In this document: one piece after another, positions 1 through 64,000 of the stretch
Layout: every line of letters starts with the position of its first letter
Position numbering within the stretch: the first letter of the stretch is position 1
IMG/VR virus record: IMGVR_UViG_3300019935_000001
Coordinates: 36,145 to 100,144 of that record
Reading direction: 5' to 3' (one strand)
DNA: 64,000 bases
DNA from: a virus
Taxonomy: Duplodnaviria; Heunggongvirae; Uroviricota; Caudoviricetes
Notes under the pieces: model-generated
Database searches by the model: none
Told to the model about the DNA's origin: nothing
The model's input: only the letters and a program-made list of their open reading frames with translations
Position numbers and translations under genes: made by a program

Positions 1-191
1 TCGTCCGCAGTGTGCCAGTGACGCTCGGCGAAGAGGGCCTTGAGTTCATGGCAGAGCTCCACCGCGCAACTGCAGAGATCGAGAGCGGCAAAACACCGAG
101 CCGAATCCTTGCCGACATGATAGAGCACCCAACCCTTCCAGCTGAAAAGATTTTCAGTAGTCACTCGCTGCACCTCAGAATCGCGGCGTAA
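1..191 (+). CDS. 3' end of an unknown CDS running in from upstream (partial)
   Basis: Open plus-strand frame from the window edge to TAA at 189-191, with protein-like translation (..LEFMAELHRATAEIESGKTPSRILADMIEHP..). Convergent with the rep stop. Short, so weakly supported. Confidence 0.25.
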   Translation, partial: VRSVPVTLGEEGLEFMAELHRATAEIESGKTPSRILADMIEHPTLPAEKIFSSHSLHLRIAA

Positions 192-1305
192 CCCACCGAC
201 CGGTTTGGATTAGATTCAAGCAGACGTTGATTCCCTTCTGAACCGGCCACCACTCCATCGAACCAAACTTCAACGACCAGTCGATCTCCCTAAGCAAGGT
301 CTTCACCCGATCTGGAGCAATCCCCATTTTCTCAAGTCTGGTTTTCACCTGCAGACGAATGTGCGGAAACATCTTCCACGAATCGCGCGAATGCGCTCCT
401 GTTGTCGTATAACATATCTCCGTAGGAGATTTATTTACCTTAGTACTTTGTGTCCCAGATTTGCGACCCCCCTGGCTGTCACCTCTGACACCCCCGCTGT
501 GAGTATCTTTTGTCAGTTCGGGCTGACTTGTCAGAGCGTTTCTAAGCGCGTTCAAATGCCGAATTGCTGTATTGTCACTACTTCTCTGTTTGCGCTCGTT
601 CTGAGCTAAAGCAGAGCGTTCTGCGGGCACATTCTCGCCGGGTTTCGGCTGTAGATTTCGATCTGAACAACCTTCTTCACATGTGCTGTGCTGAAAATCA
701 TAGTCGCGGATAGTCGCGATATATTCTGGTTGTTCAATTTGATCTTTGTAGTAGTCGCGGATAGTCTCGCTAATATCGTCTGGTTGCTCGCATAGTCCCG
801 GATAGTCGCGGTATTCATTGATTTTATTGTTAGAGTCGCGAACAGTCGCGGGGCAATCTTTCTTTACCTTCCGAATCTCTTCAAACTCATGTGCCGTTAT
901 CTGCTTGCTGATCACCTCGCGGGGGGTCGCGGACTTTCGTATCTTTTCCATTTCCTTCATCGGTAGTCGCGGACCATAGATGTTAGGCAAACTCTCACCG
1001 TCTGTTCCATTTCTCGTGACCACCAAAAGATAACCACCTTCCCGAAGCTCTTTGATTAATCGCCAGATAGTTGACTCCGACTTGCCTGTCGCAACTTTAA
1101 GGTAAGTCGCGGAGGCTTCAGTCTTCATGCCTGGTTTAAGCGCTGCCAACCTGTAAAGATTCAGCCACAGGATTTTGGCGGCGTCTGACAAGCCTGATCT
1201 CAGAAGCACATGGTCAATTACAGATGTCGCAAGGATGCGATATTCGTATCGCTCGTTGAGATATTGAAGCTGCTTCTCTGAGCAGGGTTCACACGGTCTG
1301 GACAT
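175..1305 (-). CDS. Iteron-type replication initiator protein (winged-helix Rep); candidate origin iterons lie inside the gene, as in lambda O
   Basis: 376 aa. N-terminal wHTH-like region (YLKVATGKSESTIWRLIKELREGGYL). Good RBS (AAGGGGA) 7 nt before the ATG at 1305. The central region is encoded by reiterated AGTCGCGGATAGTCGCG DNA repeats that give TIRDY peptide repeats. Sits next to parAB and the parS sites. Confidence 0.55.
   Translation of the reverse strand: MSRPCEPCSEKQLQYLNERYEYRILATSVIDHVLLRSGLSDAAKILWLNLYRLAALKPGMKTEASATYLKVATGKSESTIWRLIKELREGGYLLVVTRNGTDGESLPNIYGPRLPMKEMEKIRKSATPREVISKQITAHEFEEIRKVKKDCPATVRDSNNKINEYRDYPGLCEQPDDISETIRDYYKDQIEQPEYIATIRDYDFQHSTCEEGCSDRNLQPKPGENVPAERSALAQNERKQRSSDNTAIRHLNALRNALTSQPELTKDTHSGGVRGDSQGGRKSGTQSTKVNKSPTEICYTTTGAHSRDSWKMFPHIRLQVKTRLEKMGIAPDRVKTLLREIDWSLKFGSMEWWPVQKGINVCLNLIQTGRWVTPRF
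695..980. repeat. Iteron array (about 9-10 copies of an AGTCGCG(G/A) core, spaced about one helical turn) inside the rep coding region; candidate plasmid origin
   Basis: Direct repeats at about 701, 711, 752, 762, 793, 803, 834, 844 and 965 (tagtcgcggatagtcgcg, gagtcgcgaacagtcgcgg and similar). The same GTCGCG core recurs as an inverted repeat at 1330-1348 and at 2428, 2447, 2489 and 3366 inside parB/parA. Confidence 0.55.
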
Positions 1306-1323
1306 TGCTGTTCCCCTTAAACG

Positions 1324-1348
1324 AAAAAAGGGTCGCGAAGCGCGACCC
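1324..1348 (-). terminator. GC hairpin (GGGTCGCG-AAG-CGCGACCC) followed by a U-run on the minus strand; terminator or attenuator between parS/parAB and rep, and a possible Rep operator
   Basis: Perfect 8-bp stem with an A6 run on the plus strand, i.e. a U6 run on the minus-strand RNA after the hairpin. The stem carries two inverted copies of the iteron core GTCGCG. Lies 18 nt upstream of the rep RBS. Confidence 0.5.
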
Positions 1349-1408
1349 TTTGGTGGTTGAGTAGTGTTGAGGCATTAAAAAAGGCCGCATTAAGCGACCT
1401 TTTCTTGT

Positions 1409-1600
1409 TTTGTCGTACCGGTACGACAAATGCGATTTTGGGTTATCTGGCGGGGGCGTACTGTATCTCATGGCCTCTTCTTCAATTCTGTCGTACCGGT
1501 ACGACAAACCTGCTTTGCCATACCTTTCTGATTTTGTCGTACCGGTACGACAAACGGTTTGTCATACCCTTTTTCTGTTTTGTCGTACCGGTACGACAAA
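1409..1600. repeat. parS-like centromere array: four copies of the perfect palindrome TTTGTCGTACCGGTACGACAAA
   Basis: Copies at 1409-1430, 1488-1508, 1533-1554 and 1579-1600, with conserved T-rich left flanks. Immediately downstream of the parB stop (1601). Confidence 0.7.
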
Positions 1601-2659
1601 TTACTTCACTTTGGCTTCTGCCAGCTCCAGTAAGACCTTCAGGCAGTCATCTACAGAGACATGCTCAAGCAGATCCTTGCGCAGAGAGATCGTAGGGGTG
1701 CCATTGCTGTCGTTGCGGACAGTGAAGCACTCCTGACCATTCACCTTCACAGTGTTGGTCTTTGAATTTGTCGTACCGGTACGACAATGCTCTGTCACCT
1801 TGGAAACGCTGATCTTCCCATCACGTATTTTATCTGCGATCTCAACCAGCTTTGGTATGTTCTGCTCATTGTCACTGCAAAGGCGAGAGAGCAGTTTAAC
1901 CATCTTCAGGCCAACACCTGACATTGGGCCAATAGCTTCTATCAGGCCCCCTGGTAACTTTGTGTATGCCAGATGTTCGCTAATAACCCGACGATCCCGC
2001 TCAAGAGCCACTGCCAGTGCAGACTGGCTTTTATAGACGCCATCGTTGAGCAGCTTGCTCCAGAACATGGCGTCAGCCCATGCTGATAAGCCATCACGCT
2101 TGTCATTCTCCAGCTGCTGGACACGAGCTGCCTCGGCATCAGTAAGTGTCCGGACATTGGCCGGTACTTTGATTCCAAGCTCCAGACAGGCTTTCCAGCG
2201 ACGACGGCCCGCGATCACTTCAAATGAACCCGGTTGGGACGTGTCGGGGCGCACGATGATCGGAACCTCAATGCCTTCGGCTATAGACTTAACGAACTCG
2301 TCCCAGTTGCCAAACTCAGACTCCGGGCGATTCGCATACTTCCAGGGTTTGATTTTTTCAGCAGGGATCAGCCGAACCAGAAATTTATCATCTGGCTTTT
2401 GTGTGGACTTATCGTAGGTAGTCGCGGGCCTCTTCTTTCCTGAACTGCCAGTCGCGGTAGATTTTTCAGCTGCCTTGTTTTTGGCAGCCCGCGACTCTTC
2501 TTTCTTTGGCGCAGGTGAATCCGTTTCCGCTGCAGGAATTTCCAGCGCAGACAGGTTCAGGCCACTAATATCTGCCTTCGGAGCTTGTCTGTCCCGGAAT
2601 TGTTCGGACTGTGCCAACATCGCACCCATTGCGCCTGTCAGCTTCTTGTCACCAGCCAT
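1601..2659 (-). CDS. parB: ParB partition protein (centromere-binding)
   Basis: 352 aa. ParB box VIAGRRRWKA. Overlaps and is coupled to the upstream ParA gene. Followed by the palindromic parS array. Confidence 0.85.
   Translation of the reverse strand: MAGDKKLTGAMGAMLAQSEQFRDRQAPKADISGLNLSALEIPAAETDSPAPKKEESRAAKNKAAEKSTATGSSGKKRPATTYDKSTQKPDDKFLVRLIPAEKIKPWKYANRPESEFGNWDEFVKSIAEGIEVPIIVRPDTSQPGSFEVIAGRRRWKACLELGIKVPANVRTLTDAEAARVQQLENDKRDGLSAWADAMFWSKLLNDGVYKSQSALAVALERDRRVISEHLAYTKLPGGLIEAIGPMSGVGLKMVKLLSRLCSDNEQNIPKLVEIADKIRDGKISVSKVTEHCRTGTTNSKTNTVKVNGQECFTVRNDSNGTPTISLRKDLLEHVSVDDCLKVLLELAEAKVK
1767..1787. repeat. Fifth parS-like palindrome, embedded in the 3' coding region of parB
   Basis: TTTGTCGTACCGGTACGACAA is identical to the intergenic copies and lies inside the parB C-terminal coding sequence. 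Confidence 0.65.
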
Positions 2660-2662
2660 TTA

Positions 2663-3826
2663 TTAATCCATCCCCCACACTCGGCAATAATCTTCAAAGA
2701 TCTCGCCGTATACCAGGTTGAAGTTATCGATTGCCCGCTTATAGGACTCACGGCTCGACAGAGGCTTGTTAAGGTCATAGACGCTTGTCAGTTGCTCACA
2801 CGCCTTCTCGACCTCTGTGGTCTGCACAATGGCGTTACTGAGGACGTATTCGCCGTATAATTCCCTGATGTCAGACTCGACCTTCCGGGCCGTCTGAGTG
2901 CCGCTGTGTTTCGTGATCAAGATACGCACGTAGTCCATCTTCTTGTCTACTGCATCGAACAGAACAGACAGGGAGTTGGAGAACATCACGAACGAAGCCA
3001 GGTCGTAGGTGGCCGGAGGCACTGGGATAACCATGGCGTCCGCTGCGATCAGAGCATTCGTTGTAAGAGCGCCCATGTTCGGCGGGCAGTCGATCAGAAT
3101 CAGGTCGTATATAGGGCGGAGGGCATCCACGACGCGCTTCAGGCGAAGTAGAGGCTCACCCATCTTGCGGGAATTGTTAACGTCCCGGTTCGGGAGAGCC
3201 AGGTCAAGATCCTGAATGCCCAGGTTAGCCGGAATCAGATGGACATTCGGAACGTAAGTCTGACGGATCACATTCTGCAGTGCTGAGTAGTCCTCAAGAA
3301 GCACTGGGTGAATGGTATCTTCAATTGTCAGTTCCAGGTCCGGGATGAATGGCCCCAGCGAGAAGGTCGCGGATGCTTGAGGGTCGAGATCGATAACCAG
3401 AACCTTCATGCCTTTGTTCGAGGCCATATAGTGAGCCTCATTGACAACGCTCGTGGTTTTGCCAACGCCACCCTTGAAGTTACTTGATGCCTTTACGATG
3501 GCACCAGTACCAGAGGGTTTCTGAAAGCCTGTACCAAGCTGTTCGCGCAGTTCCTGGATACGATGAAGGGTGTAGATCTTGCGACCGTTTGTGCCTTTCG
3601 GCGTGTCCTTGTCGTGTTCTCGGAGCCAAGGTACAGAGCGACCAATCATGGCTGCGGCTTCGGCAACACCATATGTCCGTGGCTCTTTCAGGGTCTTTGG
3701 GGAAACTATCGAGGCACGTAGCTCTTCGAGTTTTGCGCTCCCTTTACGATTGAAGTTGGCAAAAGTCTCGCCCGCGTTTTCCATGGCAAGCCGTGACTTT
3801 ACTGTATCGAAGAGGTCTTCTGACAT
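2663..3826 (-). CDS. parA: ParA partition ATPase, type Ia (extended N-terminal domain)
   Basis: 387 aa. Deviant Walker A KGGVGKTT. About 100-aa N-terminal extension typical of P1 ParA / F SopA-type autoregulatory ParA. Confidence 0.85.
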   Translation of the reverse strand: MSEDLFDTVKSRLAMENAGETFANFNRKGSAKLEELRASIVSPKTLKEPRTYGVAEAAAMIGRSVPWLREHDKDTPKGTNGRKIYTLHRIQELREQLGTGFQKPSGTGAIVKASSNFKGGVGKTTSVVNEAHYMASNKGMKVLVIDLDPQASATFSLGPFIPDLELTIEDTIHPVLLEDYSALQNVIRQTYVPNVHLIPANLGIQDLDLALPNRDVNNSRKMGEPLLRLKRVVDALRPIYDLILIDCPPNMGALTTNALIAADAMVIPVPPATYDLASFVMFSNSLSVLFDAVDKKMDYVRILITKHSGTQTARKVESDIRELYGEYVLSNAIVQTTEVEKACEQLTSVYDLNKPLSSRESYKRAIDNFNLVYGEIFEDYCRVWGMD

Positions 3827-4067
3827 TTGATGGTATCTCTGTACTTTGTCCTATATGGCAAATTTAAAGCCATAAGTAGGCAAAAGCAAGGTTTTCTCAA
3901 AAATATGGCAAAAGGGTTATTTTAGGGAAAATAAAAGGTGGCATCGAAATGCCACTTTTTAACTGCTAAGGCCCAAAATGCTAGTGAAGTTAGGCCTGGA
4001 ATGTTTGCTATAAAGGGCCTGTGTTTACAGTTGTCTACAAGGGATGACCTCTATGAAGCAGAAGCCG

Positions 4068-4502
4068 CTAGTCATTCGACTGGTAATACTCTCTTATCAA
4101 TTGGTCGATTTTGGCCTGCAACTCAGGGTCGTAACTGCGCTTCTTGGTACCAGATTGTCTAAGTGCATTTAGTACCGCCTGCGTTGAGCCAATTTCAAGG
4201 TCAGATTTGGGTAACAGGTTTACTGCATCGAGTGCTGAAGATACGCCGTCCAGGTATTCTCTAATACACAGGATGGCAAAATTTGCTGGGTCTATCTCGA
4301 TAGCTTTTGCCAGCCTGACTGCCTTGTCGATAGGGACTTTGTATTTACCCTGGCGAATCATTGCAATGTTGTTGCCAAGCTTGAAGCCTGCTGCTTCAGC
4401 TATTTCCTGATGTGGCGTCTCTGCAAAGTCATTGAAGACGGTCTTGTCTACAAGCTCAGCGACCGGACACTCAAGGTTTTCGTGCCGTGTTTTACGTCTC
4501 AT
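4068..4502 (-). CDS. HTH DNA-binding protein (Cro/CI-like putative regulator)
   Basis: 144 aa with a central HTH-like stretch (NNIAMIRQGKYKVPIDKAVRLAKAIEI). Divergent from the long AT-rich intergenic region 4503-5188. Confidence 0.45.
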   Translation of the reverse strand: MRRKTRHENLECPVAELVDKTVFNDFAETPHQEIAEAAGFKLGNNIAMIRQGKYKVPIDKAVRLAKAIEIDPANFAILCIREYLDGVSSALDAVNLLPKSDLEIGSTQAVLNALRQSGTKKRSYDPELQAKIDQLIREYYQSND

Positions 4503-4899
4503 TTCTCTGTCTCTCTGTAAAGGCGCATGTGTCCCTTTCGACCAAACCGGATGCCGTCCGAGTTTCCCCTTCCGTTTTGATCACGCTAAGCAAAAGTTTA
4601 TAGAATCAGCTGTTATAAGTAAATCAGCACCTACTAACAATAACGCTTAATTGTTAACGCGGATAGTTTGTCAGTTCTGCCTTATTAAATAGGCATTACA
4701 TTGCCTCGTCAAATTCTATAGGAAATATTCTTAATTTTGACTGATCATTCTGCTTAATATTTACTGACACTTACGAAGCTAAGGAGGGCTTAACTAAGTT
4801 TATAAGTTTGCTCTTACAATCTAACTATTAAACTTGTACTATCCCGTTTCGCTGATTTTTGTCAGCAAAATCGTTTGAAGACTGAGTATTGGATGTATC

Positions 4900-5100
4900 A
4901 TGAATCAAAAACCACAAGCATTGACTGCGGAGCAGTTCGTAGAGTTCCTCGAAATGGCTGTGATCTCCCACTCTGAAAGGATGGGCGCGAACACCATCTA
5001 CACGGTGAGAATCCCGGAGGGTGATGGACACTATGATGCTTCGCTCATTAACTGCTGTGACGGCTCCGACTTCATGATTCGCCATACGTCTGTTTGCTGA
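4900..5100 (+). CDS. Hypothetical small protein
   Basis: 66-aa ORF in the AT-rich intergenic region with a weak RBS. Followed by a G8 tract. Confidence 0.25.
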   Translation: MNQKPQALTAEQFVEFLEMAVISHSERMGANTIYTVRIPEGDGHYDASLINCCDGSDFMIRHTSVC

Positions 5101-5146
5101 GAACACCATGGGGGGGGCAATTTAGCTCCCTTATTTTTCGGTTTAG

Positions 5147-5170
5147 TATATAAGTCAGCTATTACTTATA
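5147..5170. promoter_or_regulatory. Palindromic promoter/operator element upstream of the cobT-like gene (TATATAAGTCAGCTATTACTTATA)
   Basis: Family member 20 nt before the ATG at 5189. Confidence 0.5.
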
Positions 5171-5188
5171 TTAAAGACGAGAGCGAAT

Positions 5189-7360
5189 ATGAACGGAAAG
5201 CAAAAACGTATACAGGTGATCAGAGAAGCGATGCTCAAGGTGGCCCGAATTATGGCCGGTCGTGGAATCAAGATCACTCAGGCGGGCACTGGTGCTTTTG
5301 TTCGGTATAACAGTCACACTGGCTGTATCGAAAGGATCAACATTCCGATGATCCCGGACGATGCCAGCGAAGATTTGATCCACGCAACGCATGGTTTCCT
5401 GGATCACGAGATCGGGCATGTGCTTTTTACTGAGTACGAATGCTTTGCAAAAGCGAACAGGGCCAAATGCGGCGTCTTGTTCAACATTGCGGAAGACACC
5501 TATGTTGAGCGAATGATGCAGTCCGAGTTCACAGGTTCAATCAGTAACCTGGGCAAGTCATGCCAAATCATGACTGAAAGGTACATTGAGCCGAAGCTCC
5601 GGGAGCTGCTGGCGCACACCGTTCCAACCGAAAAGGATTGGTGGGGGCTGTTATGTGCAACCTCTATCCGGGCAATAGCCGGGCAGGAGCACTTCATCGA
5701 TTACATGAACCAGGACGATAAGTGGGATCTGATCCCGAACTTCGGAAAGGTTCTGCGAAAGCACGAAGCTGAGATCAAGGCGATCAGTAGTTCACAGGAT
5801 TCGTATGAAGTGGCATTGAAGATCAAACAGGACATGCTGGCAGCTGAGCCCGAGGAGCAGGACAGTGAGCCAGACCAGTCCGGCGGTGACGATCAGCAGA
5901 GCGGTGGAGAAGGTAAAGCTGAAAAGCCGCAGGGTGACAGTGAAGGCGAAACCGATGATGGCACCCGAGCAGACGATACCTTCTCGAAAGGTGAAGGTGA
6001 AAGCTCTGGCGAAGAAGAAAAAGATGATTCTTCTTCATCTAGTAGCAACACACAACATAACAAAGACAGTGAAGATGATGACCAGTCAGACGAATCGGAT
6101 GCTGATAGCGATGACTCAAAGGGCGAGTCCGGCAGTGCTGGCTCCGATAGCGCTGAAGAAGGTGATGGTGAATCCGACGAAGGCCCTGGTGCCGGTGATA
6201 GTTCGGGGGATGGTTCAGACGATGATGAAGACTCTGAATCAGAAGGCAGATCAGGGGGTGCAGGCTCGTCAGCTGGCGGCGATGACGCAGGTGAAGGCGG
6301 CGATAGCGAGATTGATGCAGATGATGTGATTAATGACCCGATGGCTCCGTTGCTGACTGAATCAGAGGTGGAGAGCATGGGTGAAGACTTCGACGATGCG
6401 ATGACAAAGGTTATCGGCGAGATGTCAGCTGATGCACTTAGAGGCTCTGAAGAATATGTGCCGTTCACACGCGACTGGGACGTTATCGAGCCACTGAAGC
6501 TATCAAGAAACTACGATCCGAATCTGGCCGACAAGGTTGCTGATACAGTCAATTACATGGTTGGCACGATGGCGAAAAGTCTGGAGCGTGCATTTCGTGC
6601 AGCCAACCGATCCCGCTGGGAAGGCGGTAAGAAGTCTGGCCGTATTAACAGCGCCGCACTATCCCGATTACTGGCAAACGACCCACGGGTGATGCGTACC
6701 CGCCAGGAGATGAAGACTCGTGATGTAGCTGTTTCTCTATTGGTGGACTGCTCCGGCTCTATGAGTGGGAAGAAGATGGAGGTTGCGTGTCAGACTGCGT
6801 GGGCGCTGGGCGAGGTGCTATCAAAGCTGAATTTGCCTTGTGAGATACTGGGGTTCACAACCTGCAGAATCAAAAACCAGTTCGACCATTTGGAGAAGGA
6901 GCTGGCTGATGTATTCCGTGACGGTACAGGTCAGCAATTCAGCAGGTTCGAGCCGATCTATATACCTATATTCAAATCATTTGATGAGCGGTTTGGTACG
7001 GCAGCTAAAGCACGCCTTGCGGATGCCGCATACGAGGGTATGCGGCGGAAGATGAACTGCAATATTGATGGCGAATCTCTGCTGTACGCAGCCGAGCGCC
7101 TGCGGAAGCGCCCGGAGCCAGGAAAGGTAATGATTGTGTTGTCAGACGGAGCCCCGGCCGGTGTAGGTAAACAACTTGAAGCTCACCTGAAGAAGGTGGT
7201 CAAAGATCTCAATACCGAAGGCATCAACACTGTCGGGATCGGCATCATGAGTCAGGCGGTGAGATCTTACTACCCCCGCCATGTAATCCTGAACAAAGTA
7301 GAGGACCTCCCAAAGGCAGTTGTAGGGGAGCTGCGGGAGGCAATTCTGGCGAAAGACTGA
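5189..7360 (+). CDS. CobT-like protein with C-terminal VWA domain and long acidic low-complexity linker
   Basis: 723 aa. N-terminal CobT-like region. D/E/S-rich low-complexity segment (nt about 5850-6330). C-terminal VWA domain with MIDAS motif DCSGSMSG. Paired with a CobS-like AAA ATPase. Confidence 0.75.
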   Translation: MNGKQKRIQVIREAMLKVARIMAGRGIKITQAGTGAFVRYNSHTGCIERINIPMIPDDASEDLIHATHGFLDHEIGHVLFTEYECFAKANRAKCGVLFNIAEDTYVERMMQSEFTGSISNLGKSCQIMTERYIEPKLRELLAHTVPTEKDWWGLLCATSIRAIAGQEHFIDYMNQDDKWDLIPNFGKVLRKHEAEIKAISSSQDSYEVALKIKQDMLAAEPEEQDSEPDQSGGDDQQSGGEGKAEKPQGDSEGETDDGTRADDTFSKGEGESSGEEEKDDSSSSSSNTQHNKDSEDDDQSDESDADSDDSKGESGSAGSDSAEEGDGESDEGPGAGDSSGDGSDDDEDSESEGRSGGAGSSAGGDDAGEGGDSEIDADDVINDPMAPLLTESEVESMGEDFDDAMTKVIGEMSADALRGSEEYVPFTRDWDVIEPLKLSRNYDPNLADKVADTVNYMVGTMAKSLERAFRAANRSRWEGGKKSGRINSAALSRLLANDPRVMRTRQEMKTRDVAVSLLVDCSGSMSGKKMEVACQTAWALGEVLSKLNLPCEILGFTTCRIKNQFDHLEKELADVFRDGTGQQFSRFEPIYIPIFKSFDERFGTAAKARLADAAYEGMRRKMNCNIDGESLLYAAERLRKRPEPGKVMIVLSDGAPAGVGKQLEAHLKKVVKDLNTEGINTVGIGIMSQAVRSYYPRHVILNKVEDLPKAVVGELREAILAKD

Positions 7361-7372
7361 TTTACCTGTAAA

Positions 7373-7411
7373 AACAGAACAAGAAAGTTGAGTCCCCTTG
7401 CTCTGTTTTTT
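7373..7411 (+). terminator. Rho-independent terminator after the cobT-like gene
   Basis: Stem AACAGAACAAG / CTTGCTCTGTT followed by a T6-7 run. Confidence 0.55.
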
Positions 7412-7414
7412 ACA

Positions 7415-7446
7415 ATGTAAGCTCTTACTTAGCAATTAAGTAGTAA
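7415..7446. promoter_or_regulatory. Palindromic-family element variant upstream of the cobS-like gene (ATGTAAGCTCTTACTTAGCAATTAAGTAGTAA)
   Basis: TAAGCTCTTACTTA core plus TAAGTAGTAA. Followed by the leader GACACACTAGAGACGG. Confidence 0.4.
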
Positions 7447-7471
7447 CGACACACTAGAGACGGACAGAAGA

Positions 7472-8683
7472 ATGACGACCAAAGCTATCAACTGCGAAAT
7501 CTGTGGCGCATCGGTTCACACGATCAAAAAGCACCTGCGTGACGAGCACGAAGAGTGGACTCTGGAAAAGTATCAGGAAGAGTTCCCGGACGCTCCAATC
7601 TTCTCTGAGCTGGCGCTGCGGAAGATTGAAGAGGCCCGCAGTAGAACAAAAGCATCGGTCACGCAACTGGCAGAAGCTAATCCGGCTCAGCAGATCATCG
7701 AGCAGCAGAGCGTTAAGGTCGGAAAGATCGAGATGGGCAAAGCGTTCCGTCTGGGCAACACGAAAGCGACAGTCTCCCAAAAGTCTGGAAACCCGATCAT
7801 GATCACTCAGCTGCAGCGGGATAGCGTCAACTCGCCAGATATGATCCCGGAGTTCGATGATGGCTATATCTTCGACATTGAAGTCCTGAAAACGCTGTTG
7901 ATGGGCATCGAGCTGAGCATTCCTACTTACCTGTATGGTCATGCCGGTTTGGGAAAATCAACCATCTTTGAGCAGATTGCATCTGTCACCAACCGCCCGA
8001 TTCGTCGTGTGCAGCATACGGTGAATACAGAGGAATCTCACATCGTTGGTCAGTACGTTGTGAATCATGTGGAAGACCCGAAGACGGGCGAGCTGAAGGC
8101 GAAGACTGAGTTCCAGCTCGGCGATCTGCCGCTGGCGATGATGAACGGTGAGATCTTCCTTGCCGACGAGTACGACCGTGCCTATCCGTCTGTACTGTCT
8201 GTATACCAGGCAGTGCTGGAGGGTAAGCCCCTGCATATCAAGGATGCACCCGAAGAGCTGCGCGTGATCAAACCACATCCGCAATTCAGATTCGTAGCGA
8301 CCGGCAACACAAACGGCGCAGGTGACGACACCGGCTTGTATCAGGCTACGGTCGTACAGGACGCTGCGACATTTGAACGCTTTGGAATCGTTGAACGCAT
8401 CGACTACATGCCGAAGAAGCAGGAGGTTGCAATACTCCGAGCCAAGACCGGTTTGCTGGAAGAAGACGCCTCGGACATCGTGAAGTTTGCTACGCATATC
8501 CGGAAAGACGCCTTCCCGAACGAAGTGTCTCTGACCATCGGCCCGCGTGTGCTACTGAATATTGCCCGCGTCGGTATCGCCCGATTCAACACGCTGAAAG
8601 GTATCGAGGTTGCATACGCGAACCGACTGCCGGAAGCCGAGCGCCAGGCTGCTATGAACTATGCGCAGCGGATCTTCGGCTAA
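7472..8683 (+). CDS. CobS-like / MoxR-family AAA+ ATPase
   Basis: 403 aa. Walker A GHAGLGKST and MoxR-like architecture. Conserved leader ACACACTAGAGAC before the ATG. Confidence 0.75.
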   Translation: MTTKAINCEICGASVHTIKKHLRDEHEEWTLEKYQEEFPDAPIFSELALRKIEEARSRTKASVTQLAEANPAQQIIEQQSVKVGKIEMGKAFRLGNTKATVSQKSGNPIMITQLQRDSVNSPDMIPEFDDGYIFDIEVLKTLLMGIELSIPTYLYGHAGLGKSTIFEQIASVTNRPIRRVQHTVNTEESHIVGQYVVNHVEDPKTGELKAKTEFQLGDLPLAMMNGEIFLADEYDRAYPSVLSVYQAVLEGKPLHIKDAPEELRVIKPHPQFRFVATGNTNGAGDDTGLYQATVVQDAATFERFGIVERIDYMPKKQEVAILRAKTGLLEEDASDIVKFATHIRKDAFPNEVSLTIGPRVLLNIARVGIARFNTLKGIEVAYANRLPEAERQAAMNYAQRIFG

Positions 8684-8693
8684 GGAGCGCGTC

Positions 8694-9269
8694 ATGACAC
8701 GACCACAAAATGCACCAGGCTGTTACGGCGTGGGCATTGCCTCCATGAAGAGTCCTGTCTGTAAAGAATGCGCAGCTCGTGAGGGTTGCGCAGAACGAGC
8801 TGTAGAGAACCTGCAGCTCGCTTCCGAGACGGTTGATGTAACCGATTACCTCGCAGTACATGGCCTGGCGCCAAAGCATAAGGGCGAGATGCCCCGCCAC
8901 TATCTAGCAAAGGTGAAAGTCCGGAAGGCGACTCAGCAGGAGCTGAGCATGTTCACAACTATGCCCGCAAAGGCTCGATCCATTGCAGAGTCATTGGTGA
9001 AGAAGAACATCTGTCTTCACACGAGCCTATCAACGAACCAGAACCCCTTTAACACAAACAAACCTCAGTACCTGAAGCCCGTATTCGACATGATACTGAA
9101 CTCCGGGGCGGTGTCCCGCCGCTCGATTATCGACGCGATCCGCTTATCTGGCAGCTCTGCTGCAACTCAGCGATCTCAGCTGTCAACTGCAATAGGGCTA
9201 CTGGAAGGCACCGGAGTCCTGATCAGAGATGGCGCTGAAAATTACAAGGTAGCAAACCGTGACATTTAA
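8694..9269 (+). CDS. Hypothetical protein with N-terminal Cys cluster (zinc-ribbon-like) and C-terminal wHTH-like region
   Basis: Start moved to ATG 8694 (AGGAG RBS at 8682-8686). Cys pairs CYGVG..CKEC..C. Confidence 0.45.
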   Translation: MTRPQNAPGCYGVGIASMKSPVCKECAAREGCAERAVENLQLASETVDVTDYLAVHGLAPKHKGEMPRHYLAKVKVRKATQQELSMFTTMPAKARSIAESLVKKNICLHTSLSTNQNPFNTNKPQYLKPVFDMILNSGAVSRRSIIDAIRLSGSSAATQRSQLSTAIGLLEGTGVLIRDGAENYKVANRDI

Positions 9270-12200
9270 CCTGACGCACTACATTGGTTGCCGCACCCAC
9301 TTCAGTCTGGGCGAAAGCATCCTGTCCCCTAAGCGGGCCGTTAATGAGCTGTCCGGCATTGCGCCGAGCATGACGATTACCGACCTGAACTCTGTAAATG
9401 CTCTGCCGAAGTCCTACAAGGAGGCGAAGAGCGACGATTTGAATCTGAATTTTGGCGCTGTCTTTAAGGTCGTTGATGACCTGGAGTGGCGGAAGCCAAA
9501 GAAGGGTGAGAAAAAGACAGTTAACCATTTCTTCTCACCTCGACTGATCGCCAAGAATGTAGATGGCATGAAGGACATCATGCACTTGCTGTCCGTATCG
9601 AATGATGCAGACCACTTCTACATGACACCACAATGCTCCATTGAGGAGCTGATCGAGGCAGCTTCACGCGGCAACGTGTACGTGACCACCGGGGACACGG
9701 ATTCGCTGTTTGCGCACCCGGAATACAGAACAAAGCTAGTGCAGCTGGTACGCGCTCTGAAAGCGTCTGATTTGCTGTTTGAAGTCGTTCCAGTCTGCAC
9801 GGCATATTATGACCGTCTTAACGAAACGACGATCAGAGTTGCAGAGAGACTGTCTGCAGCCATGATCGTCACGCGACCGATCTATTACAGCTCCAGCATG
9901 AGCGGCACCCGCAACGCCATGTACTGCGTGAAGAATCGTAGCCAGGTAACAGAGCGCTGGCGCTCCGAGCCTGCAGTGAACAACCTGCACCCCCTGGTTG
10001 CTGCAGACATGGAGCAGGAGCTGAGCAACCTGATAGATCGAATGGTGCTGCGCGACCTGGATCGTGATGCTGTGACTGAAGCCCTGCACCGCGCTGTCGA
10101 TACCACCAACGCTCTGCCTGAAAAGCTGAACTACGCCTGGGAACCATATGACATCTGTCTACCTTCCATGAGTGATGATCCGTTTGGTGGGCTGGTAGAG
10201 ATCGTAAAGCAAGGCTGGACAGACCGGATCGAAAAGGTGGTATACGGGTTCCAACCAGATCAGAGCCAGCTACCGGAGTATCGGGAGCGCCTGAAGTACG
10301 AACTATCTGTCTTGAAGCGCATGGGCTTTGAGAACTACTTCCTTCTGGTGCATCAGGTGGTGTCGCAGGCTAAATCCATGAACATCATGGTAGGCCCGGG
10401 ACGAGGATCTGTAGGTGGATCACTCGTCGCATTTTTGATGGGGATCACCGATGTTGACCCTATCCGCTTTGGCCTGATCTTTGAACGATTCATCAACCCG
10501 GATCGACTCGACCTTCCTGATGCCGACCTCGACTTTATGTCCTCCCGCCGTGAAGACATCATTAAATGGTTGGTCAAAGAGTATGGCCAGGATTATGTGT
10601 GTGGCATCAGTAACTACGGTGAGCTTGGTGCATCTTCGGCACTAAGGAGCGCAGGTAAGATCCACGGCCTGACCGAAACCGATGTTTCATGCTCCAAACA
10701 GGTGCCGAAAGAGCACGGTTCCAGCAAGTCACTGGAAGAAGCGAGAGAAGAGGTTCCGGCAATCAAGGTCTTCGCAGATAAGCACCCGGAAGTGTGGGCA
10801 GACGCCTGCAACCTGCAGGGCATCTTCAACGTTTACGGCCAGCACGCTGCAGGTGTTGTAGTGGCCGGCGAACCCATCATTGAACGTGCTGTGGTTGAAG
10901 TCCGCAAAGGCGGTCAGCTCTGCAACTGGGACAAAAGCGTGGTCGAAGAGTTCGGCCTGGTTAAGCTCGATGTGTTGGGCCTGAGTAACCTGGATGTACT
11001 GCGCCTGGCAAAGGACTACATCAAAGAGCGTCATGGCGTAGCAATCGACTACGAGGATGTTCCGCTGGATGATCCGGACGTTCTGGCTGCATTCGGTGAG
11101 GGCAAGACAAACGCCGTGTTCCAGTTCGAGTCTGGCGGTATGAAGGGCCTGCTGAAGTCACTGGCAGAGTCCGGAAGCCTGACGTTTGAAGACATCGCAG
11201 CGGCAACCGCTCTATTCCGTCCGGGCCCAATAGACGCTGGCCTGATGGATCAGTATGTCGCCATCAAAAACGGCAACATGACAGAGACGTACCCGCATCC
11301 GATTTGTGAAGGCGCGCTGCGAGAAACATACGGGGTAATGGTCTATCAGGAGCAGGTAATGCAGATCGCTCGGGATCTGTCGGGCTTCTCGATGGCTGAA
11401 GCTGACAAGCTGCGTAAAGCGATCGGTAAGAAAGACGCCGACCTGATGGCATCAATGGGCGAGAAGTTCGTGCAGGGTGCTCAGGAGTCGGGCATGGCCG
11501 AAGTATCTGCACAGGCATTGTGGGATGACATCCTCGGCTTCGCGGCTTACTCCTTCAACAAGTCTCACTCTGTCGCCTACACGATGATCTCCTACCTGAC
11601 GATGTGGCTGAAGGTAAAGTACCCGGCAGAGTTCTTTGCCGCCTCAATGTCGATCCTGAAAGAAGAGAAGCTGCCTGGCCTGGTGCGTGACTGTACCGAA
11701 GCTGGCTTGATCGTAGTGCCCCCGGACATTAACCGCTCCACTGACAGGTTCGAGATTGGCTATGACGGTGCCAGACAGTGTGATTCTCTGATTATCCCGT
11801 TCCAGCGATTGAAGGGTCTATCCGAGAAGGCGAGCGCGGCGATTGTCGAGGCCCGTGAGAAGCGGAAAGAAGAGCAGGGCGATAGTCGCTTTGTTTCAAA
11901 GAATGACTTCCTGGGCTATGTGGTGAAGCGGGTGTGCAATGTCCGGGTACAAAGTGCCCTGGATGCGGTCGGTGCTTTCGCGGAAATCGAAGGTCAGATT
12001 CCAGCTCTGCACCCGGATCGAATCAAAGATCAGAAGACCCTGCTACCGGGACTGATCGCCAGCAATGTGAAGGCGGACAGAAAGATCGACCTGTCACCTT
12101 TCGTTCGGCGGGAGCTGGTCGGGCTGATGCAGGAAGCAAAAGACTGCTGCGAAACCTTCAAGGGTGAAACCGTTGTCGGCCCAGCAATGGCTAAAGGTCG

Positions 12201-12660
12201 CGTACCGAAATTCATGGTCGTGATGGATGCACCGAACTGGGGCGAGAAAGATGCTGGCGTCATGTTGAAGGGAAAAGCCAGCAGAGACGTGCTGACTGCC
12301 CTGGACGAAGCCGGGCTCAAGCCTAGCGAGGGTTACTTTACGGCTCTGTCGAAAATGATGAAGCCGAAAGGTGAGAAGCAGATACCACAGCAAATGCTGA
12401 TCGACTTTGGCCCTATCCTGGCGCAAGAGATCGAGCTGCTGAAGCCACCGGTGATTGTGGCGCTCGGAACGGCTGCGGCCCGCTTCCTTCTGCCTGATCT
12501 GAAAGGTGGTTGGGAAGAGATCGCAGGTACAAGCCACTACGATGCCAAGCGGGACTGCACGGTGGTGATCGGGTGCAACCCGTCAATGGTGTATTTCGAT
12601 CCCGACCGGATCAACATTATCGTGGACGCATTTGAAAAAGCACGGGAGATGACAGAATGA
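9259..12660 (+). CDS. dnaE: DNA polymerase III alpha-subunit-like replicative polymerase (DnaE family) with C-terminal UDG-superfamily-like domain
   Basis: 1133 aa. N-terminal PHP motif HYIGCRTHFSLGESIL. Palm/fingers region GRGSVGGSLVAFLMGITDVDPIRFGLIFERFINPDR. The last roughly 170 aa align to family-4/5 uracil-DNA glycosylases with altered motifs (MDAPN for GEGPG; NPS for HPS). GTG start. Confidence 0.85.
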   Translation: MTFNLTHYIGCRTHFSLGESILSPKRAVNELSGIAPSMTITDLNSVNALPKSYKEAKSDDLNLNFGAVFKVVDDLEWRKPKKGEKKTVNHFFSPRLIAKNVDGMKDIMHLLSVSNDADHFYMTPQCSIEELIEAASRGNVYVTTGDTDSLFAHPEYRTKLVQLVRALKASDLLFEVVPVCTAYYDRLNETTIRVAERLSAAMIVTRPIYYSSSMSGTRNAMYCVKNRSQVTERWRSEPAVNNLHPLVAADMEQELSNLIDRMVLRDLDRDAVTEALHRAVDTTNALPEKLNYAWEPYDICLPSMSDDPFGGLVEIVKQGWTDRIEKVVYGFQPDQSQLPEYRERLKYELSVLKRMGFENYFLLVHQVVSQAKSMNIMVGPGRGSVGGSLVAFLMGITDVDPIRFGLIFERFINPDRLDLPDADLDFMSSRREDIIKWLVKEYGQDYVCGISNYGELGASSALRSAGKIHGLTETDVSCSKQVPKEHGSSKSLEEAREEVPAIKVFADKHPEVWADACNLQGIFNVYGQHAAGVVVAGEPIIERAVVEVRKGGQLCNWDKSVVEEFGLVKLDVLGLSNLDVLRLAKDYIKERHGVAIDYEDVPLDDPDVLAAFGEGKTNAVFQFESGGMKGLLKSLAESGSLTFEDIAAATALFRPGPIDAGLMDQYVAIKNGNMTETYPHPICEGALRETYGVMVYQEQVMQIARDLSGFSMAEADKLRKAIGKKDADLMASMGEKFVQGAQESGMAEVSAQALWDDILGFAAYSFNKSHSVAYTMISYLTMWLKVKYPAEFFAASMSILKEEKLPGLVRDCTEAGLIVVPPDINRSTDRFEIGYDGARQCDSLIIPFQRLKGLSEKASAAIVEAREKRKEEQGDSRFVSKNDFLGYVVKRVCNVRVQSALDAVGAFAEIEGQIPALHPDRIKDQKTLLPGLIASNVKADRKIDLSPFVRRELVGLMQEAKDCCETFKGETVVGPAMAKGRVPKFMVVMDAPNWGEKDAGVMLKGKASRDVLTALDEAGLKPSEGYFTALSKMMKPKGEKQIPQQMLIDFGPILAQEIELLKPPVIVALGTAAARFLLPDLKGGWEEIAGTSHYDAKRDCTVVIGCNPSMVYFDPDRINIIVDAFEKAREMTE

Positions 12661-12905
12661 AGATCTATGTGAAAATTGTAGTAATGATCCTGCTGTTTGT
12701 GTCAATGGTATCATCTCTACAGCTCAGTATTGCCGTGGCCACGTTTGTGGCATCGGGTATTGTAAGCGGGTTGGTATTTGGCGTGATGCCGGGCGGTGAC
12801 AACCGATACCTTTGCAAGTTTATAGTGTTGTGCGCAGCTGTAATGGCTTACTGGGGCATGATTGTTACCTTGGTTATTCTCGCTTCTTTATACCTAAATA
12901 AATAA
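12657..12905 (+). CDS. Small integral membrane protein
   Basis: 82 aa, two to three hydrophobic helices. ATGA start/stop overlap with dnaE. Confidence 0.45.
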   Translation: MKIYVKIVVMILLFVSMVSSLQLSIAVATFVASGIVSGLVFGVMPGGDNRYLCKFIVLCAAVMAYWGMIVTLVILASLYLNK

Positions 12906-12922
12906 GTCAGAACTTACTTTTA
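12902..12922. promoter_or_regulatory. Copy of the genome-wide palindromic promoter/operator element (ATAAGTCAG-N2-CTTACTTTTA)
   Basis: Matches the TAAGTCAG..CTGACTTA family. Followed by a 12-bp-stem hairpin (12924-12960) and the conserved ACACAC..GAGAC leader of the 12987 gene. Confidence 0.5.
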
Positions 12923-12986
12923 ATCGACGCTGCTTTTTATTAGTATAAGCAGCGTCGATTGAGACAACACACACGAGAGACAAGCT

Positions 12987-13574
12987 ATGACCACAGATAT
13001 TTCAGATGCCGAGTTAGACGCTATCGCAGCCGAAGCTCTGGCGGAAGAAGGTCTTGAAGAGGTGGAAACTCCGGCTCCGAAAAGGCAAGCGAATCCAGTG
13101 AAGACGTTCATCAAGCAGAGCCAGCTGAAAGAAGACCTTACGTTCTCTCAGCATAACCTGAACGATGCAATGATGAACCAGGCTTCACTGTATTCGTTCT
13201 ATTCCTCCTGCTCAGCGAAGGCACAGCTGCAGGCTGACCGAATGAAAGTTGAAGTGGAGCGAGTAGAGGCGCAGATCGACAATGAGCTGCGCGAAGAAGC
13301 GAATCAGGATGGCAAGAAGGTAACTGAAGCGTTGCTGGCTAAGCAGATCCGCCTGGACCCACGTTATCAGAGGGCTGTTTCTAACCACAACGAAGCGAAG
13401 ATGGTTGCGTCAATGACAAAATCGACCACAGATGCCTTCGCTCAGCGCCGGGATATGCTGGTGCAGTTGGGCAAAGATCAGCGTGAAGAGCGCCTGGGTG
13501 AGTTGCGCGAACGAGCTAATCAGGAGCGGATGACAGACCTCAAAGACGCAGCAATGAGTAAAGTAGGGCGCTGA
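12987..13574 (+). CDS. Hypothetical coiled-coil protein
   Basis: 195 aa. Conserved leader CAACACACACGAGAGAC before ATGACC. Confidence 0.5.
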   Translation: MTTDISDAELDAIAAEALAEEGLEEVETPAPKRQANPVKTFIKQSQLKEDLTFSQHNLNDAMMNQASLYSFYSSCSAKAQLQADRMKVEVERVEAQIDNELREEANQDGKKVTEALLAKQIRLDPRYQRAVSNHNEAKMVASMTKSTTDAFAQRRDMLVQLGKDQREERLGELRERANQERMTDLKDAAMSKVGR

Positions 13575-13603
13575 TTGGTATAGAGCTGGTAACTACGTTG
13601 CCA

Positions 13604-13625
13604 GCTCTATAAATAAGTCAGATCT
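13604..13625. promoter_or_regulatory. Palindromic promoter/operator element (ATAAGTCAGATCTTACTTATAA)
   Basis: Member of the repeated TAAGTCAG/CTGACTTA family, 70 nt upstream of the SSB gene. Confidence 0.5.
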
Positions 13626-13695
13626 TACTTATAATTCGTTTTGTCACTGACTGACATACACGAAAACACAACACTACTGAACAAGGCTTAACACT

Positions 13696-14607
13696 ATGTC
13701 TAAAATGTCCATCAAAGACCTGATCGCTCAAAAACAGAAAGACATCTCCGCTAAGAAAGGTCGTGCTCGCACCTGGAAGCCGAAGCCGGGTAAATCCCGT
13801 GTTCGCATTCTGCCAAGCTGGCGCGGTCTGGACGATCCTCACTTCTTCCACGACTTCGGTGTTCACTTCGTTAAGAACGAAAAGAAAGAAACCGATGCAA
13901 TCTACCTGTGTACTGAAGCGACTTTCGGCAAAGAGTGTCCAGTATGTCAGGCGATTGGCCAGGGCATCAAAAACTCTAATGATGATGACCAGATCAAGCT
14001 GCTGAAGTCTGCGAACGCCGGTCAGCGTTACCTGATGAACGTACTGGTTCTGTCCGAAGATGACATTAAGAGCGAGCCGCAGATCATGGAAGTGGGCACC
14101 ACAGTGTTCGAGTCCATCTGTGAAATCATCTCTGAGTACGACGACATTACCAAGCTGGAAGGCGGTGTAGATCTGGTGATCACACGCGAAGGCTCCGGTC
14201 AGTTCGATACCAAGTACACAGTAATGCCTGCTCCGAAGTCTGTGAAGGTGCCGGAATCTGTGTATCAGAAAGTCCACAACCTGGATGAATACGTTGCTCA
14301 GGAGAACGAAGAGAGCCGTAACAAGGCTGTTGCTGCAGTAAGTCGTGCAGCTGGCTTCATGCTCGCAAGCGACGACTCATTCGGTGGCCCAGCTAATGCA
14401 CTGCCAGGCGGCAAAACAGCTGCACTGCCAGACGCTGAGATGGGCTCTGTAATGGACGACATCGATCTGGATGGCATCGAAGATGCTGAAGTTATCGAGT
14501 CTCCTGCTGCAGAAGCGGTGACTGAGCCGATGGGTACATCAAGCGAGGAGGTTGCAACCGACTTCGATGATGATGAACTGGACGATCTGCTGGCTGACTT
14601 GGGCTAA
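13696..14607 (+). CDS. Single-stranded DNA-binding protein, T4 gp32-like
   Basis: 303 aa. Zn-binding CPVCQ plus His. RVRILPSWRG and YLMNVLVL parallel gp32 AVIRFLPS and YWANILVV. Strongly acidic C-terminal tail DFDDDELDDLLADLG. Confidence 0.7.
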   Translation: MSKMSIKDLIAQKQKDISAKKGRARTWKPKPGKSRVRILPSWRGLDDPHFFHDFGVHFVKNEKKETDAIYLCTEATFGKECPVCQAIGQGIKNSNDDDQIKLLKSANAGQRYLMNVLVLSEDDIKSEPQIMEVGTTVFESICEIISEYDDITKLEGGVDLVITREGSGQFDTKYTVMPAPKSVKVPESVYQKVHNLDEYVAQENEESRNKAVAAVSRAAGFMLASDDSFGGPANALPGGKTAALPDAEMGSVMDDIDLDGIEDAEVIESPAAEAVTEPMGTSSEEVATDFDDDELDDLLADLG

Positions 14608-14621
14608 TCAAAGCTGAACAG

Positions 14622-14648
14622 AAGGGGCCGAAAGGCCCTTTCTTCTTC
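14622..14648 (+). terminator. Rho-independent terminator after the SSB gene
   Basis: GGGCC-GAAA-GGCCC hairpin followed by TTTCTTCTTC. Confidence 0.6.
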
Positions 14649-14659
14649 TGGAGACACCA

Positions 14660-15619
14660 ATGACTAAATCTTTCATGCTCATTGATGGAAACAGCCTTGG
14701 TTACGCTGCAGCAAATGCTTCACCGCTGAGCGCAAACGGCCAGCCGGTTCACGCCATTTTTCATACCCTGAAAATGATCCGCTCTGCCATCAACACCTGG
14801 AGCGACGAGTACCGCACTCCGCTCATTCTGTGGGACGGCAAAGAGTATTGGCGTAAAGACCTGTACCCGGAGTACAAGCAGCGCGATGACAACAACGAGA
14901 AGGCAAAAGCTGTCAGTGAAGACTACAAGCGCCAGCGCCCGGAGCTGATCAAGGCTCTGAAGATGCTGGGGCTGACCCAGATGATCGGTCGCAACTATGA
15001 GGCTGACGATCTGGCGGGCTATATCAGCCGTTTCTTTTCGGCAAAAGGGTACAAGGTGTTGCTGGTATCGGGCGACAAAGATTGGATTCAGCTGGTTAAC
15101 AGAAACGTGACCTGGTTCGATCCTATCAGAGATCGCAAATGCACCCGCAACACCATTGAAGATCTGACAGGCTTTGCATCCCCGGCAGACTTTCTGCAGG
15201 GCAAAGCTCTGATAGGTGACACCTCGGATAACATTCCGGGTATCGACGGTATCGGCCCTAAAGCTGCACCGTTGATCATGCAAGAGTTCGGCGGCGTTGA
15301 GGGTCTATTCGAGGCTTTCAATACGCACGGCGAGCTGGACAAGAAAGCAGGCACACTGCCTGAATCTATGAGCCGCTACCGCAAGAAGATTAACGCCTTC
15401 TGTAGCTCTCAGGAACTGCGCGACCGGTACGATCTGAATATTAAGCTGATGAACCTGCTTGATGTTCAGCTATCAATGAGCGATCTGACCACCGTTCAAT
15501 CCGAACCGAACATGTTGGCATTCCGGGAGTTCTGCGAGTACCACGCTTTCGCCTCCATTCTGCGCAATATGCGTGACTGGGAGCGCCTTTTCAAAAACAC
15601 ACTAGAGACGAAATCATGA
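14660..15619 (+). CDS. 5'-3' exonuclease / flap endonuclease (RNase H-like, PIN + H3TH)
   Basis: 319 aa. LIDGNSL, DKDWIQL and GIDGIGPKAA (H3TH) motifs typical of Pol I 5' nuclease / T4 RNase H. Confidence 0.8.
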   Translation: MTKSFMLIDGNSLGYAAANASPLSANGQPVHAIFHTLKMIRSAINTWSDEYRTPLILWDGKEYWRKDLYPEYKQRDDNNEKAKAVSEDYKRQRPELIKALKMLGLTQMIGRNYEADDLAGYISRFFSAKGYKVLLVSGDKDWIQLVNRNVTWFDPIRDRKCTRNTIEDLTGFASPADFLQGKALIGDTSDNIPGIDGIGPKAAPLIMQEFGGVEGLFEAFNTHGELDKKAGTLPESMSRYRKKINAFCSSQELRDRYDLNIKLMNLLDVQLSMSDLTTVQSEPNMLAFREFCEYHAFASILRNMRDWERLFKNTLETKS

Positions 15620-16671
15620 GTCAATTCGATGCCCTGTTCGACGCAATTGGTGAGAACGACGAGCGCCAGTCTGTATCCATTTACCTGGATTCCGGCGTAC
15701 CGGAGCTGAACCATGCAGTATCAGGCCGATACCGCGGTGGCTTCGCTGTCGGTCGCCTGTACGAGATCTTTGGCCCTGAATCATGCGGCAAGACTTTCCT
15801 GTCTACCATGCTGATGATCCAGGCTCAGAAGATGGATGGCTTTGCAGGCTTCTCCGATCACGAGCGCAGCTTTGAAGATGGACTGGCTCAGAAGCTGGGC
15901 CTCGAAACCGGCAAGGGTGCTGCATGGGCCTATCGTCGCCCGGACACCCTGGAAGAGTCCTTTGATACGGCTATCGAAGCGATGGCGACGATCCGTGAGA
16001 AGGGGCTGATCCCGGACGAAGCACCGATTGTATGGACGTTCGACTCCATTGCCTCAATGGTTCCGCACTCCGTCCTCTACGACAAGGAAGGCAAGCGCCG
16101 AAAACTGACCTCCCTGAACATGCGTGACAACCTGGGCCTGGCAAAGTCTCTGTCAGATGCGCTGAAACAGTTGTCGGTATTCGCTAACGACTATAACGCG
16201 CTCTGTCTGCTGCTGAATCAGATTCGATTAGATCCGGGAATTATGTTCGGTGATCCGAACGTAACGCCGGGCGGCAAAGCTGCAAAGTTCTACTGTTCAG
16301 GCCGTGTAAGTCTGGGCAAAAAGCACCTGAAAGAAGACAAGAAGGAAACTAAGAAGCTGACCGGTGCCATCGTTTCTGCCCGCACGGTGAAAAACAAAAT
16401 TGTGCACGAAGGCGAAGATGCTCAATGGCGTATGCAGTTCCTGTCCGGTGGTCAGACTATCGTGGACAAGATTGGTACTCTGCTGGACTACTGCATTCGT
16501 GAGAGCTTCATCAAACGTTCTGGTGCTTACCTGGAGTGGGACGGCAAGAAGATCTATGCGAGCCAGCTGAAAACTCAACTGGAGGCTGCTGATGATGGGT
16601 ACGAACAGCTGCTGGCCCTGCTGCCAGAAGACGTTGATCCTGAAGACGGCGATCTGCTGGATGATGTTTGA
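15616..16671 (+). CDS. RecA/UvsX-like recombinase
   Basis: 351 aa. Walker A GPESCGKT (RecA GPESSGKT). ATGA overlap with the FEN gene. Confidence 0.8.
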   Translation: MSQFDALFDAIGENDERQSVSIYLDSGVPELNHAVSGRYRGGFAVGRLYEIFGPESCGKTFLSTMLMIQAQKMDGFAGFSDHERSFEDGLAQKLGLETGKGAAWAYRRPDTLEESFDTAIEAMATIREKGLIPDEAPIVWTFDSIASMVPHSVLYDKEGKRRKLTSLNMRDNLGLAKSLSDALKQLSVFANDYNALCLLLNQIRLDPGIMFGDPNVTPGGKAAKFYCSGRVSLGKKHLKEDKKETKKLTGAIVSARTVKNKIVHEGEDAQWRMQFLSGGQTIVDKIGTLLDYCIRESFIKRSGAYLEWDGKKIYASQLKTQLEAADDGYEQLLALLPEDVDPEDGDLLDDV

Positions 16672-16674
16672 GCC

Positions 16675-16878
16675 ATGCACAAAGCCAAAAGGCTGGGGCG
16701 TCTACACGTAGTCCTGCGTGCTGAACGGGAACTCTGGTACGACACACTGGGTACCGGAGCCAGGGTTTACAAACTGCTTGGCCTTAGTTGGTATCGACAC
16801 AAGCAGTTCCGGTCCAAAGTGTGGGCAGTAACGCTGCCGTTTATTTCTCTGCACATCACCTGGTTGAAGTTCACCTAA
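16675..16878 (+). CDS. Hypothetical small basic protein
   Basis: 67-aa ORF immediately after recA-like gene. No clear RBS. Confidence 0.2.
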   Translation: MHKAKRLGRLHVVLRAERELWYDTLGTGARVYKLLGLSWYRHKQFRSKVWAVTLPFISLHITWLKFT

Positions 16879-16888
16879 CCAGACCAAT

Positions 16889-16935
16889 CTGCTGCTGACC
16901 TCAGACCTTTACAAGATTCTGAGGTCAGCAGCAGA
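16889..16935. repeat. Perfect 18-bp inverted repeat hairpin (TCTGCTGCTGACCTCAGA ... TCTGAGGTCAGCAGCAGA)
   Basis: 18/18 complementary arms with an 11-nt loop and no flanking U-run. A possible factor-dependent terminator or protein-binding palindrome between the recA-like operon and the IS element. Confidence 0.5.
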
Positions 16936-17075
16936 CCCTTTCCTCGTCCAAGTAGATGACTTGGCTGGTACGAGACATCTGGAAACGCGCAATGTCTCAG
17001 CTGCCTGCATGGTACTGTGAGCACCCTCCGATCAACGGTTACAAAGCGACTCATCATCGTTGCCAAGGCTGGAGG

Positions 17076-18368
17076 GTGTTCACCGTTCTGTGTCACCGTT
17101 TTATTCACAGGTCGACATACTGGTCGATTCTGTCAGGGAAGTGGATGCTCAGCTGAGACAGCGTGAGGTTCCAGTTCTGCACTGGATGCGTCCACTTCTC
17201 TGAGGCCCTCAATATGCCCGCATAGAGCAGCTTCAGCAGGCTGTTTTCATTGGCGAAGCCACCCTTGGTTTTGGTCAGTTTCCGGAACTGACGGTGCACG
17301 GCCTCAACTGCATTGGTCGTGTAGATCGCACGCCTTACCTGTTCCGGGTACTTGAAGTACACCGACAGGTTCTCCCACTTGCTACGCCATGACTTGATGA
17401 CCAGCGGGTACTGTTTCCCCCACTTTGCCTCCAGCTCGTCCAGCGCCTGCTCTGCGGCGTTTCGCGTCGCCGCCTTGTAGACGCATTTCAGATCCACCAT
17501 AAATGCCTTCTGATTCTTGCTGGCGACGTACTTCATGGAGTTGCGGATCTGGTGAACAATACACAGCTGTACTTCTGTTTCCGGATAGATGCTTTCGATC
17601 GCTTCAGGAAAGCCTTTCAGACCATCCACAGAGGCAATAAGGATGTCTTTCAGACCTCGATTCTGCAGATCTGTCAGGACGCTGAGCCAGTAATGTGCAC
17701 CTTCATTTTCAGACAGATAGAGTCCCAGCAGCTCCTTCTTACCTTCGATGGTTAGCCCAAGAATGGTGTACACCGCTTTGGAGATGAAACGACCATTCTC
17801 TTTCACTTTGTAGTGAATGGCATCCAGCCAGACAAAAGGGTATACCGGCTCCAGATCACGCTCTTGCCAGGCTTTAAGCTCCGGCACCAGGCGATCAGTT
17901 ACGGCGTTAATCATGCCGTTGGAGACGCTCATACCGTACATTTCACAGATATGGTCACGGATGTTCTGGTAACTGCTGCCTAATGCAAACAGAGACAGTA
18001 TCTTGCCTTCCATTTCATCAGTCAGACGGGTCTGATATTTCCTGACAGTCTGGGGCTCAAATGAGCCATTGCGATCTCTCGGCGTCTCCAGCTCGAACTC
18101 GCCAGCAGCGGTTTTGACTGTTTTCTTTGAGGTGCCATTTTTCCGATTGGCGGCCGGATTTTCTGCAAGGTGCTCATCAATCTCTGCACCCAATGCGGCT
18201 TCAGTGATCTGTTTGATCAGTGGTGTCAGGAGGCCATCCTTGCCATTGAGGTTCTGTCCAGATTGCAGCGCTTTGGCAAACGCCTGAATATCGATTTCGT
18301 ACTTGTCAGACATGATGTGTCGCTCCCCGTTTCACTCAGTGTAGGAAACGACACAGAACTCTGAACAC
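17076..18368 (-). mobile_element. IS256-family insertion sequence (about 1.29 kb)
   Basis: Mutator/IS256-type transposase flanked by imperfect terminal inverted repeats (17076 GTGTTCACCGTTCTGTGTCACC... vs reverse complement of 18368 GTGTTCAGAGTTCTGTGTCGTT...; 17 of the first 19 positions identical). No target-site duplication could be identified. Confidence 0.7.
17105..18313 (-). CDS. IS256-family (mutator-type) transposase
   Basis: 402 aa spanning nearly the whole element. Typical IS256 transposase conserved blocks (..WLDAIHYKVKENGR.., ..CIVHQIRNSMKYV.., YTTNAVE). Confidence 0.9.
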   Translation of the reverse strand: MSDKYEIDIQAFAKALQSGQNLNGKDGLLTPLIKQITEAALGAEIDEHLAENPAANRKNGTSKKTVKTAAGEFELETPRDRNGSFEPQTVRKYQTRLTDEMEGKILSLFALGSSYQNIRDHICEMYGMSVSNGMINAVTDRLVPELKAWQERDLEPVYPFVWLDAIHYKVKENGRFISKAVYTILGLTIEGKKELLGLYLSENEGAHYWLSVLTDLQNRGLKDILIASVDGLKGFPEAIESIYPETEVQLCIVHQIRNSMKYVASKNQKAFMVDLKCVYKAATRNAAEQALDELEAKWGKQYPLVIKSWRSKWENLSVYFKYPEQVRRAIYTTNAVEAVHRQFRKLTKTKGGFANENSLLKLLYAGILRASEKWTHPVQNWNLTLSQLSIHFPDRIDQYVDL

Positions 18369-18394
18369 TACCGCACCACTAAATTATGACCTTT

Positions 18395-18856
18395 TTATTG
18401 AGGAGAGCTGCTTGCGTCGAGCGTCTTTGTAGCGTAAGACAAAAACTTCTGCCCATTGCATTCAAAAAACACACCGTTTCCGATTGTTATTATATTAACC
18501 TTGCTGTTCCTTATTTCTGAAAACTTTGACCTTGCCTTAAATGAAAATAATCCTTGTGACTTTTTATACAATGTTGCTGCATAATGTGAAATCTCATATA
18601 TAGTTGATCTTATGCTTGCATCCATTATTTCATTATTAGATATAAGCGCATTGTTCGCCATACCTATTGTTCTTTTTTGTGATGTTTCAATAAGTATATC
18701 TAAATCAGTAGATTTGTTAGTTATTAATGATATTATCTCATGTAAGTCCAAACCTATTGAAACAGAATTTCCCTTTGTGTGTATTTTTCTTAATTCTGAA
18801 AAAAGTTCTGCAGCAGCAATAACTTTACTATCTAGCTCCATTATGGTGTAGTTCAT
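18395..18856 (-). CDS. AT-rich orphan gene, hypothetical protein (probable horizontally acquired cargo next to the IS)
   Basis: 153-aa ORF in a roughly 30% GC island (18380-18950), against about 50% GC elsewhere. No recognisable motif. Confidence 0.45.
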   Translation of the reverse strand: MNYTIMELDSKVIAAAELFSELRKIHTKGNSVSIGLDLHEIISLITNKSTDLDILIETSQKRTIGMANNALISNNEIMDASIRSTIYEISHYAATLYKKSQGLFSFKARSKFSEIRNSKVNIITIGNGVFFECNGQKFLSYATKTLDASSSPQ

Positions 18857-19214
18857 TCATAACCCTTGTTAAATATAGTGATAATTTGCATTTGAAAGCT
18901 AAAGCTATATATTGAACGATCGATCTTGAAAATGCTAGGAAAATCTGAAATCACATAACAACTGGTACATCTGAAGTTGAGTAAAGGAGGGCCGCTGGCT
19001 GTAGGTTGATCCAGCCCACAGTCTAATTCTGTGAGAGTTCGGCTAAATTGCCTGTAGACCGTCTGACTTTGTACACTTAGCGATCTTTTGTTCTAGTTAG
19101 AACGTTCATTCGGTTGTCCTGAGCCCCTTTGTACTACCAATCTTTCTCGGGCGACTCCCCTGAAACGATCATTCACAATCTGCTTGTAAATCAATGACAG
19201 AGCAAGGATGAACA

Positions 19215-19745
19215 ATGATTGATACCAATGTCAGAGCAGTAAAGCCGAGTGAGTCCGGGTGGTCGCTATCTGTTGACCGGGATCTCTGTGGGCACTGCGG
19301 GAAACAAAGCACCTGTGAGTCACTGGGCTCCTTGAACAGCTGGCGAGAACAGCATGGGCAAACTATTCGCCTGAAAGAGTGCGGCGGGTACTCATATCCG
19401 ATTCTGTTTGTAGATCCGACAGGCACCGATGGCGAGTTCAACACGATCCGCCTGGGTGAAGCCTGGGCTGGCCGCCTGAGTCCGGGGGTAGAGGTCACGC
19501 TGATAGATAAGCCGGGTAATGTGCTGGGCACAGCGGTGGTAGAGCGGGTACATACGGGAGACAAGGAGGAGGTGATTCGAGAGCACGCCTACCAGAACCA
19601 CCTGTATGTAGAGTCAGGCATGGGGCAGGAGGAGGCCGGTGCTGACCTGCTGAGAAGACTGCCGAGCATTTATGGCAACCTGATTATGAAAAGCAACACG
19701 CGAGCCACAGTAATCTACCTCAAGAACAAGGATCTATTAAAGTAA
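19215..19745 (+). CDS. Hypothetical protein
   Basis: 176 aa with a long 5' region and no family recognised. Confidence 0.45.
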   Translation: MIDTNVRAVKPSESGWSLSVDRDLCGHCGKQSTCESLGSLNSWREQHGQTIRLKECGGYSYPILFVDPTGTDGEFNTIRLGEAWAGRLSPGVEVTLIDKPGNVLGTAVVERVHTGDKEEVIREHAYQNHLYVESGMGQEEAGADLLRRLPSIYGNLIMKSNTRATVIYLKNKDLLK

Positions 19746-19908
19746 GGGCTTACTTATCAATATGAGCCGCATTATGATTCTGGACTCACTCAAAAACATC
19801 GGCGAAACGGGGCTTGTAGCCTTACTCGGTGCTTTCGCTTTTGGTAGTGAAATCATCGGTATTCTTTTCTAATTACCATTCGATTCCCCAAGGAAAAGCG
19901 TTTATTTC

Positions 19909-19944
19909 GTAAGTCAGAGCTTATAAACTTATGCTCTGACTTAC
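19909..19944. promoter_or_regulatory. Extended palindromic promoter/operator element (GTAAGTCAGAGC-TTATAAACTTAT-GCTCTGACTTAC)
   Basis: 11-bp inverted arms of the TAAGTCAG family. Followed by the ACACGCACACAGAGGGGAC leader of the sbcD-like gene. Confidence 0.5.
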
Positions 19945-19968
19945 ACACGCACACAGAGGGGACAGAAA

Positions 19969-21045
19969 ATGACCAAACCGTTCGGGGTTGCATCCGATGT
20001 GCATCTCCATAACTGGACCGCTTTTGCTGAGTCCACAGCAGATGGAGTTAACTCCCGTCTGCGCATCATTCTTAACGAGCTGATCCGTGCCGCCCAACAG
20101 ACTCTCAAGTCTGGCGGTAAGCGCATGGTAATCACCGGCGACCTGTTTCACGTTCGCGGCTCTATCACTCCATCCGTACTGAACCCGACACTGGACACTT
20201 TTCGTCAGATCATAGACATGGGCATCGAAGAGGTCGATGTGCTGGCCGGTAATCATGACCTGGAGTCGAAAGACAGCAACGCACTGACTAACGCCTGTGA
20301 AGCGCTGAGCCAGCTGTCGGAAGTCATGGTTGTATCAGCAACAAAGATCGTTGATCGCAATCGGGCGGTGTATGTCCCGTGGTACGACAACAGTGACGAT
20401 CTGCTGGCAGAGATTAACCGTGCAATCGGCGAGCTGCCGGAGCCTGTTGGCGAGTACGACCTGTTCATTCATGCACCGGTGGACGATGTGCTGCCGAACA
20501 TGCCGGGTCACGGGATCAACCCTGATGACCTGAAGAACCTGGGCTTCCGCTATGTTTTCTCCGGCCACTATCACAACCACAAAGAAGTGCGCGATGGCGT
20601 GTTCTCTGTCGGTGCAACAACTCACCAGACGTGGGGTGATGTCGATTCAAAGGCGGGCTTCCTGCTCGTGAATGACAGAGGCGTTAGCTACTGGCCGTCC
20701 GAAGCACCTGCATTCGTAGATCTGAGCGCTGCAACCGTAACTGATGACGTCGAAGCGTGGGATCTGTGTTCTGGCAATTATGTCCGGGTGAAGCTCGATC
20801 AGGTTACTCAGTCCGAAGTGGCCGAGATCAAGAGCTGGCTGATCGACGACATCGGGGCGAAGAACTGCATTATCCAGGCAACTCCGAAGAACAAGGTTGT
20901 CAGTCGCACCAGGTCGTCGAAAGGCGGAACGCTGCGTGAAAGCGTTGGTGACTTTGTAGGCTCGAAAAATATGACAGTTGAAAAGAAAGATGTGCTGGCA
21001 GTGTGCGAAGACATTCTGACGGCGACAGCAGGGGTGACAGTATGA
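19969..21045 (+). CDS. SbcD/Mre11-like nuclease (T4 gp47-like)
   Basis: 358 aa. Calcineurin-like phosphoesterase motifs DVHLH, GDLFH and GNHD. Confidence 0.8.
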   Translation: MTKPFGVASDVHLHNWTAFAESTADGVNSRLRIILNELIRAAQQTLKSGGKRMVITGDLFHVRGSITPSVLNPTLDTFRQIIDMGIEEVDVLAGNHDLESKDSNALTNACEALSQLSEVMVVSATKIVDRNRAVYVPWYDNSDDLLAEINRAIGELPEPVGEYDLFIHAPVDDVLPNMPGHGINPDDLKNLGFRYVFSGHYHNHKEVRDGVFSVGATTHQTWGDVDSKAGFLLVNDRGVSYWPSEAPAFVDLSAATVTDDVEAWDLCSGNYVRVKLDQVTQSEVAEIKSWLIDDIGAKNCIIQATPKNKVVSRTRSSKGGTLRESVGDFVGSKNMTVEKKDVLAVCEDILTATAGVTV

Positions 21046-21368
21046 TTCAGATTAATGGCGTGACGATTAGCGGTGATGTCTCCCGGATGGACATCATAGA
21101 GGGAAAGATCATCGTTGACGGCGCTCAGGTCAACGGTATCGAACCTCCGATTCAGATTACCGGCAATGTTTCAAATCTCAGATGCGACCAGAGCGTAGAG
21201 GTTAACGGCGATGTCGGTAACGTCAGTGCGGGCGGCTCTGTACGTTGCGGGAACGTTTCAGGCAGCGCTGGTGCTGGAGGGTCTGTACGTTGCGGAAACG
21301 TTACCGGTAACGTTAATGCAGGTGGCTCTGTCCGCGTTGGCAGTATTTCCGGGGGGATGAAGCTGTGA
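21042..21368 (+). CDS. Small repeat protein (GGSVRCGNV repeats) between the sbcD-like and sbcC-like genes
   Basis: About 108 aa. ATGA overlap with sbcD. Encoded by three imperfect tandem DNA repeats of about 46 bp (21228-21340). Beta-helix or bactofilin-like repeat pattern. Confidence 0.4.
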   Translation: MIQINGVTISGDVSRMDIIEGKIIVDGAQVNGIEPPIQITGNVSNLRCDQSVEVNGDVGNVSAGGSVRCGNVSGSAGAGGSVRCGNVTGNVNAGGSVRVGSISGGMKL

Positions 21369-23290
21369 AGTTCAAGAGCCTGAAAATCGAAAATTTTCTG
21401 ACAGTCGGGGTTATCGAAGCGGGCCTAGCCAATAAGGGGTTGGTGCTTGTACAGGGGGAGAACCGTGATGACACCAGTCAGGACAGCAATGGGTCGGGCA
21501 AGTCTTCATTCGTGGATGCACTGTGTTGGTGTCTTTATGGATCGACAGCCCGAGGTGTTTCGGGTGATGCCGTAATCAACGACACGGCGGGCAAGAACTG
21601 CCGGGTTGTGGCCTCTATCGAATTTGATGGCGAAGAGTACAAGATCTCCCGCCACCGCAAATACACCAAGATGCGCAACCGCCTGATCGTTGAAGGCCCA
21701 TCCGGCGATCTGACACTGGGCACAGATAAGCTGACGCAGGAGGTCGTGAATAAACTGGTCGGTGCCACTGCAGATGTCTTCTGTGCGTCCGTATACGCGG
21801 GCCAGGAAAACGTCCCGGATCTGCCGGGCATGACAGATGTGAACCTGAAAGCAATCGTCGAAGAAGCAGCCGGTATTAACCAGCTCGATGCCGCTCATAA
21901 GCTGGCCCGCGATAAGAAGAACGCCATTCAGCGTGATCTGGAGAACGATAATCGTGATCTCCAGTACAACGAGCAGAAGCTGCAGGATCTGAACAGCAAT
22001 CTCGCCACTACAGAAGCCCGGCTCAAGCAGTGGAAGAGCAACCACGAAGTTCGGGTTGAAGAGGCAAAGCGAAACCTTTTTTCGGTGAAAGTCGAAAAGG
22101 AAAAGCTGACGAGCGACGCGGAGACAGCCCGGACGGTTGAGGAGATCACTGCTGACCTGAATGCGTTGTCTGCACAGCTGACTGATCACGGGACTGCAAC
22201 TAAGCAGCGACAGATGCTTACTCAGGAGGCGGTTGCTGTCGAGAAGAAGGCGGCCGTTCAGGGTGCAAAAGTCGCCACAGTCACTACAGAGGTGAAGCGC
22301 CTGAAGAACAAGCTCGACGCTGTGACCGGAAAGCTCGGAGAGCCATGCTCTGAGTGTGGCCGTGATCACGACGAGTCAACCCTGGGTGTCGCTCACCAAA
22401 CTGTCAAATCTGAGCTGAAAAGCAAAGCGCTTGAAATGAAGAGCGAGAAAGCAGAGTTGGCGAGACTCACAGAAGCGTATCAGAGCGCTGTACAGCGCGT
22501 TTCAGAGTTCACCGATGCGATGACCGATGTTAGCGAGATAATCGCCGCACAGAGCGAACTGAGCGAAGAGAGAGCCGCTGCCAGCGCCCGTAACGCGAAG
22601 GTAGAGGCAGCGAGCGAAAAACTGGGCCAGTGCGCTCGCACCTACAAGGCCGTTCTGCACGAAAACAACCCTTATGCGGACTCCTATGCGGACATTGCCG
22701 AGCAAATCAGAAGTCAGTCTGCCCTGATCGATGATGCCCGGACTGCGATCAAGGCCAAGGAATACAAGCTCGAAGTCGCAGAAGAGGCTGTGCATGTGTT
22801 CGGCCCGGCGGGTGTACGTGCTCATATCCTGGACACAGTGACTCCGTTCCTGAACGACAAGACCTCTGAGTACCTGTCTGTGCTTTCCGACGGCAACATT
22901 CAGGCCGTATGGAACACGCTCGGGACAACTGCGAAGGGTGAGGTTCGGGAGAAGTTCAATATTGAAGTCACCAGCGAAACCGGTGGCGACTCCTTCAAGA
23001 AACTGTCAGGTGGTGAGAAGCGAAAAGTTCGCCTGGCAACGTCTATGGCCCTGCAAGATCTGGTAGCGAGCCGAGCAACAAAGCCTATCGACCTATTCAT
23101 TGCAGACGAGGTTGATGCAGCTATCGACGAATCCGGGTTGGAACGACTGATGACAATCCTGAAAAGCAAGGCCGAACAGGTTGGTACTGTTCTGGTGATT
23201 TCTCACTCGGACCTGAAGAGCTGGATCAGCAACAGTGTGACGGTTGTGAAAGAGAAGGGCATGGCGCGTCTGGAAGGGTATGCACTGTGA
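21365..23290 (+). CDS. SbcC/Rad50-like ATPase (T4 gp46-like)
   Basis: 641 aa. N-terminal Walker A NGSGKSS, long coiled coil with CxxC zinc hook (CSECG), C-terminal signature/Walker B region. Confidence 0.8.
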   Translation: MKFKSLKIENFLTVGVIEAGLANKGLVLVQGENRDDTSQDSNGSGKSSFVDALCWCLYGSTARGVSGDAVINDTAGKNCRVVASIEFDGEEYKISRHRKYTKMRNRLIVEGPSGDLTLGTDKLTQEVVNKLVGATADVFCASVYAGQENVPDLPGMTDVNLKAIVEEAAGINQLDAAHKLARDKKNAIQRDLENDNRDLQYNEQKLQDLNSNLATTEARLKQWKSNHEVRVEEAKRNLFSVKVEKEKLTSDAETARTVEEITADLNALSAQLTDHGTATKQRQMLTQEAVAVEKKAAVQGAKVATVTTEVKRLKNKLDAVTGKLGEPCSECGRDHDESTLGVAHQTVKSELKSKALEMKSEKAELARLTEAYQSAVQRVSEFTDAMTDVSEIIAAQSELSEERAAASARNAKVEAASEKLGQCARTYKAVLHENNPYADSYADIAEQIRSQSALIDDARTAIKAKEYKLEVAEEAVHVFGPAGVRAHILDTVTPFLNDKTSEYLSVLSDGNIQAVWNTLGTTAKGEVREKFNIEVTSETGGDSFKKLSGGEKRKVRLATSMALQDLVASRATKPIDLFIADEVDAAIDESGLERLMTILKSKAEQVGTVLVISHSDLKSWISNSVTVVKEKGMARLEGYAL

Positions 23291-23835
23291 GTGCAGATCA
23301 GATCATCAAGGGGATATTCCGGAGGCACGACATTTGCGTGTTGGGCGAGGATACCGTCGCCCAACTATGGCAGATGGTTGACGGCTTTGAGGGTGATGTG
23401 ACCGAGGAAATGGCAAAACACCTGTCTGAGGAGGTTCAGCAGGAGATAGATGATGTTCTGCAGGGGCTATCACACTGGATTGATGCACGCTTGGTAGGGC
23501 CTGACCCCGTTAGTGCTGCTATCAAAGGCTCCCGCGACAGTGTGCGGGTTCTGTCCCCGACAAAGAGAGACAGCTATCGGGTTGAAGTAGTGGACGCCAA
23601 GGATGGAGGCGCTATTGATCGGCTAACTCGCAGTACGAAGTGGTTGGCGACAAACACTGACATTTTGAATCGGATGAATCCGAAAATCAGAGGGTCACAG
23701 GCAACGGCGGTATTTGTAGATGAATTTAACGAGTGGGGAAGCGAGGATTCTGGCTGCTCTGAACAGGAGCGGCGGTCGAGTGCTCAGTCCAGAAGAGACG
23801 AACGGTACGGGGAAGCCTATGGTGCCTTCGCTTAA
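23287..23835 (+). CDS. Hypothetical protein ending in a YGAFA-COOH tail
   Basis: 182 aa. GTGA overlap with sbcC-like gene. C-terminal motif shared with two other proteins in the window. Confidence 0.45.
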   Translation: MSADQIIKGIFRRHDICVLGEDTVAQLWQMVDGFEGDVTEEMAKHLSEEVQQEIDDVLQGLSHWIDARLVGPDPVSAAIKGSRDSVRVLSPTKRDSYRVEVVDAKDGGAIDRLTRSTKWLATNTDILNRMNPKIRGSQATAVFVDEFNEWGSEDSGCSEQERRSSAQSRRDERYGEAYGAFA

Positions 23836-24295
23836 AGCATACAGCCAGGAAGATCTGGCAGCGATCGCTCAGTACCTGGAAGACAACCCGAGCGAGGAGT
23901 TTGAGGTCGAACCTCCATCCAGCGGAATCTACACGGTGAAAACGGAAAACGGCCAATACAGAAGGCGCCCATTTACCAAAAGCAGCGTTGGAGGGCTTCG
24001 CTGCGTTGGCGGATACCTGGGGACGAGAGGCGACACGATCTTCCAGTTTAGGCAGGGCATGGAGCACATCCCCGTTGAAGTCCACGGCGAGCGCAGCTGG
24101 GTTATGGAGATCGGCAGCAAAGAGACTGCCCGTGAAGGGATGGGGCCCTTTATCGAAAGCATGATGGCGAAGGTGATGGAGTACAGGGCCAATCTTGCAG
24201 CTCTTGCAGCTCGGAAAGCAGAGGAAGAGAGCGGGGTCGACCACAGCATGATGTCCCGCTACTCCGACCAGGAAGATTTTGGTGCGTTCGCCTGA
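23819..24295 (+). CDS. Hypothetical protein ending in an FGAFA-COOH tail
   Basis: Start placed at ATG 23819, overlapping the upstream stop. An alternative earlier in-frame ATG exists at 23720. About 158 aa. Confidence 0.4.
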   Translation: MVPSLKAYSQEDLAAIAQYLEDNPSEEFEVEPPSSGIYTVKTENGQYRRRPFTKSSVGGLRCVGGYLGTRGDTIFQFRQGMEHIPVEVHGERSWVMEIGSKETAREGMGPFIESMMAKVMEYRANLAALAARKAEEESGVDHSMMSRYSDQEDFGAFA

Positions 24296-24330
24296 GCGCA
24301 CCGTTGTACCAACACACATACGAGATGACC

Positions 24331-24924
24331 ATGATTATAAACGTACTGGGTTGTGACCCGGCTCTGAGTAACTTTGGCCTGGCGCAGGCACAGATCGATA
24401 CTGACACTGGCGAGATTAAGCCGCTCCGTCTGGATCTGGCGGAAACCGCCCCCTCCAAGAACAAAAAGGTTCGCAAGAACAATGACGACCTTGAGCGGTG
24501 TCGAAAACTGACCGAGGCGCTGAGAAAGAACAGTAACGGCGCTTCTGTTTGTTTTGTAGAAATGCCGGTCGGCAGTCAGTCAGCGAGAGCAATGGCCTCA
24601 TATGGTGCATGTATGGGCATTCTGTCGGGCAGTCCGCTTCCGCTGATTCAGCTGACACCAAAAGAAGTGAAAGAGGCTGCGGTCGGAAACCCGAACGCCT
24701 CAAAAGAAGAGATGATTGCCTGGGCCTATGAGAAGTACCCGGATCTGAACTGGATTAAAGGGGATAGCCGAAGCAAAAACCCTGGCAATCTCGCCAACAA
24801 GAATGAGCACCTTGCCGATGCTATCGCGACCCTGCACGCGGGCGTTAACCATGAAGACTTCCGGTCTGTTGTCTCTATCCTGCGAATGACGCAGAGCGGG
24901 GGGTTCGGTGAGTTCGCACATTAA
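24331..24924 (+). CDS. RuvC-like Holliday junction resolvase
   Basis: Start moved to the ATG after the conserved leader CACACATACGAG. MIINVLGCDPALSNFGLA matches the RuvC N-terminal catalytic Asp block. Confidence 0.7.
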   Translation: MIINVLGCDPALSNFGLAQAQIDTDTGEIKPLRLDLAETAPSKNKKVRKNNDDLERCRKLTEALRKNSNGASVCFVEMPVGSQSARAMASYGACMGILSGSPLPLIQLTPKEVKEAAVGNPNASKEEMIAWAYEKYPDLNWIKGDSRSKNPGNLANKNEHLADAIATLHAGVNHEDFRSVVSILRMTQSGGFGEFAH

Positions 24925-25003
24925 ACTGCGCATTTGAGATTGGAGGGTATTCGCCTGATCACGAAAAAGGGCGTGGGGAGGGGGCATCAGCTCCCTTCTT
25001 GGG

Positions 25004-25393
25004 CTATGACTTGTCGTTGACCCCGAAGAGACCTTTAAGGATGAAGCCAACCAGCCCGACGACGATTGTCATCGAGGTTAGCATAGCTAAGGCTACGGTC
25101 TCAGGTATGGGTAAGTTAAGCTTCACCTGATGGTTCATGTAATAGAGCAGGCCAAACACTACAACCACGCACCACCAACACATGAAAAGAAATACGTGTC
25201 TTGCGAGATCTTCTTTCAATCGATTGTTCGTATGCTGCCCTTCAGCATGAGCGCGTGTAAGCGCTGCATTCGCTTTGGCCTGCACATAGTTGTAATCATG
25301 CCCTTGCTCGTTAAGTACAGACCCTTCTGTTTCCTGGACCTGTCGAGGGCTGTTGGAGCCCGCTCTGCCTCCTGCAAATGGCCCTTCTGTCAC
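25004..25393 (-). CDS. Small membrane protein with two C-terminal TM helices; candidate toxin partner of the Panacea-domain protein
   Basis: 129 aa. Translationally coupled to the upstream Panacea gene by a 4-nt overlap. Hydrophobic helices FLFMCWWCVVVVFGLLYY and LAMLTSMTIVVGLVGFIL. Confidence 0.45.
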   Translation of the reverse strand: MTEGPFAGGRAGSNSPRQVQETEGSVLNEQGHDYNYVQAKANAALTRAHAEGQHTNNRLKEDLARHVFLFMCWWCVVVVFGLLYYMNHQVKLNLPIPETVALAMLTSMTIVVGLVGFILKGLFGVNDKS

Positions 25394-25920
25394 AGTCCTT
25401 TCACGCTCTTTGGGTTTTCTACAACTTTCTGAAAGTGGTCACGAATTAGGGCGTTTGGTATATTCGCAAACGGGCGATCTTTTCCACCATTCTTGTTCCA
25501 AACTTCGTCCCACGGTGTGTCAGCCCGGTGGGTTAGATCCACGAGATCCATAGCCTCCTGTTCACCATAAAGATCAAGAACGCCTCTGATGACCGTCATA
25601 TCATCCTGACTGAAATGGACGGAAGGGGGCCCAAATTCACGGATCTTGCTTGAGCCATGATGCTTGTATTCATGGTAGATGGCTTGAATCACAGGCCCGA
25701 ATTTCCAAGCCTGGGTGTCATCCATGTACAAAGCTCTTCCTCTCCAGCCAAGCATATAGCCGTGCGCAATGTACGTCAGTTTTTGCAGCTGAAGGTTTGA
25801 AAGGAAAATACTCTTCTGTGCTGCCACATGAAGCATCATCTGAGCCACATCGGTGGCATTGTGCAAAATGCCGGTTTCCTGCTCGACAGCGGAGCTGGCT
25901 GTGCTGGATGTATTTGTCAT
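25390..25920 (-). CDS. Panacea-domain (DUF4065, SocA/PanA-like) putative antitoxin
   Basis: 176 aa. LQKLTYIAHGYMLGWRGRALYMDDTQAWKFGPVIQAIYHEYKHHG matches the Panacea domain core (KLxYxAxG..W..GPV...Y..Y). Confidence 0.65.
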   Translation of the reverse strand: MTNTSSTASSAVEQETGILHNATDVAQMMLHVAAQKSIFLSNLQLQKLTYIAHGYMLGWRGRALYMDDTQAWKFGPVIQAIYHEYKHHGSSKIREFGPPSVHFSQDDMTVIRGVLDLYGEQEAMDLVDLTHRADTPWDEVWNKNGGKDRPFANIPNALIRDHFQKVVENPKSVKGL

Positions 25921-26321
25921 ACCTAACCCTCCGTTGTGTTGGGTTTTACTGTATATATTGACAGTGTTAGATCATTTGATTTTATGTTGGAGAGAGCCTG
26001 CGTGCAAATTTAATTGAGTTAAATTTATGACATCCGGCGTGTAGATTGAGGTTGCGCTGACAGAACAAGATAGAGGGGGTTATGATGCTGCAAGGGATTC
26101 AGTGGTCATATCGATACTGCGACATGATAAGAATATTGGCCGTGACGAATGGTTAATCGAAAAGACTTTTCTTTGACCCTTTCGTGTGAGCGCGAAGTAC
26201 GGATATTGATCTGTAGGGTCAGGCCCTAGTGGCCTGAATAGCTAGCTAGTCTAGCTACTGTGCAAGCCTGAGAAAAGCAGGCTGCAGATCTTCGCTTTAG
26301 CTGCTGCCAATCAGCGTAATT

Positions 26322-26567
26322 TTACTGGTAACAGTCCTCCTCGGGGCAATCGATTTCTCCTTCCCCGTCGCATTTTTCGCACTCAACCTCATAAAGAACC
26401 CCCTCTCCATCACATGAGTGACAGCTCTTGAGTCTCCCCTCATCATCCGGGTACAGCCCTGTGCCATTGCACTGGTGGCAATCCCGATCTAGCAAGCCTC
26501 CATTACAGTTATCGCAGTGAATTTTTCCTGTATCCATACATGTTGTGCATTTAATAGCTTTACACAC
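26322..26567 (-). CDS. Cys-rich mini-protein with five CxxCxGxG DnaJ-type zinc-finger repeats
   Basis: 81 aa: CTTCMDTGK, CDNCNGG, CHQCNGTG, CHSCDGEG, CEKCDGEG. Isolated within a 1.5-kb low-coding-density region. Confidence 0.4.
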   Translation of the reverse strand: MCKAIKCTTCMDTGKIHCDNCNGGLLDRDCHQCNGTGLYPDDEGRLKSCHSCDGEGVLYEVECEKCDGEGEIDCPEEDCYQ

Positions 26568-27354
26568 AGCGTTTGCCTCATAGTGAGTTGGTGATTTGAT
26601 CCCTCACTACGTCCAAGCTGCACGCGACTACCCTGAGACAGCCGAGGGTCAGTTTGGCAACTTGTGACGCAGAGGGGATACGACCTTCGCGTCAGTGCCA
26701 AAGCACCGGCCTTATTTATATGGGGGGTGGAACGTAGAATCCAAGAGGCTTTAGACTGAAAAGTGGCAGATCTAACCTGTATGGCGAGAAATGCCGCTTA
26801 ATTCGTAAGTTGAGACTACGGAATCAAAAATAAAACTATATTCAATATCGACCTCCGTCTCGTACAGAAAGCAGGAGTTTATGTACAAAGTAGACACCAC
26901 TATATCGGATACGAGCGGCCCCTGACTCTGCATCGGGAGATCGCTATTGCCGCACAGGTACGACCAATTGCAGGCGTGAACTTTAGTCGCTAGGTAACCA
27001 GCTAACCGGCGGCCTCTTTTTCCGAGCCAAAATGTAGTTATCCAGACAAACCCGGCGATGCAAGGCTCTTGTCTGGATGGGATAGATGGGATTAAAGAGA
27101 GAGCTTCAGAGAGAGCTTCAGAGAGCCGAAGAGGGAGCCGACTGAGTTTTTGCCATTCATTTAGTGCTTGAAAGCCGAAACGCCGGGCTCGCCTTATTCC
27201 CCTTGAGGTCGGCTTCTTGTTTGGCTGGTCGAATAGTGAAAGTCCCATCCTTGATTCCTACTTACAGATCGCAACAGACAAATCCTAGATTAGCATTCTG
27301 TAAATTCCAGTAAATTCCCAGCTTTTTAAGCTAAACCATAAATGAGCCTTTATA

Positions 27355-27377
27355 AATAAGTAGTAACTGACTTATAA
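27355..27377. promoter_or_regulatory. Palindromic promoter/operator element upstream of nrdA (ATAAGTAGTAACTGACTTATAAA)
   Basis: Member of the TAAGT..CTGACTTATA family. Followed by the leader CACACACATGGGAGAC. Confidence 0.45.
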
Positions 27378-27401
27378 ACTTTGTAACATGCTGCGCACTC
27401 A

Positions 27402-29669
27402 ATGAGTCACACACATGGGAGACAAACTTTGACCATCAATGTAGTAAAACGCGATGGCCGTATTGAGCCGCTGGATCTGGAAAAGATACACCGCGTTTTG
27501 AATTGGGCGGCCCTGGGTCTGAACGTATCCGTATCTGAAGTAGAGCTGCGCTCCCAGCTGCAGTTCATGGACGGAATCAAAACTGAAGACATCCATGCAA
27601 CACTGATCAAAACCGCTGCAGATCTGATCTCCGAAGAGGCTCCGGACTACCAGTGGCTCGCTGCGCGTCTGAAGATTTACCACATGCGCAAGCAAGCGTT
27701 CGGTCGTTTCACTCCACCGCAGCTGATTAACCACGTACAGGACAATACCCGCAAGGGCCTGTATGACCCGCACCTGCTTGAAGACTATGACCTGCTGGAA
27801 TGGGCAGCGATGGAATCTATGCTCGACCACGAGCGCGACATGACCTTTGCATACGGTGCCACTGTACAGCTGCGTGAGAAGTACCTGGTTCAGAACCGTG
27901 TAACCGGTCAACTGTACGAAAGCCCGCAGATTGCATACATGCTGATTGCTGCTGCGCTGCACTCTAAAGAAGACAAAGCGGTTCGTATGCAGAAGATTCG
28001 CCGCTTCTATGACGCTGCATCAATGCACAAGCTGTCATTGCCGACACCGATCATGGCCGGTGTACGTACTCCGACCCGTCAGTTCAGCTCCTGCGTGAAG
28101 ATTGAGATTGGTGACAGTCTTGATTCTATCAACGGTGGCGTTGGCGCAATCGTGAAGTACATCAGCCAGCGGGCCGGTATTGGCATTGGTGCCGGTGCTC
28201 TGCGTGGTAAGGGTGCAGAGATCCGCAACGGCGAGGCGTATCATACTGGCGCCATCCCGTTCTACAAGCACTTCCAGACTGCTGTTAAGTCCTGCTCCCA
28301 GGGCGGTGTCCGCGGTGGCTCTGCTACAGTCTTCTACCCGCTGTGGACATGGGAAATTGAGTCTCTGCTGGTACTGAAGAACAACCGGGGCACCGAAGAG
28401 AACCGTGTTCGCCACGTTGACTACGGTGTTCAGTTGAACCGCCTGATGTACGACCGCCTGATCAATGGCGAAAATATCACCCTGTTCAGCATGGAGCAGG
28501 TGCCGGATCTACTGGGTGCCTTCTACGCAGATCAGCCTGAGTTCGAGCGCCTGTATGTTCAGTACGAAAACGACCCGGACGTTCGCAAGCATTCGGTGCC
28601 AGCAGTAGAGCTGTTCGGCAGCCTGGCGGCAGAGCGAGCACAAACTGGCCGAATCTACATTCAGAATATTGACCACTGTAATACCCACGGCGCATTCGAT
28701 CCGACGGTGGCACCGGTCAAACAGTCCAACCTGTGCATGGAGATTGCACTGCCTACCAAGCCGCTGGATGCGTTCGACATGAGCAAGGGCGAGATTGCCC
28801 TGTGTACCCTGTTGGCGTTCAACCTGGGTGCGCTTGAGAGCCTGGACGAGCTGGAGGACCTGTCAGAAATTGCAGTGAACGCCCTCGACAACCTGCTCGA
28901 CTATCAGAACTACCCACACCCGGCTGCTCTGCACGCCAAAGGCCGCCGTGCCCTGGGTATCGGTATTTCCAATTTCGCATACTACCTGGCAAAGAATGGC
29001 TGCAAGTACAGCGATGGCTCCGGTATCGATCTGACTCACCGCACTATGGAGGCAATTCAGTATTACCTGCTGAAAGCGTCCAACAAACTGGCAGAAGAGC
29101 GTGGCGCATGTGATTTGTTCCACGAGACACGCTATGCAAATGGCGAGCTGCCGATTGATCATTACCGCAAAGACCTGGATGAAGTCTGCAAAACACCACT
29201 GATGATGCCGTGGGAAGGTCTGCGCGCTGGCATTAAGCAGTTCGGTTTGCGCAACAGTACCTTGACAGCTCTCATGCCGTGCGAAACCTCGTCTCAGATC
29301 ACCAACTCCACCAATGGCATTGAGCCGCCGCGTGGCTTTGTGAGTGTGAAGAGCAGCAAGGATGGCACATTCAAGCAGGTGGTGCCGGAGTACGAGCGGC
29401 TAAAAGGCCAGTACGAGTTGCTGTGGGACATTCCGAACAACACCGGCTACCTGAATCTGGTTGCAGTAATGAGTAAGTTCGTGGATCAGGCTATTTCTGC
29501 GAACACCAACTATGACCCGAAGCGCTTCCCCGGTGAAAAGGTTCCGATGCGCGCCATCGTTGGCGACATTCTGGTCGCCTATAAGTACGGCGTTAAGAAC
29601 CTGTACTACCACAACACCCGCGATGGTGCCGGTGAAGAAGTAGACGCCTGCGATAACTGCAAAGTCTGA
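27402..29669 (+). CDS. nrdA: Ribonucleoside-diphosphate reductase class Ia alpha subunit
   Basis: Very high similarity to E. coli NrdA from the N-terminal ATP-cone onward (KRDGRIEPLDLEKIHRVLNWAA..VELRSQLQFMDGIKT). The true start may be the TTG at 27429, directly after the conserved leader. Confidence 0.9.
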   Translation: MSHTHGRQTLTINVVKRDGRIEPLDLEKIHRVLNWAALGLNVSVSEVELRSQLQFMDGIKTEDIHATLIKTAADLISEEAPDYQWLAARLKIYHMRKQAFGRFTPPQLINHVQDNTRKGLYDPHLLEDYDLLEWAAMESMLDHERDMTFAYGATVQLREKYLVQNRVTGQLYESPQIAYMLIAAALHSKEDKAVRMQKIRRFYDAASMHKLSLPTPIMAGVRTPTRQFSSCVKIEIGDSLDSINGGVGAIVKYISQRAGIGIGAGALRGKGAEIRNGEAYHTGAIPFYKHFQTAVKSCSQGGVRGGSATVFYPLWTWEIESLLVLKNNRGTEENRVRHVDYGVQLNRLMYDRLINGENITLFSMEQVPDLLGAFYADQPEFERLYVQYENDPDVRKHSVPAVELFGSLAAERAQTGRIYIQNIDHCNTHGAFDPTVAPVKQSNLCMEIALPTKPLDAFDMSKGEIALCTLLAFNLGALESLDELEDLSEIAVNALDNLLDYQNYPHPAALHAKGRRALGIGISNFAYYLAKNGCKYSDGSGIDLTHRTMEAIQYYLLKASNKLAEERGACDLFHETRYANGELPIDHYRKDLDEVCKTPLMMPWEGLRAGIKQFGLRNSTLTALMPCETSSQITNSTNGIEPPRGFVSVKSSKDGTFKQVVPEYERLKGQYELLWDIPNNTGYLNLVAVMSKFVDQAISANTNYDPKRFPGEKVPMRAIVGDILVAYKYGVKNLYYHNTRDGAGEEVDACDNCKV

Positions 29670-29722
29670 TAACAACTGGGGGGGGGGCTTAGCGCCCCCA
29701 CCTTCCACACTAGAGAAGATCA

Positions 29723-30835
29723 ATGACCAACTACAGCACATTTCCACGCACCCGCAACGACCAGCTGAACGAACCAATGTTCTTTGGTCAGAATGTGAAT
29801 GTGGCCCGCTATGACCAGCAGCGTTACCCGCAATTTGAGAAGCTGATTGAAAAGCAGCTGTCGTTCTTCTGGCGCCCTGAAGAGGTTGACCTGAGTATGG
29901 ATAGAAAGGACTTTCTTTCAATGCCAGCTCACGAGCAGCACATCTTCCTGAGCAACCTGAAGTACCAGATATTGCTGGATTCTGTTCAGGGGCGTTCACC
30001 GAATATTGCTCTGCTGCCGGTCGTTTCCCTGCCAGAGCTTGAGACATGGATCGAAACCTGGTCTTTCAGTGAGACAGTTCACAGTCGTTCATATACGCAC
30101 ATTGTCCGCAACGTTCTGGATCACCCGGATCAGGTCTTCAACGACATCGTTGAAAACGAGGAAATCATCCGCCGTGCTGAGGCTGTAACTGCCCACTACG
30201 ACACGTTCATCACCATGGTTCAGGAGTACCAGCTGAAGGGCAAACCGGCTGATCGCAATCTACGCCGCGCCCTAATGACACTAATGGCTTCCGTGTTCAT
30301 CTTGGAAGGTTTGCGCTTCTACGTCAGCTTTGCCTGCTCATTCTCCTTTGCCGAGCGAGCGGTGATGGAGGGTAACGCCAAGATCATCAAGCTGATTGCC
30401 CGCGATGAATCACTGCATAAGCAGGGCAATCAGTTCATGTTCCAGTTCTGGCGCTCAGGTCGCGACGACCCTGAAATGAAGTCGGTCTATGAGGAACTGA
30501 AGGCAGACGGCACCTTCGACCGCCTGTTCGATGATGCGGTAAAGGAGGAGACCGAGTGGGCCGATTACCTGTTCAAAGATGGCTCTATGATTGGCTTGTC
30601 TGCGCCTATTTTGAAGTCCTACGTTGCACATATTGCGGACAACTGCCGTCGGCAGCTCGGCTTAGAGCGCCGTTACAATGGCGAGCATAATCCGCTGCCG
30701 TGGATGGGTGCGTGGCTGTACAGCGACAAGGTTCAGGTTGCGCCGCAGGAGACTGAGATCAGCTCATACCTGACCGGTGCCGTTGAGAACGACCTGAGTG
30801 AAGCTGACTTCAGCGGATTCTCCGTAAGCCTGTAA
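29723..30835 (+). CDS. nrdB: Ribonucleoside-diphosphate reductase class Ia beta subunit
   Basis: 370 aa, near-collinear with E. coli NrdB (EPMFFGQNVNVARYDQQRYPQFEKLIEKQLSFFWRPEEVD..). Confidence 0.9.
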   Translation: MTNYSTFPRTRNDQLNEPMFFGQNVNVARYDQQRYPQFEKLIEKQLSFFWRPEEVDLSMDRKDFLSMPAHEQHIFLSNLKYQILLDSVQGRSPNIALLPVVSLPELETWIETWSFSETVHSRSYTHIVRNVLDHPDQVFNDIVENEEIIRRAEAVTAHYDTFITMVQEYQLKGKPADRNLRRALMTLMASVFILEGLRFYVSFACSFSFAERAVMEGNAKIIKLIARDESLHKQGNQFMFQFWRSGRDDPEMKSVYEELKADGTFDRLFDDAVKEETEWADYLFKDGSMIGLSAPILKSYVAHIADNCRRQLGLERRYNGEHNPLPWMGAWLYSDKVQVAPQETEISSYLTGAVENDLSEADFSGFSVSL

Positions 30836-30890
30836 GTACCCTTTCTAAAAAACTTTGAAGCCCAGCGCTTAGTTGTTAGTATCTTCATTA

Positions 30891-30915
30891 GTAACTAAGC
30901 GCTGACTTACTAACT
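30891..30915. promoter_or_regulatory. Palindromic promoter/operator element variant (TAGTAACTAAGCGCTGACTTACTAA) inside an 11-bp-stem inverted repeat
   Basis: AGCGCTTAGTT ... AACTAAGCGCT inverted repeat plus CTGACTTAC half-site, 20-40 nt before the 30933 gene. Confidence 0.4.
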
Positions 30916-30932
30916 AAGACAGAAGAAAAATC

Positions 30933-31226
30933 ATGACTATCAACACACAACACCCTGACGAACTGGATCACATTATCGGCCAGATGCTGGACGAGAACAT
31001 GGGTCTGAGACGCCGACTGGCTTCAGCAGAGATCGCCGAAGAGGAGACACTTAATAAGCTGGTCCAGCTGCAGAAGCGCTACGACAGCGACACTCAGGGC
31101 CTGGCCGGTAGCGTTAATACTCTGGTGAACGAACTGAATGATCTGCGCGACAAGTTGGCTGTTGTGACTGCCCAGCGTGATGACGCTTTCCAGCAAATCT
31201 CCTTAATCGAAAGCACCGGAGCTTAA
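30933..31226 (+). CDS. Hypothetical coiled-coil protein
   Basis: 97 aa. Confidence 0.45.
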   Translation: MTINTQHPDELDHIIGQMLDENMGLRRRLASAEIAEEETLNKLVQLQKRYDSDTQGLAGSVNTLVNELNDLRDKLAVVTAQRDDAFQQISLIESTGA

Positions 31227-31228
31227 AC

Positions 31229-31549
31229 GTGAACCTCGAAGTAACCCCTTATTCCCTGATTGTTGTTCTTGTATGCGGAGCCCTGACCCTGGCGGCCTGG
31301 TACTCGGTTTACAAGGGTCGTATGAAGACCGCGATAGCGGTTGTCGTAGCGTGCCTGGTCTTCATGTGGGCGGCCCCGGTACGAATGACAGTCGATACCG
31401 ATGCAGTCAACGCACGAGCTGACCAGCAGATCATGCGTCAGCACAAAGAGAACCTGAAAGAACTGCCTCCTCGCATCGTTGTTGAGGAAGAGTCCTACGA
31501 AGAAATGCTGCGTCGCAAAGAGAAAGAAATCGCAGCGCCAACTGAATAA
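31229..31549 (+). CDS. Hypothetical membrane-anchored protein
   Basis: 106 aa. GTG start and N-terminal TM helix. Confidence 0.4.
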   Translation: MNLEVTPYSLIVVLVCGALTLAAWYSVYKGRMKTAIAVVVACLVFMWAAPVRMTVDTDAVNARADQQIMRQHKENLKELPPRIVVEEESYEEMLRRKEKEIAAPTE

Positions 31550-31573
31550 CCAACACACATAGAGATGACCACC

Positions 31574-32455
31574 ATGAAAAAGATTATTGCCCTGATTACC
31601 GTTGCCGCCACTGTAGCACTGGCAGGCTGCTCCCAGCCGGTTCCTCCTGCTCACAAAGGTAAGAAGCTAGATCCTACCGGCTATGCACCCGACATCTACC
31701 CGCCGGGCCGCGTCAACGGCTTTGGCCCGTTTTCACGGAGCCAGCTGATTTTGATCGAAACCGGCTCCCGCACCATGAAAGAGACAGTCACAGTGAAGCT
31801 GAAGGATCGTGCGGAGCTGACTTTTGATTTGCGCTTCCGTACTCGCATTGATGGCAGCGACACGGTGATTAACAGCATGTTCAACGACATCGTGCCGGTT
31901 AACAACCTGGTGACCCTGAACATGGTGTACGACACCTATGGCCGAATGATTGTCCGTAATAAGGCCCGTGAAGTGATCAACGATTACAGCCTGGAAGAGA
32001 TCAATCTGAACTACGACCGGATCAGCTCTGAAATGGCGATTGAGATTGAGAAATCGTTCAAGTCGATCCCACTAGAGATGTCTGATGTTGCCCTGGGCAA
32101 TATTCGTTGGCCTGAAGAGGTGACAGAGGCAATCAATGCCGCTCTGAAATCTAAGGCTGACATCGCCCGCATTGAGGCAGACAAGGCCAAAGAAATCGCC
32201 AGTGCACAATCACGAAAGGCCATTGCTGATGCTAACTACGCTGCCGACCAGTCCGAAGCTCGCTCTGTCCGTGACTACAACAAAACTGTGGGCGCCGGTA
32301 TCTCCGAGCAGTTCCTGCGATACAAGGCTCTGATGCTGCAGGAGAAGATGATTGCTCAGATGGGCAAGGACTCCGGCTCCAAGGTCGTCTACATGCCATA
32401 CGACGCTATGGGCACCATGGGTGCTCAAATGCAGATGTTCGGCAGCCAGAAGTAA
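31574..32455 (+). CDS. SPFH/band-7 (prohibitin-like) domain lipoprotein
   Basis: Start at MKKIIALITVAATVALAGCS (signal peptide plus lipobox LAGC) after the leader CACACATAGAGATGACC. SPFH-like central region with Ala/Gln-rich coiled-coil tail. Confidence 0.6.
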   Translation: MKKIIALITVAATVALAGCSQPVPPAHKGKKLDPTGYAPDIYPPGRVNGFGPFSRSQLILIETGSRTMKETVTVKLKDRAELTFDLRFRTRIDGSDTVINSMFNDIVPVNNLVTLNMVYDTYGRMIVRNKAREVINDYSLEEINLNYDRISSEMAIEIEKSFKSIPLEMSDVALGNIRWPEEVTEAINAALKSKADIARIEADKAKEIASAQSRKAIADANYAADQSEARSVRDYNKTVGAGISEQFLRYKALMLQEKMIAQMGKDSGSKVVYMPYDAMGTMGAQMQMFGSQK

Positions 32456-32545
32456 TACCCCTCGGGCGACCCCGGTCGCCCTCTTTCTGAAGCATCCGAA
32501 ACCGGGTGTTTCGAGAAAGAGAAAGACCACACACTGGAGACGACC

Positions 32546-33541
32546 ATGTTTGTTAAGAAATCAAGCCACCCCGACCACACGTATATGGCTATGGTTGAAC
32601 AGATCCTCACAGAGGGCGAAGTTCGAGAAGACCGCACAGGTACTGGCACCATTTCGTTGTTCGGCCCGCAGATGCAGTTCGACCTGCTCGATGGCTTCCC
32701 GCTGCTGACGACCAAAAAAGTGAGCTGGAAGAATATCTGGACTGAGCTGTTCTGGTTCCTGAAGGGCGACACCAACATCAAGTTCCTGAACGGTGAAGGC
32801 AACCACATCTGGGACGAGTGGACTAATGATGAAGGCGACCTCGGCCCTGTATACGGCGCGATGTGGCGTAACTGGCCAAGCGAGAATGGTCCGATAGATC
32901 AGATCAACCAGCTGATCAAAAACCTGCGTGATAACCCCCTGAGTCGCCGCCACGTTATCTCCGGCTGGAACCCGGCTCTGCTGCCAGACGAAAACGAAGA
33001 CCACGCTACAAACGTAGCCAACGGCCGCCAGGCTCTGCCGCCGTGTCACACGCTGTTCCAGTTCTACGTGCAGAAAATGAGCACAGCAGATCGCCTGCGC
33101 TACCTGAAAAACATGCTGGGTGTTGATCCGGAGGACTGCGAGCTGCTGAAGCAGGCCGGTGATGCCGCTATCAATCAGTGTGCCGATGAACATCTGGTTC
33201 CGACTCAAAAGCTGAACTGCAAGCTGTACCAGCGCAGCGCCGACATGTTCCTGGGTGTGCCGTACAACATTGGCAGCTATGCAATGCTGACCGGCCTGAT
33301 CGCAGAGATGTGTGACATGGGCCCGGGCAACTTTATCCCTTCTTTTGGTGATGCCCATGTGTACAGCAACCATATCGAGCAGCTGCACACTCAGGCCAAG
33401 CGCTCTGCGAAGCACCTGCCGTTCCTGGATATTGATGAACGTGTTCGTGGCTATGAGTCTATCGACGAGCTGCGCCTGGACGATCTGCGTGTTGTTGGCT
33501 ACCAGAGCCATCCGGCCATCAAAGGGGCAGTTGCTGTATGA
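32546..33541 (+). CDS. thyA: Thymidylate synthase (ThyA family, with roughly 50-aa small-domain insert)
   Basis: DRTGTGTISLFGPQMQFDL, PPCHTLFQFYV (catalytic Cys), LYQRSADMFLGVPYNIGSYA (Asn retained, implying dUMP specificity). The insert sits where L. casei-type TS carries one. Confidence 0.85.
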   Translation: MFVKKSSHPDHTYMAMVEQILTEGEVREDRTGTGTISLFGPQMQFDLLDGFPLLTTKKVSWKNIWTELFWFLKGDTNIKFLNGEGNHIWDEWTNDEGDLGPVYGAMWRNWPSENGPIDQINQLIKNLRDNPLSRRHVISGWNPALLPDENEDHATNVANGRQALPPCHTLFQFYVQKMSTADRLRYLKNMLGVDPEDCELLKQAGDAAINQCADEHLVPTQKLNCKLYQRSADMFLGVPYNIGSYAMLTGLIAEMCDMGPGNFIPSFGDAHVYSNHIEQLHTQAKRSAKHLPFLDIDERVRGYESIDELRLDDLRVVGYQSHPAIKGAVAV

Positions 33542-34098
33542 ACGTAACAGCCATGGCTGCGGTCGGGCCGAACTGGGAGCTGGGGTTCAAAGGGGATCTC
33601 ATTTACCGGAACAGCGATGACCTGATGATGTTCAAGGCATTCACGATGGGCAAGGTTGTTGTGGTTGGTCGCAAAACCTATGAGTCGATGCCACCGCTGA
33701 AGGGCCGGACAGTTATCTGTCTGACCCGAAGCAAGAGCGTTCAGCCAAAGCAGGATGGTGATCTGATTCTGCGCACACGCCGGGGCGGTAAGTCGCCTTG
33801 GCCGCAGATCAAAAAGATTGCTGAACGGGCAGGGCAGGATGTTGTTGTAGCTGGCGGTGCAGAGATCTATGCACTGATGGCCCAGAACGTCACCAGTTTG
33901 CTTCTGACGCTGTTTTCAGATGGTGCGACATACGCTGACACCTATTTCCCAAAAGACGCCTACAGTGAGCTGCTGGCGTTTAACAGCTCCAAATACATAT
34001 GGGGCGATCAAAGCGACGAGATCTATGCGACTCAGCTTTTTGAAAAGGGCCTGACAACTCAGCGGGCCACCGAATTACTTCAACCGATCTACTTTTGA
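33538..34098 (+). CDS. Dihydrofolate reductase
   Basis: 186 aa. ATGA overlap with thyA. MAAVGPNWELGFKGDLIYR..VVVGRKTYESMP is a DHFR-like N-terminus. The thyA-DHFR pairing matches T4 td-frd. Confidence 0.75.
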   Translation: MNVTAMAAVGPNWELGFKGDLIYRNSDDLMMFKAFTMGKVVVVGRKTYESMPPLKGRTVICLTRSKSVQPKQDGDLILRTRRGGKSPWPQIKKIAERAGQDVVVAGGAEIYALMAQNVTSLLLTLFSDGATYADTYFPKDAYSELLAFNSSKYIWGDQSDEIYATQLFEKGLTTQRATELLQPIYF

Positions 34099-34110
34099 GA
34101 GACAAACGAC

Positions 34111-34683
34111 ATGGCACGTAGCAAAGCCGATAGCTTCAACATGGTTAACGAGTTCCACACGCTGGCAGATCAACCGGTCGCAGGCAAAGGTGCTGCACAG
34201 ATCCCGGATCTTCGAGCGGTTCGATTCCGTGAGCACTTCAAGATAGAGGAGCTGATTGAAGGTCTTGAGGCTCTGACGGCAAAGGGTAGCGTAACTGCCC
34301 AGCGCACGATTGACCTGCTGCGCCAGGCACAGAGCAAATGGATGGAGCTGCAGGAAAGTGATCTCGATGTGGATCTGGTTGAGTACGCTGATAGCCTTGG
34401 TGATCTGCGATACGTTACGGACGGTGCGGCGCACTATTACAACATCGACATGAACAAGGTGATGCCGGCCATCCACACTGGCAACATGACCCGGTTCCCG
34501 CGCAACGAAGAAGAGCTGGCTGCAACTCTGCAGAAGGCTGAAGAGATGGGCGTAGAGGTCGATCACCACCTCTCCGAGGAACACGGTGTGTATGTTGTGA
34601 CCCGCAGAGACACCGGCAAAGTCTTCAAAAACGCAATGCACACGCTGCCAGACCTGACACCTATCCTGGGGGTTAATGGCTAA
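34111..34683 (+). CDS. MazG-like nucleoside triphosphate pyrophosphohydrolase (all-alpha NTP-PPase)
   Basis: EFH..LR..F..EELIEGLEAL ... DSLGDLRYVTDGAAHYYNID fits the MazG/HisE-like EExxE...D..Y pattern. Confidence 0.5.
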   Translation: MARSKADSFNMVNEFHTLADQPVAGKGAAQIPDLRAVRFREHFKIEELIEGLEALTAKGSVTAQRTIDLLRQAQSKWMELQESDLDVDLVEYADSLGDLRYVTDGAAHYYNIDMNKVMPAIHTGNMTRFPRNEEELAATLQKAEEMGVEVDHHLSEEHGVYVVTRRDTGKVFKNAMHTLPDLTPILGVNG

Positions 34684-35288
34684 TGGGTTTAGGACTCGCA
34701 GGTACGCATCGAACCGGCAAGACGACTCTGGCAAAGGCCGTAGCTGAAAAGCTCGGCCTTCCCTTCCTGCAGTCAGAGGTCGCCGGTGTACTGGATGACA
34801 TGGGTATTAGTGCAGACCAGCAGATGGACTTCAGAACACGAATGAAGGCCCAGTTTGCGATTCTGGAGCATCACTCAAAGCTATGGCGTGAAAGCCCCAC
34901 CTTCGTGGCGGACAGAACACCTCTGTGCTTCATGATGTACACGCTTTCAGACATTCAGCCGCAGGGTTGGGATCAGAGCGTTCTGGAGGATTATGTAGAG
35001 TCGTGCTTTCAGGTTGCCAACCGTCACTTCTCTACCATCGTCCTGCTGCAACCCGGCATCCCGGTTGTTAAAGCGAGCAAGAACACCGGGCGTCTCAGTG
35101 AGGCTCTGATGTTCAAACAGAACTATTTGGCCAAGGGACTCCTGTCAGACGAGCGCCTGTTGGCCAAAGCCAGTTTCATTCGGGAGAGCCTGATCGACCT
35201 GGAGAGCCGGGTCGATGCAGTCAGCGCCATGTACGCTGAGGACAGGAAGTTGGCCGCGATTTTCAGTACCCAACAAATTCTTCATTGA
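34683..35288 (+). CDS. P-loop NTPase, putative (deoxy)nucleotide kinase
   Basis: 201 aa. Walker A GTHRTGKTT. Located in the nucleotide-metabolism cluster. Confidence 0.5.
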   Translation: MGLGLAGTHRTGKTTLAKAVAEKLGLPFLQSEVAGVLDDMGISADQQMDFRTRMKAQFAILEHHSKLWRESPTFVADRTPLCFMMYTLSDIQPQGWDQSVLEDYVESCFQVANRHFSTIVLLQPGIPVVKASKNTGRLSEALMFKQNYLAKGLLSDERLLAKASFIRESLIDLESRVDAVSAMYAEDRKLAAIFSTQQILH

Positions 35289-35329
35289 CATCCATAGCTT
35301 ACTTATTGAGACACCAGTATCTGATCTTT

Positions 35330-35353
35330 AGAATGCTTTATATAAGTAAGCTA
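35330..35353. promoter_or_regulatory. Palindromic promoter/operator element (TATATAAGTAAGCTATTACTTACC)
   Basis: Family member located 35 nt upstream of the 35388 gene. Confidence 0.45.
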
Positions 35354-35387
35354 TTACTTACCAATACACGCATAGCAGAGATAAATC

Positions 35388-35837
35388 ATGACCGCACAAG
35401 CTATATGGGATGTACCGGATGTCGGCGAGGAGCTGAATAGGAAGGTGCTGGAGACGCTCGACTATCTGGAAAAGAAGAAGAGCAGCGGGGAAATACTGGA
35501 GCGGGACTTCTGTGTTGCCCTGCTAACGCTCAATCAAGTCGCTCTGGGCCTGTACGACCGGGATCTTGCGGAGTGGGTTAGCACGTACCTTTCTGAGAAT
35601 GGGCGTGTACTGAAGCCGATCACCGCCCGCCGTGTATTCGCAGCACCGGCTGCCACCTTTGTCGTTGAATACGAAACAGGCTCTGCTGAGCTGAGAATCT
35701 TCCGGGTTCAGGATGGCGCAGTGAAGCTGCTGAAGCACCTGGATTCATCTGACCAGATAGACGGCATCCGCATCGCCCATAGCAAGTACGTTCGCACAGT
35801 GCGGGAACTTTCAGACAAATATACGGAGGTTCGATAA
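35388..35837 (+). CDS. Hypothetical protein
   Basis: 149 aa. Confidence 0.5.
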   Translation: MTAQAIWDVPDVGEELNRKVLETLDYLEKKKSSGEILERDFCVALLTLNQVALGLYDRDLAEWVSTYLSENGRVLKPITARRVFAAPAATFVVEYETGSAELRIFRVQDGAVKLLKHLDSSDQIDGIRIAHSKYVRTVRELSDKYTEVR

Positions 35838-36448
35838 TGCGCGAACTGATTGTAAATGTTACCGATATTGAAACTACTGGCCTGAAGCAGGAAGACGGCC
35901 ATCGCATCATTGAGGTTGCGATGGCCCTGCTGAAGATCCAGTTCAACGACGACAACACCTTTGCTGGCTATAAGCGAGTAGGCAAAACCTGGTGTCAGCG
36001 AATCAATCCGTGCCGGAACATCGATGCAGCTGCACAGGCTGTTCACGGTATCAGCTTATCGAGTCTGCGCGGCGAGCCGGTCTGGGAAGATGTAGCCGGG
36101 CGTGTTGCAAAGATCCTGGCGGCGAGTGATGTCGCGGTGGCTCACAATGTTGAGTTTGATATGCCGTTCATTGCTCTGGAGCTGGTACGCATTGGCCAAG
36201 AGATCCCGGACTTCGAAACCTTCTGTACTTTGGAAGGCGGGCGATCTGCTACGGGCCTGGGCACAGTACCTAGCCTGCAGAAGCTATGTTGGGCCATGGG
36301 TGTGCCGTACAACCCGGATGAAGCCCACGCTGCTGATTACGATGTGGACTGCACAGTTGATGCGCTGGTCAAGGGTTTGAATCTGGGATACTTCAGCTTC
36401 GCTGATGTCCTGAACGAAAAGTATGGTGAAGCCAGTGCTGAAGTTTGA
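35837..36448 (+). CDS. DnaQ-like 3'-5' exonuclease (DEDDh, PolIII epsilon-like)
   Basis: Exo I DIETTGL, Exo II AHNVEFDMPF, Exo III HAADYDVDCTVDAL. Confidence 0.8.
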   Translation: MRELIVNVTDIETTGLKQEDGHRIIEVAMALLKIQFNDDNTFAGYKRVGKTWCQRINPCRNIDAAAQAVHGISLSSLRGEPVWEDVAGRVAKILAASDVAVAHNVEFDMPFIALELVRIGQEIPDFETFCTLEGGRSATGLGTVPSLQKLCWAMGVPYNPDEAHAADYDVDCTVDALVKGLNLGYFSFADVLNEKYGEASAEV

Positions 36449-36479
36449 AAGCCGCCGGGGCAGTTACCTGAATAACTGG

Positions 36480-36683
36480 ATGAGCTATTTGGGCCTTTGC
36501 TTCATGATGCCGCTAATGATCAGCAAGATCATTAGCTACGGACGCCAGGCTGGCGGAATGACCGGAGCGCTCAAGGGCATTTTGGCTGCGATTGTTGTTC
36601 TGGCTCTTTTGCCAACGATTTACCTTGCTATGGCTATTCTGGGGAAAGCCCCCAAGGAGCCTAAACGAAAGATGCCTGTTTAG
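36480..36683 (+). CDS. Small membrane protein (two TM helices)
   Basis: Start chosen at the internal ATG after the dnaQ-like stop. Weak RBS. Confidence 0.35.
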   Translation: MSYLGLCFMMPLMISKIISYGRQAGGMTGALKGILAAIVVLALLPTIYLAMAILGKAPKEPKRKMPV

Positions 36684-36761
36684 GCTTCGATCAGGTAATT
36701 GTAAAAGCAGTAATTTGGGGCGATAATGCACGGAGATTCAGATCGTTTGGTCACGGTTTGT

Positions 36762-36800
36762 CTCTATGTGTGTGGCGCGGCTCTTCGGGGTCGCGCCTTT
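36762..36800 (+). terminator. Rho-independent terminator
   Basis: GC-rich hairpin GGCGCGGCTCTTCGGGGTCGCGCC followed by TTTTATTT. Confidence 0.6.
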
Positions 36801-36828
36801 TATTTGCCCGTAGCACACTGGAGACGCC

Positions 36829-37470
36829 ATGACGACCCTTCTCAAAATGACCCACCCGTCACTCCGACAGCTTAAAAAGAGCCGCCCGGAGCTAAACGGT
36901 AAAATGCTCGGGCGCGGATCTTTTACCGTCGTTTACCCGCGTGACCAGCATTCTGTCTGGAAGCTGAGCATTGACCCCTATAACTACGGCCTAGCCACCA
37001 GTGACCTGAATCGTCAATCCGAGCATTTCATTGGCGCTGTAGATAATCGTGGCATTGTCGGCTATCTGGAAGAGCTGCCGATCTACCTGTACGCCGTTGA
37101 GCGCCTGTATCCGGTTAAGGACTGCAAGATCACCAATCACCTGGTTAAGGACTTCAGCAGGCGGTATGAGGTCGGCTCATTGCTCGATTGCCCGCGCCAT
37201 CCTCGTGATGACCATGCCGGGATAGCTCAGGGTATGGCACAGAACATGAGCACGCCTGGCAGTCTGCGCCATGCAATGACCCTACTGCACCGGTACATCA
37301 TGGACAACGACTGCTCCCTTGATCTCGGGAACCGGGCTAACTTTATGCGCCACCCGGACGGCCGCCTCATTCTCAGCGATCCGATCTATCACGAGACAAT
37401 GCTGGATGAATACATGGAGATTCTGAACCCGCCTGGGGATGAACTGTTCGACGACGAGAACTGGATATGA
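36829..37470 (+). CDS. Hypothetical protein
   Basis: 213 aa. Leader GCACACTGGAGACGCC before the ATG. Confidence 0.5.
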   Translation: MTTLLKMTHPSLRQLKKSRPELNGKMLGRGSFTVVYPRDQHSVWKLSIDPYNYGLATSDLNRQSEHFIGAVDNRGIVGYLEELPIYLYAVERLYPVKDCKITNHLVKDFSRRYEVGSLLDCPRHPRDDHAGIAQGMAQNMSTPGSLRHAMTLLHRYIMDNDCSLDLGNRANFMRHPDGRLILSDPIYHETMLDEYMEILNPPGDELFDDENWI

Positions 37471-37637
37471 ACCTGATCGATGCTGAGATCCTGAAGATCC
37501 TGCGTGAGCCTTATCACCGGTACTCGCACTGGTTCGTAGAGGCTGAGGTCACTGCATATGGTGTGAACTCCGAGACAACCTTGATGTTCAAAACTGAGGG
37601 CCGCGCAAAGGCTTGCAAGGTGGGTGATCAGGTTCAA
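37467..37637 (+). CDS. Hypothetical small protein (56 aa)
   Basis: ATGA overlap with the upstream gene. Not in the ORF track because it is under 60 aa. Confidence 0.35.
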
Positions 37638-37750
37638 ATCTGATCACCACGCGCCAACCGAGATTCACCATAGTCAGATCTCTATCATGTGCAACATCTG
37701 CTGAGCAACGAAGCAAACAGTAGCACTATGCACACATAGAGGATTGAAAG

Positions 37751-38533
37751 ATGACAACCACTTCTGTTGTAGCCGAAGCCGAAACTGATGCACTGTCCGC
37801 TATCCTGGAGATTCAGGATATGGAAATCGAGGACTCTCTGGAGTCTTTGATGGCCGCCGAAATGGCTGATGACACTCTGGCTGGTCTCGTAGATGCTGAA
37901 AAGGAGCAGTCTGCAGAACCGGAACCGGAGATCGACGAAGACCAGATTCTGGCAGAGATCGAGCTGGATGATGTGAAGACACAGGCTTATGAAGAGCAGG
38001 GCGCAAAAGCTACAGACGACCTCGACCCGGAGGCTGTAACTGCAGCCGAAGCGCAGGCACCTGTCGCTGTCAAAAAGAAGCGAGCGGTAAAGCGTACCAG
38101 CACAGCGTCAATGGCCAAGTCCGAAGCTATCGTGCATAAACTTGGCGAGAGCCGCTATGAAGTCTGCGTTCTGACAAATGAGATGGCAGACATGGACGAT
38201 GACACCCGGAAGGGGGCCATTGATGACTTTATTGTCAGCATAGACAGTCTACCGAAGAAGGTGGGCGAGAAGGTACTGAACCTGCTGTGTCACGTAGCGA
38301 ACGAAGATACGCTATCCACCTATACCGACATCGCCATCCAGATGCTGAAGGATGACGGCGAGCTGACCACAGAAACACTGCGCAACAAGTACCTCGATCG
38401 ACCGTATTCCATCGGAACGTCCGGTGCTCAATCGAGCCAGATGATGTCCTTGTTGCCAGCCATGGGTCTAGCCACCCGAAGCGGGCGAACCCTCACGAAG
38501 AACCCTAATTCTGTCCTAATTGATCTGCTCTAA
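37751..38533 (+). CDS. Hypothetical acidic protein
   Basis: 260 aa. Leader CACACATAGAGGATTG. Highly acidic N-terminal half. Confidence 0.5.
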   Translation: MTTTSVVAEAETDALSAILEIQDMEIEDSLESLMAAEMADDTLAGLVDAEKEQSAEPEPEIDEDQILAEIELDDVKTQAYEEQGAKATDDLDPEAVTAAEAQAPVAVKKKRAVKRTSTASMAKSEAIVHKLGESRYEVCVLTNEMADMDDDTRKGAIDDFIVSIDSLPKKVGEKVLNLLCHVANEDTLSTYTDIAIQMLKDDGELTTETLRNKYLDRPYSIGTSGAQSSQMMSLLPAMGLATRSGRTLTKNPNSVLIDLL

Positions 38534-38540
38534 TGTGTGC

Positions 38541-38565
38541 AGCGCCCTTCGGGGCGCTTTTTTAT
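38541..38565 (+). terminator. Rho-independent terminator
   Basis: AGCGCCCC-TTCG-GGGCGCT hairpin followed by a T6 run. Confidence 0.7.
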
Positions 38566-38706
38566 GACCGCCAGTAACTTACTGTTTTTAATAATGTTTT
38601 TGATTTTGGTTTCAAAAAGGTTGTAGCTTAGTTGCATTAATATCGGTGCTTTCGTTACAACTTTTGAACGCTGTACAGCGCTCTGTATTGCGTTCAGAAC
38701 GCATTT

Positions 38707-38728
38707 GATAAGTCAGTTATAACTTATC
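38707..38728. promoter_or_regulatory. Palindromic promoter/operator element (GATAAGTCAGTTATAACTTATC) plus a second partial copy at 38786-38806
   Basis: Sits in the AT-rich leader region before the long small-gene operon starting at 38826. Confidence 0.5.
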
Positions 38729-38825
38729 ACGCAATAAATTATTAATATAAATTTGTATGTTTTCTTTTGTTTGTACTAACTTACTTATATAATAAATTCT
38801 CTAACACACACAGAGACAGACCGAA

Positions 38826-39074
38826 ATGACCTATCGAAGTAATCCGCGACGCGCCGGGGTTGACGCTTCAGCTCGCAGACGCTCAGTTGCTAATGCGATT
38901 CGCGATGTTGTGACCAAAACATGCAGAGGCCCCGGATGCACCACCAGATCGTCTCAGACGATCTTCATTGGTGATTACTGCCCGTCCTGTCATGAGAAGC
39001 GACTGGCTGCTGAAGCGGCACGGGAAGAGCAATTGAAGCACTACTCAAGCCTTGGATTTGGAGACTTCGCATGA
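38826..39074 (+). CDS. Hypothetical Cys-containing small protein ending in an FGDFA-COOH tail
   Basis: 82 aa. Perfect conserved leader AACACACACAGAGACAGACCGAA before ATGACC. CPSC/CxxC pairs. Confidence 0.45.
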   Translation: MTYRSNPRRAGVDASARRRSVANAIRDVVTKTCRGPGCTTRSSQTIFIGDYCPSCHEKRLAAEAAREEQLKHYSSLGFGDFA

Positions 39075-39349
39075 GCAGCTGGCATGAGTACCGAAAAGTA
39101 GGCCCGAAGGTACGGATCAAACGCTTTGAACCGAGCATGGCGGACAAAGTAGTTAAGGGTGACACCAAAGACATCTACTACATCAAAACCCGTGAAGGCT
39201 ATCGTCTGGTCGACGAGGGTATGTATGTAGCGGACAAAGGCCGGGGCTACAAGCACCCTATGTCCGCAGAGGTTTATCGCTCTCTCTATGTACCTGCAGA
39301 GAACCTGGATGGTGTGAGTCTGGAAAACAGTAGCGCAGCCAGTTGCTGA
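39071..39349 (+). CDS. Hypothetical protein
   Basis: 92 aa. ATGA coupling. Confidence 0.45.
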   Translation: MSSWHEYRKVGPKVRIKRFEPSMADKVVKGDTKDIYYIKTREGYRLVDEGMYVADKGRGYKHPMSAEVYRSLYVPAENLDGVSLENSSAASC

Positions 39350-39398
39350 TCCGGTAGATTTGCCCGGTCCGAGAGTAGCCATAGAACGGAGTGAAGAT

Positions 39399-39869
39399 AT
39401 GCCCCTTAGTTTTCGCATAGCGAACGGAACGTCTGGCGTGTTTGGAAAGAAGCAGGCCAAAGAGCGAGCTGGAGAGATTTATCGCCAGCTGCAGACCCTG
39501 AAAGACCTGCAGAGCCGGTTAGGCAAGAGTAACGCTGAGTCCCTTGATGAGGTAACAGTGGACATGCAGGAGGAGCTAAACAACCTGTTGGAGCTTTGCC
39601 GCCCGGCTGTTCCGACTGAAGCAAAGGCTCAGTTAGTCGCCTTCGGTGAAGGCAAGAGCCTTGCCGACATCGCAGCAGAGGCAGATACAACCCGTCAGGC
39701 CGTATCACGCCGGATGCTCGGCACTGCTCAGACCCTGGCAGAATATGCAGCAATGATGGGCGTAGATCTGCCGATCACACGATTCGTTGAAGACATTCAA
39801 CCACGAGTTCCCGACTTCCTTGAGTTCATTGAAAAGCTGGAAGTCATGAAAGGAAACTGCAACAAATAA
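39399..39869 (+). CDS. Putative sigma-70 region-4-like HTH transcription factor
   Basis: The segment QLVAFGEGKSLADIAAEADTTRQAVSRRMLGTAQTLAE resembles sigma region 4.2 / ECF-type HTH. An ATG start with a GGAG RBS is preferred over the upstream TTG. Confidence 0.4.
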   Translation: MPLSFRIANGTSGVFGKKQAKERAGEIYRQLQTLKDLQSRLGKSNAESLDEVTVDMQEELNNLLELCRPAVPTEAKAQLVAFGEGKSLADIAAEADTTRQAVSRRMLGTAQTLAEYAAMMGVDLPITRFVEDIQPRVPDFLEFIEKLEVMKGNCNK

Positions 39870-39887
39870 CACACTGGAGACAAACAA

Positions 39888-40382
39888 ATGACCATTTCTG
39901 CTAACGCAAAGACCGTATCCGAGAAGGACTTTTCTGAACTGGCTGGGCGCTTAGGCGTACTGATTGATGAAGCGGCTGAAAAGGGTTGCTTCGCCCAGTT
40001 CACAATGATCGCCAAGAACGATGAAGACAGTGAGGCAGTAGCTGGCGGTGCCGCTGGCCCGATAGGTCTTGCGCTGGTCGCTCAGCAGGGCGAATCCGCT
40101 TTGTCTATGGCTCCAGCTCTGTGCAGCATCCTTCCTAATGTGCTGGAGGGTGGCGAAGACGTTGCCCTGACAGTGACCATCGGAGAAGACGAGGTTTCAT
40201 CTATCACAGCGCGGGCCAACATATGGAACCTGCGCCCTCTGATGCAGCAGTGCATGAGTGAAGGCGTGTTCCCGTTTGGCAGTAAAGAAGCCTTTTACAC
40301 TGTCATCAATACAGAAGGCGTAGCGGGTGCTAAGGCGATGCTTGAACAGGCTCTGACGAAGGCTGACAAGGTGGATGCGTAA
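39888..40382 (+). CDS. Hypothetical protein
   Basis: 164 aa. Leader ACACACTGGAGACAAAC. Confidence 0.5.
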   Translation: MTISANAKTVSEKDFSELAGRLGVLIDEAAEKGCFAQFTMIAKNDEDSEAVAGGAAGPIGLALVAQQGESALSMAPALCSILPNVLEGGEDVALTVTIGEDEVSSITARANIWNLRPLMQQCMSEGVFPFGSKEAFYTVINTEGVAGAKAMLEQALTKADKVDA

Positions 40383-40554
40383 ATTCCTGGTAATCTATCT
40401 GAAGCCCGGCATTGGTCAGCTGCAGAAGATTGTAGAGGCAACGAACTGGTACAGCGTTACCAACGAGGCCACTGAGCAATTGCAAATCACTGAATCGCAG
40501 ATATTGAGCATAGATGAAACGCCCCGGTCTATCCGGGAGTCGCAAGCATTTTGA
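40375..40554 (+). CDS. Hypothetical small protein (59 aa)
   Basis: ATGCGTAA start/stop overlap. Followed by a 9-bp-stem hairpin at 40561-40586. Confidence 0.3.
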   Translation: MRKFLVIYLKPGIGQLQKIVEATNWYSVTNEATEQLQITESQILSIDETPRSIRESQAF

Positions 40555-40596
40555 TCAGAGAAGGAGGGCGTTAAGCCCTCCTTTGAGGACAGACAG

Positions 40597-40851
40597 ATGG
40601 AACAGCACCTTTACCACGTTCAAATGACTCGTGATGTTACCGAATCCTGCACAGTGGCTGTGTGGGCCAGCAGCCCGGATCAGGCCGAAGACAAGGCGTA
40701 TATGGCAGCGACCGGTGCCGCCGATGATCGCACTGCACATGTCGGCCCCTGGAGCCTGAATGAAGGCAGTTGCGGGGCTGAAGCGCCATACATAGCTGAT
40801 TCGGGCGAGGACATTAAGCAGGTCAGCCGAGGCTCGTCCGTAGCCATGTGA
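40597..40851 (+). CDS. Hypothetical protein
   Basis: 84 aa. Confidence 0.4.
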   Translation: MEQHLYHVQMTRDVTESCTVAVWASSPDQAEDKAYMAATGAADDRTAHVGPWSLNEGSCGAEAPYIADSGEDIKQVSRGSSVAM

Positions 40852-40926
40852 TACTCACCTTAGTCAATTTGAGAGAATTACATTGTCAGAGCTGACTTAG
40901 CTTTTGCACACATACAGGAGCAAACT

Positions 40927-41247
40927 ATGACCACCTGCAATGTAACTTTCTCCACCGCCAGCGTGACGCTGGTTCTCAGCAATCGACCGTACAGCGGTCG
41001 TACCTCAATTATCGACATCAATGATCTCCTCGAAGCCATGTGCGAAGAGCAGGACGGGGCCAAGGCGACAGCCGGTGTCCTGGAGCGCATCACTATTGGC
41101 AACGACGGGGATCTCGTCCTCCACATGACATACGAGAGCCCAGAAGATCTGATGCTGGTCGATGTGGACGCGGACAAGATTCGGACGTTTTTAAATGAAG
41201 CCTGGGACGACGATGAAGAGTCATCTCTGGCTGCAGTGGGTTTGTGA
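40927..41247 (+). CDS. Hypothetical protein
   Basis: 106 aa. Leader CACACATACAGGAGCAAAC. A palindromic element copy lies at 40881-40901. Confidence 0.45.
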   Translation: MTTCNVTFSTASVTLVLSNRPYSGRTSIIDINDLLEAMCEEQDGAKATAGVLERITIGNDGDLVLHMTYESPEDLMLVDVDADKIRTFLNEAWDDDEESSLAAVGL

Positions 41248-41250
41248 ATT

Positions 41251-41766
41251 ATGAGCAGTAAAAAGAAGAAGCCACGCAATCGGAAGTACACACCTGGACG
41301 GCACATGATTCCGGGATTTCAGAAGGACATCGAGAAGTTCTGGGTTATGAGAACCTGGAACATGAATCAGCTGGCCTGGGGTGGCTTGAACCCGAACGTA
41401 TCGTATTACCAGATGCTGTGTGACCACCTGATTATCACACCGCAGTGCTGGACAGTCCTTGTTGCATCTCTGCAGAAGGATGAACACGGAAACACATGGA
41501 CCAACTTCGAGCAGTACAGCCTGAAAGAGCCGGTACTGCCCCGCCACATCCAAGATGCTCTGAGCGAGAAGCTGGAGAATCTGCACAAGGGTCGAAATGA
41601 GAAGCACCGGGTTGGTGCCGCTTGGTATGCAGTACCGAAGGCTGATGCTGATTTGCTGGCTGACTCGGTACGGATCGAAGAGAAGTTCCGGTCGGTGGGC
41701 GCTTTTGATCGCAAGCAGTCACCTGGCAAGCATGTGTCGAAGCCCTCAGTAGGGAAGGCGGCATGA
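41251..41766 (+). CDS. Hypothetical protein
   Basis: 171 aa. Confidence 0.45.
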   Translation: MSSKKKKPRNRKYTPGRHMIPGFQKDIEKFWVMRTWNMNQLAWGGLNPNVSYYQMLCDHLIITPQCWTVLVASLQKDEHGNTWTNFEQYSLKEPVLPRHIQDALSEKLENLHKGRNEKHRVGAAWYAVPKADADLLADSVRIEEKFRSVGAFDRKQSPGKHVSKPSVGKAA

Positions 41767-42023
41767 AGGGCTTTAAGCGTTACTTTTTCCAGCAGCGCAG
41801 AAACACCAGTGTGTGGAGAACGCTGCCCGTCATTGTCCGCAGCAGAGAAGATTTGGCGGCTTTGGTTCAGCACTGGTCTGTACTGGGCCAACGGGGCGGG
41901 TGGCAATACCGCGCGCTGATGACGTTGCCCGAGGACCTGACCCGCCAGGAGAACAAGAACCTGGAATTTATAGTCGAGGCCCGCGTTCATCGGGGTCATA
42001 TCGGATACAGCGAGGAGTCGTAA
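41763..42023 (+). CDS. Hypothetical protein
   Basis: 86 aa. ATGA coupling. Confidence 0.4.
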   Translation: MKGFKRYFFQQRRNTSVWRTLPVIVRSREDLAALVQHWSVLGQRGGWQYRALMTLPEDLTRQENKNLEFIVEARVHRGHIGYSEES

Positions 42024-42025
42024 CG

Positions 42026-42367
42026 ATGTTGTTTAGCCAGAAACAGGTGGCTGATTTCGTAGCAGAATGCACCGCCCTTCATACCCTGAATTGTCTTCCT
42101 GCCGATCCGGATGACACGCCTGACTTTGATGCTTTTGAGGTGCAGCTGGTCGTGTCTATGCAGGACGGCGACGGTGGCTTCTTCTGTGAGCCTGTGTCCG
42201 AACGGGAGGCTGCTGCCGAGATCTCCTCTGACCGGTTCGACGCTCTGATGTGGACGCTCTATGCCCACTGTCAGGACGGCGGCGTTGAGGCTCTGCACGA
42301 CTTTCACAGCAAAGCCGAAGCAGAGGAAATCTACAAGGCACTTCACGCCAAATTCGTGGCCGATTGA
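42026..42367 (+). CDS. Hypothetical protein
   Basis: 113 aa. Start at ATG 42026, not the long upstream ORF-track start at 41813. Confidence 0.4.
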   Translation: MLFSQKQVADFVAECTALHTLNCLPADPDDTPDFDAFEVQLVVSMQDGDGGFFCEPVSEREAAAEISSDRFDALMWTLYAHCQDGGVEALHDFHSKAEAEEIYKALHAKFVAD

Positions 42368-42443
42368 TAGCCACTTCTGATCTACCTGTTGCCGATTGAG
42401 AAAATACATTCATCGGCAACAACACACATAGAGACAGAGAATT

Positions 42444-42728
42444 ATGACCGCTAAGTTGATGACCCTTCCCCCGAAGGGTCGAACCATCTCTACACCGAAA
42501 GGTGGCTGGAAGAAGCAGACGTACTACGTGGTAAACGTGTCTGTGAATCGGAACAACCCGATCTTCCGGGCGATCTTCTACTCCGGATTCCTGGAGAAGG
42601 GCGGACTGCCCGGTGCCTACGCTGCAGCATGGGCGGGCGCTTGCGATGAAACACCGATCCATGAACTTCACTTCCTGGAAGTGGTTTCTGAGATCGACAT
42701 GGGTACTGACGTGGAGGATTCACTGTGA
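42444..42728 (+). CDS. Hypothetical protein
   Basis: 94 aa. Leader AACACACATAGAGACAGAG before ATGACC. Confidence 0.45.
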   Translation: MTAKLMTLPPKGRTISTPKGGWKKQTYYVVNVSVNRNNPIFRAIFYSGFLEKGGLPGAYAAAWAGACDETPIHELHFLEVVSEIDMGTDVEDSL

Positions 42729-43369
42729 GAAGTGTGAACCTGATTGTCAGAGAAGACCCTGCGACTGGTGCAACCGGCCTGATGTGCAAGGACGTTCGGG
42801 TTATCGATGCCCCGATGGTCGCTGTAACTGGCTCAACCATTGCTCACGACATCATTGAGCACCAGAACGGACTGAGAGCGATCGGCTCCATCGGTGACGA
42901 GCTGGAGGCGCTGGGTGGTCTGTGGTTCTGCCGGGGGCAACTATGTGATCTGGGCAACGGGTGGATGTCGAATACGCAGACCGTATCCGGCGATGTAGAC
43001 AACCTGTTCAGCCTGTATGCCAGCGGCGTTCCGGTTCGCTCCGAAGTTAAGCGCCTGCACCGTGCCCCGGACTACATCGAAGACGACATCGGCGAGATCC
43101 TGGCTCATGTGGGCGTCAGTGACTGTGAGCGGGATCAGTGGGGTGACTTCAAAGAGGCTGCTTTCCGGCTGATCAGCCGGGGCTACAACAAAGCTGTTCG
43201 CCGATTCAAAGATAACGCTATCGCCGCGCATAACCAGTTCTGCACGATTGAGATGGCAGTCAATGATCTACTGATCGGCGATCTGCACCTGGGCCAGGAG
43301 TTCACACTGGTGTACGGGGAAGGTCGAGCACGCACTTTCGGGGAGTACGAAGACAATGCCTGGTACTAA
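42725..43369 (+). CDS. Hypothetical protein
   Basis: 214 aa. GTGA coupling. Confidence 0.45.
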   Translation: MRSVNLIVREDPATGATGLMCKDVRVIDAPMVAVTGSTIAHDIIEHQNGLRAIGSIGDELEALGGLWFCRGQLCDLGNGWMSNTQTVSGDVDNLFSLYASGVPVRSEVKRLHRAPDYIEDDIGEILAHVGVSDCERDQWGDFKEAAFRLISRGYNKAVRRFKDNAIAAHNQFCTIEMAVNDLLIGDLHLGQEFTLVYGEGRARTFGEYEDNAWY

Positions 43370-43724
43370 TCGAAAACCTTGCAAGCGCCCGTGTGCTAAC
43401 TGCCCGTGGAAGAAGGACTCGGCTCGCGGCTATCTGGGAGGCAACAGTGTTGGTGTGTACGCAGACTCTATTCGATCTGACCGCCGCCTTGCCTGCCACA
43501 GCCGAGCCCCAGGGTCTGAGAGCCTGCCGTCCGAGCTTATCGCAGCGGCTGACGTATGCACGGGTTACGTTATGGCCCGAGTAAATGACTTCAAGAGTAG
43601 TGCCGATCCAGTGCTGCGCCAGCTTGAAGTGATGCACCGCGAAAGCAGTCACCGTGGTGAGATCTTCTCGTTTCCGGTTCATGAGGGTTTCGCGGGCCAC
43701 CACGGTTTGGAGATCGCAGTATGA
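43356..43724 (+). CDS. Hypothetical Cys-rich protein
   Basis: 122 aa. Confidence 0.4.
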   Translation: MPGTNRKPCKRPCANCPWKKDSARGYLGGNSVGVYADSIRSDRRLACHSRAPGSESLPSELIAAADVCTGYVMARVNDFKSSADPVLRQLEVMHRESSHRGEIFSFPVHEGFAGHHGLEIAV

Positions 43725-44032
43725 AGACACGTATCGAGAAGGTACTGAAGCGCGATGATGGCACCCGGGCAAAGATCGAAGTCTGGCTGTCTGCGGGCTA
43801 CCTGGAGAAGAGTGCGAAATACCATTACGAGGTCGAGTTTAAGCCACCACGCGCCCGAAACTGGCGACCGGTCTATGATCGCAGCGGCTACGACTATCGC
43901 AGGCTGTCGTATGAAGAGCGCCCGGCCTACATCCAAAAGATGAGCCTGGAGCATGTGACAGAAGAAGAGATCCACACCGCAATGCTGGAACTGTGGGAGC
44001 AACTGAAGCCGGGGGTACTCGACCATGATTAA
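43721..44032 (+). CDS. Hypothetical protein
   Basis: 103 aa. ATGA coupling. Confidence 0.4.
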   Translation: MKTRIEKVLKRDDGTRAKIEVWLSAGYLEKSAKYHYEVEFKPPRARNWRPVYDRSGYDYRRLSYEERPAYIQKMSLEHVTEEEIHTAMLELWEQLKPGVLDHD

Positions 44033-44210
44033 TCCGAACAAGTGGCCGACCCTTCCCACCACAAAACTCAAAGGCGGCGTTCGCCGTGGTGAGCTGGCAG
44101 TTACCTGCACTGGCATCGGCAAACCGAAGACCTGTACCAGCGGGCTGCTGAAGATCATCGAAAAGTCAGGTGCTGGCAGAAAGAAGGGGGTTGTTCGTTA
44201 TGAACCATGA
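44025..44210 (+). CDS. Hypothetical small protein
   Basis: 61 aa. ATGA coupling. Confidence 0.3.
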   Translation: MINPNKWPTLPTTKLKGGVRRGELAVTCTGIGKPKTCTSGLLKIIEKSGAGRKKGVVRYEP

Positions 44211-44637
44211 AGCAGGCATGAGCGGTGAAGAGCTGAAGGCAAAGTACGAAGAGCTGCAGCCGGGTGATCACTGGGCTGAGCACCCCGAGTTCTCGCTGGG
44301 GGCTTGGCGTGAGGAAGTCAGCGAAGAGAACACGCTGCAGGGATACTGGGACTGGGTGGCAGCGCAGGCTCATGAGGCCAACATGACCCGGATCGAGCAG
44401 CTGCTGGAGCAAGATGGCGACCGAATCGAAACGGTTTACTGCTCCAAGAAGCACCCGCATGGCTCTGCATATGTGGCCGTAACTGCTCAGGGCAGATGGC
44501 TTGTTGGTAGAGAACAGGCGTTGATTGATGTGTTCTATGGCTCTGCCCGTGTAGCGTATGACGCCTATTTCCGGAAGGCAGAGCAGGGCGATCACGGAGC
44601 CTGGAACATCTGCTATGTGCTGGAGGATCACTTGTGA
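44200..44637 (+). CDS. Hypothetical protein
   Basis: Start at ATG 44200 with an AAGGGGG RBS. Confidence 0.4.
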   Translation: MNHEAGMSGEELKAKYEELQPGDHWAEHPEFSLGAWREEVSEENTLQGYWDWVAAQAHEANMTRIEQLLEQDGDRIETVYCSKKHPHGSAYVAVTAQGRWLVGREQALIDVFYGSARVAYDAYFRKAEQGDHGAWNICYVLEDHL

Positions 44638-44763
44638 GTGCGGCGCTGGTGCCGACCTGACGAATGCCGAGGGGAGTCCCGAACCATCGCTTACTCCCCT
44701 TTTGAGTATTGCGACAATAGATCCCGTTGAAGCAACAACGCTATTACACACAGAGAGACGGAA

Positions 44764-45048
44764 ATGATGACCGACTTTACAGAGCTTTTTGAACGCGCAA
44801 AGACAGAGCAGACCCTGGAGATTATGGTTCGCGGCCGCTGCCGCAAAATGAAGGTGAGCTGCAATCTGTCAGATTACACTTACGCTACGCTGGCTAATTA
44901 CTATCGCGAAGACGCTTTCGCCTCTGTGCGCTGTATGCTCCAGGCCGCTGCAGATCGGCTGACCGAGATCCGTGAAGAGGCAAGCGCTGCTGCTCGCCGC
45001 GAAGCGCTTGCTAAAGATCTTGCGAAGCTGTCCGGGGCCAAATCATGA
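44764..45048 (+). CDS. Hypothetical protein
   Basis: 94 aa. Leader TTACACACAGAGAGACGGAA. Confidence 0.45.
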   Translation: MMTDFTELFERAKTEQTLEIMVRGRCRKMKVSCNLSDYTYATLANYYREDAFASVRCMLQAAADRLTEIREEASAAARREALAKDLAKLSGAKS

Positions 45049-45395
45049 AAGCAATTCTGATCGACCCGGAGGAGCGCACTGTTAGCGCTGTCGAACATGG
45101 TAACGAGCTGCGTGACTTCTATAGCTTGCTCGACTGTGAGCGAATCGAGTTCATAGATGTTGAACCTGGCATCTCTGTGATCGTTGATGGCGATGCGTTG
45201 CTCCGGGATGCGCCGCCGCCACCTTTTCTGTTCGACTATATGCGGGTACTCATTTTCGGCAAAGGCCTGATTGTCGGGATCTGCGGTAGCGATGTAGCAG
45301 AGTGCACGATGTCCATGTCAGATGCGTGGCTCAGGACATACTGGACAGATAGTGGCATCGCAGAGTGTGCCGCTGATTATCGGGGGCGGATCTGA
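45045..45395 (+). CDS. Hypothetical protein
   Basis: 116 aa. ATGA coupling. Confidence 0.4.
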   Translation: MKAILIDPEERTVSAVEHGNELRDFYSLLDCERIEFIDVEPGISVIVDGDALLRDAPPPPFLFDYMRVLIFGKGLIVGICGSDVAECTMSMSDAWLRTYWTDSGIAECAADYRGRI

Positions 45396-45580
45396 TGAAC
45401 CTGTTGTTTTCATATGGTGCTGACCGTGATAACGAGCTGAATGCGCAGGGTCATATTTTTCTGGGCGCAGGTGAAGACTCAAATGAAGGTGAGGTTCACG
45501 TGTTTCTAAAGGCCGGCGAAGAGCGACAGCTGCCGGGCGACAATATGGTCCTCAACCTGAGCGCCGAAGCCAATGACTGA
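45395..45580 (+). CDS. Hypothetical small protein
   Basis: 61 aa. TGATG coupling. Confidence 0.3.
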   Translation: MNLLFSYGADRDNELNAQGHIFLGAGEDSNEGEVHVFLKAGEERQLPGDNMVLNLSAEAND

Positions 45581-45830
45581 TGTGGTATGCGGTGTATTCA
45601 TTGAGTTCACAGAGAACGAGCACTCTGACAAGGAGCTGTCAGCTGGGCCTTTCTTTACCGGCACCCGAGCAGACTGCAGCAGCTGGCTGCACCGGAACTC
45701 TGAGCTGATGGAAAAACTGAAGGAAATGGCAATTGGCCTGACAGAGTACGGGTCAAACCAGAACTACAGCTGCGAAGATTTTGACATATTTATTGAGAAG
45801 GTAGATGAAAATGGAAAATGGCGTAGTTAA
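45573..45830 (+). CDS. Hypothetical protein
   Basis: 85 aa. Confidence 0.4.
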   Translation: MTDVVCGVFIEFTENEHSDKELSAGPFFTGTRADCSSWLHRNSELMEKLKEMAIGLTEYGSNQNYSCEDFDIFIEKVDENGKWRS

Positions 45831-46038
45831 TCGAGCGGGGCAGCCTTGGACAGGGCGAGAGGAGGAAGAGCTGCGTGATTTGTTCGATCAAGCTGAGAGC
45901 ATTACAAATATTGCTTCATGGCATAGACGCTCAATCGGAGCGATCACCAGCCGCCTTGCTCGTTTAAACCTGATTGAGCATAGTCGCCAGGGGTGGCTCC
46001 GCAAAGATACCAGCGAAGTCTATTATCGCTGGTTCTGA
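45805..46038 (+). CDS. Hypothetical protein
   Basis: 77 aa. Last gene of the small-gene operon. Confidence 0.35.
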   Translation: MKMENGVVNRAGQPWTGREEEELRDLFDQAESITNIASWHRRSIGAITSRLARLNLIEHSRQGWLRKDTSEVYYRWF

Positions 46039-46055
46039 CCCCGACAACCAATCCC

Positions 46056-46090
46056 CCCCCTAAAAGCCTGCATCATGCAGGCTTTTCTGT
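46056..46090. terminator. Bidirectional terminator hairpin (AAAAGCCTGCATCATGCAGGCTTTT) preceded by a C8 tract
   Basis: Perfect 9-bp stem flanked by A-runs and T-runs on both sides. Ends the 38826-46038 operon. Confidence 0.7.
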
Positions 46091-46480
46091 TGCTTTCTGA
46101 TACTGAGAGCAGACCTGTTGAATATGCTGCGCCATGAACGATGTAGAAAATGCCCTTTTTGACTCAGAAGTGTCCCCGGCCAGCCCCAAACTTATCATTG
46201 CTGATAGTTGGCCCTTGATATACCCCCGGAATACCCCCAGCGAGTGAAGAGTCATCGCTCGTATTTGCTCAGAAGAAGCGCCAGCTATAACCAGGTCAGC
46301 TTCAGCCTGCTGAATGTCTTCCGTTATCTGGTGAGTATCCAGATCCAGACCTGCATATGTCTTACCTCCTCTTTTTTTCATATTTGAGGAGAAGAGACAA
46401 GCGGTTGGAGTGTATAGCCGCTTCAGATGCTCCTGGTACGCCGCATGAAGCGTTGGATAGTACTCCACTGTTGAAGTCAC
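46073..46480 (-). CDS. Hypothetical protein
   Basis: 135-aa ORF with protein-like composition. No convincing RBS. The stop lies inside the terminator loop. Confidence 0.3.
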   Translation of the reverse strand: MTSTVEYYPTLHAAYQEHLKRLYTPTACLFSSNMKKRGGKTYAGLDLDTHQITEDIQQAEADLVIAGASSEQIRAMTLHSLGVFRGYIKGQLSAMISLGLAGDTSESKRAFSTSFMAQHIQQVCSQYQKATEKPA

Positions 46481-46853
46481 TTCATTAGCGTGGCTAGAGC
46501 CAGTGTCGCCATAGACTTTTTAAGCATCTGTATTGTCCCTTTGATTCAACGCAGGCCGTATAGTAATTGAATCAACGATCACTTACAAAGACAGTCAGAC
46601 CAGCATCTCTGCACTACATCGACAGACTCATCTGAAAGCATCGCTGTATCGTCCGCAGAACAGCGCACAGCAAGCGCACACAGAAGATACGAGCAATCAC
46701 ACTGCTCGGCTATTCGGGCGCTCAGAACGCAATACAGAAAGCCGATCCATTCCGCTACCAAAAGCACTGCAGGATACCCAGCTGCCAGCTCTGATCAGCC
46801 TGATCCCGCTTGAGAAAATACAAGCGTCACAACGACACACAAGGAGACAAATT

Positions 46854-47174
46854 ATGACCACCTTGAGAATCCCGGTTGAAGCTGCCCGGAAGTTGCTGAT
46901 GCACTGTGAAAAGATCGGATCGGATCAGCTCGCATTTCATGCGTCAGCAACAGACGGGGCATTCTTCAGCACGGAGCACGATAGTAACCCGCTGTATCAT
47001 GTGCCGGGCTACGAACCCGGCAGCAAGCATTGGCAGCAAGAGATAGAGGCAACGTTCGGTATCGAGCCTGTTTCTATCAATGTGCCACTGCAGCTGCTGC
47101 AGCGCCAGCTCGACAACCATGACACCGGCGTGTTCTCTGTGAGGATAGATCGGGAGAACTCAATCATCACCTAA
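46854..47174 (+). CDS. Hypothetical protein
   Basis: 106 aa. Leader GACACACAAGGAGACAAATT before ATGACC. Confidence 0.45.
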   Translation: MTTLRIPVEAARKLLMHCEKIGSDQLAFHASATDGAFFSTEHDSNPLYHVPGYEPGSKHWQQEIEATFGIEPVSINVPLQLLQRQLDNHDTGVFSVRIDRENSIIT

Positions 47175-47429
47175 CCTATAAGCAGCGCGATCTGCACCGG
47201 TTGTAAATGACCTGATTTTGTAGACCGCGCTGCAACCGAGCACTAACCCGGATACACCCGAAACCGGTACCAGGCTATCACTCCCGTATAACCCCCATAC
47301 AACCAAATTTAACCTGATCACCGAGAGATCCTCCCCCGCTGTCCATTCAAGGAAAACTCTGACCCCCAGATCAATCAGACACCACATGATTTTTCACGCT
47401 ACCAATTAAACCAAAATGCCTACCGACAC

Positions 47430-47760
47430 GAGCATTACCCCTCTATAGGGAACCTTCATGCCCGCTATGGGAATTTACGTGGTCAAATGAGCCAAATTGT
47501 TTACCAGCACCATCAACACCAATTCCGCTCAAACCCTCATAAACGCTGACACTCCGGCCATTTCTCTCACCACCAACCATACATAGAGCACCATAGAGCC
47601 CCTATAGACACATACCATAGAGAAACACACGCCTATAGAGGCAACTATACCCATAGGGACACATACACACGCTCGCACAGGACATACGAACATAGAGGCT
47701 CACGCTCGTATAGAGGAGACATAGACCGGTATGGAGACACGCAGGGTACATGTAAGAAAA
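47430..47760. repeat. Degenerate tandem array (about 12 copies) of C-ATAGAG / C-TATAGG motifs interspersed with ACACAC, in a 1.1-kb non-coding island
   Basis: ctctatagggaa, gctatgggaa, catagagca, ccatagagcc, cctatagaca, ccatagagaaacacac, cctatagaggc, cccatagggacacatacacac, catagaggc, gtatagaggagac, atagacc, tatggagacac. The units resemble the conserved leader ACACACATAGAGAC. Confidence 0.6.
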
Positions 47761-48068
47761 AGCGTTGGAGCCGGATCGCCAGCTTGCCTCTGTCAACCTT
47801 CAAAATATTTTGCTTATGGATAAGCCAGAGGTTCTTGAGTGGTTGACCATGGCCTGCATGCTGACAGGGTGTCCTGTTTACAGAAGGTTCCCCAGCAGAG
47901 CCAGTGTTTGAATCAAGGCTCATGGCTGCCATGTCGGTATCTGTGAGGTTATCCATGGCCAGACCAATCACCGGCGGCTTCCCTACAGGATATGACCCAT
48001 AGAGAGGATCAGGTGACCTGTGTATGGCTGGCAGCCCCTTATCGGTTATGTCCATAGTATTTTGCTCA

Positions 48069-48086
48069 TATAAGTCAGAGCGCTGG
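48069..48086. promoter_or_regulatory. Palindromic-family promoter/operator half element (ATATAAGTCAGAGCGCTG)
   Basis: TAAGTCAG half-site, 200 nt upstream of the 48286 gene. More ATAGAG/ATAGTA units lie nearby. Confidence 0.35.
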
Positions 48087-48285
48087 GTAGGTTTACCAGA
48101 GGCTTGCCCATGGTTGACCTGCTCCAATTGAGCCTATGGGTCACATCCGGATCAGCTTCAGGACGCCATGATTTCGACTGGGGTAGCTGAGCAAAGCCTG
48201 ACGATGCCATGAGCCATCGCTTAGTAGACCAGCAACTCATCTGTACTATTACTGCATTAGTTAAGCACGGACAAGGACCGTAAGT

Positions 48286-48576
48286 ATGAAACAAGAAGCG
48301 ATGATTGAACTGATGACTGTGGCTGTGGCGCAAGAGCTGATGGAAGCTGCAGAGGGATTACTGGTGGAGTATGCAGAGGGTAAGGACGTTCTGCACTCTA
48401 GCCCGCGCAGTAAGATCCGTCGCCTATCGCGTGCATCCATGTTTGTAGATGCACTGCCGGGTATGGATGGGGCTGCAGTCGGACACATGATCAATGAGCT
48501 GGACGATCTGGGAGTGATCGACCGCATGGAGGGCTGTTCAAAGGAACGTGTCGCTGAAGGACTCGTGCTTAGCTAA
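48286..48576 (+). CDS. Hypothetical protein
   Basis: 96 aa. Confidence 0.4.
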   Translation: MKQEAMIELMTVAVAQELMEAAEGLLVEYAEGKDVLHSSPRSKIRRLSRASMFVDALPGMDGAAVGHMINELDDLGVIDRMEGCSKERVAEGLVLS

Positions 48577-48925
48577 ACCAAATTCTCAGTGTGTGTGAAT
48601 ACTTTTGCCCGGCCATGTGTCGGGCTTTTTAGTTTCACTGCATCATTGTTCTTATAGGCTCCTGCTGCTTTCGTGAACCTCGCGAGCCTGCATCAACGCT
48701 GACTTCTGCACTGGAGACGTCATCCTCTGGTGTATGAACTACACCTAATACTCGAAATACTTCCTTGCCTAATGCAACCCCCTCTTGTGGCAGAGGGACA
48801 CGGGTCAACTCAACTAGCTGGCCGGAGTTATCTGGGAATGCGAGACGTATCTTTACCATCAGTGTAATGCCTGTTTCAGAGTGACATAATGCGAACAGTG
48901 TAACGTGACATGAGAGGAGTAGTAC

Positions 48926-49213
48926 ATGAGTCACAGCAATCATCCGCTGTACCCAAAGATGAAGGGCCTTGTTTATCACCGTCTTGAAGCCATTACGGCC
49001 AAGACAACACCTGACTGTATAGCAGCGGGGCACAAGGACATCTGGGACTGGGTAATGAAGGACACCGACAGCATCGCCTTCGCCATGCTGATTCGGGAGA
49101 TCCCTGGCATTCTGTCTGAGAAGCAGAGCCAGATCCTCCTGGACGGGCTGGCAGAGGAATACGCCGGGGTAGAGAACTGGGTGGCGTTCGTTGACCAGGA
49201 GTGTCAGGACTAA
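48926..49213 (+). CDS. Hypothetical protein
   Basis: 95 aa. RBS GAGAGGAG. Confidence 0.4.
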   Translation: MSHSNHPLYPKMKGLVYHRLEAITAKTTPDCIAAGHKDIWDWVMKDTDSIAFAMLIREIPGILSEKQSQILLDGLAEEYAGVENWVAFVDQECQD

Positions 49214-49220
49214 CCAGGGA

Positions 49221-49240
49221 GCCGCAGGGATGCGGTTTTG
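49221..49240 (+). terminator. Rho-independent terminator
   Basis: CCGCA-GGGA-TGCGG hairpin followed by TTTTG. Confidence 0.55.
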
Positions 49241-49502
49241 CCTTCAAATCGGGTAGGTTTACCTTGGCAACACCTCCCAAGACCCTCGCTTCACTGCAGG
49301 CAAAGACAGTCTTCCTAAACGTGGCTACGTGCACGTATGAGGTCGTCACAGGATTACCTGCATCATTTGCTGTCTGACAGATCAAGTCCCGTCATATGGC
49401 CCCCTATGTGGCTTCTGAGAGGTCTTCCAGCCGCCAGATCTGATTCGCTATAGCAGTGTTGATAAAATGTAAGCTCAAACTTACAAACACATAGAAACTG
49501 CT

Positions 49503-49745
49503 ATGAACATGACCAGCATCGACCCTCGCTCTGAGGTGGCAAGATCAACCACGAATCTGGTGGCCCGGATTGACCTGTTGGATCAGGTCAGCTTCGATAC
49601 CGACGATTTCGAGACATCCAAGCTCCTGTCAGAGGGCGATAGTCCTGACCACCTGCTGTACGACCATTTCCCCTATCTGTATCGAAGCCAGGGCCATTTG
49701 GAAGATCCGGAGCGTATAGGGCGCTTGGTGAGTGTGGTCACTTGA
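49503..49745 (+). CDS. Hypothetical protein
   Basis: 80 aa. Preceded by a palindromic-family element (49467-49487) and leader ACAAACACATAGAAAC. Confidence 0.4.
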   Translation: MNMTSIDPRSEVARSTTNLVARIDLLDQVSFDTDDFETSKLLSEGDSPDHLLYDHFPYLYRSQGHLEDPERIGRLVSVVT

Positions 49746-50200
49746 TGGAGCAGGGTGCAGGGATGCACCTGGTAAGGCCAGACAGGGTAGGTGAACCAGA
49801 GGAGTGAGGCAGGTCAACCTTCGGCAATTAGGGCAGCCACAGGTTCGCCAGGATTTGCCATGGCAACATTTTTTTTATAAGGCTCGCCAAACCAGGAATG
49901 GTTCGAGGTCTAAAACGGGAAAGGTGCGAAACAGAGGTGCACCTGCGGGCGTCCCGTGATCGGGCGCGGGCGTGCGGGGGCATCGCGTGTCTGCATCGGG
50001 GCGTGTGATCCGTACCCGTCTGCGATCAGGCGTGCGGCGCGTTTGTGTGTGGGGTCGGTGTCTGCTGTATCGTTTCGTGTTCTCCGTGTTGCCGTTGACT
50101 TAGGAGCTATTCTACAGCATTCGGTTTTCAGCGCAACACTTTTTTAATAAAAATTTGTTGCGCCGCTTTTTAGCAACAGGGGCTTGGCCCCCTTGCCCTT
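49746..50200. other. GC-rich structured non-coding island (twin GGTGCA/TGCACC hairpins, TTGCCATGGCAA palindrome, GGGCGTG-type direct repeats, GCGCAACAC...GTGTTGCGC hairpin)
   Basis: No convincing ORF. Hairpins at 49757-49776 and 49922-49944 share the same stem. About four units of (G/C)ATCGGGCGTG lie between 49950 and 50040. An 8-bp-stem hairpin with a 17-nt AT loop lies at 50133-50164. Candidate ncRNA, second origin or regulatory array. Confidence 0.4.
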
Positions 50201-50328
50201 TAGAGAACGTTCCAGTCAAATGCGAACGTTTCGTAATTATGTACCTCTTCGCTGATGCGGTGCCAGTAAACGAAGTGATCCCAGAGCGTCGCTACCTGCG
50301 CCTCTCGCATCCCGGTTGCTTCCGCAAT

Positions 50329-50490
50329 CTACTCTGTCGTTTCCAGCGGCCCCCAGATCAGTGCCCGGTGCGCTGCTTTAATTCGCTCCTCTTTGATCCC
50401 GGTGCGCTCCGCGATCATAACCGCGTAACGATCAACAACTGTATCTGAAGCGTAAAGGAAGTGGCGAACGCCTTTTTTCAGAGTGGTCAT
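50329..50490 (-). CDS. Small protein (53 aa), possible HTH regulator
   Basis: Not in the ORF track. Minus-strand ATG preceded by a perfect conserved leader (ACACAACACACATATAGAGACAGAAT-ATGACC). Translation MTTLKKGVRHFLYASDTVVDRYAVMIAERTGIKEERIKAAHRALIWGPLETTE. Confidence 0.4.
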   Translation of the reverse strand: MTTLKKGVRHFLYASDTVVDRYAVMIAERTGIKEERIKAAHRALIWGPLETTE

Positions 50491-50730
50491 ATTCTGTCTC
50501 TATATGTGTGTTGTGTCCGGGCACCGTGCCCCGACTGCATGTGCATATTAATAAGCTCTGACTTACTTTGCAACTCTTTTTAGATAAATAAAAAACAAAA
50601 AAATATTAAAAAAGTGTTGCGTTAAAAAATGGATTCGGTACTATACATCACATCGGCGACACGGGGAGCACATAGCCCGGCCCGATGTCAAACGTGACCA
50701 AAAAACTGAATCAGACAGAGAGTAGAAATT

Positions 50731-51354
50731 ATGACTACTAAAGCAGCAGCTCCAAAACAGACTATCGCTCAGAAACTGGAAGCACTGAATACGGCACTGG
50801 AACGCGAAATGCAGTTGCAGAAAGCACGACAGGAAACAGCAGCAGAGAAGCTGGAAAGCGTTCAAGACCCGGAAAGCGTGAAGGAACAAAGCTCAATTAT
50901 CAGCAACGCTAATCAGCGCATTAAGCGAGTGAGCAAAGTTCAAAAAGGCAGCGATGAATTTAAAAAGACTCTGCTGAAGCACTTCCAGAATATTACAGAC
51001 CTGGTTGCACCCTCTGACATCTACGCATGGGATACCGCTTTGCTGTACATCAAAGCCGCCGAAAACAAAGCAGACATTAAAGATTGCCTGTGTGACTTTT
51101 TTGTTCCATTCAAGCGTAGCCTGACTATCACCGGATCAGAGATTAAAGACCATCTGGCACGCCCTAGCAGCAGCGTTAAGGGATCTGCAAGCCGATGGAC
51201 CAGTGCACCGGCTTGGGCACTGGAAAAGCTCGGAGCGGCTACCATAGAGCGTAACACGCGAGGCACTGTAGCGGCGGTGACTCTGAACCCACGTAGCAAG
51301 CTGATTAAAGCGCTTGTGGAGGGCGCATACATCGGCAATCTGGCCGAAGCGTAA
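50731..51354 (+). CDS. Hypothetical protein
   Basis: 207 aa. Divergent from the small minus-strand gene. The shared AT-rich region carries a palindromic-family element (50547-50569) and a GTGTTGCG motif. Confidence 0.5.
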   Translation: MTTKAAAPKQTIAQKLEALNTALEREMQLQKARQETAAEKLESVQDPESVKEQSSIISNANQRIKRVSKVQKGSDEFKKTLLKHFQNITDLVAPSDIYAWDTALLYIKAAENKADIKDCLCDFFVPFKRSLTITGSEIKDHLARPSSSVKGSASRWTSAPAWALEKLGAATIERNTRGTVAAVTLNPRSKLIKALVEGAYIGNLAEA

Positions 51355-51439
51355 CACCGGACAAACAGCGCTCTTTCGGGGGCGCTTCTCTGATTACAGT
51401 TCAAGCCCCGGATCATCTGTCAATAGTTTAGATTTTGAA

Positions 51440-51790
51440 CAATATTTGTGACCCTGATGGCGCCATTATGCCAGGGGTTTGGGGGACACCCTTATACTAA
51501 GGATTCGACCTGTGGGGACAGTGAAACGTTGGGAGCCTGCACCAGGTAAGGCTTTGGGGATCTGGGACAGTTGGGTCGTTGGGAGGTTTGGATTGTGAGA
51601 GGTTGGGGGACGCTGGAAGAAGGAAATCCAACAGGAACATTGGAAATCCCCCTTCCTTATATATGCCGTCTTACACTTTGCCCCGTGGGAGCAGCCCCTG
51701 GAGCCCAAGCGGGACTCGGCTTCGCCTCGCCGCTGGCATATTGGGAGCCTGAAGGTCTTCGCTGGAATCGACCACTCGATCTTTGAACAG
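51440..51790. repeat. G-rich repeat island (TTGGGGA / TTGGGAG / GGGGACA units about 10 times; GGAAATCC twice) with no convincing ORF
   Basis: ggggtttgggggacaccc, tgtggggacag, gttgggagc, ctttggggatctgggacagttgggtcgttgggaggtttggattg, ggttgggggacgc, ggaaatccaacaggaacattggaaatccccc. Confidence 0.45.
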
Positions 51791-51830
51791 TGAGGCCGCG
51801 ATCTGCTGAATCTGAGCCGTGCTCAGGCTG

Positions 51831-52076
51831 TCAATCGCCAGCTTTGGCATTGTTCTTTCTTCCCTGGACAATCAGGCCACCGAGCCCCAGTACCGCTGTT
51901 GCTCCCCACAGCAACTTGATGTGAAACCACGCATCCTTGACCTCGCCGAGTGTGAAGGGCTGGGGTGTGCCGTATAGCTCTGCACTGATGAACTCTTTGA
52001 CTGTGGGGTATTCCGCCATCATGAAGCCCGCGACTGTGGCCGTGAGGGATGCACCGACGTACAACAAAACGTGCAT
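51831..52076 (-). CDS. Small membrane protein (two TM helices)
   Basis: 81 aa. Upstream on the minus strand: palindromic element ATATAAGTCAGAACTGACTTATAG (52097-52120), then leader CAACAGGAGACGGTAAAAC before the ATG. Confidence 0.45.
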   Translation of the reverse strand: MHVLLYVGASLTATVAGFMMAEYPTVKEFISAELYGTPQPFTLGEVKDAWFHIKLLWGATAVLGLGGLIVQGRKNNAKAGD

Positions 52077-52168
52077 GTTTTACCGTCTCCTGTTGAATAT
52101 AAGTCAGAACTGACTTATAGTAGGCTTGTTCCGTTCGGAACGTTCAAAACTGTACTACTCTGTCTGTA

Positions 52169-52197
52169 GCCACCTGAATAAGGTGGCCCATTTTTTC
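52169..52197 (+). terminator. Rho-independent terminator
   Basis: GCCACCT-GAATA-AGGTGGC hairpin followed by CCATTTTTTC. Confidence 0.65.
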
Positions 52198-52235
52198 TGC
52201 TTTTGTGCCGTCTCAGTTGCCTGAGAAAGGCGTGA

Positions 52236-52829
52236 TCAGGGCGACTCGCCTTTCTCACCAATCAAAGGGTGCACATGTCGATAGTATGATGACCTGCTGA
52301 TCTCAAATTCACTGCACACATTGGCAATGGACTCGTCCGGGTTAGCAGAAACATACGCCGCAATTGCGCGACGTCGCTCCTTTGATAGAACTTTGGGGCG
52401 CCCACCCACGCGTCCCCTTGCTCTCGCAGATTCCAGACCAGCTTTGGTTCTTTCCTTCAATCGACTCACTTCAAGCTCTGCGAGCGCAGCGAACATATGG
52501 AAGATGAACTGGCCTGTTGGTGTGGTGGTATCGAACTTTTCCGTGGTCGATACAAAGTGAAGCTCTCTTCGTTTAAGCTCCATGGTTGTAGACACAAGAT
52601 CAATGAGCGAACGCCCCAACCGATCCAGTTTCCAAACGACGATGGCGTCCCCGGGTCTTGCAAACTCCAGCATTTCATCAAAGACCTGTCGTGACCAGGT
52701 AGAGCTGGTGCCCGTCACCTTCTCTACGAATACTTTCTCAACGCCTTCTCGCTCGAAGGCATCCAGCTGCAAAAGCAACTTCTGGTCGTCAGAAGATACC
52801 CTTCCGTACCCGAGCTTCACACGCCGCAC
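52236..52829 (-). CDS. Small serine recombinase (resolvase / DNA invertase family)
   Basis: 197 aa. Catalytic-Ser motif YGRVSSDDQ. Resolvase-type N-terminal catalytic domain with a short C-terminal HTH. Confidence 0.85.
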   Translation of the reverse strand: MRRVKLGYGRVSSDDQKLLLQLDAFEREGVEKVFVEKVTGTSSTWSRQVFDEMLEFARPGDAIVVWKLDRLGRSLIDLVSTTMELKRRELHFVSTTEKFDTTTPTGQFIFHMFAALAELEVSRLKERTKAGLESARARGRVGGRPKVLSKERRRAIAAYVSANPDESIANVCSEFEISRSSYYRHVHPLIGEKGESP

Positions 52830-53362
52830 CTTTTGAAGATCATCATTTGGGCCAGTTCTTCATTGGTGTATCGGCTCAGTAGCAGGTCCGTTGCGGCCGT
52901 TGTTGTTTGGGCAGTGCCTGTCTCTATCATTTTGAGGCTCAAATCGTGAAATAAAATGGTTGTCTCGGGATGCCAGGTAAAGGATCGCAGAGCTTTGGTG
53001 ATGCCGCTCCTCATCTCGATCAATGCAAAAGACATTACCAGGCGTTCACCCGGTTCTGGCTCTTCGATGCTTCTATCGCTGTCTGGTATCCGCTTCGGGT
53101 CGAATGGGCAACAGAACCATACCGAGCGTCCCTTTCTGTCCCGAAACTGAAACATGATGATCATAGCGCCGCCCCGAATCAACAGTCCGATGTCTACCGG
53201 GCTTTCGCGAAATGTACGAATCTCTGCTGGTGTCAGATCAGGAAGTCCTGCAACAAACAGGTTGTTTCCGTGATCCAGGAGGTGCAGCTGGGAGAACTCT
53301 GGCAATGGCGGGATGATGCCGGGCCACTTCTTACCCAGCTCTATCTTGGTGTAGTCGTCCAT
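52817..53362 (-). CDS. Hypothetical protein co-transcribed upstream of the serine recombinase
   Basis: 181 aa. Overlaps the recombinase start by 13 nt. Leader ACAGACAGAGACAGAGAAAACACC before the ATG. Confidence 0.5.
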   Translation of the reverse strand: MDDYTKIELGKKWPGIIPPLPEFSQLHLLDHGNNLFVAGLPDLTPAEIRTFRESPVDIGLLIRGGAMIIMFQFRDRKGRSVWFCCPFDPKRIPDSDRSIEEPEPGERLVMSFALIEMRSGITKALRSFTWHPETTILFHDLSLKMIETGTAQTTTAATDLLLSRYTNEELAQMMIFKRCGV

Positions 53363-53592
53363 GGTGTTTTCTCTGTCTCTGTCTGTACTACAGCCTGATT
53401 AGTCTCAGGCTTGACTGTGCACTGTCTCAAAAACGGTAACAGCACCACTCAATTGAAACATAGTTTTTGAGACGGGAAAAGAAACAGGTTTCAGCTACCT
53501 ATCCATGTATTTCGACTGCCTACTTAATTTGTTTCAAAAACGATCGTTTTTGAGACACGCTTGGCGGCAAATTCATACAGGGAGCGGAAGGG
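53363..53592. promoter_or_regulatory. Divergent control region with three copies of an inverted motif TGTCTCAAAAAC / GTTTTTGAGAC
   Basis: Copies at about 53417-53430 and 53461-53474, with a composite TGTTTCAAAAACGATCGTTTTTGAGACACG at 53531-53560. Sits between the recombinase operon and the DGQHR operon. Candidate operators or res-like recombinase sites. Confidence 0.5.
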
Positions 53593-55095
53593 ATGTTGTA
53601 CCGGATTATTGTCGCCAAGGGTGCTAACTATGGCCGGGTGCTGGGAGCCCACGTTTCAGATTCCGCTGCAGGTCGTGCCCTGGGCAAAAACAAGCAGGAG
53701 TTTGGAACAGGCTCGGTACTACTAATCGAAACAGACGAGCGACTGGTGCAGGGTGTGTGTTACCCGGATGTTGCCGATCAGGGTATTGCCGATCATCACC
53801 ATAAGTCAGGTATGCGCCTGATGGAACTGGTCATTAAAAACCGGGCCACCGGTGAAGTGCCGGATTGGGTGATTGCCAGCATCATAGATGAAGGCTGGAC
53901 GATGGATTCGCTGAGCCAAGAGTTTGGGCCGCTGGTTCACCAGAAAATGGAGCAGGAGCGCCGCGAGCACCAGAAGCGGGCAGAGCGCTCTGCAATGATT
54001 CACGCAGGTCGCCTCTGGATGAAGAAAGAGATCGATGACCACGTTATCGAGCTGCCAGCCATTACAGGAACCCAAGCTCGCCGCCAATTCTTCACCGTTC
54101 AGATGACTCTGCAGCAGGTTGACCGGCTTTTGACTGCAGATCACAACGATCTGGCCCCTGAAGATCGCAGCCAGCGCAAACTGAACCCGGCACGGGGCAA
54201 AAAGCTGGGCGGGTACATTGTTGGGAACCACGACAGCTACGTTCTGCCGGCCATCACCGTCTGTATCGATCCGGATATGACCTTTGACCCGATTGAAGGG
54301 TTCGGCGGGGCAGTTGGCACCCTGAAAATACCGGTAACGTCTCTGGTCTATATCATTGACGGCCAGCACCGGCGTGAAGGTATCCGGTGGGCCTTGTCCG
54401 CTCAGTCGCTCCGCTGGCAGATGCAGAAGGAGACGATTGCGGTCACCATTTACTACGATGAAGGGCCTGAACGGCGTCAGCAGATGTTCTGTGACATCAA
54501 CTATCCAGCTGTCCGGGTGTCATCCTCTTTGAACATGCTCTACGACCGCCGAAACTCACTGAACCACTGGATTCTCGATATTTTGGCTAAAAATCAGTCA
54601 ATTTGGGGTCGAATTGAGCTGGATAGCGCGAGCGTAGGTGCCCAAAGTTCCAAATTGTGGGCCGTAGTCGCCATGAAGAAGGCTCTCCTCACGGTTTTGG
54701 GGTTGTCAGAAGTGCAATTTTTCACCAAAACCGATGAAAATCGGGCCGAAATGGAAAAGGTGGTCGATAGGTTCTTCGACACTCTGGCAGAATATCTGCC
54801 GCGCTGGGGCATGGTGATAGACCCGGATTGCTCCGCTCCGGACATCAGGAGCGACTATATTGTTGGCCACGCTGTTTTCCTGCAGGCGCTAGCTATCGTT
54901 GCCCGCAAAGCCCAGGAAGAAGAGGGCGGCTGGCAGAAGCTGTCCGGGCTGGCCAAGCTCGACGTAGCGCGAGATTCAGAAGTGTGGGAAGGTAAATGTG
55001 TCGTCAATGGAAGGATGAACCGGTCGGCAGCCGGGGCCAACGCCACTGCGGCAGAAATTTGTAGCCAGATTGGCATAGAAATGGACTGGAGTTGA
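53593..55095 (+). CDS. DGQHR-domain protein (DndB/DpdB-like ParB-Srx fold) with about 150-aa N-terminal extension
   Basis: 500 aa. Signature VYIIDGQHRREGIRWAL followed by FCDINYPAVRVSSSLNMLYD, matching the DGQHR family blocks (iDGQHR ... F.d.N.....s.sl..l.d). Confidence 0.7.
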   Translation: MLYRIIVAKGANYGRVLGAHVSDSAAGRALGKNKQEFGTGSVLLIETDERLVQGVCYPDVADQGIADHHHKSGMRLMELVIKNRATGEVPDWVIASIIDEGWTMDSLSQEFGPLVHQKMEQERREHQKRAERSAMIHAGRLWMKKEIDDHVIELPAITGTQARRQFFTVQMTLQQVDRLLTADHNDLAPEDRSQRKLNPARGKKLGGYIVGNHDSYVLPAITVCIDPDMTFDPIEGFGGAVGTLKIPVTSLVYIIDGQHRREGIRWALSAQSLRWQMQKETIAVTIYYDEGPERRQQMFCDINYPAVRVSSSLNMLYDRRNSLNHWILDILAKNQSIWGRIELDSASVGAQSSKLWAVVAMKKALLTVLGLSEVQFFTKTDENRAEMEKVVDRFFDTLAEYLPRWGMVIDPDCSAPDIRSDYIVGHAVFLQALAIVARKAQEEEGGWQKLSGLAKLDVARDSEVWEGKCVVNGRMNRSAAGANATAAEICSQIGIEMDWS

Positions 55096-55098
55096 GAT

Positions 55099-55344
55099 AT
55101 GGACACAATAGGCCGAATGGTGTCGCAGTGGGCGACTGAAGATAAGGAACAGATCAATGCGCTGGTTGAGCAGCATGGGGATCTGGTAGTGGAAGTCACC
55201 GGTGCCGACGATGGTTGTGTTTATGCCACCGCGGGCACCTATCGTCTGTCTCTGAACCCGGAGGCTGTCAACGAAGAGGTAGACAACAAGTCTATTAGCG
55301 ACATTCGCCACCTGATCCTGAAAGTGTACCCAACGGTCGATTAG
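55099..55344 (+). CDS. Hypothetical small protein, middle gene of the DGQHR-ATPase module
   Basis: 81 aa. 3-nt spacing to both neighbours. Confidence 0.4.
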   Translation: MDTIGRMVSQWATEDKEQINALVEQHGDLVVEVTGADDGCVYATAGTYRLSLNPEAVNEEVDNKSISDIRHLILKVYPTVD

Positions 55345-55345
55345 A

Positions 55346-56185
55346 TTGGTAACAATGAAAATCAGAAGACTGAAGATCAACAACTTCCGGGCATTCGGCC
55401 AGTTTGAATGCGAGTTCGAGCCTGGGATCACCGTTCTGACAGGGCTGAACAGCTCAGGAAAAACAGCGGTTCTGAAAGCCATCATCGTGGCAGCTGGCCA
55501 GGACAGAAAGATTCAGACTTCTGATATTCGCCAGACTCGTTCCTCTGCAGGTTCGGGTCTGATCTCTACAGAGCACCACCTTCCTGTGAACATTGAGGTG
55601 TGGGAAGACAGCGACACAGACCCGATCCTGGTCGCATCCCGTCAAAAGCTGAAAGGCAGAACCTCTCAAGCCGGATACATTGGCCCAATCTGCTACTACG
55701 ACAGTGGCAGGCGGAATATCGACAATCCCTCACCTGAATCCCTGGCCCTGGCCAGACAGGCACTGGACATCGTTCTGGAGCCTGTTGGCTGGAGCAACGT
55801 GCGGTACATTCCCGGTATCGATCAGATCTGTGCAGACCATGACGCTCAGGGTACAGCCCCAGTGGCCGCAATAGGTGGAATCGGAAGTGTCATTGATATG
55901 GTGGCCGGGATCGCCCAGCAGGGCAGCCAGCTGGCTTTGATCGACGGGATAGATTTACACCTGCACCCCAAATGGCAGCAGATGATCCTGCCTGGTCTGG
56001 CAGCGGCCTTTCCCGATCTGCAGCTTATCGTGACGACTCACAGCCCATTAGTGCTGTCTACTGTGAGCCGGAGTCAGATCCGGGTGCTTCCAGATTTCGG
56101 AAATGGAGAGTGCGCAACCGTCCCAGCATGTGAGACGCTGGGCAAAGCCTGCGACGACCTGCTCACTGAGGCGATGGGAAATTAA
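55346..56185 (+). CDS. AAA_21/ABC-type (SMC/RecF-like head) ATPase, 279 aa, with Walker-B Glu replaced by Gly
   Basis: N-terminal IRRLKINNFRAFG..LTGLNSSGKT (Walker A). LALIDGIDLHLHP (Walker B, with D-G where AAA_21 has D-E). H-loop TTHSPLVL. Confidence 0.65.
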   Translation: MVTMKIRRLKINNFRAFGQFECEFEPGITVLTGLNSSGKTAVLKAIIVAAGQDRKIQTSDIRQTRSSAGSGLISTEHHLPVNIEVWEDSDTDPILVASRQKLKGRTSQAGYIGPICYYDSGRRNIDNPSPESLALARQALDIVLEPVGWSNVRYIPGIDQICADHDAQGTAPVAAIGGIGSVIDMVAGIAQQGSQLALIDGIDLHLHPKWQQMILPGLAAAFPDLQLIVTTHSPLVLSTVSRSQIRVLPDFGNGECATVPACETLGKACDDLLTEAMGN

Positions 56186-56299
56186 CCAAACAGATTACAG
56201 CAGGCCAGCGGCTTGACGGCAGCTGCGCTCAAGAATTGTTAATACTTTCACCCCAACCAAAAACCTGCATGGCAGAGTACATTCCGAATATAGAGTCCT

Positions 56300-56503
56300 C
56301 TATCGACCATCGTCAGTGCTCACTTTTTTCTTGCTGGACGAGTCAAGTATCTCTTGGCTCAGTACCGACGTAAATGCACTATAGAAGTCCGCTTCAAACT
56401 TGCTCATGTTTGTATCAGCGTCAATGTCCTTTACATTGACACCAACAATAGGCCTGCTTGCAAAAAACTCAAATTTCATCTTTACCTTCCTTTGGTTTGA
56501 CAA
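56300..56503 (-). CDS. Hypothetical small protein downstream of pemK
   Basis: 67 aa. RBS AAGGAAGG before the ATG. Confidence 0.3.
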   Translation of the reverse strand: MSNQRKVKMKFEFFASRPIVGVNVKDIDADTNMSKFEADFYSAFTSVLSQEILDSSSKKKVSTDDGR

Positions 56504-56520
56504 AACAAGCCTCTATGCTC

Positions 56521-56892
56521 CTACTCAGCTAGATATTTTTCAAGTATCTCTGGTATACCCAGGCTTATAGCCAGCTTCAGAAGGGACTCTTCCAGAACCT
56601 CCGGCTCTGCCTTTACTGCGAACTCAACCTTCCGAGCCTTCCAGTCAAAGGTCTGTGGCATGTTGGAAACAACAACGCAGGCCTGGTCCAGATTGTTGAC
56701 CTTCACCTCTTCAGTGCCACCGTAAATCGAAGTGCTCACCGGCAGCACAGTGGCGCGTCCGGATTTGTTTTGTTCCTTTGTTGAGATAACAAGTGCGGGC
56801 CTGCGCTTGCCAATCTCTTTTCCTGCCTTCGGGTCAAACGTCACGATTACTAAATCGCCCTGACCCGGGATGTATCGACTTACCGATCCCAT
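56521..56892 (-). CDS. pemK: PemK/Kid/MazF-family endoribonuclease toxin
   Basis: 123 aa. GDLVIVTFDPKAGKEIGKRRPALVIS parallels Kid GEIWLVSLDPTAGHEQQGTRPVLIVT. Confidence 0.8.
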   Translation of the reverse strand: MGSVSRYIPGQGDLVIVTFDPKAGKEIGKRRPALVISTKEQNKSGRATVLPVSTSIYGGTEEVKVNNLDQACVVVSNMPQTFDWKARKVEFAVKAEPEVLEESLLKLAISLGIPEILEKYLAE

Positions 56893-57167
56893 TCTGTCTC
56901 CACAGTTTCAAATAGATCGTCAGCCCGAAGGTTAGCCGGAGTCATCCCCGCAATCAGTTCATCCTGAGTGAAGGGAAGTTTATACCTCGGCTTCGCGCGC
57001 GGCGTGACAGCCTTAATGATGATCTCAGTACCTTGCGCCGCGATTTCTACTTCAGCGCCTTTTGTGATACCGGCTCTTTTCATCAGCGCAGCGGGCAGCC
57101 TAATAGCAGAGCTGTTGCCCCACTGACTGACCTGGCCAATGACCCTTCGGGTTTCTCGTGTCGCCAT
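56880..57167 (-). CDS. pemI: PemI/Kis/MazE-family antitoxin (AbrB/SpoVT fold)
   Basis: 95 aa. WGNSSAIRLPAA swapped-hairpin motif. Overlaps pemK by 13 nt. Confidence 0.75.
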   Translation of the reverse strand: MATRETRRVIGQVSQWGNSSAIRLPAALMKRAGITKGAEVEIAAQGTEIIIKAVTPRAKPRYKLPFTQDELIAGMTPANLRADDLFETVETEWDR

Positions 57168-57254
57168 GAAAATTCTTGCCCATCTGGTTAATGCGGAAAA
57201 TAGCCCCTGCCAGCGAACAACGCTTCAGGCTATTAATCGGGTCTTTTTAGATCG

Positions 57255-57285
57255 CCCGACTTGTATATACAAGTATATACGTTTT
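57255..57285. promoter_or_regulatory. Palindromic operator candidates upstream of pemI (TTGTATATACAA and GTATATAC)
   Basis: Perfect 12-bp palindrome plus an adjacent 8-bp palindrome in the pemIK promoter region. TA complexes typically autoregulate through such sites. Confidence 0.5.
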
Positions 57286-57295
57286 GATCTTCGGA

Positions 57296-58270
57296 TCAAG
57301 AAGAGGTTGATTCTTCCGCATCCGGTATGCGCTGCTCCAGATTCTTGATGGTTGCCAGGTGAGCCCGGATTTCTTCCTTCAATTGATCGACAGTTTCTCT
57401 GGCCTGATCCCGCTGGTTTGCTGCGATGTCGAGCCGGGTGTTCAGGCTGCTGATCTGCTCGCTCTGGCTATCGATACGCTCACTGAGACTTTTCTTAACC
57501 ATCTCGTGACCAGATGTCAGCTCAGCAAGTAGGGTCGCATGAGCGTCTTTGGTTTCGGCAAGGACTTGGCTGTGCATCTCTCTCAGCTCCTCCTTCTGGT
57601 CGGTCATGGCCATCTGGCGCTCTGTCTCCAGGGATCTGCAGTGCAGCTCGTGCTTTCCTGTTAGGTCTGCCAATTCATTCCGCGCTACCTGAAGCTGGGC
57701 CTCAGCGGTCTGTGCCCTGGCCTGCACCTTGTCGTGCCGCTCGCCCACTGTTTTGAGTTGCCCCTGCAGCTCGCTTATGGTGCGGAGATTGCCGCTCTCT
57801 GTACGTTGGAGCGCCTGCACTGCTGCCTCCCGCTCCTCTAACGTTTTGCCAAGGCTGTCTACTTTCGCCTCCAGCTCTGACACTGCATCAGCTGCATCAG
57901 AAAGCTCTGCCTCTGCACTCTCTTGCCTCTCGCGTGCATCCTTGACGGCCTCCGTTGTACGCCGCTCAGCGGTCATCACGGCGATATGGTTGACCCGGAC
58001 TGCCATCGCTCGCATCTGATCGCCCATGCCAGTGACCACTTCCTCAAGCGTCTCCATCACATCGACCGGAAGTTCATGCACCAGTTCAGCTTCTGCAGCT
58101 TCGCTGACCTCCCCAGTTTCGTGACCTTCCCAGATAGCCTTGATGCGCTGGACGTTTCCTCCACCCATGTGGTTTCGGATACCAAAAGCGGTGACGCGCT
58201 TACCCTCTTGCTGCAGCCGGACTCCGGCCTCCACGATCATGTCATCTGTAAATTCCGCTGGCCGTGCCAT
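57296..58270 (-). CDS. kfrA: KfrA-like plasmid protein (N-terminal DNA-binding domain plus long coiled coil)
   Basis: 324 aa. N-terminus MARPAEFTDDMIVEAGVRLQQEGKRVTAFGIRNHMGGGNVQRIKAIWEGH resembles the KfrA_N domain. The remainder is Ala/Glu/Gln-rich coiled coil. Confidence 0.6.
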   Translation of the reverse strand: MARPAEFTDDMIVEAGVRLQQEGKRVTAFGIRNHMGGGNVQRIKAIWEGHETGEVSEAAEAELVHELPVDVMETLEEVVTGMGDQMRAMAVRVNHIAVMTAERRTTEAVKDARERQESAEAELSDAADAVSELEAKVDSLGKTLEEREAAVQALQRTESGNLRTISELQGQLKTVGERHDKVQARAQTAEAQLQVARNELADLTGKHELHCRSLETERQMAMTDQKEELREMHSQVLAETKDAHATLLAELTSGHEMVKKSLSERIDSQSEQISSLNTRLDIAANQRDQARETVDQLKEEIRAHLATIKNLEQRIPDAEESTSS

Positions 58271-58330
<60 letters not shown>

Positions 58331-58355
58331 GTGTAATGCCGACGGGAGAGGACAG

Positions 58356-59069
58356 CTAATTCCCTTGAGAGCGGCTTCTTTCTATCCTTCTACTGCGCTC
58401 TATCTCCCAATCATCAACAGGGTCTGACTTTGCCCAAGCATCAAACAGCTTTCGCTGCTTCTTGCTGATTCGAATCCCATACTTCTCTGACATATAAAAA
58501 TATGTCCGGGCTATATCCCCACGAATGTGGGGGGCTGGCTCAACAATTCTGGACTTGAAGTCAACTTCAACATCGCATGCGCCATATACGCGACGCTCAC
58601 CCGCGATCATTCCATATCGGTAGTTTGACCGATCACCATTAACTTCACCGATGGCCGGTACTAAATTGTACATGTCAGCCTCCATTTTCTTGAACCGGGC
58701 ATCTTTCCGACAGGCTTTTCGCCCCCCTTCTTGCCAACACTGTAATTGGTGACCAAATTCCCATGCAGGCACCAAATGCTCCCACTCTATCCGGGCCGCC
58801 CTCTTCGCTTGCTTTCGAGGTGTATAACCGCAGCTTTCCCAGTTTGGGGTCAGGTGTTTTCTGGAGCTCCCAGGCTTGTTCTTTAGGGAGTAATCACAGC
58901 CACAGTAGAACGAAACTTGATGGTCAGCATATATCTGCTTGGCGAGAATCTTTTTAGACTTAGAAAACGAGGGGTCTGCAGCTACCACTGAAGGTAGAGC
59001 AAACAAAATAATGCAGGTAACAATCTTAATCTTCATCCAGCAGCCTTCCCTTATCCGCTCATTAGACAA
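58356..59069 (-). CDS. endA: Secreted endonuclease I (EndA/Vvn/Dns family)
   Basis: Signal peptide [19 protein letters not shown] (translation probably starts at this Met, nt 59036). Endonuclease-I hallmarks [19 protein letters not shown]. Confidence 0.8.
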
Positions 59070-59114
59070 TCCTGTGCTGCAGTATAACCAAACGCGAATG
59101 TACTTCGAGCGGGC

Positions 59115-59142
59115 ACAAAAAAGGGGCCTCGCAAGGCCCCGT
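59115..59142 (-). terminator. Rho-independent terminator between the palindromic element and endA
   Basis: GGGGCCT-CGCA-AGGCCCC hairpin with a U7 run on the minus strand. Confidence 0.65.
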
Positions 59143-59204
59143 CAGGAATCGTAATGGCAAATCAGAAACGCATAGCAACAAACATCTGTGGTCGCAGGAC
59201 TAAA

Positions 59205-59226
59205 TATAAGTCAGTTCTGACTTAGT
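59205..59226. promoter_or_regulatory. Palindromic promoter/operator element (ATATAAGTCAGTTCTGACTTAG)
   Basis: Perfect 8-bp arms TAAGTCAG/CTGACTTA. Confidence 0.5.
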
Positions 59227-59248
59227 TTCAAGCGACTTTTGTTGCCTA

Positions 59249-59722
59249 TCAATCTATCGAGAACGTCGAGGAGTCAGACGAACCCCCTGGTCCGCTGCCA
59301 GAGCAACTACCAGTCCAACCAGAAGCCCCCAGGGTACATGAAGATTCGCTGGAGCTGCCGGATTCGCTAGCTCGACTGCTGGAGCTATTAGAGGATGGCA
59401 TTATCCCGGCTGCAACGGAAGCAGTATCCATAACATCATCTTCACGCTGGCTGCGACGCTCCTCCCGCCCCCGGCGGCGTGCCCTCGCCTGTTGCAATTC
59501 GGCCTGGCGAGACGCTTCTGCCTTGCGAGCTTTGCGGCCCTTTCGGCTAAAGCGGGACAGTATGAAGCTATTGAGAGCCTGACGCTTCGCACCTGTCTTG
59601 TAACACCAGTCCGGATCGGCCTTGTCCTTTCGACTGATGATCCACAGCGCGGTAGCGGCGATAACCCAGAGGCCAACCATGAAGTAAGGCAGTACAGAAC
59701 CTGGATTAAGTACGGTTTCCAT
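59249..59722 (-). CDS. Hypothetical membrane-anchored protein with basic and Ser-rich tail
   Basis: 157 aa with N-terminal TM helix. Confidence 0.4.
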   Translation of the reverse strand: METVLNPGSVLPYFMVGLWVIAATALWIISRKDKADPDWCYKTGAKRQALNSFILSRFSRKGRKARKAEASRQAELQQARARRRGREERRSQREDDVMDTASVAAGIMPSSNSSSSRASESGSSSESSCTLGASGWTGSCSGSGPGGSSDSSTFSID

Positions 59723-59734
59723 ATTATTTCCCTC

Positions 59735-60058
59735 TTAATGAAATGAGCCTGGCAGTTGGCCCAAGGCACCATACTTGTCGTTGAACCAGCGGGCGACACG
59801 AGCCACCGCCGGCTTATCAAGGCGCTTATTGCCAGAGTAGCTCTTCACGGCCTGCTCCAGCAGGTGCATCAGGGACTGCTCCTGGGCAAATTCATCGGGC
59901 GCCAGAGGGTCAGGCATTAGCACGACTGGACACTGACCGTACTTTTCAGCGTATTGTTTCGCAATGGCATCGACTGGGTGCGTCTGCGCCTCCTGGGATT
60001 CTGGCATGTGCGCCGGTGCTGTTTCGATTGCTTGTGGGTTTTCAATTTCGTTGCTCAT
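59735..60058 (-). CDS. Hypothetical protein
   Basis: Start moved to the internal ATG (60058) after the upstream gene stop. RBS GAGAGAAAG. Confidence 0.35.
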   Translation of the reverse strand: MSNEIENPQAIETAPAHMPESQEAQTHPVDAIAKQYAEKYGQCPVVLMPDPLAPDEFAQEQSLMHLLEQAVKSYSGNKRLDKPAVARVARWFNDKYGALGQLPGSFH

Positions 60059-60068
60059 AGGCTTTCTC

Positions 60069-60638
60069 TCAGCTTCTAACTTTGCGAGCAGCCAACTGCT
60101 GCATCGCTGATTTCTTGGTGGATTTCTTGACCATGCCAATCACCTTGTCCCGGTGGGGCTTATGTGCCAGGTTGAGCAGGGGCACGTTGCCCAGCTCGGC
60201 GACCCGGACCTGAAAGGCGATCTCTTTCGGAGTGGCTGCGGTCAGGGTAGAAATAGAATAGGCCCCGTCAGCCGACCAGATCACGATCATTCGTGAAGGG
60301 GCCAGTGTCTCAGGGCCAAAGGTTCGCGCAACGGCAACCCGAGCCAGGCTCCGGTCGGATTCGGACATCTCAACCATGCCAGGGATCATGCGGATTGCCT
60401 TCTGGTGTGTACTGGGCGAATCAGCACTCAGAGACAGGAGGTGACTACCCTCCCCGTCTGGAATAATGAAGTGGCCTTCCTGTACCGCGGCTTCCATAGC
60501 AGCTTCGCTCATTCGATCAGAACCAGCCCGCAACTGGTAACCACGCTTGCGCATTCGCTCGGCAAAGTGCGCCATCAGCTTTACCAGCTTGTCTGGCGAG
60601 CCCTTACTGCTCGCCACGGTGTAGAAGGCCCCACTCAT
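60069..60638 (-). CDS. Hypothetical protein (possible Rossmann/SLOG-like fold)
   Basis: 189 aa. No confident family assignment. Confidence 0.4.
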   Translation of the reverse strand: MSGAFYTVASSKGSPDKLVKLMAHFAERMRKRGYQLRAGSDRMSEAAMEAAVQEGHFIIPDGEGSHLLSLSADSPSTHQKAIRMIPGMVEMSESDRSLARVAVARTFGPETLAPSRMIVIWSADGAYSISTLTAATPKEIAFQVRVAELGNVPLLNLAHKPHRDKVIGMVKKSTKKSAMQQLAARKVRS

Positions 60639-60919
60639 GCGCCCAGGTCGCCAGCAATGAGCCGTTCGATCTGCTCAGGCGTCAGGTTGCTCATGGCACG
60701 CTTCACCTGCTCTTGGCGTTGCCGCTCTTTGGCCTTTGATACCTTCAGGCGGGTAACGTGGCGGCGGGCAGCCTCACCCATCTTCTGGGAGTCAGCGATA
60801 CCGACCAGGAAGTTAAATACCTCGTCATTGGACGGAAAGCCCCAGGCTTCCCGCAGCTCGCCAACCTTGGCTCGGTTGGCTTCGGTGATTCGCAGAGAGG
60901 TGCGGTTCTCCTTGCTCAT
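60635..60919 (-). CDS. Hypothetical protein
   Basis: 94 aa. Coupled with its neighbours. Confidence 0.4.
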   Translation of the reverse strand: MSKENRTSLRITEANRAKVGELREAWGFPSNDEVFNFLVGIADSQKMGEAARRHVTRLKVSKAKERQRQEQVKRAMSNLTPEQIERLIAGDLGA

Positions 60920-61149
60920 TTCACCACCTTCACCAGCTGATCGAAGCCGCCGATGAACTCGTCATCAACGAAGACTGCAGGGAACGTACTGAAGCCCGGT
61001 GTCTTCTGCTGCAGCTCTTCCAGCTGATAGTCTGAGCCCAGCTGCAGGTATGTGTAGTCGAGGTCGCGGATGTCGCAGACCTGCTTTGCATTGTCACAGT
61101 ACGGGCAAGAGGTCTTGCCGTAGATTTCAATCTTCATATGGTTCCTCAA
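60916..61149 (-). CDS. Glutaredoxin (NrdH/Grx-like)
   Basis: 77 aa. Active-site CPYC near the N-terminus (KIEIYGKTSCPYCDNAK). Confidence 0.75.
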   Translation of the reverse strand: MRNHMKIEIYGKTSCPYCDNAKQVCDIRDLDYTYLQLGSDYQLEELQQKTPGFSTFPAVFVDDEFIGGFDQLVKVVK

Positions 61150-62858
61150 ACGGCCTGGAAGCCGTACTTCTGAAAGTTGAAAGGTGCCTTGACGACGTTT
61201 TCGGCAAAGCCCGGTGTAGAGTTGACGATCTCCCGGCGGGCCATTGCGTGGCCTTTCAGGTGCTTGTTGTCGCCATCTTCAAAGTCGATGATGAAGCAGA
61301 CATTCGGGCCAGACTTCTTCGCTCGAAGGCCACGACCGATACGCTGGCGCATTGCCACTTCTGCTTTGCCACCACCGGCCAGAATCACCATTCCGACAGC
61401 AGGCACATCGACACCGACATCCAGGATGGTCGAACCGATCAGGACATCGATCCTTCCGGCTCCCAGATTGTCCAGGGAAGACTGGCGGCTATCCTGCCTG
61501 TGCTCACCACTGATGAACTCGGCGTTCAGCCCGGCTGCTTTCAGCATCTTCAGGAGGCGTTTGCCGTGGGCTGTGTGCTGGATCAGGATCATCACTGGCA
61601 GGCCGTACTTCTTAGCCCGCTGAGCTTCGGAAACGATGAAGGCATTCCGGCCGTCACTCTCAACCACACCGACCTTATAAGCCCGCTGCCAGGGTGTACC
61701 CCGGAACAGGGTTTTAGGTTTTTCAGCGCTGTGGTAGTAGAAATACGGTTTGGCCAGGATGCCTTTGTCGATCAGGTCTTTCTCGCTGATCTGAATGCCG
61801 ATAGGTCCGGTAACGGCCATAAGGCGCATGTTGGCCTCTTCGTCATCCTTCATGAACGGAGTGGCAGTCAGGGCCATCCTGTAAACAGCGTTATGGCACT
61901 GATTCAGGATGTCGTAGAAGCCGTTACCGGATACCTCGTGCGCTTCCTCCAGGGTCACAAACTCCATGGAGCGAAGGAACTCGATAGTTTCGGCACGGCG
62001 ATCAGCCTGACGTTGGACGGCGGCCTTGGCCTTTTTGGCAATCTCTTCGTGCGGGTACTTCGAGCGAACCTTCTTTTCGATGGACTGACGGTACGCTTTG
62101 ATCTGATCCCGAATGTGCTGAGGGGCAATCTTCAGGGCCTGATCGGACGTTGGCAGGTTTTTCTTCTTGAAAATGGTTTCGACAGTCTCTGTGACCTCTT
62201 TTTCGATGGCCTCCAGCTGCTTATCGACCTCCTTTTCAAAAGTCTTCTTCTCCAGTCGTGATGTCAGCGTATCCACGATGGCGAAGTTGATACCGGCCGG
62301 TTCCGGGTTCCACGTTCCGTCACCCAGGATGCCGATCGGTCGATTCTGCTCGCCCATTTGAGCGGCCATCTGGTACATCAGGGACTTCCGGGTCGTGATA
62401 AACAGAGTCGGTCGGTAGATGCGAGCACATGCAAGGCGGAAGATGCGGGACTTACCACCACCGGTGGCCACCCGGGCGATCATCGCCTTCAGATTCACCA
62501 GACGGCGAACCGTATCGAGCTGATATGCGTAGTTCGGATTCTCCGGGAAGTTATCGACCTTCGGGTTTTCCGGCCCCAGGGGCTCGGGAACCGACTTTCT
62601 GACAACCTTCGTGCGAACGCCGCGGGTTTCCAGCTTCTTTTTGATGTAGCGAACGAAGCCCGCCGGGAACGAATCCGTTTTCATCTGATAGAACGAGCTG
62701 TGACCGTCCCAGGAGCCGTTACTGAACATACTTGTGTGCTCGGCACCGGCCACCTTGTACGTCAGCAGATCACTGACGAGCAGACGCACATCGCGATCTG
62801 GGTTAACCAGCTTGGCGACAACTGCGTTGTGCTTGATTGTGGCGATTTTTCCTTTCAT
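61146..62858 (-). CDS. Superfamily-2 DEAH-box DNA helicase (UvsW-like)
   Basis: 570 aa. Motif I TGGGKS, motif II LEEAHE, motif III LTATP. C-terminal helicase domain. Confidence 0.8.
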   Translation of the reverse strand: MKGKIATIKHNAVVAKLVNPDRDVRLLVSDLLTYKVAGAEHTSMFSNGSWDGHSSFYQMKTDSFPAGFVRYIKKKLETRGVRTKVVRKSVPEPLGPENPKVDNFPENPNYAYQLDTVRRLVNLKAMIARVATGGGKSRIFRLACARIYRPTLFITTRKSLMYQMAAQMGEQNRPIGILGDGTWNPEPAGINFAIVDTLTSRLEKKTFEKEVDKQLEAIEKEVTETVETIFKKKNLPTSDQALKIAPQHIRDQIKAYRQSIEKKVRSKYPHEEIAKKAKAAVQRQADRRAETIEFLRSMEFVTLEEAHEVSGNGFYDILNQCHNAVYRMALTATPFMKDDEEANMRLMAVTGPIGIQISEKDLIDKGILAKPYFYYHSAEKPKTLFRGTPWQRAYKVGVVESDGRNAFIVSEAQRAKKYGLPVMILIQHTAHGKRLLKMLKAAGLNAEFISGEHRQDSRQSSLDNLGAGRIDVLIGSTILDVGVDVPAVGMVILAGGGKAEVAMRQRIGRGLRAKKSGPNVCFIIDFEDGDNKHLKGHAMARREIVNSTPGFAENVVKAPFNFQKYGFQAV

Positions 62859-62913
62859 TTCGGGCCTGTCTGGTGTCTGGACGCCTTGCCATTGGAAAGG
62901 CTTATAGAAATAA

Positions 62914-62937
62914 TAGTAAGTCAGTCCTTACTTATAG
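62914..62937. promoter_or_regulatory. Palindromic promoter/operator element (TAGTAAGTCAGTCCTTACTTATAG) in a divergent region
   Basis: Between the minus-strand helicase start (62858) and the plus-strand gene at 62962. Confidence 0.5.
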
Positions 62938-62961
62938 TAAACACATTGTATCGAGTGACAT

Positions 62962-63648
62962 ATGGAAAAACTACATCTCACCTACGCAGACCCAGCTGAT
63001 CTCCAAGAAAATCCATGGAATCCGAACGAAATGGACGCCATCAATGAGGGAAAGCTGGAGAACTCTATCGACGAGCTGGGCTTTGTAAGCCCAATCAAGG
63101 TACGAGAGCTGGAAGACGGCACTCTGCAGATCATTGGCGGCCAGCACCGGAGCCGCTACGCCCTGCGCAACAACATGAATCAGGTGCCAGTGATCAACTT
63201 TGGCCGAATCAGCGACGACATGGCCCAGAAGATTGGCCTCGTGGATAACGGCCGCTATGGCGAAGACAACCTGGACAAATTGAACGCCTTGTTCGTTGAG
63301 GCCGGTTGGTCGCAGGACGAAATCATCAACATCATGCCGATGGATGAATCCGACTTTGAAAACATCTTTGCCCACTCCACCGAAGAGCTGGATCTGGATG
63401 ACCTGATGGGCGGGATCGAAGACGAGGAGCAGGATGCGGAAGCCGCGGTCATCGACACCGACATGCCAGCTGTGAAAACGCACCAGATCATGCGCTTCAA
63501 GGTGCCAGTTGAAGACGCCCCGGCCATCCAGGCTTTCATTTCCCGACTCCAGCGCGAGCAGGGGTTCACCGATTCTGACCAGCTGACCAACGCAGGCGAT
63601 GCCCTGGTGTATGGCCTTGGTACCCACCCGGAGTTCGACCGTGATTAA
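62962..63648 (+). CDS. ParB-like nuclease (ParB/Srx-fold) domain protein
   Basis: 228 aa. N-terminal ParB-N-like block ..IKVRELEDGTLQIIGGQHRSRYAL.. and an acidic C-terminal half. Confidence 0.55.
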   Translation: MEKLHLTYADPADLQENPWNPNEMDAINEGKLENSIDELGFVSPIKVRELEDGTLQIIGGQHRSRYALRNNMNQVPVINFGRISDDMAQKIGLVDNGRYGEDNLDKLNALFVEAGWSQDEIINIMPMDESDFENIFAHSTEELDLDDLMGGIEDEEQDAEAAVIDTDMPAVKTHQIMRFKVPVEDAPAIQAFISRLQREQGFTDSDQLTNAGDALVYGLGTHPEFDRD

Positions 63649-63713
63649 CCAGAACTATTTCACTGGCTGGCGCCATCAGTGCAGCGACGATACTGACCAT
63701 GGGGTGTGCGACT

Positions 63714-64000
63714 ATGACTGAGCAGAAAGTAGCTGAAGCCGTCGATCTGCCAATCGAATGGTGGGACATCGACCGGCTGAAGCCATACACCAAAAACGCC
63801 AAGAACCACCCGAAGAAGCAGGTTCAGCAACTGGCCAATTCGATGCGCGAGTTTGGCTTTGCTGCCAACAAAGCAATCGAGGTGGAGCCGGATGGCACGA
63901 TCATCAACGGCCACGGCCGCCGTCTGGGTGCATACGAAGCTGAGCTGAAGAAGGTGCCAATCGTCGTGCGCTCCGATCTGACTCCAACTCAGATTAAGGC
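63714..64000 (+). CDS. Second ParB-like N-terminal domain protein, partial (runs off window end)
   Basis: ..IDRLKPYTKNAKNHPKKQVQQLANSMREFGFAANKAIEVEPDGTIINGHGRRLGAYEA..VPIVV is typical of the ParB/KorB N-terminal domain, which is often fused to DNA methyltransferases. The C-terminus is not visible. Confidence 0.5.
   Translation, partial: MTEQKVAEAVDLPIEWWDIDRLKPYTKNAKNHPKKQVQQLANSMREFGFAANKAIEVEPDGTIINGHGRRLGAYEAELKKVPIVVRSDLTPTQIK

Follow-up and report, generated by a model that had tools for sequence, protein, structure and literature searches.

Among the described toxin-antitoxin (TA) systems, the closest to the locus considered here are the PanAT pairs with toxins of cluster T3 in the classification of Kurata et al. 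(2022, PMC8832971). The Escherichia coli STEC O31 pair (PanA WP_000287252.1 and PanT WP_000019185.1) consists of a standalone Panacea antitoxin encoded upstream of a small toxin and is recorded in that dataset as T3, with the order A|T, a gap of 22 and the result 'TA'. Table 1 of the same paper gives the mode of action of the E. coli T3 toxin as 'Membrane', and expression of this PanT leads to depolarization and SYTOX uptake (membrane assays with DiSC3(5) and SYTOX Green; toxicity and rescue assayed in a pBAD33/pKK223-3-type format). The GPV motif is the reported Panacea signature and is critical for neutralization, which, for the tested PanTs, is independent of ClpXP or Lon; eight predicted PanTs showed no toxicity in E. 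coli, and the cognate PanA failed to neutralize some of the toxins (PMC8832971). The dataset also includes a short form of T3 loci, namely those of Pleionea mediterranea DSM 25350 (cluster T3, -4 overlap), Grimontia hollisae and Pararheinheimera mesophila, to which the present analysis adds Aeromonas sp. R6-2. For one short-form T3 toxin, the outcome is given as 'stuck in cloning' and put down to probable excessive toxicity, and no short-form locus is experimentally validated (PMC8832971). The PanT(D11/T12):PanA pair of Bartonella choladocola (apis), likened to the present one by description and with a toxin from another cluster, combines a standalone Panacea with a membrane-depolarizing toxin that has an unstructured N-terminus and a short pre-transmembrane (TM) helix. 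The contacts of this Panacea with the N-terminal region and pre-TM helix of the toxin, backed by mutagenesis, are the only mutationally supported neutralization interface for a membrane PanT (Ernits 2023, PMC10440598); T3 and T12 are possibly related, yet do not cluster together (PMC8832971).

The locus analyzed here lies within a 64,000-nucleotide stretch (hereafter, the window) of a Caudoviricetes record from IMG/VR and consists of two minus-strand genes that together span positions 25004-25920. The upstream gene, panA (25390..25920), starts with ATG and encodes a protein of 176 aa that homology and Pfam and PHROG searches identify as a standalone Panacea (DUF4065) antitoxin; the downstream gene, panT (25004..25393), starts with GTG and encodes a 129-aa protein that, judging from hydropathy, homology and AlphaFold2 modeling, is a membrane toxin of PanT cluster T3. 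Both open reading frames (ORFs) exist exactly as described in the first-pass annotation, with a 4-nt overlap (-4), the GTG start of panT being embedded in the GTGA junction (25390..25393, minus strand) that holds the TGA stop codon of panA. The same type of junction (ATGA/GTGA) is found in four short-form relatives, and translational coupling of panA and panT is predicted from it. A Shine-Dalgarno sequence, GGAGG (25928..25932, minus strand), is located 7 nt upstream of the panA ATG, and a Shine-Dalgarno-like AAGGA just 2 nt from the panT GTG. At the other end of the pair, the ruvC-like gene and panT converge on a G+C-rich hairpin (24970..25005), which overlaps the stop codon of panT; RNAfold of positions 24916-25010 gives -34 kcal/mol for the plus strand and a weaker value for the minus strand, and the hairpin, which has no clear T-run, might be a terminator. 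Support for the original proposal of a translationally coupled type II PanA-PanT pair in an inverted, inserted cassette comes from the profile searches, from the conserved synteny and from the comparison with phage nickie. The explanation that we favor as a whole, and consider likely if well short of certain, is a bicistronic type II system with a T3 toxin that is subject to SOS control and contributes to addiction on a phage-plasmid.

The PF13274 (SocA_Panacea) profile matches residues 45-137 of PanA with E=7.5e-16 and a score of 59.5 bits (gathering threshold, 25.7), bearing out the DUF4065/Panacea core that had been read from a single peptide (residues 44-88) of the 176-aa protein. PanA also matches phrog_1281 (E=4.4e-35) and the PanA encoded at the validated E. 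coli locus (31% identity across 163 residues, E=2e-27), contains the GPV motif as G74-P75-V76 within FGPVIQ (residues 73-78), and lacks an N-terminal DNA-binding domain. Given that Panacea is the SocA domain and that the best NCBIfam match of PanA is SocA_antitoxin (NF047745, E=3.2e-27), one could imagine a type VI system akin to SocAB, with PanA handing the toxin to ClpXP as a proteolytic adaptor instead of inhibiting it by binding. Such a system is scarcely credible here: the match scores 95.3 bits, far under the family cut-off of 190, which led us to reject SocAB membership; PanT, with its two TM helices, is a membrane protein and no clamp inhibitor of the SocB type; and the tested PanTs are neutralized without ClpXP or Lon (PMC8832971).

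PanT starts with a disordered N-terminus (residues 1-29) and a conserved pre-membrane helix (~30-65), which are followed by TM1 (~66-88), the loop LPIPE and TM2 (~98-126), the latter carrying the family signature VGLVGFILKGLFG. The two hydrophobic stretches (~66-86 and 98-126) reach Kyte-Doolittle 19-residue means of up to 2.3, and the AlphaFold2 model is a helical hairpin after the disordered N-terminus (mean pLDDT 73.6, with ~88-91 in the TM part), in agreement with the C-terminal pair of hydrophobic helices noticed in the first reading of the sequence. That reading erred, on the other hand, in regarding the toxin partner as not obviously a described one. In blastp comparisons, the 129-aa protein is homologous to the partner of PanA WP_000287252.1 in E. 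coli (E=1e-12, 38% identity over 77 residues; the protein compared is WP_000019187.1, the identity of which with the tested WP_000019185.1 rests on the same PanA accession, the 22-nt gap and the length), to the T3 toxin of Pleionea mediterranea DSM 25350 (E=4e-18, with the same -4 overlap) and to an Aeromonas homolog (E=2e-30). By sequence comparison, PanT is a member of the described cluster T3 of Kurata et al. 2022, and a homologous pair is already annotated as PanA/PanT in GenBank (PV340566.1). Among the PHROGs, PanT matches phrog_13343 and phrog_26171, whereas a Pfam scan of 45 members of the PanT family assigned no family, with weak DUF2975 matches in 8; a Foldseek search of BFVD with the modeled PanT had no match at E<=1e-3, and a word-indexed protein search with PanT alone returned the identical protein only. 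An exhaustive HMMER search of a 1.84-billion-protein library yielded 65 PanT family clusters, and the family profile retrieves 81 proteins at E<=1e-5.

The E. coli STEC O31 PanT resembles the window PanT in that a charged N-terminal region precedes two TM helices at the C-terminus, and the two share the module 'WC...IP.EV..ALL...VGLVGF..GLF', with ~38% identity. Both pairs are located on phage-type mobile elements, a lambdoid prophage end in the case of E. coli STEC O31 and a large phage-plasmid-like element in the window. The window PanT is, however, shorter (129 aa versus 182 aa), ~50 residues of the E. coli protein being absent from its N-terminus, and the window genes overlap by 4 nt, where those of E. 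coli are separated by a 22-nt gap. In these respects, it conforms to the short-form T3 loci, with toxins of 119-129 aa, overlaps of -4 (ATGA/GTGA) or -10, and 35-42% identity over ~110 residues, which differ from the window pair in being chromosomal as opposed to residing on a phage-like replicon. The truncation relative to the validated E. coli form, the placement of AAGGA only 2 nt from the panT GTG and the precedent of predicted PanTs that are non-toxic in E. coli (PMC8832971) might be taken as signs of a decaying or inert remnant, in which the ORFs are intact but no longer encode toxic or neutralizing proteins and are passengers on a low-GC island. This appears improbable, given that every family-invariant residue is kept in PanT (A64, F70, M71, G113, V115, G116, G121, L122 and F123 in the alignment), that the short overlapping form is a conserved subtype in several genera, and that it was a toxin of this very form that resisted cloning (PMC8832971).

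The co-occurrence of homologs of the pair in other genomes, which had been put forward as a check on the TA assignment, holds throughout: among the 65 fetched loci from many genera that encode a PanT homolog, a Panacea ORF is located directly upstream, on the same strand, in all 63 for which upstream DNA is available, the other 2 having none. The pairing of PanA with PanT is not due to chance. The sole other copy of the cassette, on a contig encoding exactly the same protein, is 100% identical at the DNA level and thus says nothing independent about selection acting on this very pair, and megablast of positions 24300-26600 against 50,697 phage records returned no match.

Upstream of the pair, 26 nt from the panA ATG, there is a LexA (SOS) box-like palindrome, TACTGTATATATTGACAGTG (25947..25966), that matches 17 of the 20 positions of the LexA consensus of Gammaproteobacteria, TACTG(TA)5CAGTA (PMC7556043), with the CTGT-N8-ACAG core intact; the box was scored against this consensus for a host that is itself inferred to be a marine gammaproteobacterium. 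This is the only match with <=3 mismatches in the 64 kb, none of 100 shuffles gave any, and the next-best CTG-N10-CAG site in the window has 7 mismatches. Similar boxes precede panA in 6 of the 29 non-redundant other T3 loci, compared to 0.5 expected, and are lacking in the remaining 23. The panA gene of E. coli STEC O31 is likewise preceded by a CTGT-N8-ACAG box, that of Aeromonas sp. R6-2 has a LexA-like box at much the same distance as in the window (21 nt compared to 26 nt), and the arrangement dinI-panA-panT is seen among the homologous loci. An alpha-type GTTC-N7-GTTC box was seen once, at the Niveispirillum locus. Immediately upstream of the LexA box in the window is a candidate sigma-70-like promoter (25979..26008, minus strand: TTTGCA, an 18-nt spacer and TAAAAT), with 9 of 12 consensus positions; such sites are no commoner in the region than in shuffles, and only the position of this one hints at a promoter. 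A LexA (DNA-damage) switch in front of panAT is, in our assessment, probable. For SocAB, a direct link to LexA in Caulobacter was sought and set aside, the only connection found being co-induction under SOS-activating iron limitation.

The new point that emerges is a predicted near-consensus LexA operator preceding both the present locus and several unrelated T3 PanAT loci, which offers a testable answer to a question open in the PanAT papers, that is, the regulation and the activating cue of operons whose antitoxin lacks a DNA-binding domain. More tentatively, at a level of confidence that stops short of even, we propose that, where PanA has no such domain, T3 PanAT may be wired into the SOS response, with LexA rather than the antitoxin as the repressor, and hence armed by damage, across several mobile elements. 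If true, such control would have evolved, or been retained, in a lambdoid prophage end, in P2/186-like prophages, in chromosomal islands and in the present phage-plasmid, and on the phage-plasmid, prophage induction or DNA damage would be coupled to membrane shutdown.

The SOS box also bears on a different interpretation of the 129-aa protein, as a membrane protein of the phage that is induced with the SOS response and serves either to time lysis, like a holin, or to exclude superinfecting phages, with PanA as its inhibitor or timer. Its small two-TM architecture fits this role, the validated E. coli homolog depolarizes and permeabilizes the membrane in a holin-like manner, and the box would turn the protein on at prophage induction. 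Nevertheless, we find this role highly improbable: the neighbors of panT are the ruvC-like gene, panA, the zinc-finger ORF and nrdA, with no adjoining endolysin or spanin; homologs also occur on chromosomes outside prophages (in Aeromonas, between sulfate-assimilation and lipid A acyltransferase genes); and such strict association with a Panacea gene is characteristic of TA systems. The absence of a holin family match in Pfam and PHROGs and of adjoining lysis genes led us to reject the holin assignment.

Under the PanAT interpretation that we prefer, free PanT would insert its C-terminal helical hairpin into the inner membrane, causing depolarization and permeabilization, by homology to the validated E. 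coli T3 pair and the Bartonella pair. The standalone Panacea of PanA would bind the disordered N-terminus and pre-TM helix of PanT and thereby keep the toxin inactive, and the coupling of translation through GTGA would keep the two proteins in step. As PanA lacks a DNA-binding domain, transcription, we propose, is set instead by the LexA of the host, which would bind the near-consensus SOS box just downstream of the candidate sigma-70-like promoter, such that the operon would be expressed at a low level in undamaged cells and raised by DNA damage. Its context suggests that the cassette is most likely an addiction (post-segregational killing) module of its carrier, and it possibly also defends against competing phages.

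The pair follows the RuvC-like gene and is inverted relative to all flanking genes (sbcD, sbcC, ruvC-like, nrdA and nrdB), each of which is on the plus strand, as had been stated from the start. It belongs to a 2.4-kb accessory island (24925..27401) between the ruvC-like gene and nrdA that is delineated by comparison with phage nickie and by GC content. In phage nickie, ruvC and nrdA are only 88 nt apart, and the GC content of the island is 0.44-0.50 against 0.53-0.57 in the flanks, which supports the earlier view of the cassette as inserted. Along with panT and panA, the island contains an 81-aa CxxC zinc-finger ORF (26322-26567, minus strand) and ~0.8 kb without a convincing gene; a 158-aa ORF (26772-27248) was discarded as a gene for its lack of a family match and odd composition. 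There are no direct or inverted repeats at the island borders, ARAGORN found no tRNA in the island, and Rfam at a permissive threshold produced one sub-threshold CRISPR-repeat match in it that we take as chance. Close relatives of the element were sought via the RuvC-like protein, with none in IMG/VR and, in the JGI metagenomes, one distant 2.3-kb contig without a useful flank, so that the insertion is judged against distant relatives only, namely, phage nickie and an Acinetobacter baumannii plasmid.

The carrier encodes ParA, most similar to that of N15-like phage-plasmids, ParB and a replication-initiator-like protein. Its SbcC matches 969 plasmids, mostly of ~105-110 kb and non-mobilizable, the local synteny matches ~105-kb plasmids, and the element resembles ~105-kb phage-plasmids of Acinetobacter and enterobacteria; PMC7969092 covers the AB and SSU5 groups of phage-plasmids. 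The scanned parts of the window yielded no virion genes. The nearest cultured relatives (Nickievirus) are predicted to be virulent; a lytic Nickievirus-like phage was dropped as the carrier in view of ParA/ParB, the replication initiator and the 969 plasmid matches. Because this partition and replication module is present, the flanking genes probably belong to a phage-plasmid, and the context points to one of ~100 kb from a marine gammaproteobacterium. Of the two functions first suggested for the cassette, addiction and abortive infection, such a carrier favors addiction, which the context makes a plausible role for panAT.

The same PanAT could nonetheless have been selected for anti-phage defense, by abortive infection or exclusion, instead of plasmid addiction: infection, or the DNA damage that it causes, would release or over-induce PanT, and the invader would be aborted as the membrane potential collapses. 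A growing number of TA systems prove to function in defense, the phage-encoded, membrane-depolarizing Rosmer TA protecting against coliphages (PMC10440598). Rather than on plasmids, most of the T3 homologs reside at the ends of prophages or in moron-like positions; only one weak match was found among 72,556 plasmids; and the LexA box would tie expression to DNA damage. We rate defense as the selected role as possible but somewhat unlikely, considering that PADLOC gave no match for PanA or PanT, that we found no report of defense by any T3 PanAT, that the carrier has its own partition and replication genes, and that a classical Doc-type addiction toxin is encoded nearby in the syntenic plasmid relative. 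The two roles are not mutually exclusive.

As a TA pair, the locus is a divergent short-form addition to an already validated family and leaves the knowledge of PanAT unchanged. Its cassette resides on the accessory island of a previously unsampled element that is related to the AB and SSU5 phage-plasmids. The syntenic A. baumannii plasmid of the AB group carries a Doc-type TA cassette that is likewise inverted and located in the same nucleotide-metabolism block, but follows nrdB; the insertion slot is nrdB|thyX there and ruvC|nrdA in the window, and the TA families are unrelated. The presence of a different TA family in a neighboring slot suggests that addiction or defense cassettes are swapped in this lineage. 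The phd/doc module of the phage-plasmid P1 is another type II TA system carried by a plasmid prophage, with toxin and antitoxin families unrelated to those of PanAT. For the predicted mode of control, the counterpart is TisB/IstR-1 of E. coli, a type I system with an RNA antitoxin, in which a 29-aa inner-membrane depolarizing toxin is transcribed under the control of an SOS box. The two systems are not homologous, and the antitoxin in the window is a protein, whereas both combine a small depolarizing membrane toxin (in the window, by homology) with an SOS box (in the window, under predicted LexA control). If the SOS wiring proposed above is real, PanAT so wired would be the protein-antitoxin counterpart of the SOS-induced toxin TisB.

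The panA gene (25390-25920, minus strand) is a 176-aa ORF that starts with ATG and is preceded by a Shine-Dalgarno sequence, GGAGG, 7 nt upstream, and panT (25004-25393, minus strand) is a 129-aa ORF with a GTG start. As read from the sequence, the genes share the tetranucleotide GTGA, which holds both the start codon of panT and the stop codon of panA. The first-pass annotation had claimed these two minus-strand ORFs, a Panacea core in the larger product, a pair of C-terminal hydrophobic helices in the smaller one and an inverted orientation relative to the flanking genes, and all these features were recovered. The 176-aa PanA matches the Pfam profile PF13274 (SocA_Panacea) over residues 45-137 (E=7.5e-16, 59.5 bits; gathering score 25.7 bits) as well as phrog_1281 (E=4.4e-35), lacks an extra N-terminal domain and contains the GPV motif, the signature of the Panacea domain according to Kurata et al. 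(PMC8832971). In PanT, hydropathy analysis delineates hydrophobic stretches at residues ~66-86 and 98-126, and the AlphaFold2 model, built from a 46-sequence alignment (mean pLDDT 73.6; ~88-91 in the membrane part), has a disordered N-terminus (1-29) followed by two helices, a long one (30-92) and a second (98-127), joined by a short loop. The neighboring sbcD-like, sbcC-like, ruvC-like, nrdA and nrdB genes are all on the plus strand.

PanT has no family in Pfam, NCBIfam or PADLOC; its two PHROG matches are to families without an assigned function. When 1.84 billion representative proteins were searched exhaustively with HMMER (E<=1e-3), 65 PanT-related clusters emerged, in the alignment of which the N-terminus is variable and a C-terminal module of ~85 residues is conserved, comprising a helix, TM1 with the motif F.FM..WC, a loop with IP.EV and TM2 ending in VGLVGF..GLF. 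The only cultured-phage matches are in three E. coli lambdoid phages; in PhiR47_1 (PV340566.1), the homologous pair already carries the PanA and PanT annotation. In E. coli chromosomes, the gene upstream of the PanT homologue encodes WP_000287252.1, the accession of a PanA validated by Kurata et al. 2022 (PMC8832971). The dataset entry for this PanA assigns its partner to the toxin cluster T3, with the order A|T, a 22-nt gap and the result 'TA', and Table 1 of the same paper gives the membrane as the mode of action of the E. coli T3 toxin (PMC8832971). The window PanT aligns over 77 residues with the E. coli partner WP_000019187.1 (38% identity, E=1e-12), which is probably the same protein as the tested toxin, accession WP_000019185.1, given the identical PanA accession, spacing and length. 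The dataset also holds an entry for Pleionea mediterranea DSM 25350, classified as T3 with a -4 overlap (PMC8832971), and this toxin is 35% identical to the window PanT over 112 residues (E=4e-18). Of the named relatives, Aeromonas sp. R6-2 has the nearest, a protein of 121 aa (42% identity, E=2e-30). Thus, the initial statement that the toxin partner is not obviously a described one was wrong, because PanT is homologous to the T3 toxins of both the validated E. coli locus and Pleionea: the family of the toxin had been described before, one validated member included, and the window locus is a new, divergent member.

The co-occurrence expected of a toxin-antitoxin (TA) pair is found across 65 fetched loci with a PanT homologue, of which 51 come from IMG/VR and 14 from contigs of a one-genome-per-species set. 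In 63 of these loci, the PanT homologue is immediately preceded, on its own strand, by a Panacea ORF; in the remaining two, the contig ends before the upstream region. The PanT homologues fall into two subtypes: one long, ~180-195 aa, in which a spacer of 22-47 nt separates the genes and to which the E. coli type belongs, and one short, ~119-135 aa, in which the genes overlap or abut and which includes the window locus. The ATGA/GTGA junction of the short form is repeated in Pseudoalteromonas, Pleionea, Niveispirillum and Aeromonas, and this recurrence supports the GTG start and translational coupling predicted for panT. The closest cultured-phage PanAs, from Pseudomonas and Halomonas phages, are ~32-35% identical to the window PanA; downstream of those of Pseudomonas phage vB_Pae_CF183a and Halomonas phage H4907 lies a different membrane protein of ~130 aa (locus L073, 1973-2362, and locus L074, 734-1126), undetected by the profile of the window PanT family. 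The latter proteins share the motif KMLFS.A.GG and may represent another PanT cluster or extreme divergence. Such differing partners next to related PanAs fit the Panacea partner-swapping that has already been described.

The ruvC-like gene and nrdA are separated by 2.4 kb (24925-27401), and this stretch contains the pair. Pseudomonas phage nickie, a distant relative, shows the same gene order (sbcD, sbcC, two unknown genes, HNH, ruvC, nrdA), with a ruvC-nrdA gap of only 88 nt, and the GC content of the stretch is 0.44-0.50 vs 0.53-0.57 in the flanks. Based on this short gap and the lower GC content, the stretch is an accessory island, in line with the early guess that the cassette was inserted after the RuvC-like gene. 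An 81-aa ORF with repeated CxxC motifs and a weak match to the DnaJ-type zinc finger (26322-26567, minus strand) lies 400 nt upstream of panA and was not seen beside panAT in other loci. About 0.8 kb of the island is devoid of a convincing gene, and no RNA family, tRNA or border repeats were found within it. The ~0.6 kb preceding nrdA (26772-27401) has a low GC content, a dubious 158-aa ORF without a family match and a tandem 12-nt repeat, AGAGAGAGCTTC, in two copies (27096-27119); this segment could have a regulatory function or consist of decayed DNA.

The window opens with a partition and replication module (175-3826, minus strand) that encodes a replication-initiator-like or DnaD-like protein with an HTH_36 domain (175-1305, minus strand), a ParB_N-domain protein (1601-2659, minus strand) and a ParA of the AAA_31/CbiA type (2663-3826, minus strand), with the N15-like phage-plasmids phiKO2 and PY54 as the closest phage relatives of ParA, suggesting a phage-plasmid. 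In PLSDB, 969 plasmids match the SbcC-like protein, most of them non-mobilizable and ~105-110 kb in size, from Klebsiella, Escherichia, Acinetobacter and other hosts; the top matches are A. baumannii plasmids (44% identity, full length). Among the phage-plasmid groups of Pfeifer et al. 2021 (PMC7969092), these plasmids match the AB and SSU5-related ones. The DnaE-type polymerase is 47% identical to that of nickie, and Nickievirus phages are predicted to be virulent (PMC11256456); no virion genes were identified in the scanned parts of the window. On balance, the carrier is more likely to be a phage-plasmid, a well-supported though unproven reading, than a plain lytic phage. The ~105-kb A. baumannii plasmid NZ_CP115646.1 shares the local gene order with the window and differs in its TA genes, with an inverted Doc toxin and an upstream small gene directly after nrdB (14820-15601) and a HicA toxin gene before sbcD (5235-5447), so that neighboring slots of related elements hold different TA families. 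An SPFH/Band-7 family membrane protein (31565-32455, plus strand) between nrdB and thyA marks another accessory slot of the nucleotide-metabolism block. Elsewhere, the window encodes a 723-aa CobT-like VWA-domain protein followed by an AAA_5 (MoxR/dynein-type) ATPase (5189-8683, plus strand) and Endonuclease I (58356-59069). A possible DNA-modification or defence module (53593-56185, plus strand) pairs a DndB-family protein, associated with DNA sulfur modification (E=6e-76), with a downstream AAA_15/AAA_21 ATPase. The polymerase itself (9259-12660, plus strand) combines PHP, Pol III alpha, finger and HHH regions with a C-terminal fusion to a uracil-DNA glycosylase-superfamily domain. An IS256/Mutator-family transposase (17105-18313, minus strand) lies between the phage recA-like and sbcD-like genes, and its nearest named relatives, from Marinobacterium jannaschii (87%), Salinivibrio (84%) and Vibrio (83%), point to a marine gammaproteobacterial host. 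Gammaproteobacteria of this group use the E. coli-type LexA box.

A predicted LexA box of this type, TACTGTATATATTGACAGTG (25947-25966), precedes the panA ATG by 26 nt. It keeps the CTGT-N8-ACAG core intact and matches 17 of the 20 positions of the gammaproteobacterial consensus TACTG(TA)5CAGTA as quoted in PMC7556043. This is the sole site with <=3 mismatches in the 64-kb window, none of 100 shuffles gave one, and the next best of the 44 CTG-N10-CAG sites has 7 mismatches. A candidate sigma-70-like promoter (TTTGCA, 18 nt, TAAAAT; 26008-25979, minus strand) closely precedes the box; taken alone, this candidate is no better than chance. Similar boxes are present 121 nt from the annotated panA start in the E. 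coli prophage T3 locus, upstream of panA in Buttiauxella, 21 nt upstream of panA in Aeromonas, the same position as in the window, and directly after the replication gene in three P2/186-like prophages, one with only 2 mismatches. Overall, with CTG/CAG intact and <=5 mismatches, a box occurs within 250 nt upstream of panA in 6 of 29 non-redundant other T3 loci vs 0.5 expected from the background rate of the same loci (Poisson P ~1.5e-5); most T3 loci have no such box. In the P2/186-like loci (L027, L028 and L030, from IMG/VR), the box follows a ~650-aa replication gene, ~170-200 nt before panA. We take this to be where phage 186 has its LexA-controlled late-region promoter, in which case panAT may be carried there by an SOS-controlled transcript that already exists. 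At an enterobacterial lambdoid prophage end, dinI, panA and panT follow each other on one strand (L077, 7031-8567; L078, 1800-3336), with dinI immediately upstream of panA and a 3-mismatch LexA box 37 nt upstream of dinI. One alphaproteobacterial locus has an alpha-type GAAC-N7-GAAC repeat. Taken together, TACTGTATATATTGACAGTG is a probable SOS operator. Since the T3-associated PanAs among the entries consulted in the dataset of Kurata et al. are all 'noNTD', that is, without a DNA-binding domain (PMC8832971), LexA control, as predicted from sequence, would fill the place of the missing transcriptional regulator. LexA or SOS is not mentioned in the PanAT papers PMC8832971 and PMC10440598. Experimental follow-up is most worthwhile for the SOS box, which recurs across loci, and for the setting on a likely phage-plasmid.

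The classical role of such a TA cassette on a plasmid prophage is post-segregational killing, which we rank first as the likely role of panAT. Anti-phage defence, which is compatible with it, is a serious alternative: T3 homologues reside mostly at prophage ends, not on plasmids, PLSDB gave only one weak match, and TA systems with membrane toxins can defend against phages (PMC10440598). A holin-like or exclusion role of PanT is less likely, and so is the possibility that the pair is an inert remnant.

The TA reading of panA-panT is supported, and its mechanism can be tentatively carried over from validated relatives. The E. coli T3 toxin stops transcription, translation and replication together, and the membrane is depolarised and becomes permeable to SYTOX Green (PMC8832971). 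PanA neutralises the tested toxins without a need for ClpXP or Lon, and PanAT systems are therefore classed as type II (PMC8832971). A SocAB-type mechanism, in which PanA would be a protease adaptor, is unlikely, given that the window PanA scores 95 bits against the SocA equivalog cut-off of 190 and its partner is unlike SocB. Under direct neutralisation, PanA would bind residues ~1-65 of PanT and thereby block its membrane insertion or assembly, a proposal based on the Bartonella interface and the PanT model. In the Bartonella system, the standalone Panacea domain has its predicted contacts on the membrane toxin at the unstructured N-terminus and at a short pre-TM helix, and neutralisation is lost with interface mutations (PMC10440598); the window PanT has exactly the same layout in the AlphaFold2 model, a disordered N-terminus followed by a pre-TM helix.

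Follow-up and report, generated by a model that had tools for sequence, protein, structure and literature searches.

Non-coding interval between two small genes

The window, by which we mean the whole 64 kb stretch analysed, comes from a phage-plasmid of ~103 kb that is related to Nickievirus and SSU5. Within a run of small genes on its plus strand there is a gene-free interval, referred to below as the island, which extends exactly from 47175 to 48285, that is from the stop codon of one ORF (46854-47174, gene A) to the start of the next (48286-48576, gene B). The features surrounding and delimiting it are as follows.

46062-46086, plus strand: intrinsic terminator (11-bp stem, then a T-run) that closes the preceding plus strand transcription unit
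46806-46853, plus strand: small hairpin (CGCTTG..CAAGCG) and leader ACACACAAGGAGAC ahead of gene A, one copy of a repeated cassette
46854-47174, plus strand: gene A, an ORFan of 106 aa directly 5' of the island (codon score +0.17)
47182-47233, plus strand: strong stem-loop straight after the gene A stop codon, without a U-run (-25.2 kcal/mol, z -5.6; inverted repeat I3)
47200-47575, plus strand: untranslated C/A-rich, G-poor tract of rut-like composition (C 0.34, G 0.15, GC skew to -0.57)
47645-48127, minus strand: ORF of 160 aa (136 aa from the ATG at 48054; codon score -0.19), judged not to be a gene
48286-48576, plus strand: gene B, an ORFan of 96 aa directly 3' of the island (codon score +0.30)
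48607-48625, plus strand: strong intrinsic terminator (7-bp stem with 6 GC pairs, then TTTTT) that ends the unit of gene A, island and gene B

The two plus strand terminators bracket gene A, the island and gene B, and none is predicted between them; no promoter for the left half of the island was found in this phage. Neither neighbouring gene has a family match: gene A retrieved only itself from 5.8 billion proteins, and gene B has no similarity to the gene that follows the equivalent island of nickie. The hairpin and leader ahead of gene A have a second copy at 42392-42449, with 79% identity over 58 nt, and repeated cassettes of this hairpin-plus-leader type precede around 11 small genes of the hypervariable region, a pattern reminiscent of the PeSL cassettes of phage T4.

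The island was initially described as non-coding, which is borne out by codon usage: each of the six frames scores below zero, the neighbouring small genes scoring +0.17 to +0.37, and the island contains no credible gene. In 150-nt windows across the island, GC content stays within 0.45-0.53; the genome average is ~0.52. The strands of its left half are asymmetric in composition, with a GC skew of -0.35 to -0.57 over 47200-47650 and an A+C fraction (0.66) that is the highest in the whole window. A rut site is marked by at least 80 nt of untranslated RNA in which C is well above G; the interval 47175-47575 has this character, with C at 0.34 and G at 0.15.

It is very improbable that the minus strand ORF, whether of 160 aa or of 136 aa when begun at the ATG at 48054, is a genuine gene hidden in the island. 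Its 162 codons without a stop exceed the stop-free run of 97% of composition-matched shuffles (P 0.03, marginal), the ORF was called as a gene on a JGI metagenomic contig, and its codon score touches +0.05 in one 150-nt window. However, its overall score is -0.19, no Shine-Dalgarno sequence precedes it, it matches nothing in Pfam or PHROG, and it was left uncalled on a Logan contig. Among 1.8 billion representative proteins it matches only itself and three repeat proteins; matches to proteins of 1,362 aa and 245 aa proved to be an artefact of scores summed over identical repeats. The C-terminal third is the reverse complement of the repeat array described below, and neither an ORF resembling it nor any other ORF of the island is conserved in the islands of related phages.

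An array of ATAGAG units and its likeness to gene leaders

The left half of the island is distinguished by a cluster of short units, found in the following positions.

47440-47474, plus strand: outlying units, the palindrome CCTCTATAGGG at 47440 and CTATGGGAA at 47465
47580-47740, plus strand: core array of 11 direct (C)YATAGRG units interleaved with ACAC/ACATAC
47731-47823, plus strand: 30-codon ORF starting in the last unit (GAGGAGA, 12 nt, ATG), not conserved in relatives

All 11 units of the core array lie on the plus (sense) strand; they start (as ATAG or ATGG) at 47583, 47593, 47604, 47617, 47635, 47646 (a weak unit), 47653, 47692, 47710, 47721 and 47731. The preliminary description reported about 12 copies at intervals of 9-20 bp, forming a degenerate tandem array. 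The cluster itself is real, but its regularity was overstated, as the successive spacings (10, 11, 13, 18, 11, 7, 39, 18, 11 and 10 nt) cover 7-39 nt and Tandem Repeats Finder detects a 10-nt unit in no more than 2.6 copies (score 38), such that the array is irregular rather than a true tandem repeat. Helical phasing of the units is similarly weak, with Rayleigh p values of 0.02-0.05 at periods of 10.5-10.7 nt, uncorrected for the number of periods tried. The sequence quoted as the end of the array, TATAGAGGAGACATAGACCGGTATGGAGACAC, is present at 47709-47740. The further copies said to follow at 48000-48070 are borne out only in part: CCCATAGAGAGG, at 47996, is the single good copy, while CCATAGTA, at 48053, is weak and CCTATGGG, at 48133, is inverted.

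Eight exact copies of YATAGRG fall within a single 170-nt window where 0.088 would be expected (Poisson P 8e-14, or ~3e-11 when corrected for the number of windows), and this is the sole cluster of its kind in the 64 kb. ATAGAG is itself common in the window, occurring 45 times, against 23 +/- 4.9 in shuffles. The array is also devoid of start codons: ATG, GTG and TTG are all absent from ~155 nt before 47731, in which an estimated ~3.2 would be expected. The 30-codon ORF that begins in the last unit is probably not a gene.

The claim that these units mimic the conserved gene leader of the phage is upheld by two measures, both of which pick out the array. Scanned with a position weight matrix built from 11 leaders, the 186-nt array yields 12 matches scoring 6 bits or more, compared with 0.35 expected; the units score 6-12 bits and real leaders 17-21 bits, which makes the former weak copies of the latter. 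A leader-likeness score, calculated as 5-mer log-odds trained on positions -22 to -3 relative to start codons, identifies the array as the most leader-like 150-nt window of the 64 kb (rank 1 of 2,554 on the plus strand, z 5.8), while on the minus strand it is unremarkable. Composition-matched shuffles never reached the score of the array, and it was still ranked first when the model was derived from 16 conserved genes alone.

Two properties of the units bear on the form in which they might be recognised. In the predicted minimum free energy fold of the RNA from 47570 to 47770 the array is mostly unpaired (z -1.48), so the units would be accessible in a transcript. However, CTATAG, a palindrome, forms the core of several units, and the right halves of the islands contain inverted pairs, such that recognition as double-stranded DNA fits equally well.

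The units TATAGGGA and CACACATAGAGAC resemble the initiation region of SP6, K11 and T7 promoters, and it had been suggested that the island might be a cluster of weak start sites giving a non-coding RNA, or alternatively a pac-like region. A cluster of such promoters or start sites, or a pac site, is most improbable. No single-subunit RNA polymerase was found among the genes with Pfam matches between -0.7 and 68 kb, in window coordinates, of the ~103-kb element, nor among the 164 features of nickie. What recurs is a 7-nt core, beyond which the flanks of the units differ, and not the conserved promoter of ~23 nt (-17 to +6); even the best look-alike, at 47436-47455, requires a 2-nt gap when compared with the T3 promoter. 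T7-like promoters were rejected on these grounds, namely the lack of a polymerase gene in the sequence covered and of a 23-nt consensus. The terminase gene is ~19 kb away, making a pac site here unlikely.

The right half of the island and its counterparts in related phages

From around 47790 the leader-like units give way to a different set of repeats, composed of palindromic and inverted motifs.

47792-47850: extended, imperfect inverted repeat or hairpin (GTCAACC...GGTTGAC) where the two halves meet (-23.9 kcal/mol, z -2.7 on the plus strand)
47840-48215: site array, with CCATG(G) at 47847, 47921, 47929, 47953, 48108, 48166 and 48207 and three copies of GGTTGAC/GTCAACC
47988-48148: 15-nt inverted repeat GGATATGACCCATAG / CTATGGGTCACATCC flanking 131 nt (I2, 93% complementary)

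This site array (repeats D4, D6, D9 and I14) is the top cluster in the window, with 10 copies of CATGG against 1.1 expected (p 3e-7) and three of GGTTGAC against 0.07. The junction hairpin includes CAAAATATTTTG and GCTTATGGATAAGC. Each arm of the inverted repeat at 47988-48148 has the motif of the left-half array at its inner end, and the number of such pairs expected by chance is estimated at ~0.03. The right half additionally contains a degenerate duplication of ~65 nt (47801-47854 and 48053-48119), and the minus strand of 47760-48285 has a fold z of -3.1.

Unannotated islands of 0.5-2 kb occur in the same syntenic zone in five relative lineages, the zone being defined as the run of small plus strand genes that has the replication/nucleotide block on one side and the UvsW-like helicase gene on the other. 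Islands were located in five Nickieviruses, SSU5, RHEph10 and BUCTxx99, and the window and nickie are colinear. A conserved protein-coding gene was sought at this place in the relatives and none was found; the place is kept gene-free. The islands have a two-part build in common, consisting of an A+C-rich sense half with (C)ATAGAG/RGAG units followed by a half of palindromic or iteron-like sites, the latter preceding the gene that follows. Of the 6-mers common to the islands of four lineages, TAGAGA ranks top; RGAG/AGAG exceeds what composition predicts in four lineages, and nowhere in the 43 kb of SSU5 that was compared is A+C content higher than in its island. By the leader model of the window, the island ranks first in nickie, SSU5, RHEph10 and BUCTxx99 and second in hairong. 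The nickie array is also first of 4,483 by nickie's own leader model; the SSU5 island is not high by that of SSU5, at rank 68 of 1,726.

The sites of the second half differ by lineage. CCATGG and GGTTGACC are found in the window, and CCRYGG in Nickievirus, where nickie has 11 copies of RRCCRYGGY at 101.0-101.4 kb and a second cluster of five ~2.2 kb away, at 103.4-103.55 kb. The corresponding motifs are RCCACGGCA in BUCTxx99, RGGGAAAMGGCTGG (five copies) in the SSU5 family and ATGTTGACAG (four to five copies) in RHEph10. BUCTxx99 also has a perfect parS inside its island, the only one among the islands, on which ground a parS or centromere function for the island was rejected.

The relationship between the window and the Nickieviruses rests on shared position, architecture and motifs, as no significant alignment joins them: blastn of the two islands gave no match up to E 1, and a hidden Markov model of the Nickievirus island found nothing significant in the window with nhmmer, the best match having E = 5, at 47690-47767. 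The island likewise had no megablast or blastn match among phages and plasmids. Searches with the flanking proteins and a DUF3846 protein recovered this same phage alone, all copies of which are 100% identical over the island, and a conserved neighbour of 260 aa has no relative in IMG/VR or genome contigs. A degenerate pattern of the array matched 105 stretches in IMG/VR, all unrelated and mostly regular tandem repeats, with no kinship by tblastn. The literature searched, on SSU5, pHCM2, phage-plasmids, intergenic regions and iterons, yielded no account of the island; what has been reported as 'iterons' in pABTJ2 is the plasmid oriV beside rep.

Conservation can be followed more closely within individual lineages. 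The Nickievirus islands are 71-73% identical at the DNA level and carry 1-nt indels, and blastn leaves their flanking genes unaligned; ~470 nt of the left half is more conserved than the neighbouring genes. This half ends in a predicted intrinsic terminator, a hairpin and U-run at one aligned position whose stem has three different sequences (-18.5 to -21.7 kcal/mol), and compensatory changes are evident in other hairpins of these islands. A homologue of the SSU5 island is present in at least 443 enterobacterial plasmids of PLSDB, and among the 12 of these matches listed, no annotated feature lies beneath. In distant E. coli plasmids, the best conserved core of the SSU5-family island is the segment bearing AGAG.

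One reading is that the island is an operon boundary, terminator or regulatory spacer in which the array has no dedicated function. Early transcription from upstream would stop in a Rho-dependent zone of C-rich RNA, with the next unit's promoter and regulatory region beyond it, and the ATAGAG units would be debris, generated through slippage or recombination, of the mobile hairpin-plus-leader cassettes that flank small genes. The composition of the ~400 nt straight after the gene A stop codon (C 34%, G 15%) is in keeping with this, as are the intrinsic terminator at the equivalent place in Nickievirus, the predicted sigma-70-like promoter directly after the CCRYGG array in the same phages, the TATAAT box before the gene following the BUCTxx99 island, and the presence of the cassettes before so many small genes of the hypervariable region. 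However, 1.1 kb far exceeds what a terminator and promoter need, and the Nickievirus left half would not be expected to outconserve neighbouring genes, nor the AGAG segment to be the best kept part of the SSU5-family island. TAGAGA-type units are moreover shared by lineages in which DnaE is only 36-47% identical, and debris would not last so long. We consider this explanation unlikely.

Alternatively, the island may be the origin of lytic (vegetative) replication, with a nucleoprotein complex assembling on its various short repeats and a sense transcript, ending beside the site array, that activates or primes it, much as at the R-loop origins of T4 or at ori/crr of P4. In favour of this, the island is conserved and gene-free over ~1 kb and has several repeat families, both direct and inverted, and the divergence of the right-half arrays between lineages is as expected of iterons co-evolving with an initiator. 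The element encodes T4-type replication proteins, namely a gp32-like SSB, a RecA/UvsX-like protein, an SbcCD-like nuclease and a helicase (annotated as UvsW in one relative). Islands are present in members with and without plasmid rep/par modules, and the parS of BUCTxx99 also accords with an origin. The plasmid origin lies elsewhere, the RepA gene with its own iterons (ATAGTCGCGG pairs, inside repA) being at ~0.2-1.3 kb of the window, which leads one to expect that lytic replication has an origin of its own; since these iterons differ in sequence from the repeats of the island, titration of RepA by an incA-like mechanism was ruled out. Against an origin, GC content is 0.45-0.53 throughout, such that there is no AT-rich unwinding element, DnaA boxes (TTWTNCACA) are present in none of the islands, and the GC skew does not switch at the island. 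In the ATAGAG array the units measure just 7 nt, their spacing is irregular and their helical phasing weak, and an origin leaves the strand asymmetry, leader-likeness and lack of start codons in the left half unexplained. As an account of the whole island a lytic origin is rather doubtful; the right half suits it better than the ATAGAG array does.

The iteron origins (lambda ori, P1 oriR/incA, P4 ori/crr) are also gene-free, with lineage-specific clusters of short direct and inverted repeats that can form two clusters, as in nickie. However, the island lacks an AT-rich unwinding element, DnaA boxes and an adjacent initiator gene. Iteron origins have direct repeats of ~17-22 bp, or octamers, in helical register; the units here have 7-nt cores at irregular spacings of 7-39 nt.

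A proposed leader-mimic RNA joined to DNA sites

The reality of the array and its likeness to leaders are shown, as are the non-coding nature of the island and the conservation of its architecture in other lineages. The island is probably a functional non-coding element, and is best explained as the version, in this phage-plasmid, of a non-coding module in two parts that is conserved among Nickievirus- and SSU5-type phages and phage-plasmids. Regarding its function, we tentatively favour, as possible but short of probable, a transcribed array of mimics of the ribosome-binding leader, serving as a decoy or loading platform, joined to an array of DNA sites. As the units resemble the gene leader, the original proposal of a sponge for a leader-binding factor stays the best single reading.

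Under this leader-mimic proposal, the left half (47175 to ~47790) would be transcribed on the plus strand as untranslated RNA, between the terminators ending at 46086 and 48625. The RNA would be A+C-rich, poor in G and U and, by prediction, largely unstructured, and would display at least 11 degenerate copies of the translation initiation leader without start codons, each composed of a CA tract and a weakened Shine-Dalgarno sequence in which AUAGAGAC replaces GGAGAC. Such a multivalent mimic may bind whatever reads leaders, candidates being 30S subunits, protein S1, a translational repressor or a Shine-Dalgarno-directed RNase, of phage or host. One possible outcome is that the factor is titrated away from early mRNAs; another is that the long untranslated RNA becomes coated, which would set the passage of transcription through the C-rich, Rho-prone tract. 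The right half (~47790 to 48285) would act as DNA, offering CCATGG, GGTTGACC and the inverted repeats to a DNA-binding protein before the next gene. A decoy leaves the constant joining of the left half to the site array unexplained.

A bolder suggestion, and in our estimation an unlikely one, is that the islands represent an unannotated class of phage non-coding RNA, in which an array of ribosome-binding site mimics without start codons acts as a decoy in the translation or stability of early phage or host mRNAs, and is coupled to a lineage-specific DNA-site array. With no greater likelihood, this class would span Nickievirus, Rhizobium and Stenotrophomonas phages and the SSU5-type phage-plasmids, the last including at least 443 enterobacterial plasmids. 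Clinical Escherichia, Klebsiella, Enterobacter and Salmonella commonly carry phage-plasmids of the SSU5 type, and a conserved non-coding module of 1-2 kb would provide a new handle on their lytic programme, whether as leader-mimic RNA or as the missing lytic origin. Some members, such as SSU5 and nickie, are culturable, and hence the idea is directly testable.

If a decoy does operate, the logic of CsrB-type mimicry of mRNA leaders would be extended to phage early genes with a different motif. The CsrB/RsmZ and CrcZ sponge RNAs are also multicopy arrays of a short motif that copies a site in mRNA leaders at or near the Shine-Dalgarno sequence, through which the RNA competes with mRNAs for one factor. 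They differ from the array in that its motif is YAUAGRG/RGAG, not GGA, its units are predicted to lie outside hairpin loops, and the element is inside a phage operon. GGA is not enriched in the left half (8 copies where 5.5 are expected, P 0.17); nickie is depleted in it and the RHEph10 island has none, which rules out a sponge for CsrA itself. The island had no Rfam match at the gathering threshold; on 46000-49000, relaxing the search to E 5 gave two chance-level matches, both outside the island, while the Nickievirus loci gave none, and a tRNA scan of the island found nothing. A type III toxin-antitoxin RNA of the ToxI kind was also rejected, as it needs regular repeats of 34-36 nt beside a toxN-type gene, and here there are 2.6 copies of 10 nt and neighbours without family matches.

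The early regions of T4 provide a second parallel, in that the small early genes of the hypervariable region here have a hairpin and a conserved leader. In T4, the Shine-Dalgarno motif GGAG of early leaders is the target of the phage RNase RegB, and the leaders are the target of the repressor RegA. T4 is not known to have a multicopy leader-mimic array, and no RegA or RegB homologue was identified here. Rho-dependent terminators share with the left half a long untranslated RNA directly after a stop codon in which C is well above G; however, rut sites occupy ~80-100 nt and require no repeated RGAG units, and the tract here is ~400 nt long and is followed by the array, with which it is conserved as a module.

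A gene-free island and its parts

The island at window positions 47175-48285, flanked by the + strand ORFans gene A (upstream, 46854-47174) and gene B (downstream, 48286-48576), contains no gene. Whichever of the six frames is read, its codon usage gives negative log-odds, against +0.17 to +0.37 for the neighbouring small genes; the preliminary description of it as non-coding therefore stands. A 160 aa minus-strand ORF is somewhat longer than those in composition-matched shuffles (P 0.03). Pfam and PHROG searches with it found no match, and a full HMMER scan against 1.8 billion representative proteins recovered only the ORF itself and three identical-repeat proteins, the scores of which are sums over repeats; that it represents a real gene is highly improbable. 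Nor did a conserved protein-coding gene emerge from the relatives, as the ORFs of the island have no counterpart among those of their islands. No evidence of coding was thus found. Directly upstream of gene A, genes are again sparse over about 0.8 kb (46039-46853). The + strand of this second gap is A/C-rich in the right-hand portion, and a minus-strand ORF reported there by some gene callers (46073-46480) has a codon score near zero.

Features of the island and its surroundings (window positions)
46062-46086, +: strong terminator
47182-47233: strong stem-loop right after the gene A stop codon (z -5.6)
Left half of the island: tract of about 400 nt with 34% C and 15% G
47440-47470: two further units
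47582-47737, +: 11 units with the core YATAGRG, read from the sequence
47792-47850: long hairpin where the two halves meet
48607-48625, +: strong terminator

Exact YATAGRG matches number eight within 170 nt of the array, where 0.088 are expected (Poisson P 8e-14, about 3e-11 corrected), a density unmatched by any other place in the window. The cluster of units originally noticed is hence real, though too irregular for a true tandem repeat: Tandem Repeats Finder detects no more than 2.6 copies of a 10-nt unit. The spacing of the units varies between 7 and 39 nt, with weak helical phasing. The array RNA is predicted to be mostly unpaired, and the C-rich tract matches a Rho loading (rut) site in composition.

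The right half (about 47790-48285) has its own over-represented sites, absent from the preliminary description: CATGG occurs ten times (1.1 expected) and GGTTGAC three times (0.07 expected), alongside a degenerate duplication of about 65 nt and a 15-nt inverted repeat. Also found here are two copies of TTATCCAT, at 47816-47823 (-) and 47948-47955 (+), in opposite orientation and 130 nt apart; these are DnaA-box-like, with one or two mismatches, and as DnaA boxes are not significant.

The two terminators flank a block comprising gene A, the island and gene B. Sigma-70-like promoters are depleted at the island (none, with 3.9 expected). Across window 36000-55000, matches to such promoters are likewise depleted (5 vs 13.7 +/- 3.8 in shuffles), and terminator-like sites are enriched (25 vs 15.6). 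The suggested resemblance of the units to T7/SP6-class promoters did not hold up, the island failing most tests for T7-class promoters, as it did most of those for iteron origins and for ToxI arrays.

Conservation across phage lineages

The window belongs to a phage-plasmid of metagenomic origin, about 103 kb in length (102,745 bp in one ENA contig); several assemblies carry the same sequence, and the island is 100% identical in all copies. The window's DnaE-type polymerase shares 47% protein identity with its counterpart in Pseudomonas phage nickie and 36% with the one in Salmonella phage SSU5. Also encoded in the window are CobT/CobS-like genes, a gp32-type SSB, a 5'-3' exonuclease, RecA-like and SbcC-like proteins and ribonucleotide reductase and, beyond those, a resolvase, a DndB-like protein, PemK/MazE and a helicase (UvsW-like by annotation in one relative). 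Two blocks, 5-38.5 kb and 61-64 kb, are colinear with nickie in gene order, and the island falls in the interval separating them, in a row of small + strand ORFan genes. Within this syntenic zone, a gap of 1.09 kb without annotation is found in nickie (100393-101484), and it is also present in the other four Nickieviruses. These islands align with 71-73% DNA identity, the flanking genes being unaligned by blastn, and 1-nt indels in the alignment rule out coding.

Organisation of the Nickievirus islands, in order
Part 1: variable array of ATAGAGA, GGAGAG and ACAC units
Part 2: strongly conserved segment of about 470 nt, with hairpins showing compensatory changes
Part 3: hairpin and U-run at one aligned position, with three different stem sequences (-18.5 to -21.7 kcal/mol)
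Part 4: eleven RRCCRYGGY sites in 350 nt (60 in 112 kb)
Part 5: sigma-70-like promoter, then the next gene

The hairpin with its U-run is a predicted intrinsic terminator, conserved on the + strand. A second cluster, of five sites, lies 2.2 kb beyond the first: here, in nickie (NC_042091.1, 103369-103546), part of the right half of the island is present again, with its five CCRYGG sites and the box GAAATTCCCTATAKGSSCCGATATAGRGACAGGC. The structured segment of about 470 nt, which ends in the terminator (L117 534-1000, with homologues in the Nickievirus loci L118, L119, L120 and L123), has no Rfam match and is a candidate for a new phage ncRNA in its own right.

Further lineages follow this layout. 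Stenotrophomonas phage BUCTxx99 has a 688-nt island, in which an A+C-rich half with CACCATAGAGAGCAA is followed by RCCACGGCA sites and a TATAAT box. At its left edge is a perfect host-type parS palindrome, TGTTCCACGTGGAACA (L124 7277-7292, record ~19276), with two half-sites; no parS was found in the island of any other lineage. The 510-nt island of Rhizobium phage RHEph10 has four to five copies of ATGTTGACAG, then A+C-rich sequence with CTATAGAGCAG and CCTAGAGAGC units. Within the 43 kb fetched from SSU5, A+C content peaks at the island. In the SSU5 family of plasmids, 443 PLSDB entries carry a homologue; the 12 listed show no annotation beneath the match, and the gene-free gap measures 1.6-2.0 kb in the four fetched. 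The SSU5-family alignment contains GTTGAC/GTCAAC sites, an A+C-rich body with three units of about 30 nt ending ACACGGAGAAGAACA, an invariant CCGTATAGA and, after it, five RGGGAAAMGGCTGG sites.

An unbiased screen for 6-mers that four lineages have in common in their islands was headed by TAGAGA, with CTATAG, CCCATA and GTTGAC likewise shared and enriched. As the window's island has no alignable homology to that of the Nickieviruses, the link rests on position, architecture and motifs. The decisive finding from these comparisons is that the island is conserved as a module. A plain terminator-plus-promoter spacer with repeat debris is an unlikely account of it, being hard to reconcile with conservation across lineages whose DnaE identity is only 36-47%. 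No description of the island was found in the literature searched; as a widespread, unannotated module that is testable in culturable phages, it is of real interest.

Resemblance to ribosome-binding leaders

About eleven small genes of the window open with an initiation cassette, (hairpin)-ACACACATAGAGAC-N3-8-ATGACC, the second codon being ACC (Thr).

Cassette positions: 31553, 36760(-), 37730, 38804, 39870, 40905, 42422, 44746, 46835, 49485, 50509(-)

Two copies (42392-42449 and 46806-46859) share 79% identity over 58 nt, and the arrangement brings to mind hyperplastic regions of the T4 type, with their mobile regulatory cassettes. Other genes carry GGAGAC in this position, which makes ATAGAGAC a Shine-Dalgarno sequence in weakened form, preceded by a CA tract.

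A 5-mer log-odds model, trained on the region from -22 to -3 relative to 53 start codons, was slid over the window. The array (47576-47725, +) ranked first of 2,554 windows (z 5.8), the minus strand being unremarkable, and same-composition shuffles never equalled its score, as expected from the initial proposal that its units mimic the gene leader. It still ranked first with a model from only 16 conserved genes lacking the special leader. The nickie array ranked first of 4,483 by a model of nickie's own leaders, and with the window-trained model the island came top in nickie, SSU5, RHEph10 and BUCTxx99 and ranked second in hairong; SSU5's own leader model was the exception, ranking its island 68th. 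RGAG/AGAG exceeds compositional expectation in four lineages; GGA is not enriched. No sequence in these genomes thus resembles a ribosome-binding leader more than the left half does, yet no initiation is possible from the array, which has no ATG, GTG or TTG before 47731.

Four features of the left half point to selection on it as sense RNA: its units are biased to one strand, its strand-asymmetric composition is conserved, it is leader-like without start codons and, in the Nickieviruses, a terminator and hairpins are conserved. The balanced composition of the right half, its palindromic sites facing either way and its lineage-specific sequences just upstream of a promoter point instead to recognition as DNA. 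Tentatively, we read the ATAGAG array as transcribed and as mimicking ribosome-binding leaders in multiple copies; it is joined to an array of DNA sites that would control the next unit. The analysis establishes the anatomy of the island and its conservation; we infer that the array is transcribed in this phage, and its RNA would bind whatever factor reads such leaders, acting as a decoy or, on a long untranslated RNA prone to Rho, as a platform for protection or loading. The main rival, a lytic origin, is doubtful: it accounts for the right half and for the fact that the halves are joined, and fits both the T4-type replication proteins and the location of the plasmid origin elsewhere, but leaves the leader-likeness unexplained, and the island has no AT-rich element, DnaA boxes or skew switch. 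For the mimic array, the closest system in logic is the CsrB/RsmZ-type sponge RNA, which likewise presents mRNA-leader mimics in an array. That family is defined by GGA motifs, hairpin-loop display and an Rfam match, and on each of these the island falls short.

Other repeats and cargo of the phage-plasmid

Plasmid genes (window positions)
0.2-3.8 kb: RepA-like gene (HTH_36), parB and parA
175-1305, -: RepA-like (HTH_36) gene

Four tandem pairs of the iteron ATAGTCGCGGATAGTCGCG lie within the RepA-like coding sequence (window ~700-860; 1440-1600 in L007, a sequence that covers this part of the phage-plasmid) and resemble an internal plasmid origin of the lambda-O type. Four copies of a 22-bp palindrome, TTTTGTCGTACCGGTACGACAAA, between repA and parB (window ~1400-1603; L007 2140-2345) are probably parS or operator sites of the ParAB system, and ATGGCAAA boxes are repeated upstream of parA (L007 4590-4660). 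An IS256-family transposase (Transposase_mut, E 1.5e-100; window 17105-18313, -) lies in a low-GC patch (GC 0.40; 18000-19000), and the 102.7-kb ENA contig terminates within it, at about 17194. An accessory cluster at 52236-58270, encoding the resolvase, the DndB-like protein, an SMC/AAA_15-type ATPase, the PemK/MazE toxin-antitoxin and endonuclease I, is probably defence and stability cargo.
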